A stretch of 64,000 bases of DNA from Rhizophagus irregularis. Taxonomy: Eukaryota. Positions within the stretch are counted from its first letter, which is position 1; each line of letters begins with the position of its first letter. The stretch covers positions 2,170,001 to 2,234,000 of the forward strand of contig NC_089436.1 of assembly GCF_026210795.1 (NCBI RefSeq), written 5' to 3'. Below are positions 1-64,000 of this stretch, in pieces. The translations under genes were made by a program, and so were the position numbers. The notes under the pieces were generated by a model that was not told the origin of the DNA, did not search any database, and worked only from the letters and a program-made list of their open reading frames with translations.

Positions 1-67
1 TAATAAAGATCTTAGAATTGGAACATTTAACATCAATAAAAGTGATAATGATCTGTTAATCATTTAG

Positions 68-1598
68 AATCTGATGATGGTATAATAGTTGATGAGGCAG
101 AAATTGGAAATGGTGCATACAGGTCAATTTACACGATTTTACAAACTTTAATACCATTATGGAAAGAATCATCTCCTGCAATCATCAATTCTGGTGATAT
201 ACTTAAACTTAAGCTTGGTGGAGATGGTCGCAATGTTGGTCGTAAGCAAAGCCATGTAATGATGACGATTTGTCTTTTAAATGAAGGAGAAGAAGTCTTA
301 AAACCTGAACATCAATACTGGTAATAAATTTATTGTGATTTAATAACCAAAAATTAATTTAAATTATTAAATTTTTTTTTTTTAGCATTTGTCTTTATGT
401 TGGACGAGAAAAATATGATGACCTTGCTAAGATAGGAAAATTATTTCAACATCAGCTTCTTGATCTCCAAAATAACGGAATATATGATAAAGATGGGAAT
501 CATTGGCCAGTGGAATTGTTTTTTTCTGGTGACTGGAAGTTTATGTATATAATAATGGGATTGAACGCCCCAAATTCGAAGTATTTTTGTTTATATTGTA
601 ACTGTCAATCTGAGTTACGCTGGGATATGGAACAAAATTTTGAAAATTCAGGAAATCATGCCTGTAATGTTAAAGGTTTTTTTTTCATGATTATTTTATT
701 ACCAATTAATTAAAACTATGAATATTTACTAATAATTAGGTGAAAATAGAAAACCAGCATTATTTCCTGCAATAAATCAAGAAAATTATATTCCTGACGA
801 ATTACATCTACTTTTGCGCATTGTTGATGTTTTGATGGAATGCTTTTTTAATGATGTAATTAAAAAAAAAGAGTTTGAAAAAAAATTAAATTAGAGATTG
901 AACAAGCAATGCAAAACATTAAAGTTCATTTTGAGTTTTTCAAGTCAAGATCTACTAGTGGAAAGTGGGATTGGACTTCTTTAATGGGTCCTGATAAAAA
1001 GAAAGTATTGGAACATTTTCCAATTTCTCAATTTATTTCTGGCACTCGTGGACAAGAAATTGAAAAACTATGGAAGGAATTTCTCCGGCTTTATAAAGTT
1101 TTAAGAAAACCTTTTCTTTCAAACCAAGAAATTGATGCGTTTGAAATTGATGCCAAACAATGGATCCGTACCTTTTATTGTGCAACTGAAGGACATCCCA
1201 ATTCAATATCACATAAACCTGGATTATATCGCAAACAAGATGTAACCCCTTATATGCATGTTTTCGCACAACACATGCATCAATTTATGCGCTAATTAAA
1301 GATGAAAAACTTATCATTACGATATTTTTCTACTTCTAGTATTGAAAGAAAAAATCACGATCAGGTAATTTGTAAATTTATTTAAAAAGGATATTTTATT
1401 ACATATATTAATATTAATAGACCTTTTAATTAGGTTCAGTTATTTTTTGGTGGTACCACTATGGGTGGTGGAACTGAAAAAAAATTGGTAGTATATAATA
1501 TTATGTCTTTTGAAAATCGTCAACTTTATTACTTAGTTAACAAAACTCCCAAAGAAATTAATACTAGGAATATTGATTCTAACAAAAAAGTAAATTAA
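68..1598 (+). pseudogene. RAG1/Transib/Chapaev-like DDE transposase, 5'-truncated by the window edge, intron-containing, disrupted
   Basis: Splicing GT-AG introns (321-385, ~676-739, ~1365-1433) gives, in RAG1 order: KLGGDGRNVG, SGDWKFMYIIMGLNAPNSKYFCLYC, IPDELHLLLRI, SLMGPDKKKVL, VTPYMHVFAQH, FSTSSIERKNH. Frameshift in an A-run at ~880, premature TAA at 1293-1295, final TAA at 1596-1598. Confidence 0.75.
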
Positions 1599-1602
1599 AA
1601 TA

Positions 1603-2354
1603 TCATACATAGTGCTTTTGATCTAAGAATAATTGTTGAAGAGGAGAGCGTGGTAAAATAATTCTATATTGTGATTGATTATTTTTGGTAGTAGGCGTTG
1701 TAATATGACTTTCGGATTCTTGTAATTTTTTTTCGTCATTTCTAATAAAAAGTAATAAATACTTTAATTCATATAAATTTTGCACATAAAATTTAAAAAC
1801 TTACTCGTTTACAAATTCTCCCGAATCTGTTGTAAAAGTGCAAGTGACAACACCACATTGAAATGTCCGGTTGTTTTCAACTAATTTGGTCTGTGTCCAA
1901 CTAAAAGTAACCTCATGACTTTCCTCATAATTCACAAATAGTACATATCCAGTTGTTTTTGTTATCAGATCCTGTCGACAACTCCAATGTTCATAATTCA
2001 AAATTTGTTTCAACCTTTGTTCCCCACCTCACCTTTAAACGTGCAACGATATTTTCGTAATACTGTATTGTATCTAAATGAAGGTTCACTTTGAAATAAG
2101 TAAACAAAGACATTTTCAGGGAAAACATTTATTAAAACCCGTTTAGTTCCCACAGAATGTCTATTGAAACCAAGACGCTTTTTAATGAGAATTATAAATG
2201 CATCCTGGTAAGATATAAGTTGTTCAAAAGAAGGCCGAAGTAGTAAATGGAAGTGTGGTATAGTTTTGTTGTTTCGGTGTTTAGTTCTTTCATGAGTCAA
2301 AAGTAGTTTTCGTGAAATAAAAGTCTCTTGGCAAAGGCAACACCTGAGCGTCAT
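1603..2354 (-). pseudogene. C2H2 zinc-finger-containing accessory protein (~230 aa), convergent with the transposase
   Basis: N-terminus CCLCQETFISRKLLLTHERTKH (C-x2-C-x12-H-x4-H). ORFs 2010-2354, 1801-2013 and 1603-1785 join via a 1-bp frameshift near 2020 and a GT-AG intron at 1742-1804. Confidence 0.65.
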
Positions 2355-2579
2355 ATCAAGTTTAAAAACGCGTTAGTTGCAAAACACGGTCTAATCTTTA
2401 TCAGATTTTGATGGGTGACAAAGTTTTTATTGGTTGCCATGGTTATCACAAATTATTCACAAAATGTCACGTTGATGATAAAATCGAATGGAGTCAAATC
2501 GGCCCATATGCTAGCATTGAAATTGGCGGAGCTATTATGCTATAAATATTTACAAGTTATTGGTATCGGAGCGCGATCT

Positions 2580-2668
2580 AGTGATTGGATTTAAATGATC
2601 TTACTACCATTAGAATCGTCTTATCGAGACGAATCAAATGGTAGTAAGATCATCCAAAATGGATCACT
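2580..2668. repeat. Long imperfect palindrome (shared TE module, best copy)
   Basis: ATGATCTTACTACCATTAGAATCGTCT-TATCG-AGACGAATCAAATGGTAGTAAGATCAT, with outer AGTGAT/ATCACT arms. Confidence 0.85.
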
Positions 2669-2961
2669 GGGTGCCGAGTTATTATTTGTTAAAGTTTTTA
2701 TATATAAATCGGCCAAAATTAAGGCTAATTCTGGTCAAATATTTTCGTAATACGAAATTAATTACGGAGTCCAAAATTAATTACGGAATATGGAGTTTTT
2801 CTAATGAATTACTTAATAATTACAGAATTACGTAATTATGTATTTCCCGTAATACTAAAATAATTTCGGACACAAGTATAGTAAAAAATGGCTCTTGCAA
2901 TCTGAAAGTATGGTTTTTATTTCATTCTCATTATCTATGACTAGAAAATGCTTTAGTCTAA

Positions 2962-3270
2962 CAGGACCCGAATAATACTAATATAACTCACAAGTAAACT
3001 TTAAGTACTGAAGTAAAAATACATTTTATGACATAACTCTGTCAATATTGAAGCTAGGAATTCGATTTTACTATTATTAGAATTCTCTCATCGAAACGAA
3101 TCTGATGATATAAATTTTATTAAAATTGAATCACTGGTTATGTTAAAAATAGGGGTATGTAGAATAACAAATTTTGAAAACATTTCTGTAATACGTAACT
3201 TTTGAAAAATTTTAATATAAACTCTACACAAACTCAAATGTGAGTTATATCAGTATTGTTCAGGATTCTG
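2962..3270. mobile_element. Non-autonomous TIR element with CAGG ends and 6-bp TSD (same family as 51072-51373)
   Basis: Ends CAGGACCCGAATAATACT / AGTATTGTTCAGGATTCTG; flanks GTCTAA/GTTTAA; reverse-complement similarity to 51072-51373. Confidence 0.75.
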
Positions 3271-4821
3271 GTTTAATACTATTATCACAAATTTTATATA
3301 AGCATTTACCAACATCTTCAGCTTTAAAACTTTGCTTGTACAGGACAGAGGCGTCAAAAAACTCTGAAAGCTCTAAATATTCAGTCATTTTTTGAAAGCT
3401 GTATTATATCCTAAACTCAGGATATACTGTTATGGGAAAAAAGTTTAAATAAAAATAATTATAGAAATTTAAGAGCCAAATGAGAGGTGAATTTATCTGC
3501 CAATATCTTTCTAACGAAAAAAACATGTGTAGAAAGGTTTGTAATTGGCAAAAAGAATGTAAAATCTATTGAAAAAGACATCAACAAAATCCTTGCAAGC
3601 AGTGTGAAAAACCTACCATATCAAAGTATAGGATATAGATAAGTATCATTTGAAAATATATTACCATAGAAAGAAGCTAGATACCTTAGAAAAATCTATC
3701 CTAAAAAAATCTGCCTTAGAAAATTTTTGATTTTCAAAAGCAGAAGTGAAATAGCAAATTAACTTTATTAGAACGTTAGAATAGTTTCTTCACTTTCTTG
3801 AATAGTCTGCTCTAGGTACCCTAGATGACCTAGAAAAAATCAAACTTCTTTACTTTTTTTTTATCTATAGATATAGCAAAAAGATATCATAGAAAAAATT
3901 CATTTTTTTTCTCTAGAACTTTATTTTACTAGGACACCTAAGGCACCTAGGAAAGATAATATAGAAATAAGATAAAATAAAAAAAAACACTTTCTCCTGT
4001 AATAAACTCTGCTCTAGGAAGTGATTTAGTAAAATTTCTGCTCTAGAATACTTAAAAATAGCATACTCATTATCTCGATTTAGTTTAAACTATAATTGGG
4101 CCTCAGAAATATGATATTTACGCTAAAAAGCACTATAAAAAGGAACAGTACTATTAGAAAGCTGGTAGACTTAACTTTAACATAGATACTAGTATGTAAT
4201 TTAGAGATAAACAAAAATAATACAATTTGATGGGTGTCATTAGAAAAAAAAGCTAGTAATAGTGAAATTCATCCAATATTTCAACTATGAAAATTGTAAA
4301 CAAAATTTCTGGGACTACGTGGTCTTGAAAAAATGCCAAGAAAATCTCAAGAAGATACGTAAAAAAAGGGTAATTGATATTGTAGTACCCTGATGTAGAA
4401 ATAATATGGAAAAGGGTCTGGGAAAAAAAGAAAAGTAAACACAATTTTTTTTATAAAATTGACGCATCTAATAATTTTTTCACATCCCATTCTGAGCACA
4501 CCAGCCACATCCCTCAACAATAAAGCTCACAACGCAATCAAACCCAAGATCAGCAATTAATCGCCTTGCATTAGAAACACTTAACAAGAGAAAAGGCATA
4601 TATTACAAAAAACAACATAGCACAAATAAGCACCAAAGATGAACTAAACTTCTAAACAATATATAACCAACTAGTATTCGTAACGAGAAACAAAGGCCAC
4701 ATACCATACCAAAAAAAATGCATATTATAAACAAAATCAAGAGCTAAACCAAACCCTCAAACAATAAATAACTAACAAGCATTTGAGAAAAAAAATGAAA
4801 GCCAAATGCTATACCAAAAAA

Positions 4822-5581
4822 TAGTGGTCTGAACCGGTGATCCGTTGATCTGTACGGGTCATATCCGTTTAAAAAATTTCTTATCTGGTTTAAAATCTGT
4901 ATCTGCCCGTAACATAACCAGATATGCAATTGCGGTTAGAAACGGATAGTATAATTAATTTAAAAGCTTAAATTTTGACATTTTTTTCGATGATAAATTG
5001 ACAAATATAATTTTTTTATTTATATTTATTGCACAGTCATCAGCATGTAGTGTAATCCTTTCGTTTCATTTTATTTAATAAAGAAGGATTTTAATAATAA
5101 TTAGTCCAACTACAACGAACCTCCTTTTTTTCTTCGTCTTGTAAAGGTCCAGTGCTACTCTCTTTTTCTTCTGTTTCAACAAATAATTCTAAATATTTAG
5201 TAGGTTCAAAGGTAATACCTTTAATAATTGAAGTACCTTTTCAGCGCGTTGCTTCCTTTTTTAGTGATAACTTTTCACTTGATTTTCAACCGGTTATTAG
5301 TGGTGTTTGTAACTTTTTAGATTTACTTTCATCTATTTGGATATAGTTGAAGACATTTTGTCACGAAAAATACGAGAGAAATAAGAAAAATTAGAAAGGG
5401 GGAGTGGAAAAGGCTTATGTTACATAATTTAACATATCTGATCAGATGAGGAAATATCTGCCAGATATTCACTGAATATCTGCTGATCCGGTAAAACCTA
5501 TCCGTTTAGCAAACTTTCAATCCGGTTAAACGGATATATCTGGAGGATCACTGGATTGCAGATCACCGGTTCAGACCACTA
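4822..5581 (-). mobile_element. hAT deletion derivative
   Basis: TIR TAGTGGTCTGAACCGGTGATC; perfect 8-bp TSD CCAAAAAA; internal remnant on the - strand (SWTNYY...TC**LC) resembling the start of a BED finger. Confidence 0.85.
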
Positions 5582-6067
5582 CCAAAAAAACTATATAGCA
5601 ATAATGAAAAGAAAACAGAAAAGAAAAAGAAGTAACCCGATAGACAAATAAAAAGAGAAAAGAAAAAAAAGGAAAGAAAGCCACTGTAACAAATATAAAA
5701 ATAAGTAGCTAGAAAGAAAAATACTAAAATAAGCTACCAAAAGCATGTAGGCAAATAAAAAGCAAATACTTCTGTAACATGATAGGACCCTGCCTACTAC
5801 TAAGATATGTTACTGGTAGAAATTTCACTTTCATATGAAACCTTACCTTAAGATTTGCTTAAATTCTATTGGTTAATTAACTAAAAAGGAAAAAAATCAT
5901 AACAATGTAACATAAAATTTCCTTTTATAGTAGAATCTTTAAAGAGTTTTGTATGTAAACCTTACCTTAGGTCATAGGATGACCTATTTTAATAGTAGTC
6001 GGGATCCTAATATAATGGTAACTAAGTAACAATCTAGTGCAACTAGGTCATAATATATATATATTAT

Positions 6068-6281
6068 TAGTGTTTTGATCCGGATAAAATCTTAAATATT
6101 TTAAATGAGATTATTGCCGAAAAAAGATTGTAAATCTCAGCTCTAAATAGACTATAATTTCGACCAGAATATTTAATATATTATGAATCAAAAAATTGGT
6201 AATTCTGATAGTTCCATCCTGAATTAACTGAAACGGATACCGGATAAAAACCGGATAAACCCGCTTCGGATCCAAACACTA
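6068..6281. mobile_element. hAT MITE
   Basis: TIR TAGTGTTT(T/G)GATCCG; 8-bp TSD TATATTAT; CCGGATA subterminal repeats. Confidence 0.85.
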
Positions 6282-7876
6282 TATATTATGATTTAGTGAA
6301 TTGTATATGTAAATTTCAAGATCCTATTTAAACAGTATGTAAATGGTAACTATTTAAATAAAACAATAAATCTTGTAAAACACAAGTCAAAAAATATTTA
6401 TCATTTATATTTTACTTAATTTCTCATCAAGTATTAATCCTAAAATGCGATTTTACTACTATTAGATTCACCTTGTTGAGACGATTCTAATGAGCTATAT
6501 TTCATTTATTTCTCGATTACCTGAATCAAAAGCTTAGCAAACTGTCCTGATTGATAAATCTCGTATTTGCGAAAATGCTAATCAGTCACCAATCGGTTAC
6601 CAATCAGCTATCTGATTAGTATCCAATTGGTGACTGATTGATGCCTGATTTTTCACTTTTTGACTTGTGAAGGTTTTATAAGAAATATTAATAAAATACT
6701 AAAACTCTTTATTAAAATATACAACTATATTATATATATTGATTTTATTATAATCAAGTTATATAAAGAAATACCATCTTAATAACTACATTAGAACTGA
6801 TCAGATTTTTAAAAGTATTAAATTAATATATTATATATTTTAATATAATATATATATAAATGAAATTATAAAAAAAATGAACTATTCTAAAAAGAGTTAA
6901 TAATAAGTATTTTAGTTTCTAGTTTAATATTTAATATACTGTAATTATTATTATTTTTTTTATTCATATTTTTTTAATAAATAATAAAAAAAAATTAATT
7001 TAACAAAATATATATTAAAATTAGTTTTTACTTCAAATCACTGGAGGTGATTATTACTATTGGCCAGAATTATCAAATTTTACTGGCACTATATGTTTTT
7101 AATGCTGGTTGATCATCATAATTTTACATTACCTTGGTGATAGTTAGAAAAATTCTTAAAATTATTTTTGCTATTGCTTAAACTATTATTTTATAAAAAA
7201 TAAAAAAAAGTTTTTTTTTATATAAAAATTTATTTTTTATTTATAATTTTTCATTTTTCTAAATTTAATATATAAAAATATTATCATATCAATTATTTAC
7301 TAATCATTTTTTTTTAAAAAAAATAATGTAATCTTTTAATAAAAAAATTTTTATTTTTTAAAATAAATATTTTAAAAAAGATTATAATTACTATTTTTGA
7401 TATTTTTAATAATTTATAACTTGAAAAATAAGGAATATTGAATTTTATCTAAAGTGAAAAATAAATTGTCTTTTATTTAATTTATTTATTTATTTATTTT
7501 ATTTTATTTTTTATTATTTTTATACTTAAAAGACAAATTAATAAATTAGAAGTTAATATTTAAATTTATATATATATATATATATTTATTTATAGTATGG
7601 CTGGACTGGATTTTTAAAATTTTTATATTAAAGTATCCAATTTATATAAAAAAAGTATTATTTTCAGTAGTATAATTTTATTGTATATAAAACCTTTTAT
7701 TATTTTAATAAAAATTTATTTTTTTAACAAATTATCTAATGTATTTTCAAAATCTTTTAATTATTAATAGATTAACAATATAAAAATAATTTTATATATA
7801 ATTTTAATATTATAATTTAAAAAATTTATAATTTTATATATTATATTATAGTTTATATAATTTACAAATATTAATA

Positions 7877-8073
7877 CAGTGACACCTCTCTAAGTGCACC
7901 CTCCTTGGGACCATAGTAAAAAAATAGTAGAATGTGCACTTAGAGAGGGTGTGCATTTATAGAGAGTAAAATATTAAGAGCTCTTATAAGTTGGGACTAG
8001 GCCCACCGTGCACTTAAAGAGAATTTATATAGTGCGTGCACTTATAGAGGGTGCACTTATAGAGGTGTCACTG
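7877..8073. mobile_element. Tc1/mariner-pogo MITE
   Basis: TIR CAGTGACACCTCT.TAAGTGCACCCTC; TA flanks. Confidence 0.85.
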
Positions 8074-8910
8074 TAATTATTATTAAAATTAGAAATAAAT
8101 GAAATTAAAATAAATTAAAGATAAAATTAAATAAAATTAAAATAAAACTAAAGATAAAATATATAAAATTAAAATACTATCAATTAGTAGTAAAAAACTG
8201 TTAGAATTTTAAAATATTATATCAATAAAAAAATAAGATGTTATATTGATAATTAATAATAAAAAATTCTAAGCATTATATTGCTAATTAGTAAAAAATC
8301 ACTAGAATTATATATATTTATTTATATTTTTATTAAAAAATACTATTGATTATATAAATAATATTTGGAATGAAAAACTAAAATTTGTGATTTTATTGGG
8401 TAAATGATCACATGGTAGACAGAAAAATTCATGTAATCATTTTTTTTTTCATAGTGTATAAATATATATTATCCTTCACTTTACTCTGAACAATAATTGC
8501 TATTATATAGAATTTTCAAATTTATACAAATAAAATTTTATAACTTTTGTATTATGGTTAAACAAACTTATATATACTCTTTATATGTATTTTTTAGGAT
8601 TCTGTTTTAGTAAAATTAAAAAAAATTACTAAAAACAAAATTTTTAAATAATAATACAACAGTTATAAAAAAATGTACTTTGAATATATTTGATAAATTG
8701 GATGAGAAGTTATTTTATATTTATGTAAAATTATAATTTAATAAAGTTACTACTTTCAGTGAATTTAAAATAAAAAAAAATTATTATAAAAGATAAAGTA
8801 ATAAATAATTAAAAATATTACATAAATTAACTAAAATTATTTATTTCTAATAATAAATTTTTAAACAATAAATAATATTAATAAACAAATATATTTAGAA
8901 TAGATAGGAT

Positions 8911-9526
8911 TAGAGTTCCAAACAAGTTGACTAAATTCAGGTAATCTGACAGGTTGACCTGAATTTATCAGTTCAGGTTTAGCAATTGCAATTCAGCATC
9001 AGTTCAGGTTGTAACATCAATATGACCTGAATGACCTGTTGACCTGAAACTACTGATTCTATATAATAAAAATGAGTTGCGGTATTGGGATTCACTTTTT
9101 ACATTGATTTTATATAACAAAGGTGAGTTGCGGTATTGGGATTCACTTTTTTATATTGATTCTATATATATAAAGTGAATTGCGGTATTGGAATTCACTT
9201 TTTTATATTAATTCTATATATAAAAAGTGAATTCCAATACCGCAATTCACTTTTTATGTTGATTCTATAAAAAAAAGTGAGTTGCGGTATTGCGATTCAC
9301 CTTTTATATGATTTTAATATAAAAAAGTGAATCGCAATATTTCGAAAAAAAAATGTTTTGCACTATTTTTTTTTGATATTTTAATAAAAATTCTGAAAAT
9401 TTTCAGGTTTCAATTCAGGTCATGTTAAACAGGTAATCTGATATAACCTGACCTGTAAAAAAATTTCAGGTCAGGTTTATCAATTAACCTGACCTGACCT
9501 GATTTATTCGGAACTCTAAATCTCTA
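8911..9526. mobile_element. hAT MITE, family TAGAGTTCC (copy 1), with internal ~48-bp tandem palindromic repeats
   Basis: Ends TAGAGTTCC / GGAACTCTA (9518, followed by a short end duplication to 9526); GACCT subterminal repeats; TSD GATAGGAT/AATAGGAT. Confidence 0.8.
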
Positions 9527-11875
9527 AATAGGATAAATAATTTATAAATTAAATAAAAATATTATTTAATATATTTTTAGATCAGTTAAAATAATTTTAG
9601 CTTATTACTATATTAGAATATAATGTTAATAATAATATTTTACTTCTACAGTTCTACTTTTTGAAAAGAATTCTGAATTTATAATAATTGGAGTAAGATC
9701 TATAAAATTTGTCTTATTAACAATTATATAAATATAGTTTATAGTATTGAACTGAATAACTTTAAATTTAATTTTTATACTAGCAACAAAAGATATTAAA
9801 AAAGAATTCAATTTAACAGTGAGATTTAAATATTTATTAGAATTTTATTTACATTATGCAGAAGAAGGTTTCCTAGCTTTTGTATATACAGATAAAATGA
9901 TTATGGAAAACAATTTCTGGATTCTTAGTGGCAGGTCCATTAAATTTTTCAATCACTAATGGAAATATTTTTTTTTTTATATTATACTGTATATACATAA
10001 TTACTAATATCTTATATCTTTTAATGATGTAGGCATGTGATCGTAGAATAGAAATTACTAGGATTAGACAATAAAATAGAGATTTTTTTACTTACTACAG
10101 TATATTTCGTATTTAGGAATTACTCCTATTCGGACGATCGGATTAGATTAACTACCGAAATATTCGGAGCTCTTACTATAAGCATTGATTGTCCCTTTGC
10201 TCTGTAGTTTTCTAAAAGTAAGGGATAATGCAACGAATATAAAGTTCATTTCATAATGAATGACGATCTACTGATGATGATTAACGATGTAGTATAACAT
10301 TAATGAAAATGTTGTGCGAATTGTGCAAAGTATCATTAATTAGTAAGACTAATCTCGATGAAATTATGGTGTTCATTACCAAATAAGCCTTTTAGTATCT
10401 CTTTTACACAATTTATCGCTATAATATCTACAAATAATATGAAAGATTAAAATTATGATAATTCCACCCCCCTTTTCCTTTTTTAATAAAAGAAATATAA
10501 ACATATTTATGAACTTTATTTGGTATTTTTTTTTAATTGTTTTTCATAATCTATGAAATACGATTATACGAATATCATAGAAAAAATCATATGGTTCTCT
10601 TGCCATACAATAAAATATTATTTATTATATCTCGCATGCGCAAAATATAACTTTAATTCTTTCATATGCAAAATAAGAAATTTGAAATTCAATTATCATT
10701 TAAAAATAAATAACTGATCAAAAAAGCATATTATCCGTTCCGAAGACAAAGATTAATAATCATATGGAATATTTTTATATTAATTGTAACCGTTGTAACC
10801 TTATTCATATAAATAAAAATCCCTTGAAATGAAATGTTGTAATGCATAAATTATCAAATATTTATTCCTTTGCTTTGCGTAACGAAAAGAAATGTGTTTC
10901 TTATTCTTCACCAATTTAATAATGAAAAACAGGAACATGATTTCTAAAAATGGAAATTTTTGGCCGAACTTTTGATTTTTCTTTCTTGAAGAAATATTAT
11001 TTGCTTTTGCTTTTTATCTTTATAATATAAATACTGTAACATTAAAAAAAGGAGGAGTACGGTGACACCATATTCTTTTTTGATCTTTTGATCTTTTACC
11101 AATTTTAGAAAATTCATGGAAACTATACTTATCTGGGGGAAGGCTTTTAAAAGGTGTAACTGAAAGTTAAAATTCTATGAACTTCTTGGCATTTAGCTTT
11201 TTACTGCAGCAGGTTTTTTTTTTATAGTAAACTTTTAAACCTGTTGAAGTCTAATATTAAACTTTTTTTTGACTCCACATGCGTAAAATACGTAAACGTT
11301 ACAATTTCAAGTAGCTCATATTAGAAATCATGACTTCAGTCTTAATGTATACTAAATAATAATGATCATCCATTATTTGCTTTTTTTAAACTGTATTATT
11401 TTGAGGATTAAAAGTATTTATATAATTTAAAAATGGTTAAGTTCAAAATAAATTTTTCTATAAATTCCACCTACATTCCTGCATTTTTTTCTTTTCTTTT
11501 TTTTTTTAATCGAAAAATTTTCGCTTTTTTTTTTAGAATTTTTTTCTATTCACATAAAATTATAATTACTAATTTTTATTTTCACGGCTTATCTAAAAAT
11601 TTCACAGTATAAAAAAGGTAACTAATATAATAAATAATCAGCCAAATAAAATAAAATACACAACTGATGCAATGTTAATTCAAATATAACACCAAATGAA
11701 TTAAAACAACAATCGACAATTTTTTGTGATTATATAAATAAGTTTAATACGACCTTGAATCCTCTAATTTTATTTTATCTTTACATTAATTTCCTCTTTT
11801 TTTTTTCTTTTCCCTTTAATAAAAAGGCACATATTATCATATCATTAATACTATAAAATAAATAATACAACAAAA

Positions 11876-12757
11876 ATGACTCGTCTTTTAATATTAGCAA
11901 CAATTATTCTTTCCGTCATTTCATATGCGTCAGCCCGTAAGTATAAATTTTCTTTAAAAAATGTGATTGTTTAAACATTTGTCGATAATACTTATCGGAT
12001 TATATGTACACCATAAACGTTTTTTTCTAATTCATTAAATATATTTTCTCTTAATTTTAGAGATTGTTGATACACTTAATACACCCATTGGACCTGTCAC
12101 TCAAGGTGCAAAAGTAGCAGTTACATGGGCCCTTCTCCCTGGTGCTGATGCAGGTACCGCTACTGGGGACTTATCTGCTACAGATTCGGCCACCAAAAAT
12201 GTTTTATCAATTGATCCAGCAGTACCACTTGCACCCAAAACTTATTTGTGGAATGTTCAAGTACCTCCTGGAACTTATACTCTTGGACTTAATGATGGTT
12301 CCGGTCTCAAACAAAGTGGTGAAGTTGTTGTTAAAGCACCCGCCGGTGGAGCAGCTCCCGCTCCCGCCCCTGGTGGCGATGGAAAAACAGCTCCCGCTCC
12401 AGCTCCAGCTCCCGCTCCTCCCGCTAAAGGAGCTCCAGCTCCAGCTCCCGCTCCCGGTGATGGTAAAACAGCCGCTCCTTCCGCTCCTCCTGCTAAAGGA
12501 GCTCCAGCTCCCGCTCCTTCAGCAACTGGTGGCTCACCTTCCACACCTTCCACACCTACAGGGTATTTACATATATATTAATTTTCATTTTAATTTAAAT
12601 AATGTATTTAATGATATATTTATCTATTTTTTTTTTTTACAGAAATTCATCATCAACACCAGCTGCAGTATCAACGGGCTCAGCATCTTCAATTTTCCCA
12701 GGATTTGATGTTGTATTGAGTCTTTTGAGTGTTGCTGTCGCAATGTCACAATTTTAA
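11876..12757 (+). CDS. Secreted GPI-anchored Ala/Pro-rich cell-surface protein (AGL-like; N-terminal beta-rich domain resembling the Ser/Thr-rich GPI-anchored Kre9/Knh1-N family), 225 aa
   Basis: Exons 11876-11936, 12061-12562 and 12643-12757 total 678 nt, in frame, with GT-AG introns. Signal peptide MTRLLILATIILSVISYASA; domain with VTW...YLWNV...PGTYTL; APAP/GDGK/PAKG repeats; GPI-type tail STGSASSIFPGFDVVLSLLSVAVAMSQF. Confidence 0.9.
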
Positions 12758-15700
12758 ATTGGCAACAATTTAGTTCGAAATTATAAGGCTTTTTTACTCC
12801 ATTGTAGTCCGAAATCTTTATATATAGTGATGTTTAATTTTTTTTCAATTACAACCTTTAATATCTTAATAATATAAAAATTAGATTTTTTTTAATTAAT
12901 TATTTTTATGTTAATCAGAAGAAATATCCTTTTCTTTTTAACATTGTTAATCAAAATAATGAAATCGCGAATTTATAATGAACACTAAACTTTTATTTAA
13001 CTATTACAATCAATAAATTTATTCACCGTTCAAACGTCATAAAAAATTTCAAATAGACTGATTGTAATTATTTTAATATAATAAAATAAATCGAGGTTTT
13101 GCCATTACAATTTACAAGTAAAAACATTCATCTAATATCATAAAAGTATTATTATTACTATTATTAATTTCATGAGTATATTTATCCTAAAAAGTGACTT
13201 GCAGTGTATATGAAATAATTATAAAAGTAAAAATATTAACGTTGAAATAGAAAGCCAACTATATCCTGCCAAAAATTTTATTGGTTAAATTTTTGACTAT
13301 TTACCATCATATTAACTTTTATTATATATTTATATAAAATACAGCTCAAGCATACTAGTTGCATTAAGTCTTAAACCCTATTTTTAAATGGCCATAAAAT
13401 TTAAAAAAGAAATATTATTTTAAATACTTGTTATATCTTAATATATTAGTTATACTCAATTTATACCACATTTCTAATATGGCAAAATTATCAATAATTA
13501 ATATAATTATAAATATGCAATTAAATACAATTCTCTTTTAATTTCAGTTAATAAAAAATAGTAATAAACATATTTAAGTATCCAAAACAAATATTTAAAA
13601 AATAATTGGTTGTAATATAAAAAGTAAAGATAATGATTTAAAATACAGTATATTTCAAATTTTAATAATTTAAATGAAAATTTATATTTTTATTAATTTA
13701 CAAATCAACTTATTTATTATATAGTCAACTTTTTTTATAATTATTTCACTTATAATCACAATCATTTATAAATTTTAAATATTTCAAATTTTCATATAAA
13801 ATTTATTTTATATAGTTATATTAAAATTTTATATTAAAAAAGTATTGCATATATATAATTATATAGTTAACTAAATAATCAATATATAAATTTGTAATAA
13901 TAATTTTCATTAATAAGTTTAATAGTCATATAATTAATATTGAAATTATTAAAATTATTAGATTACTATAAATTTGAAAATGATTTGCATATATAAATCT
14001 ATAATTTTGCAAATAAAATTTATAAAATGCAAAATTATAAATCACTTCTAATCTAATAGTTAAATTTTAATAAAATTTATATTATTAAAATATGTTTTTA
14101 ATGCTAATTTGTGGTAAATTTTACCATATTTTTTTAAAATTATCTGAAACGTAACTGAAAATATCTTTAATTAAATATATTGTAATGTAAGTGTCTATTT
14201 GCATATATGATTAACTAATAAGATATATTATTGATTATGTATTAATTATTATATAATCAGAATTTTTAGTGATATGTCTAACATGTGATTAATATTTTTC
14301 ATTAAAATTTTAGTAATAAAAGTAATAAATTAAGCTTTTTTCTTAAAAGATTGTTAATTTTTTTGCAAAAAAAAATAAAATTATCTACAAATTTACAGAA
14401 TTAATGTTATATGTAAAATTAATATTACATAAATATTACATTTTGATTTAATATATTTAAATAAGTGTTTCAGATATTATAATAGTTTTTGTTACCTAAT
14501 TTATTATAATTTTAATATTTTAATATTATATAAAACTTTATAATAAATGCAATTTATTTAATTAAATGTATATTTATTATATTATATTTGAAATTTTATT
14601 ATAAATAAATAAAATTACATTTAAATTGATAAAACTTTATATTTGCCTTATTTTTTATATATTACTGCAGTTATATAATATCTATATAGTAAAAGATCTA
14701 TAAATAAAATAATTATAGTACATTTTGCCAAAAGCCATTTTGCTGAAAGAATATTTCACTGACAAATAGGACTAACATTATGCAGAATTATAAATAATTC
14801 AGGCTAGATATTATTTTTTAGCAAAATGGCTTTTAGTGAAATATTCTAATACTCTATAAAATTACCACTATTACTGATTTTAATTATATTAATATATATA
14901 CTGTACATTAATCAACATTGTTTTAAACATTTTTTTTAATAATAACTTTTTTATATAATAAACATTTGTACTATTATCTTAATATTTCATTAATATTTTA
15001 TATATTATTATTAATTTTACTAAAATTCTGAATATTTTTCAAATAATTCAGAGGTAATGTATAATAAAATGCATTTTTAGTATTAATTCAGTTAATATTA
15101 ATACTAAAAATATAATTTATTACTATTAGATTTATCATCAAGACAAAAAAATTAAATATGCAATTCTGATTAAAAGTAACATATAAGTTTTATATAAATT
15201 CTAAATCATATAAGTTATATAAGAAATATTTAAAGTTTTACTTCACTTGTAATTTTATATATCACTCTTTTATTATTTGATATTTCTATAGCATTTTTGA
15301 TACTTTTTTATATAGAGCATCTTGAATTTTAATAATATGAGTGAAAGTCTGTAATTTTATTAATTAAATATTATTGTAAGGAATAATATTGCTGCTTAAA
15401 ACTTATTTAATGATAAAATTCAAAAATCTGAAACTCAAAAACTTTATTTTTAATAAAAAAATTGGTAAATTCAAAATTTTTCTAAATTATAATTAGTTTG
15501 AAAAAATATAAAAACAGTTTTGGCAATTAAATTTATTATAAAAAATAGTTTTAGATTAAATTTTAACTAAACTAAAATTTTGAAAAAATAGTTTTGGCAA
15601 GTATCCTTAGGGAATAATTTCATTATTATTTTATTATTCTCATTATTTTTTATATTACTATTATGATTATTACAATTTTTTTTAAATAAAATAAAATCTT

Positions 15701-15879
15701 TTAATAATTAAATTAATTTATTATTACTATTAATTTTTAAAGTAATATTAATAGTTATTTTAGCAGTTAAAAATATTACTTTAAATTAGTTTCTTTAAAA
15801 AATTAATTACTAAACATTTTTTTTATAACTAGATTTTTGAATATATTTTAAACTTTAAAAAAGTAAAGTTGCTGAAAAA

Positions 15880-17570
15880 ACTAGAGAATTTCACTATCCA
15901 CGTCAGAACTAATATTCCTATAATTAAAGATAAAAAAATGTTTCATTAAAAACATTTTATTAAAAAATTTTGAAACTTTAATTTTAAAATTTACCTGAAA
16001 TATTTGCGTCCACGTTTGAGTTGATTTCCTATACAAAAATGAAAAAAAATGTTTTAATATTAAAAAACATTTTTTTTTATAAAGTTTCAAATTTTTTTTT
16101 TGAAATTTATCTGAAACATCGGTATCTATGCCGGAGCTGATTTTCTGCAAAAAAAAATAAAAAAAAAATGTTTTTTACGTTAAAAACATTTTTTTAAAAG
16201 AAAGTTTCGAAAGAGTTTTGAAACTTACTTAGAATATCGGTATCCACGCTGGAACTGATTTTTGTAAAAAAAAATAAAAAAGAAACGTTTTTTAGTTAAA
16301 AAAACATTTTTTTAAGAAAGTAAATTTTTCGAAACTTTACCTAGAGAAATAGTATCCATGCTGAAACTAATTTCCTAAACAAAAAATATTTAAAAAAACG
16401 TTTTTTAGTTATAAAACGTTTTTTTTTTAAGAAAGTTTCAAAACTTTTCAAAACTTTACCTAGGGAAACAGTAGAGCTCCAAATAGGTCAGCCAAATTCA
16501 GGTAACCTGACCTGACCTGACCTGAAATTCAGGTCAGGTATGAGATTTTTAAAAAAAATTCAGGCCAGGTATGAAGATTAACCTAACCTGATTGACCTGT
16601 TGACCTGAAACTATTGATTCTACTATATAATAAAAGTGAGTTGCAGTATTGCGATTCACTTTTTTATATTAATTTTATATAATAAAAGTGAGTTGCAGTA
16701 TTGCGATTCATTTTTTTATATAGATTCTATATAAAAAAAGTGAGTTGTGGTATTGCGACTCACTTTTATTATATAAAATCAATATAAAAAAGTGAATCAC
16801 AATACCACAACTCACTTTTTTTATATTAATTCTATATAAAAAAAGTGAATTGCAGTATTGGGATTCACTTTTTTATATGATTTAAATATAAAAATGTTGA
16901 ATCGCAATATTTCGAGAAAAAACGTTGCGAAAACGTTTTTTCATAATATTATATTAAAAAAATGGTTCATAACGTTTTTTTTGATATTTCAATAATAACG
17001 TTACGAAAATATTTTTTTCATAATATTATATTAAAAAAAACATTTTGCAATATTTTTTTCAATATTTTAATAAAAAACGTTGTAAAAACGTTTTTTTCAT
17101 AATATTATATTAAAAAAAAAAAAGTTTTGTACCATTTTTTTTCAATACTTTAATAAAAATAGTCCTGAAATTTTTCAGGTTTCAGGTCAGATCAGGTCAA
17201 ACAGACAACCTGATATAACCTGACCTGACCTGACCTGAAAAAAAATTTCAGGTCAGGTTTATCAATTAATCTGACTTGACCTGACACATTTGGAACTCTA
17301 AGAAATGGTATTCATGCCAGAACTAATTCCCTAAACAAAAAATATTATTAAAAAGACATTTTTTAGTAAAAAACGTTTTTTTTAAGATAGTTTTGAAATT
17401 TTTTTGAAACTTTACCTGGAATATCGGTATCCATGCTGAAACCGATTTCCTATATAAAAAATGTTAAAAAAAAAACATTTTTTAGTATTAAAAACGTTTT
17501 ATTAAAGAAAGTTTCAGAATTTTTTTTTGAAACTTTATCTGAAATATCAGTATCCACGTCAGAACCAATT
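15880..17570 (-). repeat. Tandem array (~8 units of ~115 bp) of intron/34-nt micro-exon modules
   Basis: Example on the - strand: tttatatag|GAAATCGGTTTCAGCATGGATACCGATATTCCAG|gtaaag (exon 17416-17449). Interrupted by a hAT MITE. Confidence 0.8.
16472..17300. mobile_element. hAT MITE, family TAGAGTTCC (copy 2, longer variant)
   Basis: Ends TAGAGCTCC / GGAACTCTA; TSD GGAAACAG/AGAAATGG (both derivable from GGAAACGG); inserted in a micro-exon. Confidence 0.8.
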
Positions 17571-18029
17571 AAACAAAAAAACTATTTTGAGAAAAAAAGA
17601 TTTTTTTTTTGAAATAGTTTAAACTATTATTAATAGTCTAAATTCAGTAATAGATCAACTAATTACTGTAGCTGCAGCTTAGTACATTATATGTTACTAA
17701 TCTGCTAAAATTTTGCCATTATTGATATTAATTAATTAAAAAATCGTTTAAAAATTGTCAAAAAAGTTTTTAAGTTAATTGTTTATTATTAATAAAAATC
17801 AATAAAAAAAATATTAGTTGATTTATGGTTTTTTTTATGTTACAACTCAACTAAAAATCAACCAAAAATCAACCAGTTGATTTATGCCAATTTTTTTCTA
17901 ATTTTTGTAATTAGCCGAATGTATGACGAATCATAGATTGATTTGCCGAATTGTTGCTGAAAGGTTTTATTGACGAAATAAATGATTTCGATCAGTAAAA
18001 CGTTAGTGAACATTCGTTTAAATAAAAAA

Positions 18030-19590
18030 GAAACCTAAAAATTTGAAGGTTTTAACTTTGATATAGGAGTCTGGAACTCAGTTTTAACTTCCTTTACTTA
18101 AAAAAAGAAATACAAATATTAGTTAACGTTCATCAATAAAATACTAAAAAAAAATAAATGTTCAAAGAGTTTTTACCTTTGATACGGAAGTCCAGAACTT
18201 GTTTTAGCTTCTTTTACCTAAAAAAAAGAGACAAAACATTAGAAATATTTTGTCAATAAATTAATTTAAAAAAAATCAATTTTTTGAAGGTTTGTTTTAC
18301 CTTCGATAGAAGTCCGTTACTTGTCTTTCAGCTTTCTTTACTTAAAAAAAAGATATAAAACGTTAAAAACATTTTGTCAATAAATTAATTAAAAAAAAAA
18401 CAATTTTTTGAAGGATTTTTACCTTTGATATGGAAGTCCAGAACTTGTTTTGGCTTTTTTTTATCTAAAAAAGAGAGACAAATATTAGAAACATTTTGTC
18501 AATAAATTAATTTAAAAAAAATTAATTTTTTCAAAGGGTTTTTACCTTCAATACGAAAGTCTAAAATTTGTTTTGACTTCCTTTACCTAAAAAAAAAGAG
18601 ACAAAACATTAGAAATGTTTCATCAATAAATTAATTTAAAAAAAATTAATTTTTTCAAAAGTTTGTTTTACCTTTAATGGAAGTTCATTATTTGTCTTTT
18701 GGCTTCCTTTGCCTAAAAAATAAGATGAAACATTAGTTAACATTCATCAATAATTAATTTAAAAAAACAATTTTTTAAAGGTTTTACCTTCAAAATTGAG
18801 TCTGGTGATATTCTGAACATACAAGAAAAAGAAATGAAATGTTGACATTTTGTTATATAAATAAAAAAAATCAATATTTTGAAGTTTTACTTTTGAAAAT
18901 AAGTCTGGAGCCTTACTTTGATGTTCAGGACCTAAAAACATGAAAAATGAACATTAGTTACATTTATTAAAATTATAATATAAAAAAAATTTGAAGGTTT
19001 TTACCTTCAAAAAAAATAAAGTCTGAAGCCTTACTTCAGCGTCTAGAACTTAAAAATATGGAAAACAAACTTTAGTGATATTCGTTAAATAAAAAATTAT
19101 TATTATTTTTTTTTAAATAAATTAAAGATTCAGAAGTTAATATACCACTAATATACCTTTGAATTTCAAAATCATTGATAGGTTTCATCCAGAACCTATA
19201 TAATATAAAAAAAAATTATAGTTTTTTTTAAAAAAATAAATTAATATTCAGAAGTAAGCATATCTTTGAATTCCAAAATCATTGATAGCTCCATCTGGAA
19301 CCTATATAATATAAAAAAAAATTATATTTTTTTTTAAAAAATAAATTAAGATTCAGAGGTAAATATACCTCTAAATTCCAAACTAAACATTAATAGGTTC
19401 CATTCAGAACCTATATAATAAAAAAATTATATATTTTTTTAATAAATTACTAATATTCAGAGGTAAGTATACCTCTGAATTCCAAATAAAATCATCAATA
19501 GGTTTTATCTGAAATCTATATAATATTAAAAAAAATTATTTTTTTTTTTAAAAAATAAATTATAATAAGATTTGGAAGTAAGCATACCAG
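18030..19590 (-). repeat. Tandem arrays (~13 units of ~120 bp, two sub-families) of intron/micro-exon modules
   Basis: Example: ctaatgttttgtctcttttttttag|GTAAAAGAAGCTAAAACAAGTTCTGGACTTCCGTATCAAAG|gtaaaa (41-nt exon 18177-18217). A second unit type occupies 19120-19590. Confidence 0.8.
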
Positions 19591-19866
19591 GACCCTGAAC
19601 ATTACTAAAACAACTCAAATTCCATGTAACTAAAATTTTAAAATGCGATATCTCAGTTAATATTATACCTCAAAAGACGAATTATATATCAAAATGTTCG
19701 TTTCAATAAGACGAATCTAACAAGCCAAAGATCATTAAAATCCAATCACTAGATCCCAAATTTGAAGCTAAAATCTACATATAACTTTATATATTTGAAA
19801 CAGAAATTAATTATAAGGTTTATACAAATTTAAATCCAAGTTTTTTTAGTAATGTTCAGGGTTCTA
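19588..19866. mobile_element. CAGG-ended MITE carrying the palindromic module
   Basis: TIR CAGGACCCTGAACATTACTAAAA / TTTTAGTAATGTTCAGGGTTCTA; no TSD recognisable. Confidence 0.7.
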
Positions 19867-20875
19867 GTAAGGTTTAGTATTAAATTAAACAATACATTGT
19901 AACATATCATGTTGATACATTGTTAATATTAACAATGTGTTTAATATTAAATAATATGTTTAGAATATAAATATTATAACAAATAAGTATAAGACTAATT
20001 TTAACCCAGGGTTGGGTGATTTAATCTACCATTAAATTTTATATAATTATACCAAAAAAATGCAAATTATATTCTAAAAAAGTAAATTTCATATGCAGAT
20101 TTATCATTTAATTATTCCTGAAATTTATGTCTTGATTAAATATAAAATACAATAGGATTTTATAGTACGTAGCAAGAATGATATCATTATGATGTAATGT
20201 TTATTTATATTTACACGAAACCACTTTGTCAATACAAGATACAATTATAAATATTTTTCGCACCCAAATATAACTTCATTAATAATATTTTTTTACTTCA
20301 CATATAAAAAAGAATTCACTTTATTATTTTGGAAAATACATAATTTTCTTGATTAAATATATTTAATATAGTTATCTTAACTAAATATAATCATTACATA
20401 ATTACCACTATTATTACTTACGTTACTACTATCTCAATACATATTTTCACGTCTAAATATATTTGTTTATATATATAATGGAATTGTCTTATAATAACTT
20501 TTTACAGAACTCTTTTTTCAGCTTATTTGATAATTGATATTGAATGGTTGTTTTCTTTAAAAACGCATAATAATAATGGAGTTTATGAGTTAGATAAAAA
20601 AATTCAACCAGAAGGATTATATGATGAAAAAGAATCAGAAGTTGTAGAATAATCAGATGATATGGAAAGATTGGATGTTATAAATGTATTGGATAATATA
20701 AAAGATGTGGATTTATATGATGATGATGATGATATAGAAAAAGATTAATTAGAATTGAAGTAAGAGATGCTATTTGATACATGGGAGATTGCCAAAACTT
20801 ACCTTGAAAATTTTGCAAAGCAAAAGGGATTTTTTTTTTCTTAAAAGAAGATGTGCAATAAATACTATTAACAAT

Positions 20876-21395
20876 ATCAGGAAATTTGTTTAGGCGTAAT
20901 TTAGTGTAATATTTCGAAGGTAGTGTAAAATTTCGAAATATTACACTAAAAACGTAATATTACAAAAGTTTACGCTCTTAAATTTGAATAATTATAGTAA
21001 TTTAAGAATATCTCGCTATCTACTGATCCAATCAAGACGATCTATAGCTCATTGGAATCAGCTCATCAAGACGGATCGAATGGTAGTAAAATCGCATTTC
21101 TACAGTTGATAGAACGCTCTATAGTATGCAGTAAAGTTTTAAATTAATAGAAAGTCATCTATCAAACATAAAGATACGATTTTACTACCATTCGATTCGT
21201 CTTGATGAGCTGATTCCAATGAGCTATAGATCGTCTTGATTGGATCAGTAGATAGTGAGATATTCTTAAATTACTATAATTATTCAAATTTAAAAGCGTA
21301 AACTTTTGTAATATTACGTTTTTAGTGTAATATTTTGAAATTTTACACCACCTTCGAAATATTACACTAAATTACGCCTAAACAAATTTCCTGAT
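20876..21395. mobile_element. Fold-back MITE with ~220-bp TIRs, each containing the palindromic module
   Basis: ATCAGGAAATTTGTTTAGGCG...CGCCTAAACAAATTTCCTGAT; flanks CAAT/GAAT; removing it restores the MULE frame (INNTIVRKRTFEC). Confidence 0.9.
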
Positions 21396-21441
21396 GAATA
21401 CTATAGTGAGAAAAAGAACCTTTGAATGTTTTCATTCACAT

Positions 21442-22081
21442 TGTTATCCTGTCAACGATTAAAGCCGACTGAAAAACTTTAACGCTTTAACAGGTTAACT
21501 GGAGTTTAACTTAATAGGAGAGTCTTAAATTGATCACGAATAATCACGTGAAATAACGTTGGATGTTCAGTTAAAGAAAATAGGTTTTTATTAAAATAAT
21601 GTAAGATTTTAGATACGACGAAAAATATAGATAATCTCTTAGTTGCGAAATTAACTATCTTGAATTATACTACTGGGAATAATACTCTTTTCGTATAACT
21701 TGAAAACTACAATATAATTCTTAACTAACTAACTGACCTTCCCTTACTTGGTAAAATCCTATCACTATTTATAATAAAATAAAAATCAAGAATATTTGAT
21801 AAAATAAATAAATCAAATATAATAAATAAATAAAATAAATAAAATAAAATAAATAAATAAGATAAAATAAATATATCAAATAAATAAAATATAACAAATA
21901 AAATAAATAAAATTAATAAAATAAATAAATCAAATATATCAAATTTATCAGATTTATTAGATTTATCAAATAAATCAAGAAAATCAAGAAAATCAAGAAA
22001 ATCGAAAAAATCAAGGGATCTACGAAATGATCTACAAAATTGATCTACATAAAATTACTGCGCCACATTTCTATTTTAACA
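21442..22081 (-). mobile_element. Solo LTR of the Gypsy family at 27051-36487
   Basis: TGTTATCC...TTTTAACA; near-identical to both LTRs of the full element; 4-bp TSD ACAT. Confidence 0.95.
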
Positions 22082-22095
22082 ACATCTATATAAAC

Positions 22096-22339
22096 TAAGG
22101 TTGCTTGTCTAAACCTCTTCAAAATCCTACGATTAGTTTCGTCAAAATTTTACTATAGATTTATTATAGTTTTGGCAGAGTTTCAGCAGTTTTGGCATTT
22201 ATAATAAGTTTCGGCAGTTTCGCCTTTCTCCAAAGTTTCGCCAGTTTTTTAATATAACTTTAATATAGTTTTGGCAGAATTTCGCTTTTCGGCGAAACGC
22301 CATCTTGCCTAAACCCCTAAGTTTCGGCAAGCAACCTTA
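22096..22339. mobile_element. hAT MITE, family TAAGGTTGC (copy 1, 244 bp)
   Basis: TIR TAAGGTTGCTTG; 8-bp TSD ATATAAAC. Confidence 0.92.
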
Positions 22340-25300
22340 ATATAAACCAAATAAGGCTATTTTAAAAGAAAATAAAAGAGATAAAAATTCAGAAATGATT
22401 TGATGTTCTTGACATATCAATATAGCTTTCCCTAAAATAGCAAAAGGTATTTAAATTAGCAACATTATTGGCAAGCATAATCATCCATTAAATCCTTTAA
22501 TTATAAAAATAGCACCAAAATTTTGAAAACTTACTAATGAGATACTTAAAAAGATCAAATTCTGGACGATTCATAGAAGAATAGGAATAACAAACAAATA
22601 TAACTTACTTGTTCTAATAAAGTAATTAATAGAAAAGATTTAAGCAATGCTATATAAAAGTTTAAAAAGCAAATGAAGCCAAATAGAAATGATACTTACT
22701 AAATGCTTAATAAGTTATATTTGAAGAAAGAAAATAATCTAGTGTGGATAGTAAAACTGCATTTTGATTATAAAAAAAGGCATTTCAATTCATTATTTTG
22801 GATAGCTTCTGATCAAATTATTGCTTATGAGAGATATCATGATGTTATAATAGTTGATACAATATCAAGAACAAATCAATTTGACATGATATTAATGTTA
22901 TTCACAGTTGTTGATAATAACTTTAGAAATCTGATAGTACTAGCAGCGGTTCTTTTAGAAGATGAAATTGAGGAAACATTTGCTTGTGTTTTGCAAGAAT
23001 TGAGAAGTTCTTGTGAAGTCATACCAACAGTATTATATTCTGATGCTGATTCAGCGTTAATATCTACTATTAAAAATAATTATCAAGACACCTGCTATTT
23101 CCATTGTATATTTCATATTGACTTAAACTTGAGAAAAAGTTTAAAGGAAAATTATGTGATCAATTTGAAGATTTTCATGCCAAATTTCTAAAAATGCACA
23201 ATTTCTTATGTTATAATCAATTTGAAATTCAATGGAATATAATTAACGAATATTCTGAATGTTAACAATATTTTACATGAGTTTTGTATTTTTGCAAAAC
23301 TAGTTGGGTTAGTTATACTATTAATTAGAATTTTATTGTAAATGTGCAGAGTTCTTAATATGCTGAAATATCTAATAAGTTAATTAAAGAAAAACTTAAC
23401 TGAACATCATAATTAACTGATATTGTTGAAGAAGTTTAAGCTATATTTGATAAACAATCAAAAAAAAGCAATATTAACTGAATGTATAAATGAAATTCCA
23501 ACTAGAGGTTTGCCAAGTATAATAAATAAGTACTTTTCAGAATTAGATATGAAATTACAAGAGTATCTTATACCACAAATACTTCAAAAACAACAGGACC
23601 AAATAGCACAATCACTCTGTTATGATGTTATATTAGTTGATAATGATTGGTTATTCTTATTGGAAATAAAAAATTTTTTAAAAAAATGTATATTTTGTCT
23701 TGAGCAAAATGCATATTTTTTTATAAAAAATTGATGATCATGTGAATTATGTGTTACGTATATTACATGTTTGATGAGATTGATAATCAAAAAAATATAC
23801 AGATATTGCCAGAAAAAATAATTATAACCAACCTTAATCATTACTTTTTTCATCACTTAATAATATTGCAATACATAATGTTTAAGAAATATGGAAAGTG
23901 AGTAGATATTATACTCAACAGTCCACATCTCAATATGTGATTATACTTGATGATGGGTCACATTTATGTACATGTCTTTGGCTTATTAATCATGGAATTG
24001 CATGCAGACATTTTTTTCAAGTTATATCTTATTCATCCAATACTCAATTCCTTATTTTACAACATTGGTATAATGATAAGAAATATCATATTAGTCGACA
24101 AAAACATTATTTAATACTAACTTATCAAATCAAAAAAAATGAAAGATATTTTTTTTGTCTCAATCGTCATTTCAGCATCTTGAAAAGGTTAGGCAAATGC
24201 CTAATATTAGACAATTGTAAAAGTTCTATGATAAATTTGTATTGTACGTTTTGCATAAAAAAGCACTTGACTACGCTATACAGATAAACTTAATGCTTGA
24301 AAATTTTATTAAAAGGTAAAAGAAGAACTATCTAATAATAAAGAAAATATTGATAATATTGTTAGAGATTTGATACAAATCAAGTATAAAGAAAGACAAC
24401 TTAATAGATACAAATCAAGGAGCGAACTTTCATAAAAAAAGAAACCCAAAACTATTAGAGATATTACAAATGTAAATGATCAACATTTTGGACCAGTAAT
24501 TCAAGATTCCAGTAATTAAAAATATGTGAGATATTGTCAAAAATGTAAGAAAACTGGTCATTATGCTCTACGATGTCTAAATAAATAAAATTTATATAAA
24601 ATGCAGTGTTCAATACTTTCTTGTTTGGATTCAAGTTTGAAGATTTCACAACCTTGATATTTTTGGGATTGCAGATTCTTGGCAATTTTTAGAAACTTAG
24701 TGTCTTCTTTTTTTAATAGATTTTTACTAGTAATAGGTAGTGATAGGACCCGCTTATTTATAATAAAGGTCACCGTAACTCTAAGGTAAAATCACTAAGA
24801 AAATTTTGATGATCCTATTAATATAAATAATAGATAAATTATATCTAAAAAAGGAAATATTACACTGCATTATTATGATTTTTTTCCTTTTAAATCAATT
24901 AACCAATAATATTAAGAATTGAAGTAAAATAAAATTACTAGTATATTTGAAATTTTTTCTGGAAACCTTTATTAGAAATAAGTGGGATCCTGCAGTGATG
25001 GTTCTTGGGTCTTATATTTTGGAAATATCAAGGATTATTATATAGTTTAGTGTAGTACACTATAGCTTAGCTTTTTAGATAGAATGATTATTAATTATAA
25101 GGATGCTTTATTCTTTGGATAAACATCTCTAAGTATTTCAAAATTAATATTACTGTATTACAGTGTTATATATCCAATAAAAAAATGTGTTACTTATTCA
25201 AAAAAAAAAATCTATATGAAGTAAAACAAATAAATTTTTTTTAAAAAAAATTTTAAGATTAATAAAAATTTCAGATAATTGGCTAAAAATTACATAAAAT

Positions 25301-27050
25301 GTAAATTTTTAGAAAGGGTGATTTAACCTGGATGATTTAACCCAGAGGGAGGGAAGGGAGGACAAGTTAGCAAAACTCAATAAATAAATAAAAATTATCT
25401 TAATAATTTTAATGTAATTAAGTGTAATACTACATTATTTAGTATAATTGCAGTATTTTTTAGTGCAATACCATATAATCTAGTATAGTGCTACATTTTT
25501 TAGTGTAATTTAATGTAATGTACATTAGTCAAAATAGGACAATTCAGCCTAAATTTAATTAGGTCGAATATAGCTAGGTCAAATGATGATCTAACTTGTG
25601 TCAAATTGAAGTCAAATTTTTGGGCATATTTAAGGTGCCAATCATCTTATATTCAGAAAGGATATTTGACTAACATTAGACCTTAATTTTACTATCATTT
25701 AACTAGAATTAATAATTTATTAGTAATTTATTAGACTTGAATTTTAAGCCAAATTATAGACTATTGGTAGTAAATTTTTTACTGAAATGTTTCCGAATTT
25801 ATTCATTTTATTAAATATTTACATTATATTACAAATTATGCTATCTATTTTAATTCTAATCTATTTGCAAAATTCACCAGAAATTGTTCAACAAAAGAGC
25901 TGATTTTTTTTACAAAAAAGAAAATAATGTTAAAAAAAAGTATTAAATAGTGTTTTGAAGAAAATTTTAAAACTTACCTGTATTCATTAAATATTCCAGA
26001 TTCGGCTATCTAAGGAACTGATATCTATAAAAAAAAATAAAATTTTAAAAAAATAAATTAAAAAAAAAATGAAAGTTTCAAAATTTCAAATTAAAACTTA
26101 CTATATCGGTATATTCGAAGTCCTAAAGCTGAAAGAATCAATACATATAAAAAAAAGAAAAAAATTAAAAAAAAATAAAAAATAAAAAAACGTAAGTTTT
26201 GCTTCGAAACTTATCAAATTCAAATTTCAAAGTTAGTGTCAGCGCTCTACAAAAAAATATGAAAAGAAATGTTAATTCGTTTTTCATATTTAAAATAAAA
26301 AAATTCTCTTCCTCCATCCTCTTTCCCCATTTCTTATCTTAAAGTCCAGTTTTGTGTTCAAGTTGGCATCCTCTTACGCATCCTACAAAAAAAGTAATGA
26401 AAAAAACATAAGTTCATTTTATAAATTAAAGAAACCTCTTCTTTCCCTGTTTCTTACCTAAAGTCCAGTTTTGTGACCAATCTGGTGCTTTACAAAAGAA
26501 AAACAATGAAAAAGAAATGTTAATATGTTTCTTAAATTAAAAAAAAAATAAAATAAATTTTAAAAAGTTTTGAAGCAAAGTTTTGCTTTGAAACTTACCA
26601 ATTCATTCTAAAGTTCAATGTTGAAGGAACTGGATACCTATAAAAAAAAATAAAATTAAAAAAAATAAACTAAAAAAAATTATTATATTAGTTTCAAATA
26701 AAAACTTACCATATTGGCATAATAATAAAAAAACCAAGATTCATACTTATGAATCTTAGTTCTTTTTCAAAAGCTCCAAAAGCTAAAAAAAGAAAGAATA
26801 GTTATTAGTAACCATTTATAATATTAAAAAAAAATAAAAAAATAAAACCAAGATTCCTTATTTACGAACCTTCAGTTTTTTCCCATTTTTCTAAACATGG
26901 AAACCCGCTCAAACTCAAAAAAAAGAAAAGAACAGTTATTAGTAACTGTTCGTAATATTCAAAAAAATAAGAAAAAAAAATTAAGATTTGTATATACAAA
27001 TCTTTGGTTTTTTCCTGTTCTTCTGAACACAAAAGCACATCCAAACCTAT

Positions 27051-27679
27051 TGTTATCCTGTCAACAATTAAAGCCGACTGAAAAACTTTAATGCTTTAAC
27101 AGGTTAACTGGAGTTTAACTTAATAGGAGAATCTTAAGTTGATCACAAATAATCACGTGAAATAACGTTGGATGTTCAGTTAAAGAAAATAGGTTTTTAT
27201 TAAAATAATGTAAGATTTTGGATACGATGAAAATATAGATAATCTCTTGGTTACGAAATTAACTATCTTGAATTATATTACTGGGAATAATACTCTTTTC
27301 ATATAACTCGAAAACTACAATATGATTCTTAACTATCTGACTGACCTTTCCTTCTTGGTAAAATCTTATTACTATTTATAATAAAATAAAAATCAAGAAT
27401 ATTTGATAAAATAAATAAAACAAATATAATAAATAAATAAAATAAATAAAATAAAATAAATAAATAAGATAAAATAAATATATCAAATAAATAAAATATA
27501 ACAAATAAAATAAATAAAATTAATAAAATAAATAAATCAAATATATCAAATTTATCAGATTTATCAGATTTATCAAATAAATCAAGAAAATCAAGAAAAT
27601 CGAAAAAATCAAGGGATCTATGAAATGATCTACAAAATTGATCTACATAAAACTACTGCGCCACATTTCTATTTTAACA
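27051..27679 (-). repeat. 3' LTR
   Basis: Direct repeat of 35860-36487; adjacent to the PPT. Confidence 0.97.
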
Positions 27680-27691
27680 CTTCCCCCCCTT
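27680..27691 (-). other. Polypurine tract
   Basis: AAGGGGGGGAAG immediately upstream of the 3' LTR on the - strand. Confidence 0.9.
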
Positions 27692-27714
27692 AAAGAACGA
27701 ACTCTTGTGAGTCT

Positions 27715-28101
27715 TTAAATTTCCAATACCAATTGCTTAATTTCGTTTTATTTTAAAGATCTTATCAAATTAACAGTAGTATTAACGGTACAATAAATCT
27801 GAGTAGGACTTGTTTCAAAAATATAATAAACATGAACAGAAATCCAATAATAATGTTCTGAAACTATTTGTCTAACTTGCTTCTTTGTTAATTCTTTTTG
27901 TTCAATAAGCTGTCCTAAGAAATATGCGAAAACTAGAGCTGGAATTCTTTGTTTTAATCGTTATGCTCGTAACAAACATCGGTAAGTCATATGAATTTTT
28001 GTTTTATCATCTATTTCTTCTGAATAAGGTTCGTCTTGTAATTTGTGAGAACTATTTCCTTCAATTAATAGGTCTTGTAACACAATTTCGTAAGGCATCA
28101 T
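27715..28101 (-). pseudogene. Gypsy accessory ORF (sense, 128 codons) just upstream of the PPT
   Basis: MMPYEIVLQDL...ALVFAYFLGQLIE...ISVHVYYIFETSPTQIY...LIRSLK*NEIKQLVLEI; two in-frame TAA codons consistent with CAA>TAA. Confidence 0.7.
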
Positions 28102-28542
28102 GATGAGAAAAAGTGAATCATAACAAAATAGAACACGTCTTTAAATAAGAATTTCATTGTCGCACTTAATTAATTAATATTATTAATGATCAACTACTAA
28201 TTTCGGTAGATCGTGACATTATTGTTTCACTAATTTAGTTTGATTGACTTTACTCCTTAAATTAGTTAATCGCGTATTACTATTTTGAAACATTTCTCCT
28301 TGTTCTAAAAATAACTTTTCTTCTCCTTAATTATTTCCACGTGTAATAATTATCAGCTGTCACTGAATTTTTCGCGTCATTTTTGTTATTTCGTCTAGAG
28401 CATATTTTCTCGCATCATGTCTTTTTCTTATTTAAGAACCTAATTTTTCCTTTTCCCTTGTTCTTCACTTCTTGCAAAATCTTTTTGCATATATCACCTT
28501 TATTAAAATTTACATATTTTTCCTAATATTCTTATTATTAAA

Positions 28543-29345
28543 ATGGGCTGCCATTGATCAAAAACATTTCAAAAAAAATCACAAGCTCGCTTTAAGGTCC
28601 TAAAGGCTGCTCGTAAATCACAACTTCGTCAACTTGAGGGTGAGTATTGCACACAAGGTTCTTAAAATGTTTCTTAAACGGGGATAGTCTGCAGACAGGG
28701 TACTTGTACCTCTAGGATATTTAGTCTTGAATGGACTCCCCTATAGAACTTTTCTGGGCTATCGATTTATTCACTTAGTCTTTGACTAACTTGATGTTTC
28801 TACTTTCCCATTTAATAACACAAGATCAAGTTCAAACGTTACAATCTAAAAATGATTCCTTACAAGCTGAAAATAATTCATTACAAGAAGAAATTATGAC
28901 CCTAACAGAGTTTGGTATTTTGCAGTCCAGGCAAATCCATCATTGAGAAGAAAATGCGCAATCTAATAACGAACTGTGGGCTGTCGTCCAAAAGGAATGT
29001 TGGGAGGCCCAGAAAAAGGTTATTCAACAAGATGAAGAAATTGTCGGTTTAAAGAACGAAGTAAAACAACTGAAGAGGGAAAATAAAAGCACTACGTATA
29101 GTACAAAATATTTTGAAACTAAATATTATCATGCAATGAGTGTTATACACAAATATGGTATAATTGTTATTGACGATAATATGCCCAAGTTTCCTTCATT
29201 TGTACCTTCATCTTCATCTTCATCTTTTTCCTCTTCTTCTTACGATCAAATATTTGTTGCTAATGGTCCTGATTATATTAATGATAATAATGATAATAAT
29301 AATGATGATAATAACGTTGATAATAATATCAATAATGAACAATAA
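28543..29345 (+). pseudogene. Gypsy accessory ORF (antisense to gag-pol), coiled-coil with Ser/Asn/Asp-rich tail
   Basis: Basic N-terminus from ATG 28543; possible GTGAGT intron from ~28640; long frame QVQTLQSKNDSLQAENNSLQEEI...EEIVGLKNEVKQLKREN running into ORF 29136-29345; TGA stops consistent with CGA>TGA. Confidence 0.6.
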
Positions 29346-32267
29346 TAATTTTCTTATTCTTAATAAAATTTTTGTACTATTTTCAAACTATGACTATTGG
29401 TTCCAATTTTCGCTCGTAATATTTCTTAAGCCTATTCCCATGAATTACGTGTTTAACTAATTTTTCATCTAAATTTCTAAGTTTATAAACATTATCATTA
29501 AGTACTTCATAAATGAAATAAGGACCTATCCACTTATTTTCTAATTTTGCCGAGAAATTATTTTTAAGCCACGTTCGTTCTACTAAAACTTGATCTCCTA
29601 TTTTCAATTTTTCTGAAATTCCTCATTGATCATATACTTGTTTTTGCTTTGCCTGTTCATTTTCAATTCTTAACGAAATATCATTTTGTTCTTCTTTTAA
29701 TTTGACTATCAATTGATAAATTCGTCTTTGCATTGGATCCTTTTCATTTTGAGGTATTTGTGATGGAATTTTTAAATCAATTGGTAAAGTTGCTTTTCGT
29801 TCATAAGTTAAATAGAATGGTGTTTTTTCCGTAGTGTTATATTTTTTCGTTCGATATGCCAAAAGTACTGCATCGATTAATTGATCCCATTTTTTATTAT
29901 TATCTTGAACTAATTTTGCTATACATTCACCAATTGTCCGATTAAATCTTTCAACCATTCCATTTGTTTGAGGTCTATAAGCTGAGGTAAGGTGATGCTT
30001 AGTTTGATAATTTTCGCATAATTCATCAATTAATTTATTCATAAATGATGTTCCTCTATCTGATAGAATTTCTTGTGAAACTCCATGTCTACAAATAATT
30101 TCTTCATAAATAAATTTAGCTACTGTTTCTGCTTTAATATTGGATATCGCTCTTGCTTCTGGCCATTTTGTAAAATAATCCATGGCGACAATAATATATC
30201 TATTTCCACTACTGGTGATTGGTAATGGTCCTTTAATGTCAATTCCTATTCTGTGAAATGGTCCTTTAACTGGTATTGGTATCAATTCTTCTCGCCAATT
30301 GGTAGGTCCTCTTCTTTGACAAATATCACAAGTTTTTATATATTCTTTTACATCTCCTAATTGTGACCAATAATATCGATCTTTGATTTTTCCAATTATA
30401 ACGTCTATTCGCACCGCTTATATCTGTATGAAAGTGATATAAAATAGGTTCTACTTGTTCGTGTAGAATTACTTTTCTTATACCATTCTTTGTTTTTCTA
30501 AATAAAATATTGTTTTGATAAATATATTGGGTTGAGTTTTTCCGAATTTGGGTTTTCCGTTTATCACTCAGTTATACCATCCATAAAAGTGAAAGTTATT
30601 AAAAATAAAATTAATTCGTTATATAGTCATTCATCCATAATCGTTATATGAGGTTAAAGGGTTGGTGTGATTATTAGTTGAGGTTGAGTCAAGACGAGAG
30701 AATGCATCAGCATTCGCATGTTTAGTTCCTTTTCAATATACAATGTCATATTTATATTCTGATAAGGCAATCTTCCATCTTTCCAATCTTTTATTATTAT
30801 TTTCCGTTGTTGAATTTAGTAACCACTTGAGTGCTGCATGGTCAGTGATGATGGTGAATTTACTTCCATAAAGATAATGTCAAAAATATTTAACTGCCCA
30901 TACAATCGCAAGGCATTCCAATTCTGTGATGGCATAATTCTTTTCCGCCAGTATTAAAGTTTGACTAGCATAGGCAATCACATACTCTTGATCATCAGTT
31001 TTCTGTGCAAGTACTGCACCTAACCCTATAATTGAAGCATCGGTATATAAAAAGAAAGGCTTTAAAAAATCTGGGTATTGTACAATCGGTGCTGTTGTTA
31101 ATTTATCTCTTAAATCCTCAAATGCTTTCTGTTGTAAATTCGTCCATTCATAAGGTGCATCCTTTTTTAATAATTTGTACATTGGATCAGCAACTTTAGT
31201 AAAATCTTTGATGAAGTGTCAATAATAAGAGAATAATCCTAGGACTCCGCGTAATTCTCTAATATTTTGAGACTCTGGGTAATTAACCATTTTATTGACT
31301 TTTTCTGGATCAGGTTTAACACCTTCTTTTCCTACAACATGTCCTAAAAATTGAAGTTCAAGTACTGCAAAATGACATTTCTCTGCTTTTAATCTTAGAT
31401 TCGCCTTACGAATTCTATTTAAAACTTCTTCCAAATGTTGAATATGATCTTTAAAAGTTTTTGAATATATAATGACATCGTCAAGATAAACTAAAATGAA
31501 CTTCTCCTTTATTCCATGTAAAACTTTATCCATAGTTTGCTGAAATGTCGCAGGTGCATTGCAAAGTCCAAAAGGCATAACTTTGAATTTATATGTTCCA
31601 AATTTGGTGATAAAGGCTGTTTTTTCCTGGTCTTCTGCCCTTACTTTTATTTGCCAATACCCTGATGCTAAATCTAAAGTGGTGAACCACTGTGCATCTT
31701 GTAGAGAATCTAATAATTCATCAATTCTTGGAAGCGGGTAATTATCCTTTTTGTAATATCGTTAAGAGCTTTATAATTAACGCAAAACCTAAGTTTTCCA
31801 TTCTTCTTTTTCACTACTACTACTGGAAATGACCATGGACTAGTTAATGGTTCTATTAGCCCTTGTTCTAACATGTCATTAATTTCACTCTCAATAAATT
31901 CATTTTCCTTTGGTGCTGTCCTATAGGCTCATTTTTTGATAGGTGGCACTTCTTCAGTGATAAATGATAATAATATGTTCCCCTTCTGGAGTTTGTTTTA
32001 ACTCTTGCAATGATTTAGCGAATAAGTCTTTATTTTTATCTAGTAATTGATGGAGTGATTGATATTGACTTTCCTCTAATTCTTCAATCGGAATAACTTT
32101 TTCTGGTTCTAATTGAATATTAGATACATTCGGACTTTCTGATTCTTGCATCACGTGATAAATGTTCCAATTTTCTTGAATGATTTGACAATTATTACAA
32201 ACTTCTCGATCTCCTAGGGTTTTACATAGGCATTTTCCTGGCCCTTTACTATTAATTACGCCAGTAC

Positions 32268-32399
32268 TAAAGATGTTAGCCGTAATTCAAAAAAGTGTCG
32301 TAATACAAAATTTTTATATGCCGTAATTAATTAAGGCTATAAAAATCTTATAGCCGTAATTCAAAATTTTTTAAAAAATAATTAAGGCTAACATCTTTA
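32268..32399. mobile_element. hAT MITE (132 bp) in pol
   Basis: TIR TAAAGATGTTAGCC; TSD GCCAGTAC/ACCAGTAC. Confidence 0.85.
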
Positions 32400-33493
32400 A
32401 CCAGTACTATTGTGACTTTGTTGCTTAATATATTTCAAATACCCTGGGTGATATTCTCGATCATTGATTTGAAAAGTACTTTTGGTTATTTCTGTCTTAT
32501 AAAATAGAACTGCTATGGTGTCTTCTAACTCATCTTCTAATTCTAGTTCATCTACTGGGTCAATGACTGTATATTTTGTTGGGTCCAATTTTTGAGAACA
32601 TGTGACAGAAATTTGTTGTTAGATTCCTTCATATTTAATGGTGATGGTATTCTGTCCATAATCAATGTTTGCATTAACCGTCTTCAACCATTCGTTACCA
32701 AGCAGAACATTATATTCAGCTTAATTCGTAACTATCATATTAATATATATAGACTTTAATATCTCTCATTTGCACTGGAACTTGCTGAACCATTCCTAAT
32801 GGTGATGATTTTTGTCCTGTTACATCGATGATTTTAATATTTGTAGGTAATTCAATTCCTTTATTGACTTTATCTAGGAATCTTTTAGAAATAATACAAC
32901 CTACAGCTCCTGAATCTATTAAGACATTAACAGGCTGTCCATATACAATCGCTTCTCCATACAAAGCTTCTTCAGCTCTTTCTTTTTGATTAAGATATGC
33001 TGGTTCTTCTCTAATCAATTGGTTAAGAATATTAGTATAATAATTAACTAGTGTTGGGGTTAATTCATTATGTTTCGCCATAAATTGGAATTGTTCAAAA
33101 GAAGTAATTGTCCAAGCTCCTTGTTTTTCAGGTTCAGTTCGCTGTAACTCTTGATAATCAGGTACTTTCGTTAAGTAAATATCACAATTAAAAGCTGGAT
33201 CGTTAAATAAAAATACACATTCATCTTTTTTAATATCTAGCGCTGTTTCTTCTTTTGTTTCTCTAAGCACAGCTTGAAAAGAAGATTCACAATTTTCTAC
33301 TTTTCCTCCTGCTACTTGCCATAAATTATACATTGTTTTATTTTTCTGTAGTCGTTTCGATAAATAAATTCCAAAGTTATTATATAAAATATTGAGAACA
33401 TATGTAGGTCTTTTTAATAGTTGAATAGGCTTTTCAATAGGTCTGATTTCTTCTAATAAGTCCTTCCAATTCACTCTTTTAGTACTAATTTCG

Positions 33494-33552
33494 TTAGAGG
33501 GTTTTCTAAAATTCGCACTCTTCCTCTCCAGAGGTGCGCTTAGTAGTTTAAA
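33494..33552 (-). promoter_or_regulatory. -1 programmed ribosomal frameshift signal (U UUA AAC plus predicted pseudoknot)
   Basis: gag ends CGT TTA AAC TAC TAA. The -1 frame is open into the NUDIX/PR ORF. Stem CGCAC/GUGCG starts 7 nt downstream and its loop (AGAGG) is complementary to a downstream CCUCU. Confidence 0.85.
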
Positions 33553-35813
33553 CGACCATTATTTTGGAAACCATTATTAGTTCCATTATTACTATTATTA
33601 TTATTTGATGGTGGTGACCTGCAATTCCTGGATACATGTCCTTTTCTTCCACAATTGTAACAATCAACATTCCTTAAATCTCTCCCATTATTGTTGCGAT
33701 TATTATTATTTTGTTGATTATTTCTTTGAAGACAGTTTTTTACGATGTGTCCAGTTCTTCCACAGACATAGCATTCTGAATTATTCCTGTTTTAATTATT
33801 ATTATTATTGTTATTTGGAATAGGACTGGTTGGTTTAGTTTCTGTACGTATTTGACTTAATGCTGCAGTAATTTCTTCGCTGATTTTTCGTTCAATCATC
33901 TTTTCTACACTTTCTGATTGGAAATAACTCATTGAATAGGCGGGTTGGTACATTGCTAGGTTAGTTCGAGCAGGAATCATTCTTCCATTCATATTTTGTA
34001 AATATCCTGGCATCATTAAATAGACTGATAAATCCATTCCCATTGAAAAAGCAGTTTCTAATGCTTGTGCTTTTTCCATTGCTTCTTCCACTGTTTAAGG
34101 CATAGCGGATTGTACAGGTACAACAAATTCAGGTCTTAAACCTTCAATAAATTCATGAATTTTATCCAATTCCATTCGTCTATCTGTAGGATCTACTCTT
34201 TTCCATAATTTTGTAATTGCTGTGATATATTCTTCAATTGTTTCACCTTGTTTTTGTTTCCTATTTCGCAGTTGATGTTTCCACTGACTAATCCTAAAAG
34301 GATTACAGAAATGATCCTTAAATAAATGTGTAAATGATCATTGAGGGTTATTATCATTCTCCCAAAAAGTAATATTTTGGCGATTGTACCAAGTTAATGC
34401 TATCCCTTTTAGATATGATGCTACTAAAACAATCGCTCGTTCTTGGCTGTCTCTATTAGTTACACAAGCTCTACTAAAAGCTTCAATCCATTCGATAGGT
34501 TCCTGATTTCCTCCTTTGAAAACTGGAAAGTTGACCAGTCTAGATTCTTTAGGCTCAACTCCTTTTGCATAAAATTTTTGTGCCTGTTGAAAAAACTGTA
34601 ACATGATCTTATTTTGTTTAGCTTCATTAATAGGAGTTTGTTCTTCTGATTCCTCATCATTTTGTAAATTATTACTAGAAAAATCAAGAAGGTCATTCTG
34701 TCAAGAAATTTTCAAGGTTGATGTTCTAATATTAGAAGAACCAAATGAACCTTGGAACGGTTTTATAGTTACAAATGATTTAGGATTTGACGATAATCCA
34801 GTACCAGAATATGGTTTATAAGTTGGAAATGGTTTTGTACCCCATTTATTTGAATTACCGCTAGTTGTAGCTAAGGTTGCTTGTCTAAACCTCTTCAAAA
34901 TCCTACGATTAGTTTCATCAAAATTTTACTATAGATTTATTATAGTTTCAGCAGAGTTTCAGCAGTTTTGGCATTTATAATAAGTTTCAGCAGTTTCGCC
35001 TTTTTCCAAAGTTTTGCCAGTTTTTTAATATAACTTTAATATAGTTTCGGCAGAATTTTGCTTTTCAGCGAAACGCCATCTTGCCTAAACCCTTAGGTTT
35101 TGGCAAGCAACCTTAGTTGTAGCCTTTTACTTATTTTTCTCATCCTTTCTAGGATCGTAAATATGGTTGTTTGATGTATCGGCTATACCTAATTGATTAA
35201 AACTACTATCTCCATCATTTTTGAGTACTGTATCATGTGATATTATACTTTCTGCTTTTTCTTCTTCATTTTGTTGGTTTTACCACGCTTTGTCTTGTAC
35301 ACTTGTTGTAGATTCAGTTCCTCCAAATTGTTGTTCACTACCTGAACTTTCATCATTTTTATCTGTCTTATTTTGGTTTCCTGACATCTTGCTTGTATTA
35401 CTAGCTGTATCTGATAATTGTTCTGAATAATATGCTTCCCAATTATTGAATCGGTCTGTGACTTCCCAATAGAATTGTATCATTTCTACTAATGTATCAA
35501 ATGCTGGTATTACTATATATCTAATAGTTTGTACTAACTCCTGAATTAATTTGTAAACTTCTTGGCTATCTCGTTGTCGCTGTAATTTCCTAAAGATTCG
35601 TATAGTATTTTGAGTAAAAACACTATCTGGATACCTGGGTGAAATAACGAATTGCCAAAATTCTCTAAATCTGGGATTCTCTAATAGTCCTAAATTCTGA
35701 TCTTCTGGATAGCAATCTGCACACGATAAATCTTCAATTAAATCCTGTTTTCCTTGATTATGATTTTTTATATGCTAAAAAATCTGTTGTAAATACTGGA
35801 ATTCCTTATTCAT
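33540..35813 (-). pseudogene. gag: gag with long N-terminal extension and two CCHC zinc knuckles
   Basis: ATG at 35813; capsid-like FPVFKGGNQEPIEWIEAFSRAC...YLKGIALTWY; knuckles CYVCGRTGHIVKNC and CYNCGRKGHVSRNC; interrupted by stops and a MITE. Confidence 0.88.
34872..35115. mobile_element. hAT MITE, family TAAGGTTGC (copy 2, 244 bp) in gag
   Basis: Same sequence family as 22096-22339; 8-bp TSD GTTGTAGC. Confidence 0.92.
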
Positions 35814-35838
35814 TCACGGTTACTATTTTTCTTTAGGT

Positions 35839-35856
35839 TCCACCCAACTCGCACCA
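35839..35856 (-). other. Primer-binding site
   Basis: TGGTGCGAGTTGGGTGGA, 3 nt downstream of the 5' LTR; complementary to a tRNA 3' end ...CCCAACTCGCACCA. tRNA isotype not determined. Confidence 0.8.
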
Positions 35857-35859
35857 AAT

Positions 35860-36487
35860 TGTTATCCTGTCAACAATTAAAGCTGACTGAAAAACTTTAA
35901 TGCTTTAACAAGTTAACTGGAGTTTAACTTAATGGGAGAGTCTTAAGTTGATCACAAATAATCACGTGAAATAACGTTAGATGTTCAGTTAAAGAAAATA
36001 GGTTTTTATTAAAATAATGTAAGATTTTGGATACGACGAAAATATAGATAATCTCTTGGTTACAAAATTAACTATCTTGAATTATATTACTGGGAATAAT
36101 ACTCTTTTCATATAACTCAAAAATTACAATACGATTCTTAACTATCTGACTGACCTTTCCTTCTTGGTAAATCCTATCACTATTTATAATAAAATAAAAA
36201 TCAAGAATATTTGATAAAATAAATAAAACAAATATAATAAATAAATAAAATAAATAAAATAAAATAAATAAATAAGATAAAATAAATATATCAAATAAAT
36301 AAAATATAACAAATAAAATAAATAAAATTAATAAAATAAATAAATCAAATATATCAAATTTATCAGATTTATCAGATTTATTAAATAAATCAAGAAAATC
36401 AAGAAAATCGAAAAAATTAAGGGATCTACAAAATGATCTACAAAATTGATCTACATAAAACTACTGCGCCACATTTCTATTTTAACA
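35860..36487 (-). repeat. 5' LTR
   Basis: Direct repeat of 27051-27679; adjacent to the PBS. Confidence 0.97.
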
Positions 36488-36644
36488 CTATAAAAAAAGA
36501 AAGAACAGTTAGTAAACCATTCATATATTAAAAAAAACAAAAAAAAAACAAGATTTGTATTTACGAATCTTGATTTCTTGGTTTTCCTTTCTTCGTAGTT
36601 CCTTACTGCATTCTAAAAAAGAAGTTAACGGTTCGTTTATAATA

Positions 36645-39600
36645 CATACCAGTAATCTATATTCAAAAATAAAATTGTACCACTTAAAAATCTTATAAAA
36701 TTTTAAAAATGAAGTTTTAAGAAAAATAAACTAGTAATCTTATTCATCAAGGTGAGTACTATTAAATTACTGGTCAGAATTTTAAAAAATGGTTTGTACA
36801 ATAAGTTATAAGCATTTAAATTCAGATAATTTTTATATGATTAGCCCAAATTTGAAATAAATCAAATCATGTGAATTGAATTTTATTGGTCAAAATGTTT
36901 GTAATTCTAGCTAACATTATGATAAATTTAACACCAGCCTGAATTATTTTACTCATTAATCATAGGAAAATCTTAATCATTATATGTGAGAAAATTTTCT
37001 GGTTAGCCAATATCCATTTAAGTTTAATGCCACGTAAAACAAAGCGCCAATAGCAAGTTAGCAAAATATCCAGAAAAAAAGGACGCTATGCTTTCCAAGA
37101 ATAGGTTATCATAGAAGAAACCATAACAAGAGAGATAGAAACTATTGAAAAAAGTGAAAAAGAGACAGGAAATAATATTATTATTGAAGAGTGAATAGAA
37201 GGTGAAGTTGTTGGAGATTTGATAGAGGGTGAGGTCGTTGAAGACTGGACAGAAGAAAGCTTGAAAGAGTTTAAAGAAGTGGAAAAAAGGTTTATCACTG
37301 AAGCTCTACACTGGTATGATGATGTTGCAAATAGCATTAGAGCAGTATACACTGGAAATTTAAGAACTACACTTTGGAAAAAAAATAAAGAGAGAAAAAA
37401 TTAAATGATGATGCAAAGGAAATGATGACACTTAATACATTTTTTAAAAAAAAAATTCTGAGACATTGTATTCACAATCATCTCCATCATCTCTTCTTTC
37501 ACTTCCAGAAATTACACAAAATCCACTATTTTCCATTGATAATCTTCATGTACGTTTAAAAGAAATAAATGAATAGTGTTTAATAACAAAATCTGCAAAA
37601 AAAAATGAAGAAATATTCACCTATAACTACTTACAATGCCTAAGTATATGAAGATTCATCCAGTTGTTATTAAATGGACAAGGTAAAATAGATGTAAGCA
37701 ATAATATTTCACAAATAATATGAAATAAGAGTACTTATATATGGCAACATGTATTCGGAAATGGGAAACTTACTTTATACAGACAAGAGAACTTCTTATT
37801 TATTATCAAGGAAAACATTCAAAATTGGAAAATTTGTTAAATGACGAGGATTTTAAAAATGAATGCCAAATATGATTAAGGTAATAAATACCAGAATCAC
37901 GTTCTTCCACCAATCTAAAAACATACATTGAAGAAACAGTATTTTCAAAATTGACAAGACACATTAAAAAAGAAACAATTTCTGAAAAAACATGTCGAAA
38001 TTATATGCATTTGTGGGGTACAAGTATGATGAAAAAAAGAAAGGTATTTATTATAATGGAAACAAGTGACCAGATGTGGTAAAATATAAGAAGGAATGGT
38101 TAAAGAGAATGTTAGAATATAAAAAATCTATGAAAGATTTTGATAGCAATATTTTAGATGTTGTTTTGCTTAAGCTGAAAGAGAAAGAATTAGTGCAAGT
38201 ACTTAATTCATAATGAATGCCATTTTTATGCAAATGATGGATAACGGAAAATTTGGATGCAAAAGGATAAGAATATTTTACGCTCAAAACACATTGGACA
38301 CTCTATTATGGTTTCAACTTTTCTTTATTCATATTATGGATTATTACAATTATCTGATGAACAATTGCAAGCAAATCCACATATTGAACAAAAAGAGGCT
38401 TTTATTCTTCGATCTGTACAAACAGATAGAAATTGGAACATATGTTAGATCAGATATAAAAAATTAATATAATTTTAAAAAAAAATCAATAAATTCACCT
38501 TTTTTTATAAATGTAACTCATGCATCAAGAAATTCCAATATTTGAAATATTGCATTTTGAGTATATTGGTGTTTTTTACTTTGATCAATCAACAAATTAC
38601 AATGCTATGGCAAGTGATGCACTTGTTGCAACAAAAATAAATCTGAGTTCCAAAGGAAAATAGCCTAAAATGTGTAATGGTTGGTATATTAAAAATGGTG
38701 AAAAATGCGTACAATCAATGATATTTCCAAATAATCATCACTTGAAAAGGCAATTAAAAAGTATTAAATAAGTTCAATGAAAGAAATTTGCTTGATATGT
38801 GAGCAGTGCTCAAGAAAATGTGATGATATTGATCTGAAAGGGGTAGATTGTTGTACACGAAAAATAATGTCATTGCAACCTGATTTTTGTGAGTAACGGT
38901 CAATGTTGGAAGAAGCAATAATTAAAGCAGAATACATTTTTGAATGATAACTAAAATTCCATTGCAAGTGCAATTTTATAGAACGATTCTAGGGCTTTAC
39001 AAAAAGAGAAACTAGATGAATATGCAGTTATAATTTTGCAGAATTAATAAAACAAGTTCCAGAAGTTCTTGTTAGTGTTCCTGTAACAACTATTTGCAAG
39101 TTTACACGCAAGTCGTGAAGGTATATAGATGCATATGACAAAGGGTTAGAGGGTAGAACTGCTGAATAGGCTGTTAGCAAATATAAATTACACTGTCAAA
39201 TATCCAAAAATATTGAAAAATTAATGGAATAGTAAAACAGTGTTGGCACTTGGCCATTTGGCCGTTTGGCCACGGCCAAATGCCAATACAGCCTTAATAA
39301 AGTATTAGTATTTTGTTATTTGGCCAAAATTTGGCCAGGGTTGGCCATTGGCCGTTTTGCCATTTTGGCTGGCCAAATTGGCCAAAAAAATTCTTGGCTG
39401 CGGCCAAATGCCAACACTAAGTAAAACATTGGTTTTGTTTTTGGTAGTTTCGTTTATTATTAATTAATAACTTTTTCTAATAATAATTTTTTAGTGTATT
39501 GATATTTTTATATAATACAAACTTCATTAATGTAATAAAATTTGAACACGTTAGTTTAAAAATCGTCTTTTGTTGTACAAAATTCTTAGATTTTAATTGG

Positions 39601-39685
39601 TTAATTTGACATCACGTGATATAAGATTTCTGACAGAAAATTGAAATAAAATCATGTGATTTTTGAGTATAGATTTCCAGCACCA
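36645..39685 (+). mobile_element. IS630/Tc1-mariner-superfamily transposon (DGHER/PKFHCE-type), decayed transposase ~37027-39233
   Basis: Degenerate TIR (..AATCTATA(T/C)TCAAAA) with TA flanks. Remnant motifs KKGIYYNGNK*PDVVKY, HNECHFYANDG, SIMVSTFL, FDQSTNYNAMASDAL, *LKFHCKCNFIERF*G. Confidence 0.8.
39239..39419. mobile_element. hAT MITE
   Basis: Ends (T)AGTGTTGGCA / TGCCAACACTA; TTGGCC subterminal repeats; TSD AGTAAAAC. Confidence 0.8.
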
Positions 39686-40387
39686 TATTAAAAAAAATAA
39701 AAAAATTAAACCAAGATTTATACTTATTTACGAATCTTAGTTTCTTGGTTTTCCATTTTTCAAAAGTCTACCCGATCTTAAAAAAAAGAAAAAAACGGTT
39801 ATTAGTAACCGTTTATTAATATTAAAAAAAAATAAAAAAATTAAACCAAGATTCGTAGTTACTTATGAATCTTGGTTCCACTTTTTTCAAAGATCGGAAG
39901 CTCACCCAATCCTAAAAAATGGTTATTAGTAACTGTTCATTAATATTAAAAAAAATAAATTAAATTAAATCAAGATTCATAATTATTTACGAATCTTGGT
40001 TCCACTTTTTCCAAATATTAAAAGCCTACTGAAACCTAAAAAATAAAAAAGAATGGTTATTAGTAACCATTCATTAATATTAAAAAAAAATAAAAAAAAT
40101 TAAATTAAAATTCATAGTTACTTACGAATCTTAGTTTTTTTGTTCTTTGGAACTTGAAAGCCCGTTCATACCTAAAAAAAAGAAAAGAATGGTTATTAGT
40201 AATCATTCGTAATATTTTTTTTTTTTAAAAAAAAATTAAACCAAGATTCGTAGTTACTTATAAATCTTGGTTCCACTTTTTCTAAAGATTAGACGCCCAC
40301 CTGAAATCTAAAAAATAGAAAAGAATGGTTATTAGTAACTGTTCATAAAAAAAACCAAAAAAAAACCAAGATTTGTACTCATACTTA

Positions 40388-40666
40388 AGTTGTTCTAACT
40401 TGATTATTTGTTTAACGACCTCTATCTTCTTCTATTTTTTAAAAAATTTGAGATCTAATAAACACATATTATTAAATACCCCCTCTATTTTTAAAAAAAT
40501 TTAAAAGCAAATAAACATATAGTGATAAATATTCCCTTTAAATTTTGCCTGAAATTTTCAAATTTTCTTATATTTATTTATTTAGTTTGTTTAACTTAAG
40601 CCCCCCTCCCCTCTTAATTTTTTTAAAAGATCTGAACGTTAAACAAACAATTAAATTGGAACAGCC
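40388..40666. mobile_element. PIF/Harbinger-like MITE
   Basis: Degenerate ~30-bp TIR (GGCTGTTCCAATTTAATTGTTTGTTTAACG); 3-bp TSD TTA. Confidence 0.7.
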
Positions 40667-41465
40667 TTATGAATCTTGATTTTCTGTTTGTCAGAAGTCC
40701 ACCTGAACCTATAAAAAAAAGAAAGAAACAGTTAGTAAACCATTCCATAATAATAAAAAAGAAAAAAAAAATTTAAGATTTGTAATATTATACTTACAAA
40801 TCTTAAAAGTACTCCTTTTTCTGTTTCCATTTCCTTTCATTTTCCCCTTTTGTTTTACCCTTTCCTTTTGTTTTCCCTTTCCATTTTTCCAAAACCTATA
40901 AAAAAAAACAAGAATGGTTAGTAACCATTTCATAATATTAAAAAAAACTACTAAGATTTTACTTACAAATCTTAGTTTTTTATTATTATGAAGCTTATTT
41001 CATCTGGCAATACCTGCAAGAAAAAGAAAAAAAAGAAATATTAAAACATTCCTAAAGTAAAAAAAAATGACTTTTCCTTCCCATTTACCTTATTATCTAA
41101 AGTCTAATACGTAGTTTCGATCAGCATTCCTATAAAATTACTATGAAAAGGGAAAGGGCCACATTAAAATTTTTTAAAAAAAATAATAAATTTTTTTTTG
41201 TTTTTTCTTTTTCAAATGCTAGTCTAAAGGATGAGAAAAAGAAGGAATAAAAGTTTAAAAAAGAATGCATAAGATTTTTTTTAAACTTTTGATATGTGTA
41301 ATGTGTGACGTGACTATTCGACCAGTATGGTTAATTATTCGACCAATGTCTAATTGTAGATCATTGCTAATTAAGATCAAATTTTTAATTTTAGTCAAAT
41401 ATAGGCCAAATTTTACTAATGCCAAATATTTCTTTTTTGACTAGTAATATTTGAGATGCCCGTAC

Positions 41466-42088
41466 TAGAGTTCTGAACAGGTTGACCAAATTCAGGTAAC
41501 CTGATAGGTTGACCTGAATTTATCAGGTCAGATTTAGCAATTGCAATTTAGCATCAGTTCAGGTTGTAACATCAATATAACATGAATGACTTGTTGACCT
41601 AAAACTATGATTTTATATAATATAAGTAAGTTATAGTATTATAATTCACTTTTTATATTGATTTTATATATAAAAAGTGAATTGCGGTATCAGAATTCAC
41701 TTTTTTATATTGATTTTATATATAAAAAGTGAATTGCAGTATCGGAATTCACTTTTTATATTGATTTTATATATAAAAAGTGAATTGCAGTATCGGAATT
41801 TACTTTTTTTATGTTGATTTTATATAAAAAAGCTAGTTATAATATTGCAATTTACCTTTTTATACGATTTCAATATAAAAAAGTGAATTGCAATATTTCA
41901 AAAAAAATGGTTTGCACCATTTTTTTTTTTGATATTTTAATAAAAATTTTGAAAATTTTCAGGTTTCAATTCAAGTCAGGTCAAAAAGATAACCTAATAT
42001 AACATGATCTGACTTGAGTGATCTGAAAAAAAATTTCAGGTCAGGTTTATCAATTAACCTGACCTGACCTGATCCATTCAGAACTCTA
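41466..42088. mobile_element. hAT MITE, family TAGAGTTC (copy 3)
   Basis: Colinear with 8911-9518; TSD GCCCGTAC/GCCTGTAG. Confidence 0.85.
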
Positions 42089-42305
42089 GCCTGTAGCCCT
42101 GTACTATTGAAAAAAGCTATTAAGAATGTTTTATCAATATCTCTACTACTCACAAAACTACTTCATGACCAATAAATTTGCCGAAGTTTACGTACTTGCC
42201 TTTTTTTACTTTATTACCTTTAACCTATATTACACTATCATGTGATACTGATATAAATTGAATTAAAAATTCAATTACTTAATGATTAAATTGGTTTAAT
42301 CACTG

Positions 42306-42800
42306 TGGTCGTACCTCCATAAGTGTATGCACTTGGGACCTGACTATGCACATGCAGTTAGGGAGGATATGCACTTAAAGAACAGCTAATAGAAAAATCA
42401 ATATTAGTAATTGGAGAAAATATTTATTTAAATTCACTTTTATTTTATATTATATTTTCATTTTAATGAAAGAATTGCACATACAAAAATGATTTGTGGC
42501 GTAAAATAATATAATAAAATTAAAAAGATTGAAAAATATTTTTTATTCAAAAAAATGTAATTTGTCAAATTTATCTATTTTAAAGAATCAAACAGCTATC
42601 GATGATTGGTCAATATTACAAATTATCATGTGAATGTATTTATGGAGAATGTTCTGATATACTTGGAATTCAGAATTACATGCACGTGTAGAACATAGAG
42701 GTGTACACTTAGCTCTAAGTCCCTAACTTGGGATCAAACCATGGCATGTATATAGGAAGGGAATACACTTATAGAGGGTGCACTTATAGAAATACGACTG
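42306..42800. mobile_element. Tc1/pogo-like MITE (degenerate)
   Basis: Right TIR GGGTGCACTTATAGAAATACGACTG+TA; decayed left TIR; related to 7877-8073. Confidence 0.6.
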
Positions 42801-44419
42801 TATTCGAGTTTTCTGAATCGTCTAACGGTGCTATCAAGTGACTGCTTTTCTAGTAAAATAGTATAATTGCATCTACTGTGCTTGAAATATAATATAGGGG
42901 ATAATCTAGGGAGTGTTAATATTCTTATAATTATCTTTTATTAAGATTTTACTTTTACTTTTATCACTTTTTAAAAGACTATATAACTTTATTTTTAGTT
43001 AGTTTATTTTTAATTGTTTTTTTTAATATAATTTGTTTAATTGTAAATATTTTGAATAAAATTAATAAAGATAAAGATACTATGCTATGTTTGCTCAAAA
43101 GTGTGACTTATGACCTGTTTTAAAGATATCTAAGGTCCTTCTATTATATTTACTTTCTAGGTGAACCTTAACTCTTCTAACCACTTCTCAAATCTATCTA
43201 ATTGGAAAAAAGTATTTGGACCATTAGAGGTAGTATTTGCTTCTATTTTAATTTTCTATGATCTTTTTTTTTATAATATCTATTAACTTTTTAGTAAACA
43301 ACTTGCCAATTTCTCAATATCTGGATGAATTTTTCTAGTTTGTTCTTCAGATAGTGAATTATTTTACGGATTATAAGATGTAACCATACATTCTTTTTCA
43401 TAGATAAGGTAATTACTTGAATAAGTCTTTATAGTGAATAGTGATTATTAAAATGTAGTTGACTGATCATATATCCAATTATAGGTAAGTAATATAAACT
43501 TGGAAAATTCCCAGAAAATAATATTCCAAAAAGTCATATTATTCCAGAAGTTTTGGTATTCCATATTTTTTTCAGCAAAACTTTTCTGCCTATAAATTAG
43601 CCAAAAAATTTTCTAAAGCCTAGATTCTGGTTTCTCTGGTCGAATTTTTTCTGCCTCTAGCACTTGCATCTTCATATTTTTAATTTTATTGTGCAGTTGC
43701 TGATTAGCTTTAATCCACTCATCATATTTCCTAGTTAGTTCTTGCATGAATCAGCCAAATGTTTCATTATTATAATTAAGTAATTGTTTTTACCAGATGA
43801 TAAGTTCATTTTTAACTTGGCTATTAATTTCTGCTTCATGATTGCAGGTAATATTGTCAGTTTGTATTCATTATCTAAAACATAAGAAATAGGCAATGTT
43901 AAAGATAAAGGACAATCTGGCCAACTTTGGGGTGCAACTTTTTCTGATCCATGGTTTTGTGTCTCCAGTTTAATGAATTTTCATAGACATTTAATTTATG
44001 ATGTAATTCTTCTATCCTATTACATTTTTCAAAGATCTGTTCTGGAAGAATAGGATTACGAGAGTGGTGTAAGAGCTGATTATATGCCCTATTTACTAAA
44101 CTTATTGGAAGCTTATATATTTATAATCAGGATGGAACATTTTCCTCAGACGCAAATTTTGCATGCAAAAAAATTATGCACAGCACTTTCGGCGCATACA
44201 TTGATTAAAAAATTGCTAGCCCGATATGGGCAAAACTTTATTAATTGTTTTATTATGCGTAACGACAATCATGCTTTACAATACTACATATTAAAAAAAT
44301 GCTGAACTTCAAGATGGTGACGGCTGGTCACGATTCGTCATCACGTGATATGATACGCAAGTTCGATAATTTAGAAATTCTCATGCGAATCGAGATTTGC
44401 AGTCTAAATTTTAAACATT

Positions 44420-45563
44420 ATGGTCATGGAAGTTTGGTTGCCCATAACTGGTTTGAATTTACTAGTATCTAATCTTGGGCGCATTAAAGACAAAAACGGT
44501 ATGATATTTAAGCGAAATCCATGTAAAAAAAGTGGTTATGTACTTCCAACATTAACATTAACAGTTAATGGTATACTAGAACCCATGTAACCACAAATAA
44601 GATTTGGTCTAATCCGCTATTGACTTCACGACACACTTTGGATATTTCGGATACTACTATTTCTTCACTATTAAATCCCTCACAACCAAAACCTACAGTA
44701 TCAACTATGCGATATTTAGTAGACAATGAACTATTTCCATTTCCATTTCCCTGCTTTGAACTTTCCGTGTCTTAGTCGCACAAACCTTTATTCCTAATCC
44801 AGAAAATAAGCCATACGTTAATCACATTAACGGCATCAGACACGATAATCGGGCTATTAATTTGGAATGGGTAACTCCTAAAGAGAATGCTGAACACAGG
44901 ACATTCCCTAATCCCGGCCGTGGCAGTTCTAGACTAATCATATAGAAACATTATTATACAGGTTTGGAATTCTAGGTAATACACTTAAAATCGCAGAATG
45001 TAGCATTACAACATGTTGCAGAGGAAAGATAAATACTGCTGGTGGGTGGCGTTGGATGTATTATATGGAACAAGACCCCAATGAAGAATGGAAAGAGATA
45101 GAGGTCAATTCACAAAAATTTAGATTTCACCTTTAGGTAAGATTCAGTTAGTTAGTGGCGTGATCATCCGAGGATCGTTATGCGCAAGCTATTACCGAAT
45201 TGGCCGAGTTCACAAGTATTTGGTCTACCGCTTGGTTGCATTGGCATTTTGCCCCAAAGAAGAAGGAAAAGAAAATGTAAATCATATTGATGGGGATTCT
45301 ACAAACAACAGGGCATCTAATCTCTAATGGTGTACATGAAGGAAAACACTCAACATGCCATACGTCTTGGGCTTCGTAGTAACAGCTCCACTCAACGTGC
45401 TGTCAAAGTTTTTGATGATGGTTCTATTCGAGAATTTCCATCCTTAGCTGAAGCACAGCGCATAACTGGAATTAACCGGTCAAATATTTGTGAAGTATGT
45501 CGAGGTATTCGAAACCATGCTGGAGGTCATCGCTGGGAGTACATAAATACAATAAAATATTGA
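44420..45563 (+). pseudogene. Double HNH homing-endonuclease relic (NUMOD4-HNH-NUMOD1, twice), intronless, giant-virus/phage-like
   Basis: [133 protein letters not shown]. Confidence 0.88.
44583..44761 (-). pseudogene. AIG1/GIMAP-like GTPase gene fragment inserted in the HNH relic
   Basis: Open frame TKYRIVDTVGFGCEGFNSEEIVVSEISKVCREVNSGLDQILFVV (G3 motif DTxG and GLxQILFV); flanked by a GAAC direct repeat. Confidence 0.7.
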
Positions 45564-45777
45564 GTTATTTAGTTACATACGAAATTTTGATTGTTAAAAA
45601 TGGATATAATCCTAAAAGAATTTTTATTATTGCAAAAATAAAATACATGAAGTCTTTATGCGGAATGTACCTGCCTATTGTTTGATTTTTTTCTTGTACA
45701 ATGTTTTTAGTTGCTGGTTCATCGCTGGAAGATCCCAACACTTTTGCATAATTGCAATGGGTCATACCACCTAGTTG

Positions 45778-45896
45778 CGGGACGTACCCATCACCCGCCA
45801 GACGTACTATTGGGCTAGCAAAAAGGCCGATATGTTCTCCATCTCGTACATCCACCGGGACGTACCCATCACCCGCCAGACGTACTATTGGGCTAG
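45778..45896. repeat. Perfect 41-bp direct repeat x2 separated by 37 bp
   Basis: CGGGACGTACCCATCACCCGCCAGACGTACTATTGGGCTAG at 45778-45818 and 45856-45896. Confidence 0.95.
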
Positions 45897-46035
45897 GTGG
45901 AGACAAGAAGGCAATCATGCAAAACCTGATAAGATAGAAAATAAAGCAGGACATCCTTATTACCTTATTACTATGTAAAATTATCCAGTGTATTACAAAT
46001 GCCACGTGGAATTGTCACGATCACGGATCACCAAA

Positions 46036-47861
46036 ATGACCAAATACGCGTTATCTGCCACTATATCAACTGGACTTTAAGATGAATTGGGTCCCCCAGA
46101 GCAACTTAAGAATATTATTGACAATTATTTCTTTGCAAATACGTGGTACGACTGGTGCCTTGTTGAATTTCTTGAGTTTAAGAGAAGCGAAGTCCTGGCT
46201 GGCCTTCTAAAGGTATCCGTGCATCATTCGTATAAGAAAGGTTTACAATTGATCCTGGAATCAAAGCCACCCGATGATGTCTCCTTCGCCATTATGAAAC
46301 AGCTAACACAAAAGATAACAGAAAGTGAGGAGGTCAAAATGTTTTGGAAAACAATAACTGCTGAAAAGAAATATAAGGAACAATTAGATATTATCAGAAC
46401 CAGTGCTTCATTCGAAAGTGTAAGTAGTCTATGTGCTTTGCACGTATTTTTTCGATCACAATGCATTAATTTAGCTTTTAGGATATTCTCAAAATTCGCG
46501 GGAAAAGATTTTCTGAAGAAATTGATGATGTAGCTCAACGAGATGTAAAAAGAGTGGAACTTGGAAATGATAATGAAGATATTAGCACACCTACAAGAAT
46601 TAAATTTGAAGCTCAAAGCGAAAAAATAGAAAATGGAGAATATGAAGAAGTGGAGATCGACAAGGAACAAACAGCGTTTTGTTCAGACAACAATAAACAA
46701 ACTAACAATCAAATAAAAGATCACAAGTTAGAATTATTTTCAACTCCTCATAAACCGATCCTTACACCATATAAGTTTAGTATTATATCGTCTAAAGTTA
46801 TTCCTGGGTTTAAATCCCTTAAAAGTACTCTTAATATAAGATATCCTGAGATAGTAAATGAGATCGAAATTTATGAGAAAGAACAAAAAAAGACTAACCA
46901 GCTTGGGAACAACTCTTACAGTATGGTTACGAAAAACTTTATCATCATCCACTCCAGAGGAGTTATATGAATGCCTTATGCAGAAATTGCAAGATGAAAA
47001 CATCACAGACCGAGACAAGAAATTACATGAAATATTTGAGTTAACATTAAGGGAATTTTACTTAATGATTAAATATAATCCAAAACATGCTCTCATAAGA
47101 CACAATTCAGAGAGAAAATTTTTTGTCGAAAGGGTGTCAACACCATTTAAACTTGTTGAATATGTGTTTGGAACCATTATAACGTATTGGATTGAAAAAG
47201 AAATAATGTCGACAAAGGCAACGGAGTTCGTAGATGATCCAATTGGTGATCCAGTTTCGAAGAAGGCTGATGCACTGGCCACAGATCTTACATATAATTT
47301 AGACGTTATGAATATGGAATCATCAGGAGGTCCCTTTCAACAAGACAGAAAACATACTCTCGAGGATTCAGAAAAGATCTCCAAAACATTCTCCTCACGA
47401 GTCTCCGAAAGTATCTTTGTGCTAGTGTTGAAACCGCCAAAAAACTTAAAACATACAATATTCAAATCGTTGGTATGCAAATTGTTTCTTGTATTATATA
47501 TATATACTGATGTATTGATATTGATATGACAATTTTTGTAGAAGATCGAATTACACTAATGGAAGTATTCCTTTACAAGCCACGGATCTGCAAAGAGATT
47601 GAAGTCAGAAGTGCCGTCTTTCCATTTGCTTTATCTTCCATAGGAGAATATATGCGTATTTTTGAGCTTATATCATACTATGTGGTATGTTATTCTGTTT
47701 TATAATACACAATCCTATCAAAATAAGTTATTAATTTTGTGCATATCTAGGATGGATTGCTCAAGCGCCAAGAGGTTATACGGGAGTTGTCTAAAGAAAG
47801 TAATGGAGTAAAGGAGGTAACTTCAGAAATATTTTCGGATTGGTGGAGTAAGACTTTGTAA
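46036..47861 (+). pseudogene. Intron-containing pseudogene with a C-terminal PD-(D/E)xK restriction-endonuclease-like domain (Crinkler/CR-effector REase type)
   Basis: Motif KKADAL...MESSGGPFQQDRKHTLEDSEK and downstream YNIQIV/DRITL, EVRSAVFP. Introns at 46420-46481 plus two near the 3' end; early TAA at 46078 and two frameshifts. Confidence 0.65.
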
Positions 47862-48133
47862 TAATTTGCTATCTACCAACAACTGAAATGGTTGCGTAAC
47901 ATCAGAGTTATGTTACAGAAAATCCGTTATAATAATGTTAAGCATTTTATGTGATATGAATTTATCTGATTTTATTACCATATACAGTATATACTTGTAT
48001 AATATACATGAGTAAGAAAAAAAAAATAATACCCAATACTGGCGAATTCAAGTTACAAACTGATTAATTACTAAAATTGTGTTGATTGATTTTTTTTTGC
48101 ATTACAAATACGAAATATTGTCATTACTTCCAG

Positions 48134-48640
48134 CTAATTTTTAACTACTATTTCTCCTAACCTGGGATGCAACATATTTAAATATTTAATATTATCTTCA
48201 CTTAAGTTTGAAATAGAATTGGCTGTAAACGATTTAATTCGTTGTATATATGTCATCCGTTGAATATTATCGTCACTAAGACGGAAAAAAAGATCATAAA
48301 CTTTTCTCGCTCCTTCAGCTTTCTTTTGGAGTGTGTTTTTTGGGAAGCTGATCCCTAACATCATCTTATGGGCCTCATGTTCCACATTCGTTTTTCTGTG
48401 GTGGGCAAGTTGCTTCTCCAAAGTTGTAATAAGCCATTATTAGTTCATGACGTGTGTTTTCATTCCATTCCTCAGCCTTAGAAATTTTAAAATACAGATC
48501 AAAAAAAGTTCGGGAGTCTTCACCTCTCGTATAGATTCTCTACGAAGGCCTTTCCTTTCCTTAATCTCAGAAAGTCGAGTAGTATTAGAAAATAACTCCC
48601 GGATAAGCTTGTTTAAAATATTAGAGTCCTCTGGTTGAAT
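48134..48640 (-). pseudogene. Gene fragment with small helical 'ARKVYDLF...ISNLS' domain, truncated at a MITE
   Basis: LQKKAEGARKVYDLFFRL..IQRIKSFTANSISNLSEDNIKY; the upstream frame ends at the MITE starting at 48644. Confidence 0.5.
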
Positions 48641-48643
48641 ATA

Positions 48644-48821
48644 CAGTCGACCCCCTATATAGTCACCCCCGTATAATCACAACATATAAAATTCCCCTTT
48701 ATACCCAATGTACTAATAAATATATTAGAAAAACCTCCTCTATAGTCACAACATATGACTTTTTTTATAATCACACCCTTTTTTTCGGTCCCGAGGGTGT
48801 GACTATAAAGGGGGCTGACTG
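48644..48821. mobile_element. Tc1/pogo-like MITE
   Basis: TIR CAGTC..CCCC.T.TATAGTCAC; TA TSD. Confidence 0.85.
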
Positions 48822-49213
48822 TATATCAAATAGGAATAGAATATAATGTTAAACAACTTATTTTTTATTGATTAGATATCTAAAGATGAAAGAAGTGTTT
48901 TACATCTATATGGTTATTCTTATAAAAATAGTAAAACAAAAAAAAAAGATTGTATTTGTAAAAGAAAATCATTATACAATATTATCAGCATTAACAGTAA
49001 ATAGATTCATTGTAGCTAATATAATATAAGGCAGTTGTGATAAAGATAAACTTCAAACTTTTATATTAACATAAGTGGTAATTATTTATTTATAAAAATT
49101 GTTATTTTAATAGATAAAATTATTTATTTTTTAACGATTATTTTAAATTATTACAGATAAATCTGTATCCTAGTAAAAATAGTTCATTATGAATAATGCT
49201 CATATTTATTATA

Positions 49214-49382
49214 CATGCCACCCAAATTATTTTGGGCTGCCATAATTATAAGTAAAATCCCAAATTCAATTATGGCATCCCAAATTATTTTTGCACTTTA
49301 CATAGTAAATTATATATAAACTAAATGAATTACGGCATCCCAAATTATAATTATGGCATCCCAAAATAATTTGGGCAGTATG
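49214..49382. mobile_element. Tc1/mariner-like MITE
   Basis: TIR CAT.C..CCCAAATTATTTTGGG; TA flanks; internal GGCATCCCAAA repeats. Confidence 0.75.
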
Positions 49383-50226
49383 TATAATATTTATCATAAT
49401 GAAAATTTAATAAAATCAATTGAAGAATTTGGATGTAAAGTATTTTATTTGCCACTATATTTGATTTAAATTGGCTAAAAATATTTAAGGATATTATTAA
49501 TAATTATGATGATCTTATTTATATACTTTTTGTAGCATTATCTCAAATTACTTCTAAGACAATATTTTTAACAATCAATTTATATATAATAGAATTTTAC
49601 ATGCATGTATAAAATATAAAGAAATTGATAATCACATCAAAGAAAATTTATTTACTAAATTTAGAATGATTACAAAGTAATATAATATAAATCTACACAA
49701 ATTTCTTTGACTCATCATGTAATGTTTATCTAATACCAATTTTTAATATACTTATAAAATTATATACTGCATCAGATAATCTAAATAATTGGTTAACCTG
49801 AATTTCTTTATCCTCAAATTTTTGCAAATTACATGTAAATTTGTTTGCATTATATTTTCCATCCAACTCTTCCAAAAATTCATTTATAGAAAGAACTTTT
49901 GATATATAATTTTAAATTATATTAGAAATTAGTAATGAAGAATTTTCATTAGAATTTAAATTTGAAAAATTATAAGAAGCAGGTTTAATTGAATGTAACA
50001 TATTAAAAATTGCATGATTAGGCAGTATTTTAAAATCTGTATTATTTTTAAATTGATAAAAAAAAACTGTTAGTTATGATAATATTATAATATTATAATT
50101 ATTTTAGCCAAAATTTACAATATCTTGAGCTCACATTGAAAAGAATATATTTGATAAAAACAAATAATGACTATTTTTCATAAAACAATGTTTGTGATTA
50201 TGAAAATTACAAACATATTTATCTTT

Positions 50227-50658
50227 GGGTATTGCTAAATATCACCAGTGATGATCATCACCACATGTAAAATATTTTTTGAATTTTCAAAAATTTTTGA
50301 CTGAGATATTATTCTAATTATAATATAAATATTATTATTATATGTAAATTTATGGGTAGAACAAGTTTGCCTTAGATTATAAAGGCTGTTGTTTAGATAG
50401 TTTTTGAGAAAAATAGGAAAGTTTGATTTTATAAGCAAAATACAATTTTTTGTTTTAAAAAAGATTTTTTTTAGTCAAATTTTCAAAATTTTAGTGTGAT
50501 TAATATCTACTCAGGTTTGTTTTACACATTTATTATTTAAATTGAAATTTTTGAAAAAAAATTTACGATGTGTTTTTTAATTCTGGCCAAAATTATAATT
50601 TTCAGCCAGAATTAAGTGGTATAGTGACGATCACCACTGGTGATATTTAGCAATACCC
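50227..50658. mobile_element. MULE-type MITE
   Basis: TIR GGGTATTGCTAAATATCACCAGTG; 9-bp TSD TTTATCTTT. Confidence 0.9.
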
Positions 50659-51071
50659 TTTATCTTTTAATTGCATTATAATTTTACTAATCACTTTTTT
50701 TTTTCATCAAGTTTACTTTTTTTTGAGATTCTATTTATTACTGTACCTTTTTTTTTAGTTTTAACTGATTTAGATTTTAGTGTTTTTTTTTCTTTACTTA
50801 CCATATTTTTTAAATTATCATCTTATTTATTATAATAAGTACTTGTAAATTAATATCACATTAAACAATTAAAAATTCAAATTGAAACTGAATTTTTACT
50901 TTATATTCTTATCTTCATAGTTACAATTATTATCACCTTTTTCTTATTAGAAATGTAACGTTGATAATCTTTTAAAAATACTTCAAAAATAATTTTATTA
51001 TCTAAAAGTATTCCTACTTCAACTTCTAAATTACTCTTATATGCTAAAAAATATTCATTATTAAAGATTAA

Positions 51072-51373
51072 TAAGACCCTGAACACAACTCACATTTGAG
51101 TTTGTGTAGAGTTTATATTAAAATTTTTCAAAAGTTGCATATTACAGAAGTATTTTCAAAATTTTATTATCCTACATATCTCTGTTTTTAACATAACCAG
51201 TAATTCGATTTTAATAAAATTTATATCATTGGATTCGTTTTGATGAGAGGATTCTAATGATAGTAAAATCAAATTCCTAGCTTCAATATTGACAGAGTTA
51301 TGTTATAAAATGTATTTTTACTTTAGTACTTAAAGTTTACTTGTGAGTTATATTAGTATTATTCAGGGTCTTA
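51072..51373. mobile_element. CAGG/TAAG-ended MITE with 6-bp TSD (inverted copy of 2962-3270)
   Basis: Ends TAAGACCCTGAA / TTCAGGGTCTTA; perfect TSD GATTAA. Confidence 0.85.
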
Positions 51374-53199
51374 GATTAATCCTATATATTCAAAAATAAA
51401 TTGTTCAACTTTTATTAAAAAATTAATATATTTTGTATCATCAAATAACCAATTAACTAAAATAGATGGTAAAAGTTTCTTTCCATTATAGCAGATTTAT
51501 AAAATACCTTAAATTTGTCCATCATGTCAAATTAAATAAATATTTGACAGTCTTTTAGTCATCAAATTTTCCAAATTTATTAGTAAATAGTTAAAAATGA
51601 ACTCTAAAAAATTTTTTTGTATTCTAAATCTTGCATCTAACCAATTTTTCTATTACTTAACCAATATTTCCAGTATTAAAAGTATGTTATATTTATTTCT
51701 AAAGGTACAGCAGGATTTTTGCCAAATTTCATAAATCCACTATAATGCCATTTTTAATTGATATATGAAGCTGTAATTCTGTCATTGGATTTACTACTAT
51801 TAAATTGCTGGATTCTTTTTTTTTTATTTCCTTTCCAAATTTATTATTTTTTGACTTATTTTACTATTATAAGTTGTATAAAGTAAATAGTAAAAGGAAG
51901 TTTTCAGATTAACTTCATAACCAAATTTAAGATTACTTCTACTCATAAATTTGTTTAAAAAAAGTCAAGAATTACTTGTATTATAGCTATACTTTTCGTC
52001 AAAATGACAAAATACTAATTAAATTTATTTTGACAGATGTAATGTATTTTGACAGACATAATTAATTCATAGTAATTTTATAATAAATAGTAAATTGGTT
52101 CATTCACCAAAATATGACGTAATTAATTAGCGAAGAAATATAATCATAGCACAAACCTTTATAGCTACGTACTTTAGCTATTCAGTTATTTTTTGCTGGT
52201 TTTTCATACTTATTACAATGATAGTTTACAAATGAAAAGTTTTTTCCACAGTATAAGCACTTTTAATAGATAAAGTACGTTTCTATTTGATATTTTCTTA
52301 TATATACTTGTACTTCATATACTTCATTTTTATTAAATGACATTTTAACATGTAATATAAAATTGAATATAGTACTAGTCTACTAGACGAAGTAATAAAC
52401 ATGAATTTCTATAATCTATATATAAATTTATAAATCAAAGAAATATTATTGGGTTAAAAATAATGTTACATAAAATTGAATTTTTTTTGTGAACCTGTAT
52501 TAATTAGCTAATCACATTTTATTTGAAAACAGCAATAAACCAAATAAGTTATGCTAATTAAAAAAAAAATTTAATTAGTAATATTTTTTTTATATGGTAA
52601 ATATTGCAAATATTATAAAATAAAAAAATCTGGTGCAAAGTGAAATATAATTATTATATTAATAAAATCAGTTTAACTATTCTAATAATTTATATATACT
52701 ACTTAGACAAAAGTAAGCAGAATCCTATTATGTTAATTTTTTAAAATTGCACATAATAACAATGCTTAAAATCTTAATATATAATAATATAAATTTTGAA
52801 GAATATAATATCAAATTTTTAGATTTCTAGCCTTCATACAATTTTCTTAATTAGAAACAAAAATTTGATAATTAACTATATATAAAAATAAATAAAGTGA
52901 GCAAATAATCCAATACTGTTAGTTTATTTAGAATTATACATAGTAATGATACCTGAAATTTTAATATATATGTGGCAGTACAGAGTTCTGGTTAATGTAT
53001 ATACATGAAATTTCTTTTTCCTAGTTTTTATTTTTATACAAATTATGAAAAAATTAAAAGAAAATTAATTTTAAAAAAACAACAGTACTGTACTTTTACA
53101 TTTTCTTAAAATTATGCATAATAAAATATTATATTTTTTTTGTATTGTAAAAAATATAGTTTAGAAAATAAATATATGAATTTTTATATTTTTATACTA

Positions 53200-55264
53200 C
53201 CGTAAAATCGTGAAAATAAGTACCTCTTAAAAATAAGCACCCCTGTCAATTTGCAACAGCATTTGTAAAAAATTAAAAATAAGCACTCCCGATAAGCACC
53301 TTCTAAAAATTGAAATTGCGCAACTACTGGTAATATGTTAAAAAGCCACTTTTATTTTTTTTAAAATTTACCAGTGATTTTTTATTTAAAAATATTACTG
53401 GTATTAATTATTAAATATTTATTTTTAAATTTTATAAGAAACACCTTTAAAGAGAACAGATTTCAGTTCTAAAATGAAAATACTGTAAGTACAAAAGGAG
53501 GAACGCTTACATTTACTTAAAGAAATGAATACTAACATTTTTTTTATAATTATTTTTGTAGAATTTTTAAAGTGTAGACTGTAAAATATAATATAGTAGG
53601 TATGAGAGGAAACTTCAGTATTTTATTTAAGAAACTATACTAATGTTTCTTTTTTGTTTAATTTTTTATAAAAAATACATTTTATTAGTTTCGCAATTTA
53701 TGACTTATGGCAGAGTTAAGAAGTTATTGAGAAATAAACTGGTAAGAATTTTAATTGTCAACAATTTTGGTACTATTATTTAATTCATCTAAATTTTTGT
53801 CTTCAAATTCTGTCAATTTCTTCATAAACCATATCATCTTCAGATCCGTCTAACATATTATTCGAAATAGACATTTTTTAAAAGAATTAAAGATAATTTG
53901 GTCAGAAATAGCATCTTACGAACATTTAATCCAGCCGCATATACATCACTGATCCCTGCTCTTTTCAAATTACCAGCTTCAGTTTCACTAGTGCTACCTT
54001 GACACATCCATATATGCCATTCTTTTCGCATATTATTTTTGAAAGGTTTATTTATTGATACATCCAATGGTTGGCATATACTAGTTAATTCTGTAGGAAT
54101 AACAGCTAAATGAAAATTATGCTGTTTAAACTTTTCTTTTACACTTTCTTCCAGATGACCTCAGAAAGAATCATACATTATCATAGCAGGTTCTTATGAC
54201 AGATTCTCAGTCATACGTAATCTAAGATCCATTTTCTTGAAACCAACAAATGACTCCTTTTGAAATAACTTCACCACAAGGAAGTTGTTTTCCTTTAAAA
54301 ATACAAATGGGTGGATATTTGGAACCATCTAAATAATAAAATATTTGTTAAATTTAAATAAATATAAATAAAAAGAAATTTAAAAATTCTTACTAGCCGA
54401 ATAAGTTAAAACTACTGTAAACTGATTTTTATCATTTCCAATAGTACGAATATGCACTGTTTTATCCCCCTTTATTATTAATAGTCATATTGCCTGCTAT
54501 ATCAAACCATATGGGAGTTTCGTCTATATTATAGATGCTATTCAGATCAAAGTTATATTGTATTCTTAATCATATAATAAAGCGCTTAAATTCTTCCAAT
54601 TTTGCATCTGTATCTTCAGGTAATTTTTGCGAAATTTTAGTTTTTCTTCTTAGTGATAAATCAAATCTTTTCATAAATGATTGAATCCAAGTAAGGGTTC
54701 CTTGAAACTCATTATCTCCCATTGGATATAATTTTTGAATTACAGGCTCTTTAAGAATTTTATGCATTTGTAATTTTACCATTATATAATTAACTGCTAA
54801 GCCTTTTTTTCTTTGTTCAATTATCCATTTATATAACTTGTCTTCCGCTTTTAGATAAAAAGCCTTTCTACCAGATCCAATATGTTTCTTTTTTTTATTT
54901 TCTTTTTCCCAATCATCACTTTATTTAATCCATCTTCTGATCATTGAAGCATTTAAATCAAAATATCTTGCTGCAGCATTTCTTCCATTTACTAAAGCAT
55001 ATTTAACTACTATCAATTTTTCTTCTATTGAATATGAAGTCCTTTCTCTTACACCAACCTTTTTGTTTATCATTTTTTTAAGAACAAGTATATTCTTTAG
55101 ACGCGTAAAAAAAATTAAGGGGTAAAAAAAAAGAATAAGTATATTTTTTAAACGTGTAAAAAAAAAATTAAGGAGTAAAAAAAAATCGTAAAAATAAGCA
55201 CCCCTATCAATTTTTGTGATCACATGATTGCAAAAAAATGGTGCTTATTTTCATGATTTTACGG
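53200..55264 (-). mobile_element. pogo/Tigger-like transposon with decayed transposase (ATG 55073 to ~53750)
   Basis: TIR CCGTAAAATC.TGAAAATAAG.ACC with TA TSD; BrkDBD-like RTSYSIEEKL..AAARYF; CENP-B HTH WIQSFMKRFDLSLRRKT; DDE_1 motifs NIDETPIWFD and CQPLDVSINKPFK. Confidence 0.92.
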
Positions 55265-58244
55265 TATAGGAGGGAACTATAAAAAGGGGTACATTGAAAG
55301 GGGGTACTAATTATGTGATAATAGAATTAAAGTCAATTTTCTGTTAATAAAGTTTATCAGCTATGATTTATAAAGTATATGTATATATAGTACATATAAT
55401 TTGATTAGTATTGGCTGGGTACGTATCTGAGTTCTGGGATACTATCCAAATCAAATTTTGATTAGTACTGGGGTATTTTCAAAAATACTTAAATGTGAAT
55501 TTGAATAATACCCCAGTAGGCTGGTACTATTTGAAGAAATGACGATTTACTCTTTTCTAAAAAATAACAATTAACAATATCATTAAAGTTTCCATTTTTT
55601 TTTAATTTAGCGATCAATCAGAAATTTTAAAAATTTTTTTATCAATACAGCAGTATAAAAGTTAGAAGCATGAAATTTTGATATTATATCATTTAAAATC
55701 TATATTATTACATATTAAAATTTCAAGCACTATTATTTTGAGTAATTAACAAATATAAAAAGACCACTACTTTCATTTAACTAGTATAACAATTATCAAA
55801 TTTCTTTTTTTAATTAATACAGTTGTATGAAAGTTAGAAGCATAAAAATTTGGTATTATATTTTTAAAAACCTATGTTAGTAACACATATTAAAATTTCA
55901 AGTATTTGTTATTATGTGCAATTTTAAGTAATTAACAAAAATAGACTTCTGCCTACTTTTGTCCAAAATTATTCAAATTTCAAAATTCTAATCTTTAATA
56001 TTTAATTTGAAAAATTTAAAACCTAATTGAACTGTTAAATTTTTGTTAAAAGTTTATTATGTAATTTATTTTAAATAATTTAAACCATTATTAACTAAAA
56101 GTGAAAAAAGATGTTATAGAAATTTAAAATAATTAAGGAGAAAATTATAAATAACTACTGTAATTTTTAATAATCCACTTATTATACATATCTGCAAGTA
56201 GTTTTCTTTTTTGTAGTATATATATATCTAGTCCGTATAATACTTGAACAATAAATCAAAAAGTGCAACAAAAAAAAAAAAATCTTTAATCTTTTTTGAA
56301 TTATCAAACTGTAGTACCGAATTTACTTAGCATCACGTGATTACATAATTGACAACTTTTAGTTAAATAATCTGGATTATAAATGTAATGAACGAACCGC
56401 ATAACTTTTTATAATATATTTAAATGTAAAGAAAATTTTTTTACATTTACCTTTTATGCCACTAAGATTAATATTTTTATCAATTGTGCTTTATAATAAC
56501 ATAAAGCAATATGCGTGATAACAATTAATTTACATCATTTGACGTACGTTAATATATTTATTTCTGTTTTTTTTTACACAAAAAGTTATTTTTATTTTTT
56601 ATTTTTATTTATTTATTTATTTTATTTATTTTTTCTTTTTTTTTACATTAATAATAAAAAGGTAGAATTATTATTCAATATGGACAACAAGAAGAAAAAA
56701 AAATAAACAAAAAATAGAATAAAATAAAAACAGGGGAGAAGTAAAACATTTACATTGAAGAAAGATGAGAATTCACAATAAGTACAATAAGTACAATAAG
56801 TACGGGAAAATGATAAGATCATATAAATAATAAATAAAAGAATATAAAAAACAGGTATCTTTCAAACTTATCAAAAGTCATAATATATAAAAGAAGTTAT
56901 GTACTAGTAATGTACTGTATATTTATGATACATTGTAAAGGTTGTATATATATATATATACATAAATAAAAATATAACATACGTACTACGGAGTAATATC
57001 CTTTTTTCATCATCTAATCTCAAAAAATAACCATTCACTGAATAATACTCAATACCAAATCAAACCCAAAAATGTAAAAGAATAATAAAAAAAATAAAAA
57101 AATAAAAAAATGATATAAACATATAAAATAAAAATAAAATGAAGGGTTTGTTGGTATTAAAATAAAAAAGGAAGGATAAATTGAAATGGAGATATCGAAA
57201 AAATAATGTTAAAGGCATTGTATTCGGATAGTTTGGATGTTGAGGGAATGAATGTTTGAGATTAGGAAAAGAAATAAGGATAAATAGTCTTAAAAGAAAT
57301 GAAGAAAGTATATAAAGGTTATAAAAAAAAGAGTAAAAAAGAGTAAAAACATGTGAATATATATAGAGAAAAGAAAACAGTAAAAAAAAAGAGTATGATA
57401 ATAAAAATATAATAAAAACATAAATTTATTTTTTTTGTTTTTCAAATTTTTTTTTTTGTATACAAGTTATATAAATTAAGTTATTCTCGCGCGAACTTTA
57501 TTGAAAGAAAAAACCGAAGGGAGATACAATCGCCGCAACAATTTTCGTTTTCCTCCAAGAAAGATCACGTGATTAAAAAATTTAGAAGCTTAAAAAAATT
57601 GGACGAAGTAAAGCCATAGATGTGTGTTTCTTCCTTATTCGGTATTTACAATTCCTTTTTGCAATTACCAGGGACGATATTTTTTTAAAAAATCTTATTT
57701 CGATTTGTAATCGAATATTTTTATTGTTTGTTTTTTAAATAATAAATAAATCCTAGTGTTATTAAATTGTTTTTTGGTTTTTTTTTTGTGTCATTTTTTC
57801 GTTCTTTTTTTTTTAAAAAAAAAACGTTTCGCTGTAGTTTCCATAAATCAAATTCGCAGAATCTTCCTCACGGAAAATACTTGAATTGATCACAAACCGA
57901 AATTATCGTCCAGCAAAAAAACATTATCATTTCAACCAAATTTTGATTCAATCCAACCAAACACACATCCAAATATAAAATATCAATCTCAAATTCATCC
58001 TTCCTAGAACGATTATTAAAGGGTATGAGAGAACATTAAATAAATAATCAATATTTACTTTTTTTTTTTGTTGATTTTAATAGTCCTTTTTTTCTTTCCC
58101 TTTTAATAGGGAAGTTTTAAAATCATCAATTCCTTAAGAGTAACTTTTTGAGTCAATCATAAATAAATCAATCCAACAATTTCTTCTCATCAAAAATCCC
58201 ACCCATTTCTCTCATTCCTAAAGAATTATTAACAAAGGACACCT

Positions 58245-58698
58245 TTAATAAGGTTCAACTATACCATCAAAATCAATATCAACACCCATTTCTTCAGCTT
58301 CTTCAATAAATGCATCTAATATATCATAAGCTTCTCTTCCTAATTTTAAGAAACTCACATTAGCATAAAATTTAGGGAAATTCTCCAAAGTGATTAAATC
58401 TAACCAAGCATCATCATCATGATGATATAACCAATGTAAAATAGGTTCAAAAGCTTCAGGATAAGGTATTGGAATAGTTAAAATATTGGAATATTTAGAA
58501 CGATTCCCTAAAATATTTATAGGACCTAAAAGTTGATTAAAAAATCCTGACTGAGTTGCTAATACTAATGTATGAGCCCAGAAATAATACGTTGATGTTG
58601 ATGGTGATGATTGTAATTGTTTATTAAAAGTAGGAGATGTTGGAGGGGATGCTGGAGGCGTAACCTGTTGCAAATATTGTTGATTATAATGATGATTT

Positions 58699-58736
<38 letters not shown>

Positions 58737-58775
58737 TTGTTGTTGCTGCTGTTGCTGTTGCTGTTCTTGTAATAG

Positions 58776-58806
<31 letters not shown>

Positions 58807-59216
58807 GATTGAGATTGATGAATTATATTATAAAGCTGCTGTTGATAATTATATAACATGACATTAAAATGACAAGTTATTTCAGCGGCTTCAGAAGCTG
58901 AAATATTTGAATTACTACAATTTATTATTGGTACATTATTTTCATTACCCTTTTCATTATTATTTATGTTAGAATAAGATAAGAAATAATTACAATAATA
59001 ATCAATTTCAGTCGTCCTGACGACTCTTAATAAAAAATCGGAAGTGTAGTTATTCCTCCAGTGCTGAGGTCCAATCTCGTCTAAATTTTTTAAAAAATAA
59101 GCTGTTGGAATCAATTTATTCGTAAAAGGATCTTTATAAAATGCTGGTGTATGATCCGTTTGTTTATATATCGGTAAAATTACTCGTTTACGTTTTGGTG
59201 ATATTGGTAAACCCAT
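58245..59216 (-). CDS. BTB/POZ-domain protein with polyQ insertion, 323 aa, single exon
   Basis: Intact ORF. BTB hallmarks SDFLLRV ... FWAHTLVLATQSGFFNQLL ... IPYPEAFEPILHWLY; long Q tracts and PPASPP. Confidence 0.88.
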
Positions 59217-60948
59217 TATTATTTTTTTTTATATTATTATTAATAACTGTCGAGAAAAATGTCTTTTTTTTTTTTTTCCTTTAAATAAAAAAAAGTTTTT
59301 TTTTTTGATTGAAAAATTGAAAAATTGAAAAAGAATATATTATTATATAGTGATTCTTCGTTTGTATTTTTTGTCGTTAGAAAAGGATCCGAAAAAAATA
59401 AAAAAAATAAAATAAAAATTATTATTATTATTTTATTCCTTTTTTTTTTAAAAAAAAAAAATGATTTTTTTAGAACCTTTCGAGATTATTATAAACGTAT
59501 ATTAATTATTATAAATAAAAAAAAAACTCTACTTTTTTTCGAAAATATTTTATTCTATTAAAAAAAATTGAAAAAGAAAGAGCTTCTTTTCAAAAAAAAA
59601 AAAAAAAGAAAAAAAAAGAGGCCTAAAAATTGCGATGAGGAAAAAAAATAATCCATAGCCAGTTTGATGGACTATTTATTGAAAAAATCAAATCCCAGCC
59701 ACACTTGGATAAAAAATGAAAAATTATTTTAGAAAGATTTTTTATTATGAAGTTTCCGGTGACACGGGTTGTTTTACTTAAAAGGTAACAATGGGTTAAT
59801 AAACGAAAGGAGTAAACAAAACGGGGTAATTTAAAATAAGAGAAAAAAAAAATTTTTTTTTTTTTAAAAAAAACATTCATATTCGGACTTGAGAAAAAAA
59901 TATATAAATCGATCAATTAATTGAACGGTTTGAAATTAATTGAATATATGTGGAAGACAATATAAATTATTAGATTGAGAAAGTAAGGGGGGGGGGGGTT
60001 TTTTTTACCCAGGCTTATACTAACGAAAAAGAGGTCAAAATTGGATAATGTATTTATTATCACACATAAAAGTAAAACTAGTTCGGAGGTAATTTACACT
60101 AACTAGGTGTAATGTGCAACCCCAGTAAACTAATCATCATAATTGTTTATCAAATGTCTATTAAGAGTGTCAAATATTATTAATTGGTCATTTCCGAAAT
60201 GCATTTATTAATTGACCATATGGATGACAAATGATAGGTTAAATATTGAAATGAATGCTAATTATAGAAAAAAAATCAGAAAAAAGTTTGATATAAATAT
60301 AGAATACGATAAAATAAAGATAGAAATCACGCGTGATTACGATCATAACAAAAAAAAGAATTTGTTAGTGGCGCACGATAAAATATAAGAGTGGTACAGA
60401 TCAACAAAGATAATAATAGTTGTCAATTTTAGGACATCAAAAGAAATTCCGCGTTTGGACTATTTCGCTATCTACCGATTATCATCTCATGTATATAAAG
60501 TACTAGTAGGAATTCGATAAAAATGTTTATTATACTAAAAAGTCTATTAATGGTTCAAGACGGATAAGAAGATATATTAGATATTATATCAACGGATATA
60601 TTTATTTTTTTTTTACGCCGACAAAAAACTTGATAACTTTTTAGTTATTTAAACAACTACTAAACCAATTTTGGTTCTATTGTTTTCTTTTGATAATCAA
60701 ATTCTCCTTTTTTTTTTTTTTACGCGTTTTAAATTAAAAATTTAAGGTTATTCACTATTAATACTATTAGATTAACAATGATTATATTCAATATACAATG
60801 GTTTGATCACGCGTTCAAAAGATCTTTTCCTTTTATAAAAACTTTCTTCTCAATTAACATCCAAGATTTTTTTTTTCTCTTATGAACTAAAAATGGTACT
60901 TTGTAATTACAAACTTTTTTCTTTTTTTTTTTTTTATTATTATGAATA

Positions 60949-60986
<38 letters not shown>

Positions 60987-62710
60987 GACTTTATTTGTAT
61001 TCATTAAAACGTGAATTTATATATATGTATAAAAACTAGTTTAATTTCGCGTTTTTACATCACATGAAATGACGGAAAAACAAATTGGAATATTGAGGTT
61101 GTTAATGATTGGCAATTAATTCACTTACGTAATATGTTACTTAATATGATGTACAACTTTTACACAAATCGATTCCGAATTTTCGGGTTTTCATTTTACT
61201 TTCATCATGCATCATTTTAGTATAAAATGCTTATAGTAAAAAGTTTTTTAGATGCATAAATCAACAACAATATAATTTGCATTCTTCATTATAGTTAATT
61301 TTACACAACCAAAACTTAAAAGGAACGAAATTACTCTGTTGTCAAAATTTGGACATCAAATAATGATCTATTTTACACAACTCTTTAATTTATGTGGCTG
61401 GTATAAATAAAATTTATGTATTGTGACATTGAGGCGTATTATATATATAGAATTTATATAAAATGTATATATATACCTTGTATAAATGTTTATATATATA
61501 TATCATTCATTACCAAATTTGTAAGAAAATGAAATACATAACAAAAAATTTTCAAAATTTATTTATATACGTGATTTTGTTTAGGATAAATAAAAGATCA
61601 CAAGAAGATATATAATATAATATATAATATATAATATAATTATATTGTATATATTATATATTATACATACTTTTTTACTTTTTTATGCTTAAATGAATTT
61701 TTTATTTGTTATATGCAAAACGCGTTTCAGATTTGTGATTAGTTTGTTTCTTTCAATAAATTACTTAAATTGTTACTTTATTTTTGCCTACAGAAAATCA
61801 AAATTGGATTACAAGGGGAAAAAAAAGGTTTAAAAAAAATATATTTTTTTTTTTTTATATTATAAAGAATTTAAATGAATTTTAAATGAAAAATATATGG
61901 GAAATAAAAGAAAATTTTTTGTTTGGTTTTTTAATGGTTACGATATTTGTTATACCGAGGAGAATTTATGCGTATTAATTTGTTAATTAATCATTTTTAA
62001 TTTATGTTGATGATCAAATAATTTTTCAGTTGTATAAATTATAAAAGTATTTAAATGCATTAATAATTTCTCACCACTAGTTAAAACTGTTTATATTGTT
62101 AATCGATATATTTGTTCATTTCAATAAAAATCATGATTTTCCATTTTTGTATTTCAAAAGATTATAATTAACAGAGTTTTTGTTTTGTTTTTGTGTAATA
62201 TGTGTAATATGTGTAAAATATGTAAAATATATGGTAATATATGTGATAATGTGTAATAGTGGCGCTTATGTATTTCTAATTTGGATAGCTTATTTTAATA
62301 TGTATATTTTATATATATATTTTATAATAATTTTTTTAAAATGAAATGAAATTTGTTATTTTGGAAAGTAAAGAATGAAACAGATTATCATAATTTATTC
62401 GGAATGAAGAAAAGTTTCAAGATATAGAAACGTCACATATATACAATGAGATCGTCACAGAAAATTTTAAGGAATGACAAAAACAAAAACTTGTTATTTA
62501 ACTTGCAAAATATTGTAAATATTGTTTAGTCATAATGTTTTAATAAAACTAAATTTGGTATTTTCACTTATTTTTAGTTAACAAAAATTTCGGAATTTGT
62601 ATTGAAATATTAACCGAGTTTAAATCAAGTAAATCAAGTAAAACTTTAATCCTGAATACTTTGTTTTCTTTTCATATGAATATTTTTTATCTTCCGGGGT
62701 AGGGGGGTTG

Positions 62711-62760
62711 GGATTATTATGGGTTATTATGGGTTATTATGGGTTATTATGAGTTATTAT
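62711..62760. repeat. 10-bp tandem repeat (GGGTTATTAT)x5, imperfect
   Basis: Read directly from the sequence. Confidence 0.85.
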
Positions 62761-64000
62761 TACGGATAAATCTGTATTAGGTGATATAAATAACAATGAA
62801 ATTATTATTAGTAATATTAAGTAGTTATTTAACATGTGATCGATATGTAAGTTGGCTAATAATTTCTCTTCTAATAAATAATAATGGCGTAAAAAAGAAA
62901 TGTTTCGTATTTTTAACAATGTACTTCATCAGTATACGTATATAACGGAAATATGTTCGGAAATTCCTTCGATTATCATGAAAAAATACTTTACAAGAAT
63001 AAATTACTTAAAATGATGGATTTATTGTTGACCAAAGTTAGATAATAGATTTCTTTAAAAAAATCACCGAATTTATTCCGTAATATTTTCGTTAAAATTA
63101 ATGATAGAAAAAAAAAATGGTTTCTTTTAAAAAAAAAATTCTCAATGAATAAATGAAAATATTTTCCTAAACACAATTGGATTGAGAAAATCATATTGTT
63201 CTATTCATGCATCAAAGTTTTTAATGAATATATGAACGTACCTACTAATTATGAAGTAATAGTTTTTCTTTTCAATTACTAAATTTGTCATTTTTATTTA
63301 ACTATTCCGATTCTCATATACCTTTACTCATAAAACTGTGCGCCATTTTAAAACTTAAGTAACGCCATTGTTCAATTATTCGTGTAACCATGAACAAGGT
63401 TTCGTTCATTGTCTTTTTATCTTTCATTATTTAAAATATATTTTTTTTTAAAAAAAACTCATGAAAATTGTATTATTTTTATGTTATTTTACCGAGAAAT
63501 TATTTAAAAAAAGAAATTATTACCAAAGTCAGGTGTAAAGAAAATGCATAAAGAAACAATAGTAAAAAATTTTATATATTAACATTCAAGCATTATTATT
63601 TTACATTTCAATTTATTTCAATAGATTTCTTCTTTTTTTGGTTTGTATAATTTTACACTACATCTTATGACTTTAATAGGTTTTATTGAAATAACTTTAT
63701 CTATATATCAGTTTTCTTTGTATTTTTTTTTTTAAACAAGTTCTTTTTATTCATGGGCCATTACTTAATCATTTATGCAGGGTTTTTTTTTTTACAAATA
63801 TATCCAGTTATGATAATGATAATGATGCTGTGTGATGTAAACACGTATCAATATATATATAATTTTTTTTTTTTTAAAGAAGAACCAAAAATTATTTTTC
63901 TTTGTTTGCTCATTGTAAAAAAAAAGTGACATTGTTTACGATTGAGGGGATAATGACATAGGGTTTCATCATAAAAGAGATACTATAAGTAGATTAAAAT

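Follow-up and report, generated by a model that had tools for sequence, protein, structure and literature searches.

A decaying, near-silent chain of intron- and micro-exon-like units with hairpins over its splice signals in Rhizophagus irregularis

How does a stretch of fungal DNA come to consist of unit after unit, each laid out as an intron followed by a micro-exon, when no reading frame emerges from them? The question is raised by an array on the minus strand of a 64,000-nucleotide window of the Rhizophagus irregularis genome (the window being the whole stretch of DNA that was analysed), which an earlier note had read as a heavily spliced non-coding transcript. The best explanation, to which we assign a probability of roughly 0.55, is that the array, a non-coding chain of introns and micro-exons, is near silent and decaying and likely represents a dead copy of a dispersed Glomeraceae repeat family whose ancestor was likely spliced. 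Its observed basis comprises the architecture, the lack of a frame, broken splice sites, later insertions, copies elsewhere, hairpins, and near silence in polyA RNA; from these we infer the mechanism set out below.

Between 15881 and 19515, a total of 20 whole minus-strand units were counted, close to the number first estimated, namely 4 of family A, 9 of family B, and 7 of family C; besides these, one C unit (C3) is split by an insertion and one A unit is cut off at 19587 (Table 1). The exons predicted at 17416-17449 and 18177-18217 have exactly those coordinates. The proposed unit length of 115-125 bp needs correction, with periods of 105-109 (A), 109-126 (B), and 111-122 (C), and units do not occupy the region throughout, as it also holds an 829-bp insertion (16472-17300) and a 485-bp spacer. 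The units are head-to-tail tandem repeats, recovered by TRF as arrays of period 105, 124, 117-123, and 136, and construction by tandem amplification of exon plus intron, as had been proposed, is supported. Blocks have a GC content of 26-44%, compared with 10-19% in the short introns of 62-108 nt, in agreement with the GC-richer blocks of the earlier note. A generic scan for a pyrimidine tract, AG, a block of 25-60 nt with at least 25% GC, and GTA returned 14 matches on the minus strand and 0 on the plus strand, compared with a mean of 0.19 and a maximum of 2 in 300 dinucleotide shuffles, the real matches being repeats and not independent of one another. Within families, exons are homologous (mean identity 67-80%, alignment z of 9.6-12.9) and were duplicated along with their intron; between A, B, and C the mean z is at most 1.0, so that the families are unrelated, and three differing unit sequences do share one architecture and strand. 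A common ancestor of families A to D via a common exon start was considered and found no support in the exon alignments. A hybrid A/B intron links family A to family B.

Table 1. Positions in the window of the unit families, their blocks, inserted elements, and example hairpins
Feature	Position	Strand	Remarks
Family A	19157..19587	-	four whole units and a fifth of which the intron remains, cut at 19587; acceptor and donor hairpins
Family A blocks	19515-19473, 19410-19369, 19301-19264, 19195-19157	-	43, 42, 38, 39 nt; period 105-109
Family B	18057..19156	-	nine units; CTAAY branch motif in 6/9; 4 acceptors broken
Family B blocks	19049-19005, 18931-18891, 18822-18788, 18712-18672, 18586-18546, 18464-18423, 18341-18301, 18217-18177, 18097-18057	-	41 nt in 6/9
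Spacer between B8 and C1, 485 bp, non-unit	17572..18056	.	further B-type intron (branch motif present), followed by unrelated multi-copy DNA and the broken C1 intron end
Family C	15881..17571	-	seven whole units and split C3; hairpin around likely branch site
Family C blocks	17571-17539, 17449-17416, 16374-16341, 16262-16229, 16144-16111, 16028-15995, 15917-15881	-	34 nt in 5/7
C3, two parts	17330-17301 and 16471-16460	-	split by inserted element; 34 nt with insertion subtracted
829-bp non-coding element in exon C3	16472..17300	.	terminal inverted repeats, decayed 8-bp target duplication
279-bp element	19588..19866	.	19-bp terminal inverted repeats; adjoins and cuts off A array
Family D units D1-D9	39732..41129	-	period 124-136; donor and branch hairpins; small insertion just after D4 donor
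D10 and its intron	36488..36612	-	ends at acceptor AG where Gypsy element inserted
D11-D13, then seven varied E units	25878..27050	-	chain resumes past Gypsy (target duplication ATAG); E 30-50 nt
A1 donor hairpin (example)	19455..19480	-	perfect 11-bp stem, 4-nt loop, GT within stem
B0 donor hairpin (example)	18990..19011	-	perfect 9-bp stem, 4-nt loop, GT within stem
A2 acceptor hairpin (example)	19393..19414	-	perfect 8-bp stem including AG
C4 branch-region hairpin (example)	16392..16425	-	perfect 13-bp stem, CTAA in loop

Two features go beyond the earlier note: hairpins on the splice signals, described below, and a second minus-strand chain, 20 units long and located at 25.9-41.1 kb of the window, which brings the two chains together to ~40 units, all on one strand. 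Its D units carry GTAAGT donors and TACTAAT branch motifs; its E units are single-copy yet keep the same layout, the last of them resembling family C. Five types of unit, unrelated to one another and all on one strand, have tract, AG, block, and GT in that order. Copies are also dispersed elsewhere: in DNA run X15, 8-26 variant contigs were recovered per position (the summed depth of contigs does not give copy number), including 23 contigs at an A exon position compared with the 4 A units of the window. Outside the window, contig L003 carries three D-type units in which AG (3/3) and GT (3/3) are intact; their blocks, of mixed phase, measure 35, 49, and about 30 nt, and both hairpins are retained along with all splice sites. 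In metagenomes, an exon-internal D motif gave 15 matches (14 chance matches and one genomic contig, no spliced one) and an A motif gave 0; the 4 matches of the D motif in prokaryote genomes are attributed to chance, and among viral contigs the C motif had 1 chance match and the B motif 0.

Exon C3 is interrupted by an insertion, another follows closely on donor D4, and a third lies at acceptor D11. Relatives of the 829-bp element in C3 lie at 8.9-9.3 kb and at 41.5-41.9 kb, and in DNA runs the summed depth of this element is very high. It contains palindromic minisatellites of 52 bp and 39 bp, and these show that tandem repeats rich in hairpins are also generated in this region where no splice signals are present. 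More generally, the window is dense in transposons. The 279-bp element forms the 5' boundary of the array, which does not resume past its far side, and ends related to this element lie at about 2960-3270 and 51070-51360. The segment 19602-19760 was ruled out as a shared first exon, as it belongs to a separate inverted-repeat element. On the 3' side, a single-copy piece of contig spans the flank at 15572-15959. At this locus, where both ends of the chain may be truncated, no shared termini or target-site signature were seen around it, and no transposase or helicase frame was found inside the chains. The suggestion of a transposable-element device that mimics host genes is unsupported at the locus, since the chain was not found to be enclosed by transposon ends.

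The claim that the array is non-coding, with block lengths off multiples of three, holds. The 20 A-C blocks, joined by script, contain 13-17 stops per frame and a longest open run of 69 codons (75 codons for the D-E blocks); the modal lengths are 41 nt in B and 34 nt in C, and only 10 of the 40 block lengths are divisible by three. In 5/6 of the B3-B8 blocks, TAA at letters 2-4 acts as a stop in one phase, and a chain of 41-nt blocks has to run through all three. Some single blocks do translate stop-free, and lengths of 39 nt (A4) and of 45 or 48 nt (several D blocks) occur. Protein searches with unspliced, intron-containing translations, a weak test, found no relatives, and an Atlas protein search with intron-containing translations gave no usable match. 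Rhizophagus annotations may include hypothetical proteins made of such chains.

It had been claimed that every unit follows the order CTAAY, tract, AG, block, GT. The order itself exceeds chance, but its elements are often missing: CTAAY occurs in 6/20 units (B 6/9, A 0/4, C 0/7), AG is intact in 14/20, GT in 16/20, and both in 11/20. Donors, by eye, read GTAAA, GTAAG or GTATR-. Minor (U12) introns have an RTATCCTT donor and a CCTTAAC branch motif close to the acceptor, and inspection of the units by eye found neither. Selection on splice signals, argued from their apparent conservation, was not borne out for the window copies, in which, within a small sample, splice-site G's of families A-C were lost in 5/30 cases compared with 41/195 for exon G/C (Fisher p=0.81), or 8/40 compared with 61/275 with family D added (p=0.84); the comparison used the 15 best-aligned of the 20 A-C units (without B0-B2, C1, and C8) and 5/13 D units. 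Deviations from the family majority (n=112) include 38 G>A and 19 C>T. The D donor G sits in a CpG, at which harmless C>T (4/12 units) and donor-killing G>A (4/12) are equally frequent. Given that the CpG excess of decay is modest (77/171 compared with 240/672), methylation is not demonstrated as its driver. In run X15, exon positions 16017, 16114, 16229, 17439, and 19185 and the broken donor 17538 have a G/C majority, carried by most of the contig depth in 8-26 contigs each, where the window has A/T at all six; this indicates that the window copy is the decayed one and that other copies exist. The majority letters restore a CpG only at 19176 and 19191.

Heavy splicing at this locus also failed to find support in four runs of polyA RNA, in which 6, 12, 8, and 7 reads fell wholly on the 4.1-kb array stretch, it being possible that the RNA strain does not carry the locus. 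A neighbour gene, in comparison, had a depth of about 800 and three GT-AG joints with 162-250 reads each (X21, X22). No minus-strand GT-AG joint on the array was among the 15 of 39 joints listed for the four runs, and no array splice joint was among 15 of 378 joints listed, both of which should be read with the short, diverged exons in mind. The near-consensus exon position 17439 had 1 read in X22 and 0 in X21, and exon A4 had 0, 0, 4, and 8 reads in the four runs. At the B1 donor, covered by few look-alike reads, the last exon base and the intron interior have equal counts, which fits unspliced RNA. RNA peaks at 16149-16285, 19207-19242, and 19523-19560 were rejected as expression and represent cross-mapping via A/T tracts, with loose ends from other loci. 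Run X1 was treated as DNA because it covers introns and is without the joints of the neighbour gene. Spliced reads and signal conservation, the two observations by which the earlier note had proposed to judge its reading, thus lean, within their limits, against splicing at this locus. That the ancestral units were once spliced may fairly be inferred from their motifs.

All 15 perfect hairpins inside units (stem of at least 7, with at least 2 G-C pairs) lie on splice signals: 8 on the donor, 5 on the branch site, and 2 on the acceptor. Hairpins with z<-2 occur at the donor in D (11/13), A (2/4), and B (3/9), at the branch in D (7/13), C (5/7), and B (3/9), and at the acceptor in A (3/4), compared with 4/60 in background and 0/3 at three host donors. 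The same placement is thus achieved with differing sequences in four unrelated families (A, B, C, and D), a centring on splice signals for which neutral duplication alone does not account. Among ten D units, covariation is not significant (36-126 of 500 shuffles reach the observed value), and Rfam gave 0 matches at gathering score across the window.

The chains could have started as a non-coding (or orphan) transcription unit with several exons and would have grown via unequal crossing-over or slippage between adjacent similar A/T-tract introns, with short palindromes helping and each duplication step copying exactly one intron and one exon. Segments A, B, C, and D would have been amplified separately, which would yield one architecture in unrelated units without each copy being under selection. 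Chains, or parts of them, would then have been dispersed to many loci, followed by silencing, G/C to A/T loss, and MITE-like and Gypsy insertions.

The hairpins also invite the reading that living family members elsewhere are non-coding RNAs in which hairpins cage or present the splice signals, with slow or conditional splicing, the present locus being a dead copy. We regard this as tentative and rather unlikely, and equally so its consequence, whether stalled spliceosomes feeding an RNAi pathway or a regulated multi-exon RNA. The exclusive placement of perfect hairpins on donor, branch, and acceptor, its recurrence across the differing A-D sequences, and the intact signals of L003 speak for it, as do the stalled spliceosomes that trigger siRNA in Cryptococcus (PMC6643885, available text, citing Dumesic 2013) and the 41% of R. 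irregularis small-RNA loci that come from unannotated regions (PMC8647823, available text). It is weakened by D-unit covariation that does not rise above shuffles, by near-consensus exons almost without RNA reads, by B1 look-alike reads that match unspliced RNA, and by a D motif that led to one genomic contig and no spliced one. Dispersal could instead reflect carriage as cargo of a non-autonomous transposon (a Helitron-like capture, or a CACTA/Plavaka or Crypton derivative), with spread and tandem amplification. Such carriage would suit the patchwork of unrelated modules on one strand, the transposon-dense window, and the two-thirds of R. irregularis repeats that are unclassified according to the available text of PMC11075540, but it is improbable in view of chains in which no transposase or helicase frame was found and of a locus at which no shared termini or target duplication were seen, bounded as the array is by a separate 279-bp element and a single-copy flank.

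More improbable still is descent from micro-exon repeat-protein genes that are now pseudogenes. GC-richer blocks, stop-free single blocks, and the lengths of A4 and several D blocks would accord with it; the modal lengths of 41 nt (6/9 B) and 34 nt (5/7 C, plus C3 without its insertion), however, shift the frame at every unit, TAA recurs in the B3-B8 blocks, few blocks are multiples of three, phases are mixed in L003 as well, and the searches with unspliced translations, weak as that test is, came back empty. For families B and C, this reading is largely refuted. Least probable of all are palindrome-rich minisatellites that were never spliced, their splice-like motifs being incidental: no spliced read was seen among the joints listed, and palindromic minisatellites without splice signals do exist in the same region, but the signal order that all five unit types, though unrelated, share on one strand, the intron-sized gaps of 62-108 nt, the GTAAGT and TACTAAT motifs of D, the hybrid A/B intron, and the single-copy E units of like layout all argue otherwise.

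A decaying chain of this kind, the reading that we prefer, can be set beside several known systems. Schistosoma micro-exon genes (MEGs) have symmetric exons in multiples of three that code for secreted proteins. Runs of short exons, similar introns, and local duplication are common to MEGs, to tandem exon duplication, and to the chains; unlike MEGs, the chains have modal lengths of 41 and 34 nt, no ORF, and no expression seen. Helitron or Pack-type transposons can hold a captured same-strand patchwork of exons and introns, in many copies and with tandem amplification, whereas the chains have no element ends found and their pieces match no known gene. Introner elements are similar introns inserted alone into unrelated genes; they share repeated similar introns with the chains, where exon and intron are tandemly copied as one within non-coding DNA. 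Glomhopper CryptonA elements of Glomeromycota are, in the text available, likewise intron-rich and found in the repeat compartment of the same fungal group, but they are defined by a DUF3504 recombinase and their intron positions are not tandemly repeated (PMC13465315); no DUF3504 frame was found among the 18 window ORFs scanned.

About a quarter of the R. irregularis genome consists of unclassified repeats and many of its annotated genes are high-copy orphans, according to the available text of PMC8647823. The chain family, being alike multi-copy, domain-less, near silent, and located in a transposon-rich compartment, probably belongs among these unclassified repeats and orphans (PMC8647823; PMC11075540, both as available). 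Their main-text descriptions include no exon-intron chain or hairpin architecture, the repeat libraries possibly containing the units as 'unknown'; in the text available, 'exon' and 'intron' each occur 0 times in PMC11075540, as does 'intron' in PMC8647823. A literature search, mostly outside subscription journals and without supplements, found no description of such arrays. With the chains, one class of unclassified repeats gains a concrete anatomy by which its members could be counted across the genome, and even as junk, the chains would be expected to lead gene predictors to false multi-exon proteins. Were selection to keep the hairpins in live copies, these copies would form a new class of non-coding RNA, both structured and dense in introns, with which the coupling of genome defence to splicing could be tested directly in a fungus that diverged early. 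A bolder and doubtful extension is that AM fungi carry undescribed high-copy non-coding genes among their unclassified repeats, made of micro-exon chains with hairpin-folded donor, branch, and acceptor and of parallel origin, whose live copies would stall spliceosomes that feed RNAi or act as selfish splice-coupled elements. The RNAi triggered by stalled spliceosomes in Cryptococcus neoformans (PMC6643885, available text, citing Dumesic et al., 2013) is a functional analogy alone, the chains here being known from sequence; by that analogy, hairpin-covered donors may be poor splicing substrates, and it is possible that intron-rich repeat transcripts are handled as in the Cryptococcus case.

On the minus strand of the array, 20 whole units were recognized (family A, 4; family B, 9; family C, 7), each comprising an A/T-rich intron-like stretch, a pyrimidine tract, AG, an exon-like block of 33-45 nt, and GT. 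A generic motif scan gave 14 matches on the array strand and none on the opposite strand, with shuffles averaging 0.19 (n = 300). Exon blocks show no kinship between families A, B, and C (mean z ≤ 1.0), and identity within families is 71-80%; a hybrid intron links A to B, indicating that these two formed one chain. The earlier note's description of three unit sequences sharing one architecture and strand is thus borne out, although it overstated their uniformity: the branch motif CTAAY is found in 6 of the 20 units, every one of them B, and AG and GT are both intact in 11. A fifth A unit is truncated by a 279-bp inverted-repeat element.

A second chain consists of 20 further minus-strand units of the same layout, belonging to families D and E. 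A Gypsy-type element lies exactly at the acceptor of one unit and, given its target duplication, the pieces at 36.5 and 27.0 kb were formerly contiguous. A C-like block ends both chains, and it is possible that they were a single unit before further insertions at 19.9-25.9 kb. Upstream of the second chain (41310-41160, minus strand), inspection by eye showed a GTCACGTCAC motif and, after it, a pyrimidine-rich stretch; these might be a promoter and first exon.

Features of the two chains and their neighbourhood (window coordinates)
Feature	Position	Strand	Description
Inverted-repeat element	8911-9340, 16472-17300, 41466-41900		Three copies; non-coding, palindromic 52-bp minisatellites
Expressed gene	11538-12983	+	Highly expressed and spliced; introns 11618-11826, 11937-12060, 12563-12642
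First chain (A, B, C)	15881-19587	-	20 whole units
Fold-back element	20876-21395		251-nt arms, 93% complementary, separated by 18 nt
Solo LTR	~21440-22080
245-bp repeat	22095-22339, 34871-35115		95% identical; one copy within Gypsy element
Family D	41129-39732, 36612-36565, 27046-26751	-	First-chain-like layout
Family E	From D end to 25878	-	Seven varied units; first-chain-like layout
Gypsy-type LTR element	27049-36487		LTRs 97-98% identical, target duplication ATAG; pol frames broken, NUDIX domain immediately before protease
Open frames	45.5-47.5 kb	+	150-223 aa, overlapping, 35-39% GC, without Pfam match; possibly a frameshifted gene
Poly-Q, BTB-like protein	58245-59228	-	Kept across Glomeromycotina

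The window (15-39% GC) is dense in transposons: it holds remnants of MULE, Gypsy, and Tc5 elements alongside numerous small inverted-repeat elements. The closest relatives of the protein at 58.2-59.2 kb are from Glomus cerebriforme (75%) and Funneliformis, which places the host among the arbuscular mycorrhizal fungi of the Glomeraceae, probably in Rhizophagus. The product of the expressed gene is small: it begins with a signal-peptide-like segment, carries Pro/Ala/Gly repeats that include DGK, and ends in a hydrophobic stretch, similar to the Glomeromycotina AGL cell-surface proteins described in PMC8786786. It differs in having three introns, versus the one stated there for Rhizophagus AGLs, and a non-repetitive N-terminal domain, and may belong to the chimeric class.

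Blocks measure 41 nt in six of nine B units and 34 nt in five of seven C units; an eighth C block, interrupted by an 829-bp inverted-repeat element with a decayed 8-bp target duplication, would likewise be 34 nt if intact. Across the window, block length is divisible by three in only 10 of 40 cases. TAA occupies letters 2-4 in five of the six B3-B8 blocks and is an unavoidable stop, since a chain of 41-nt exons must pass through the stop phase. When the A-C blocks were joined by script, 13-17 stops per frame remained and the longest open run was 69 codons (66 when restricted to the 11 units that retain AG and GT), in agreement with the absence of an ORF noted earlier. Protein searches with unspliced translations gave no match, a weak test as the queries still contained introns.

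Two other proposals of the earlier note, selection on splicing and a heavily spliced transcript, are not supported at this locus. Among 15 well-aligned A-C units, splice-site G was lost in 5 of 30 cases and the exon majority G/C in 41 of 195 (p = 0.81); with five D units added, the figures are 8 of 40 and 61 of 275 (p = 0.84). The D donor G sits in a CpG, where a harmless C>T and a donor-killing G>A each occur in 4 of 12 units. In this small sample of window copies, the units drift. Expression was assessed in four unstranded RNA runs from at most three samples of two studies, possibly of another strain. The gene at 11.5-13.0 kb was covered to a depth of ~800 in polyA runs X21 and X22, where each of its three GT-AG joints drew 162-250 reads. 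The array attracted ~1000 reads per run, of which only 6, 12, 8, and 7 fit whole, and those fitting partly matched mostly via A/T tracts. Among the 15 of 39 joints listed, none was a minus-strand splice joint on the array, and no spliced read was seen; the chains appear dead at this locus. An A4-like exon from look-alike copies drew 0, 0, 4, and 8 reads; look-alikes of the B1 donor drew 2-9, with equal counts either side of the donor, and so fit unspliced RNA.

Related copies exist at other loci. In the DNA run X15, single-copy pieces had a depth of 35-45, and exon positions summed to ~430-1640 (C) and 7519 (A), although summed depth does not equal copy number; at up to 55,000, it indicates that the inverted-repeat element is very abundant. 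At each examined exon position, 8-26 contigs carry a letter differing from the window, counts that exceed the number of window units. The majority letter at these sites, among them the broken donor at 17538, is G or C, and that of the window is A or T. Metagenome scans returned no match to the A motif and 15 to the D motif, one a genuine relative: a contig (L003) with three unspliced D-type units whose splice sites are all intact (blocks of 35, 49, and ~30 nt). CpG observed/expected, from small counts, was 0.98 (15881-19600), 1.41 (39690-40350), and 2.02 (L003, 680-1053); host coding DNA is lower (0.47-0.59). Unit CpGs frequently lie within hairpin stems.

All 15 perfect short-loop hairpins inside units, which the earlier note omitted, fall on a splice signal (eight donor, five branch, two acceptor), with CTAA in or beside the loop at branch sites. 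Against flank-shuffled controls, z was below -2 at the donor in 11 of 13 D, 2 of 4 A, 3 of 9 B, 0 of 7 C, and 1 of 7 E units; at the branch region in 7 of 13 D, 5 of 7 C, 3 of 9 B, 0 of 4 A, and 0 of 7 E; and at the acceptor in 3 of 4 A and 4 of the 36 remaining units, compared with 4 of 60 background windows and none of the three host donors. Because members of one family cannot be counted as independent, these figures amount to about seven family-by-site events. Pairing holds in 89.5% of cells across ten D units, but covariation did not exceed shuffles (36-126 of 500 reached the observed value); D13 has a fully compensated hairpin, yet its donor is dead. Palindromes also fill the splice-free minisatellites of the inserted element, suggesting that the genome may create them at the DNA level; non-symmetric splice motifs may then be left at palindrome centres because they were formerly constrained. 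Such an origin would still imply a spliced ancestor, though not a selected RNA structure.

The observations made here are the unit architecture, the lack of coding capacity, decay, inserted elements, dispersal, near silence, and hairpins. From them we infer, with a probability of roughly 0.55 for the whole scheme, an ancestral spliced transcription unit, non-coding or orphan. Similar adjacent introns and palindromes would have favored unequal exchange that copied exactly one intron and one exon, and the chains would then have spread to other loci before silencing and decay. That copies elsewhere are live, hairpin-regulated non-coding RNAs, perhaps feeding RNAi, is a less likely alternative, for which the feeding of RNAi by stalled spliceosomes in Cryptococcus offers an analogy (PMC6643885). 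It is improbable that the chains are transposon cargo, somewhat more so that they are dead repeat-protein genes, and least probable that they are minisatellites that were never spliced.

According to PMC8647823, uncharacterised repeats make up 24% of the R. irregularis genome, orphan genes are many and methylated, and 41% of small-RNA loci lie in unannotated DNA; a curated repeat library omits repeats without transposon domains (PMC11075540). Rfam gave no match in the window. Such chains do not appear in the portions available of 10.1101/2022.10.19.511543, PMC13465315, and PMC10639083, and no description of such arrays was found in the article texts searched. Among known systems, the chains are tandem exon duplication in a non-coding, dispersed form.

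Follow-up and report, generated by a model that had tools for sequence, protein, structure and literature searches.

Several LTR retroelements carry a nucleotide hydrolase in Pol. In the Gypsy elements PosPlaTy3-3/4/5 of Postia placenta, a dUTPase is located at the Pol N-terminus, at its C-terminus or in the gap between protease (PR) and reverse transcriptase (RT) (PMC2864245). Together with Tmt1 of Tuber and the retroviral dUTPases, these elements place the hydrolase N-terminally, between PR and RT or further 3' (PMC2864245, PMC6431247, PMC4531489), and the retroviral enzyme matters in non-dividing cells (PMC4531489). On the enzyme side, Pasterny et al. 2025 described NUDIX subfamily K, 14 proteins treated as a fungal enzyme subfamily for which a role in thiopurine metabolism was guessed; it has Glomerales members, RVP_2, RVT_1, zinc knuckles and a NUDT15-like character, and the authors suggested a retrotransposon fusion (PMC12210691).

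We analysed a stretch of 64,000 nucleotides of Rhizophagus irregularis DNA (the window), in which an earlier note had claimed a NUDIX hydrolase within a Gypsy retrotransposon as new. The novelty was overstated, because the fusion had been noted in passing as subfamily K (PMC12210691); compared with that description we add the element, its LTRs, the frameshift, the Pol position, the selection and the relocation. The Nudix box listed for subfamily K is letter for letter that of protein P0007 (R. clarus, 61% identity to the window domain), and subfamily K likewise comes from Glomerales, with RVP_2/RVT_1 present in its proteins from R. clarus and R. diaphanus. By this match of motif and architecture, not of accession, the element-borne Nudix is NUDIX subfamily K. 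A Nudix-bearing retrotransposon is not described in the open-access transposon literature that we searched, with Repbase, Dfam, GyDB, subscription journals and bioRxiv supplements outside the search; the word 'nudix' does not occur in the main text of PMC3248453, PMC6416283, PMC8647823, PMC6431247, PMC2864245 and PMC4531489, nor in one supplement each of PMC11952901 and PMC11075540.

Results

The host element is a dead copy of a Ty3/Gypsy retrotransposon

The domain lies in an LTR retrotransposon of 9,437 bases, running from 36487 to 27051 on the minus strand, complete in structure and dead in coding capacity. Its LTRs of 628 and 629 bp are 97.5% identical, with 612 matches, 16 mismatches (transitions only) and 1 gap. 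The features of this copy are listed in their order along the element:

36488-36491 and 27047-27050: target duplication CTAT, 4 bp, flanking both LTRs
35860..36487, minus strand: 5' LTR, TG...CA ends
35839..35856, minus strand: primer-binding site, beginning with TGG 3 bases past the LTR; nearly the same sequence in the related element L005
33540..35813, minus strand: gag (Pfam Retrotrans_gag, Ty3_capsid, zf-CCHC; tblastn with P0010 and the L004 Gag)
34872..35115, no strand: MITE in gag, with terminal inverted repeats and the 8-bp duplication GTTGTAGC
33514..33552, minus strand: predicted -1 frameshift signal, slippery TTTAAAC at 33552-33546 and stem CGCAC/GTGCG 7 bases downstream
33558-32740, minus strand: open frame with Nudix then protease (Pfam)
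33445..33477, minus strand: motif K/R-(x)-V-x-W-K-D/E-P-L-E-E, 18-20 residues upstream of the Nudix domain
33010..33420, minus strand: Nudix hydrolase domain, 137 aa (Pfam, fold model, alignments)
32600..32970, minus strand: aspartic protease (DSGA), RVP_2 at residues 190-268 of the open frame; frameshifted near 32745 in this copy
32268..32399, no strand: MITE in the PR-RT spacer, with 14-bp inverted repeats and an 8-bp duplication with one mismatch
31300..31835, minus strand: reverse transcriptase (YLDD), broken (Pfam RVT_1, E 1e-35)
30631..31056, minus strand: RNase H and the Pol stop codon at 30633-30631 (Pfam RT_RNaseH_2, E 1e-32)
29380..30638, minus strand: integrase in its own frame (Pfam rve, Integrase_H2C2)
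27751..28095, minus strand: remains of a conserved ORF 3' of integrase, of no known family (tblastn)
27680..27688, minus strand: polypurine tract GGGGGGAAG, before the 3' LTR
27051..27679, minus strand: 3' LTR, aligned against the 5' LTR

The order of the Pfam domains (capsid, two zinc knuckles, PR, RT, RNase H, integrase) is that of Gypsy, and Ty3_capsid passes its cut-off in L005; the element is a Ty3/Gypsy LTR retrotransposon. When intact relatives were aligned by tblastn, the copy proved to have 6 stops within the regions matching Pol and 3 within integrase, besides several frameshifts and the two MITEs. The gag gene, which comprises a long N-terminal extension, the capsid and two CCHC knuckles, is interrupted by stops and by one of these MITEs, which we take from its 8-bp duplication to be hAT-like. 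In Ty3/Gypsy elements integrase usually shares its frame with RT, a rule that is not universal. Here it forms a separate ORF in all four elements that span the junction (window, L002, L005 and L006), with the same arrangement in each: the integrase ATG, at 30638 in the window, lies 5 bases ahead of the Pol stop. This ATGGA-stop overlap suggests stop-restart coupling of Pol and integrase translation.

Other features were observed in the element and around it. The N-terminal extension of Gag (35813-35280, minus strand) contains a conserved His and C-x2-C stretch common to L003, L004 and L005, with no Pfam match. The ORF remnant 3' of integrase (28095-27751, minus strand), just before the polypurine tract, is 35% identical to an intact 145-aa ORF of L005 (7893-8327, plus strand; E 1e-15) and likewise has no Pfam match. 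Antisense coiled-coil-like ORFs occur in the 3' region of both elements (window 28947-29345, plus strand; L005 9214-8765, minus strand), and tblastn found no similarity between the two. A solo LTR of the same family at 21442-22081 (96% identical, duplication ACAT) is directly followed by a copy of the gag-type MITE (near 22096-22339), and a near-perfect inverted repeat of 520 bp at 20876-21395 (251-bp arms, 93%) is probably a foldback MITE. Elsewhere in the window, the ORF at 12039-12581 (plus strand) is rich in Ser, Thr, Pro and Ala and looks like a secreted or cell-wall protein, while that at 58245-59228 (minus strand, 327 aa) has a long poly-Gln tract and, by eye, a BTB-like C-terminal part.

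A Nudix domain lies between the frameshift site and the protease

The frameshift site that had been claimed upstream of the domain was found: TTTAAAC and its stem are invariant in the four families aligned (window, L002, L004 and L005), and the Gag frame terminates just past TTTAAAC. Judging from this pattern, a -1 frameshift would yield the product Gag-linker-Nudix-PR-RT-RNase H. The motif that follows is conserved in families with the Nudix before PR: it is present in 39 of the 62 proteins with at least 25 upstream residues, and most of those lacking it have the Nudix elsewhere in Pol. This motif resembles RVxF, by which proteins dock to protein phosphatase 1; alternatively, it may mark a protease site. 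A Cys/His-rich insert, probably zinc-binding, was seen between frameshift and Nudix in L002, L003, L005 and L006 and between Nudix and PR in P0213, and is absent from the window copy.

Pfam NUDIX (PF00293) matched residues 51-157 of the frame 33558-32740 with E 3.7e-9 and 37.1 bits, above the cut-off of 21.1. The box G-x5-E-x7-RE-x2-EE lies at 33306-33238, where the earlier note had placed it, and the surrounding IYLSKR, LWQVAGG and EPEK..W (33135-33112, minus strand) are all present. Compared with the consensus GX5EX7REUXEEXGU, all the catalytic positions are there, with Thr standing at U and Ala in place of the last Gly. Neither a target duplication nor an inverted repeat was detected around the domain (repeats of at least 30 bases), in agreement with the earlier note, whereas both MITEs of the same element have both. 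The claim of an uninterrupted domain of about 130 residues stood as to its length, since 137 aa are open, but not as to its weight: the chance that 137 codons stay open in a dead copy is about 0.4 by a rough count (12-15 breaks over about 2150 codons), so the open frame adds no evidence. For the same reason we dismissed it as a sign of domestication of the window copy.

The domain is kept in frame under purifying selection

A search for longer proteins returned 38 matches among 5,258 candidates, most of which include a protease and several of which include RT and RNase H; they come from R. irregularis, R. clarus, R. diaphanus or metagenomes and show 48-95% identity. Among named proteins, those of Rhizophagus irregularis come closest (92-96% identity), and Funneliformis records occur among the shorter matches. 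Seven metagenome loci were retrieved. L005 is an apparently intact element, with a Gag of 762 aa, a Nudix-PR-RT-RNase H frame of 1,048 aa and a separate integrase, and the corresponding ORF of L002, of 1003 aa, is intact as well. Even relatives of about 50% identity retain the Nudix in frame while their RT and PR have diverged. Four DNA runs showed coverage of the Nudix like that of neighbouring regions, and none of the nine listed joints excised the domain cleanly, contigs showing presence and not absence.

Nei-Gojobori dN/dS of the Nudix domain was 0.08-0.29 in 19 of 21 pairs from seven sequences, the two others being a saturated pair and a near-identical one (0.59); the pairs are non-independent and dS is often close to saturation. 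In the same set the ratio was 0-0.41 for PR, 0.03-0.15 for RT, 0.04-0.28 for RNase H and 0.09-0.56 for the PR-RT spacer. Since the spacer also stays below 1, selection alone is no proof of catalysis, and the pattern of residues is more telling for selection as an enzyme. We reduced 127 domains to 43 representatives at 80% identity, excluding 16 non-element proteins, matches below 60 bits and short matches. The metal-binding glutamates belong to the most conserved positions. Of the box residues, E57 occurs in 43 representatives, E58 in 42 and R53 and E54 in 41 each; K40 and K99 (43 each), the loop residue E96 (41) and W103 (40/40) are similarly constant, the median column being kept at 59%. These figures understate the constraint, because many rows are decayed copies. 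The last Gly of the box is kept in 35 of the 43 and is Ala in the window copy and its close kin. Judged by these alignments, the Nudix domain is under purifying selection with its catalytic residues intact, and it is integral to the Gypsy lineage, as had been claimed, rather than an accident of the window copy.

Poly(A) RNA was taken from three runs of two samples that are labelled as the species of the best DNA run, about a quarter of each run being read. No reads covered the Nudix domain in any of the three; most fell within the 3' region or one of the two MITEs. The MITE at 34872-35115 draws many reads with differing flanks, so copies of it elsewhere lie in transcripts. The element family looks silent in the sampled RNA, which agrees with the methylation of most transposons in Rhizophagus irregularis (PMC8647823).

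The Nudix occupies three positions in Pol

Flanking sequence was seen in 61 of the 281 fetched proteins above 60 bits, the 220 others being fragments or flankless, and all 61 have a Pol context. The Nudix lies before PR in 44, after PR in 5, directly before RT in 2 and past the end of RNase H in 10, nine of the latter being placed by motif only. 'N-terminus of Pol', as the domain was first described, is thus its commonest position but one of three. P0179 unites zinc knuckle, PR, Nudix, RT and RNase H in one frame; the Nudix also follows PR in P0226 and P0210, and RNase H in P0217.

In a tree of 63 rows the 29 element-type rows formed a single clade (95/86), whose sister is a pair of unplaced proteins. 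The next group, of long Nudix proteins including one fused to a deoxynucleoside kinase, is not firm (92/78); the outgroups sit on long branches, and genes called from metagenomes may be chimeric. Within the element-borne clade the three positions are interleaved. Tests of a single origin for each position (22 rows) gave p 0.049 for PR-RT, a marginal rejection, 0.10 for after RNase H and 0.32 for before PR. These trees support one capture followed by at least two relocations within Pol. The proteins P0179 and P0023 are 62% identical in Nudix, 31% in PR and 59% in RT, and AU tests on seven sequences did not reject congruence of the Nudix and RT trees (p 0.058 and 0.127); swapping of the Nudix between element families is a lead. 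The apparent single capture with relocation differs from the fungal and retroviral dUTPases, for which independent acquisitions were proposed (PMC2864245, PMC6431247, PMC4531489).

In the sister proteins P0298/P0262, the presence of a degenerate protease N-terminal to the Nudix was unsupported (0/20 significant). Among viral contigs none of 54 pattern matches was confirmed. Fungal endobacteria, suspected as the source of P0154-P0158, were dropped as donor after a scan of prokaryote genomes yielded five short box-only matches in unrelated bacteria. P0264, in the group adjoining the element clade, is a deoxynucleoside kinase-Nudix fusion, a type of fusion that marks NUDIX subfamilies C and F (PMC12210691). 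A nucleotide-metabolism gene of this type could have been the donor.

Fold and nearest enzymes

A fold model built from 80 sequences reached pLDDT 95.3; an earlier one from 4 sequences had pLDDT 73 and gave no Foldseek match at E 0.001. In Foldseek, human NUDT15 takes all of the first ten ranks (E 4e-9 to 2e-8). The alpha-beta-alpha Nudix fold is recovered against many Nudix structures, with Z 16-17 and rmsd 2-3 Å over 120-130 residues. VIA-align ties Dcp2 (Z 17.1, rmsd 2.2, 127 aligned), NUDX1 (17.0), MutT (16.4) and NUDT15 (16.4), so the fold leaves the substrate unfixed. The profile aligns with AtNUDX1 and NUDT15 as far as the EPEK..W loop and beyond the box, and gives a similar score to a MutT; NUDT15, AtNUDX1 and MutT are the nearest characterised enzymes by profile, which bears out the proposed resemblance to MutT/NUDT15-type enzymes. 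The EPEK..W loop after the box and the full-length profile match assign the domain to the NUDT15/NUDX1-like group. Identity to every solved or characterised Nudix enzyme is about 25% or less, the cut-off of the bacterial MutT equivalog TIGR00586 was missed (35.1 against 97.9 bits), and the ESM Atlas returned generic NUDIX clusters only.

The element Nudix has the fold, the box and the Arg before the box in common with NUDT15 (MTH2), Arabidopsis NUDX1 and E. coli MutT, and the EPEK..W loop with NUDT15 and NUDX1. It differs from them in being only about 20-25% identical, in its own FNDPxFNCDxY and TPT motifs and in its fusion in a polyprotein. The Gln just before its box presumably takes the place of NUDT15 Gln44. 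NUDT15 is a homodimer whose base pocket includes Phe135, Trp136 and Gly137; its highest activities are those on dGTP, thio-(d)GTP and dUTP, whereas it hydrolyses 8-oxo-dGTP only weakly (PMC4532830).

Discussion

The Nudix domain is genuine and conserved, a probably active accessory enzyme that a large group of Gypsy elements carries in arbuscular mycorrhizal fungi. The Nudix elements likely work like dUTPase-bearing LTR retrotransposons without being members of them: the Nudix fold is unrelated to that of dUTPase, and no dUTPase domain was found in the window ORFs, P0179, P0025 or P0023. The analogy, already drawn in the earlier note, is stronger now because the Nudix also moves among Pol positions.

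The reading that we favour, with about an even chance of being right, is that the Nudix acts in the particle as a cleaner of the nucleotide pool, hydrolysing dUTP or damaged dNTPs beside RT. Domains within Pol are produced and packaged in roughly the same quantity as RT. The element protease would free the Nudix from the polyprotein, and the freed enzyme would work inside the particle, presumably preferring non-canonical triphosphates, the role that dUTPase has in other fungal Gypsy elements and some retroviruses. We favour this cleaner because of the profile relatives MutT, NUDX1 and NUDT15, the placement of dUTPase in Postia Gypsy and the role of retroviral dUTPase. Its specificity must differ from that of NUDT15, because hydrolysis of dGTP, the best natural substrate of NUDT15, would harm reverse transcription. 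Docking fitted 8-oxo-dGTP into a pocket of subfamily K that resembles the one in NUDT15 (PMC12210691, supplement 2), and across the new fungal subfamilies it ranked NADPH, NAD+, Ap3A and Ap4A highest (PMC12210691).

The latter ranking, which favoured Ap3A, Ap4A and NAD(P), and the broad substrate range of Nudix enzymes (PMC12210691) would fit another role, namely that the domain, once released from Pol, acts as a counter-defence by breaking down a nucleotide that the host uses in signalling or defence (ApnA, ADP-ribose, NAD(H), inositol pyrophosphate). We consider this unlikely: the docking result is generic across subfamilies, and in all 61 flanked cases the Nudix is part of Pol and never a separate abundant ORF, though the elements carry other extra ORFs.

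A role on RNA 5' ends seems rather doubtful too. The Nudix would then be a decapping enzyme or RNA pyrophosphohydrolase acting on packaged genomic RNA (in strand transfer, or in the switch from translation to packaging) or on host or defence RNAs. Yeast Ty elements are linked to host decapping factors, which counts for such a role, as do the top, though tied, VIA-align score of Dcp2, its Foldseek rank of 11 and a weak match to RppH models. Sequence profiles, however, rank MutT, NUDX1 and NUDT15 above RppH, Dcp2 is not named in the best 60 of 64 PDB profile matches, the EPEK..W loop is common to NUDX1 and NUDT15, and the domain is a bare 137-aa Nudix fold.

We think it improbable that the Nudix is kept non-catalytically, as a scaffold, as a nucleotide- or RNA-binding module or as a spacer for protease activation, or that it is a neutral passenger. 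All in-frame parts of Pol are somewhat constrained, even the PR-RT spacer, and the window copy and its close kin have Ala where the box ends in Gly; yet the metal-binding glutamates vary less than almost any other column, and persistence at three unrelated positions runs contrary to what a spacer predicts. Hardly credible, finally, is the insertion of a host Nudix gene, or of a second transposon bearing one, into the window copy alone: two MITEs did land there and Nudix genes are numerous in Glomeromycota (PMC12210691), but the idea is refuted because homologues share the in-frame junctions, identical in dozens of independent elements at 48-96% identity, and moreover introns, inverted repeats and a target duplication are all unseen around the domain and no contig joint in the four DNA runs cuts it out cleanly.

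With the particle-bound cleaner as the preferred function, we tentatively put forward a wider scenario, which is more likely wrong than right: Gypsy elements of arbuscular mycorrhizal fungi would have captured a Nudix once, then moved it within Pol and exchanged it between families like a mobile cassette. The enzyme would hydrolyse dUTP or damaged dNTPs, a convergent solution for reverse transcription in non-dividing, long-lived spores and hyphae. If true, its fold would be one not described before as a working part of retroelements. Few accessory enzymes are kept in the Pol of LTR elements, and the finding brings in a second enzyme fold, unrelated to the first. It also explains part of the reported abundance of Nudix genes in Glomeromycota, the subfamily K genes being transposon parts and not host housekeeping genes. 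Lastly, it suggests that the quality of the nucleotide pool limits retrotransposition in these fungi, an idea that the intact element L005 makes testable.
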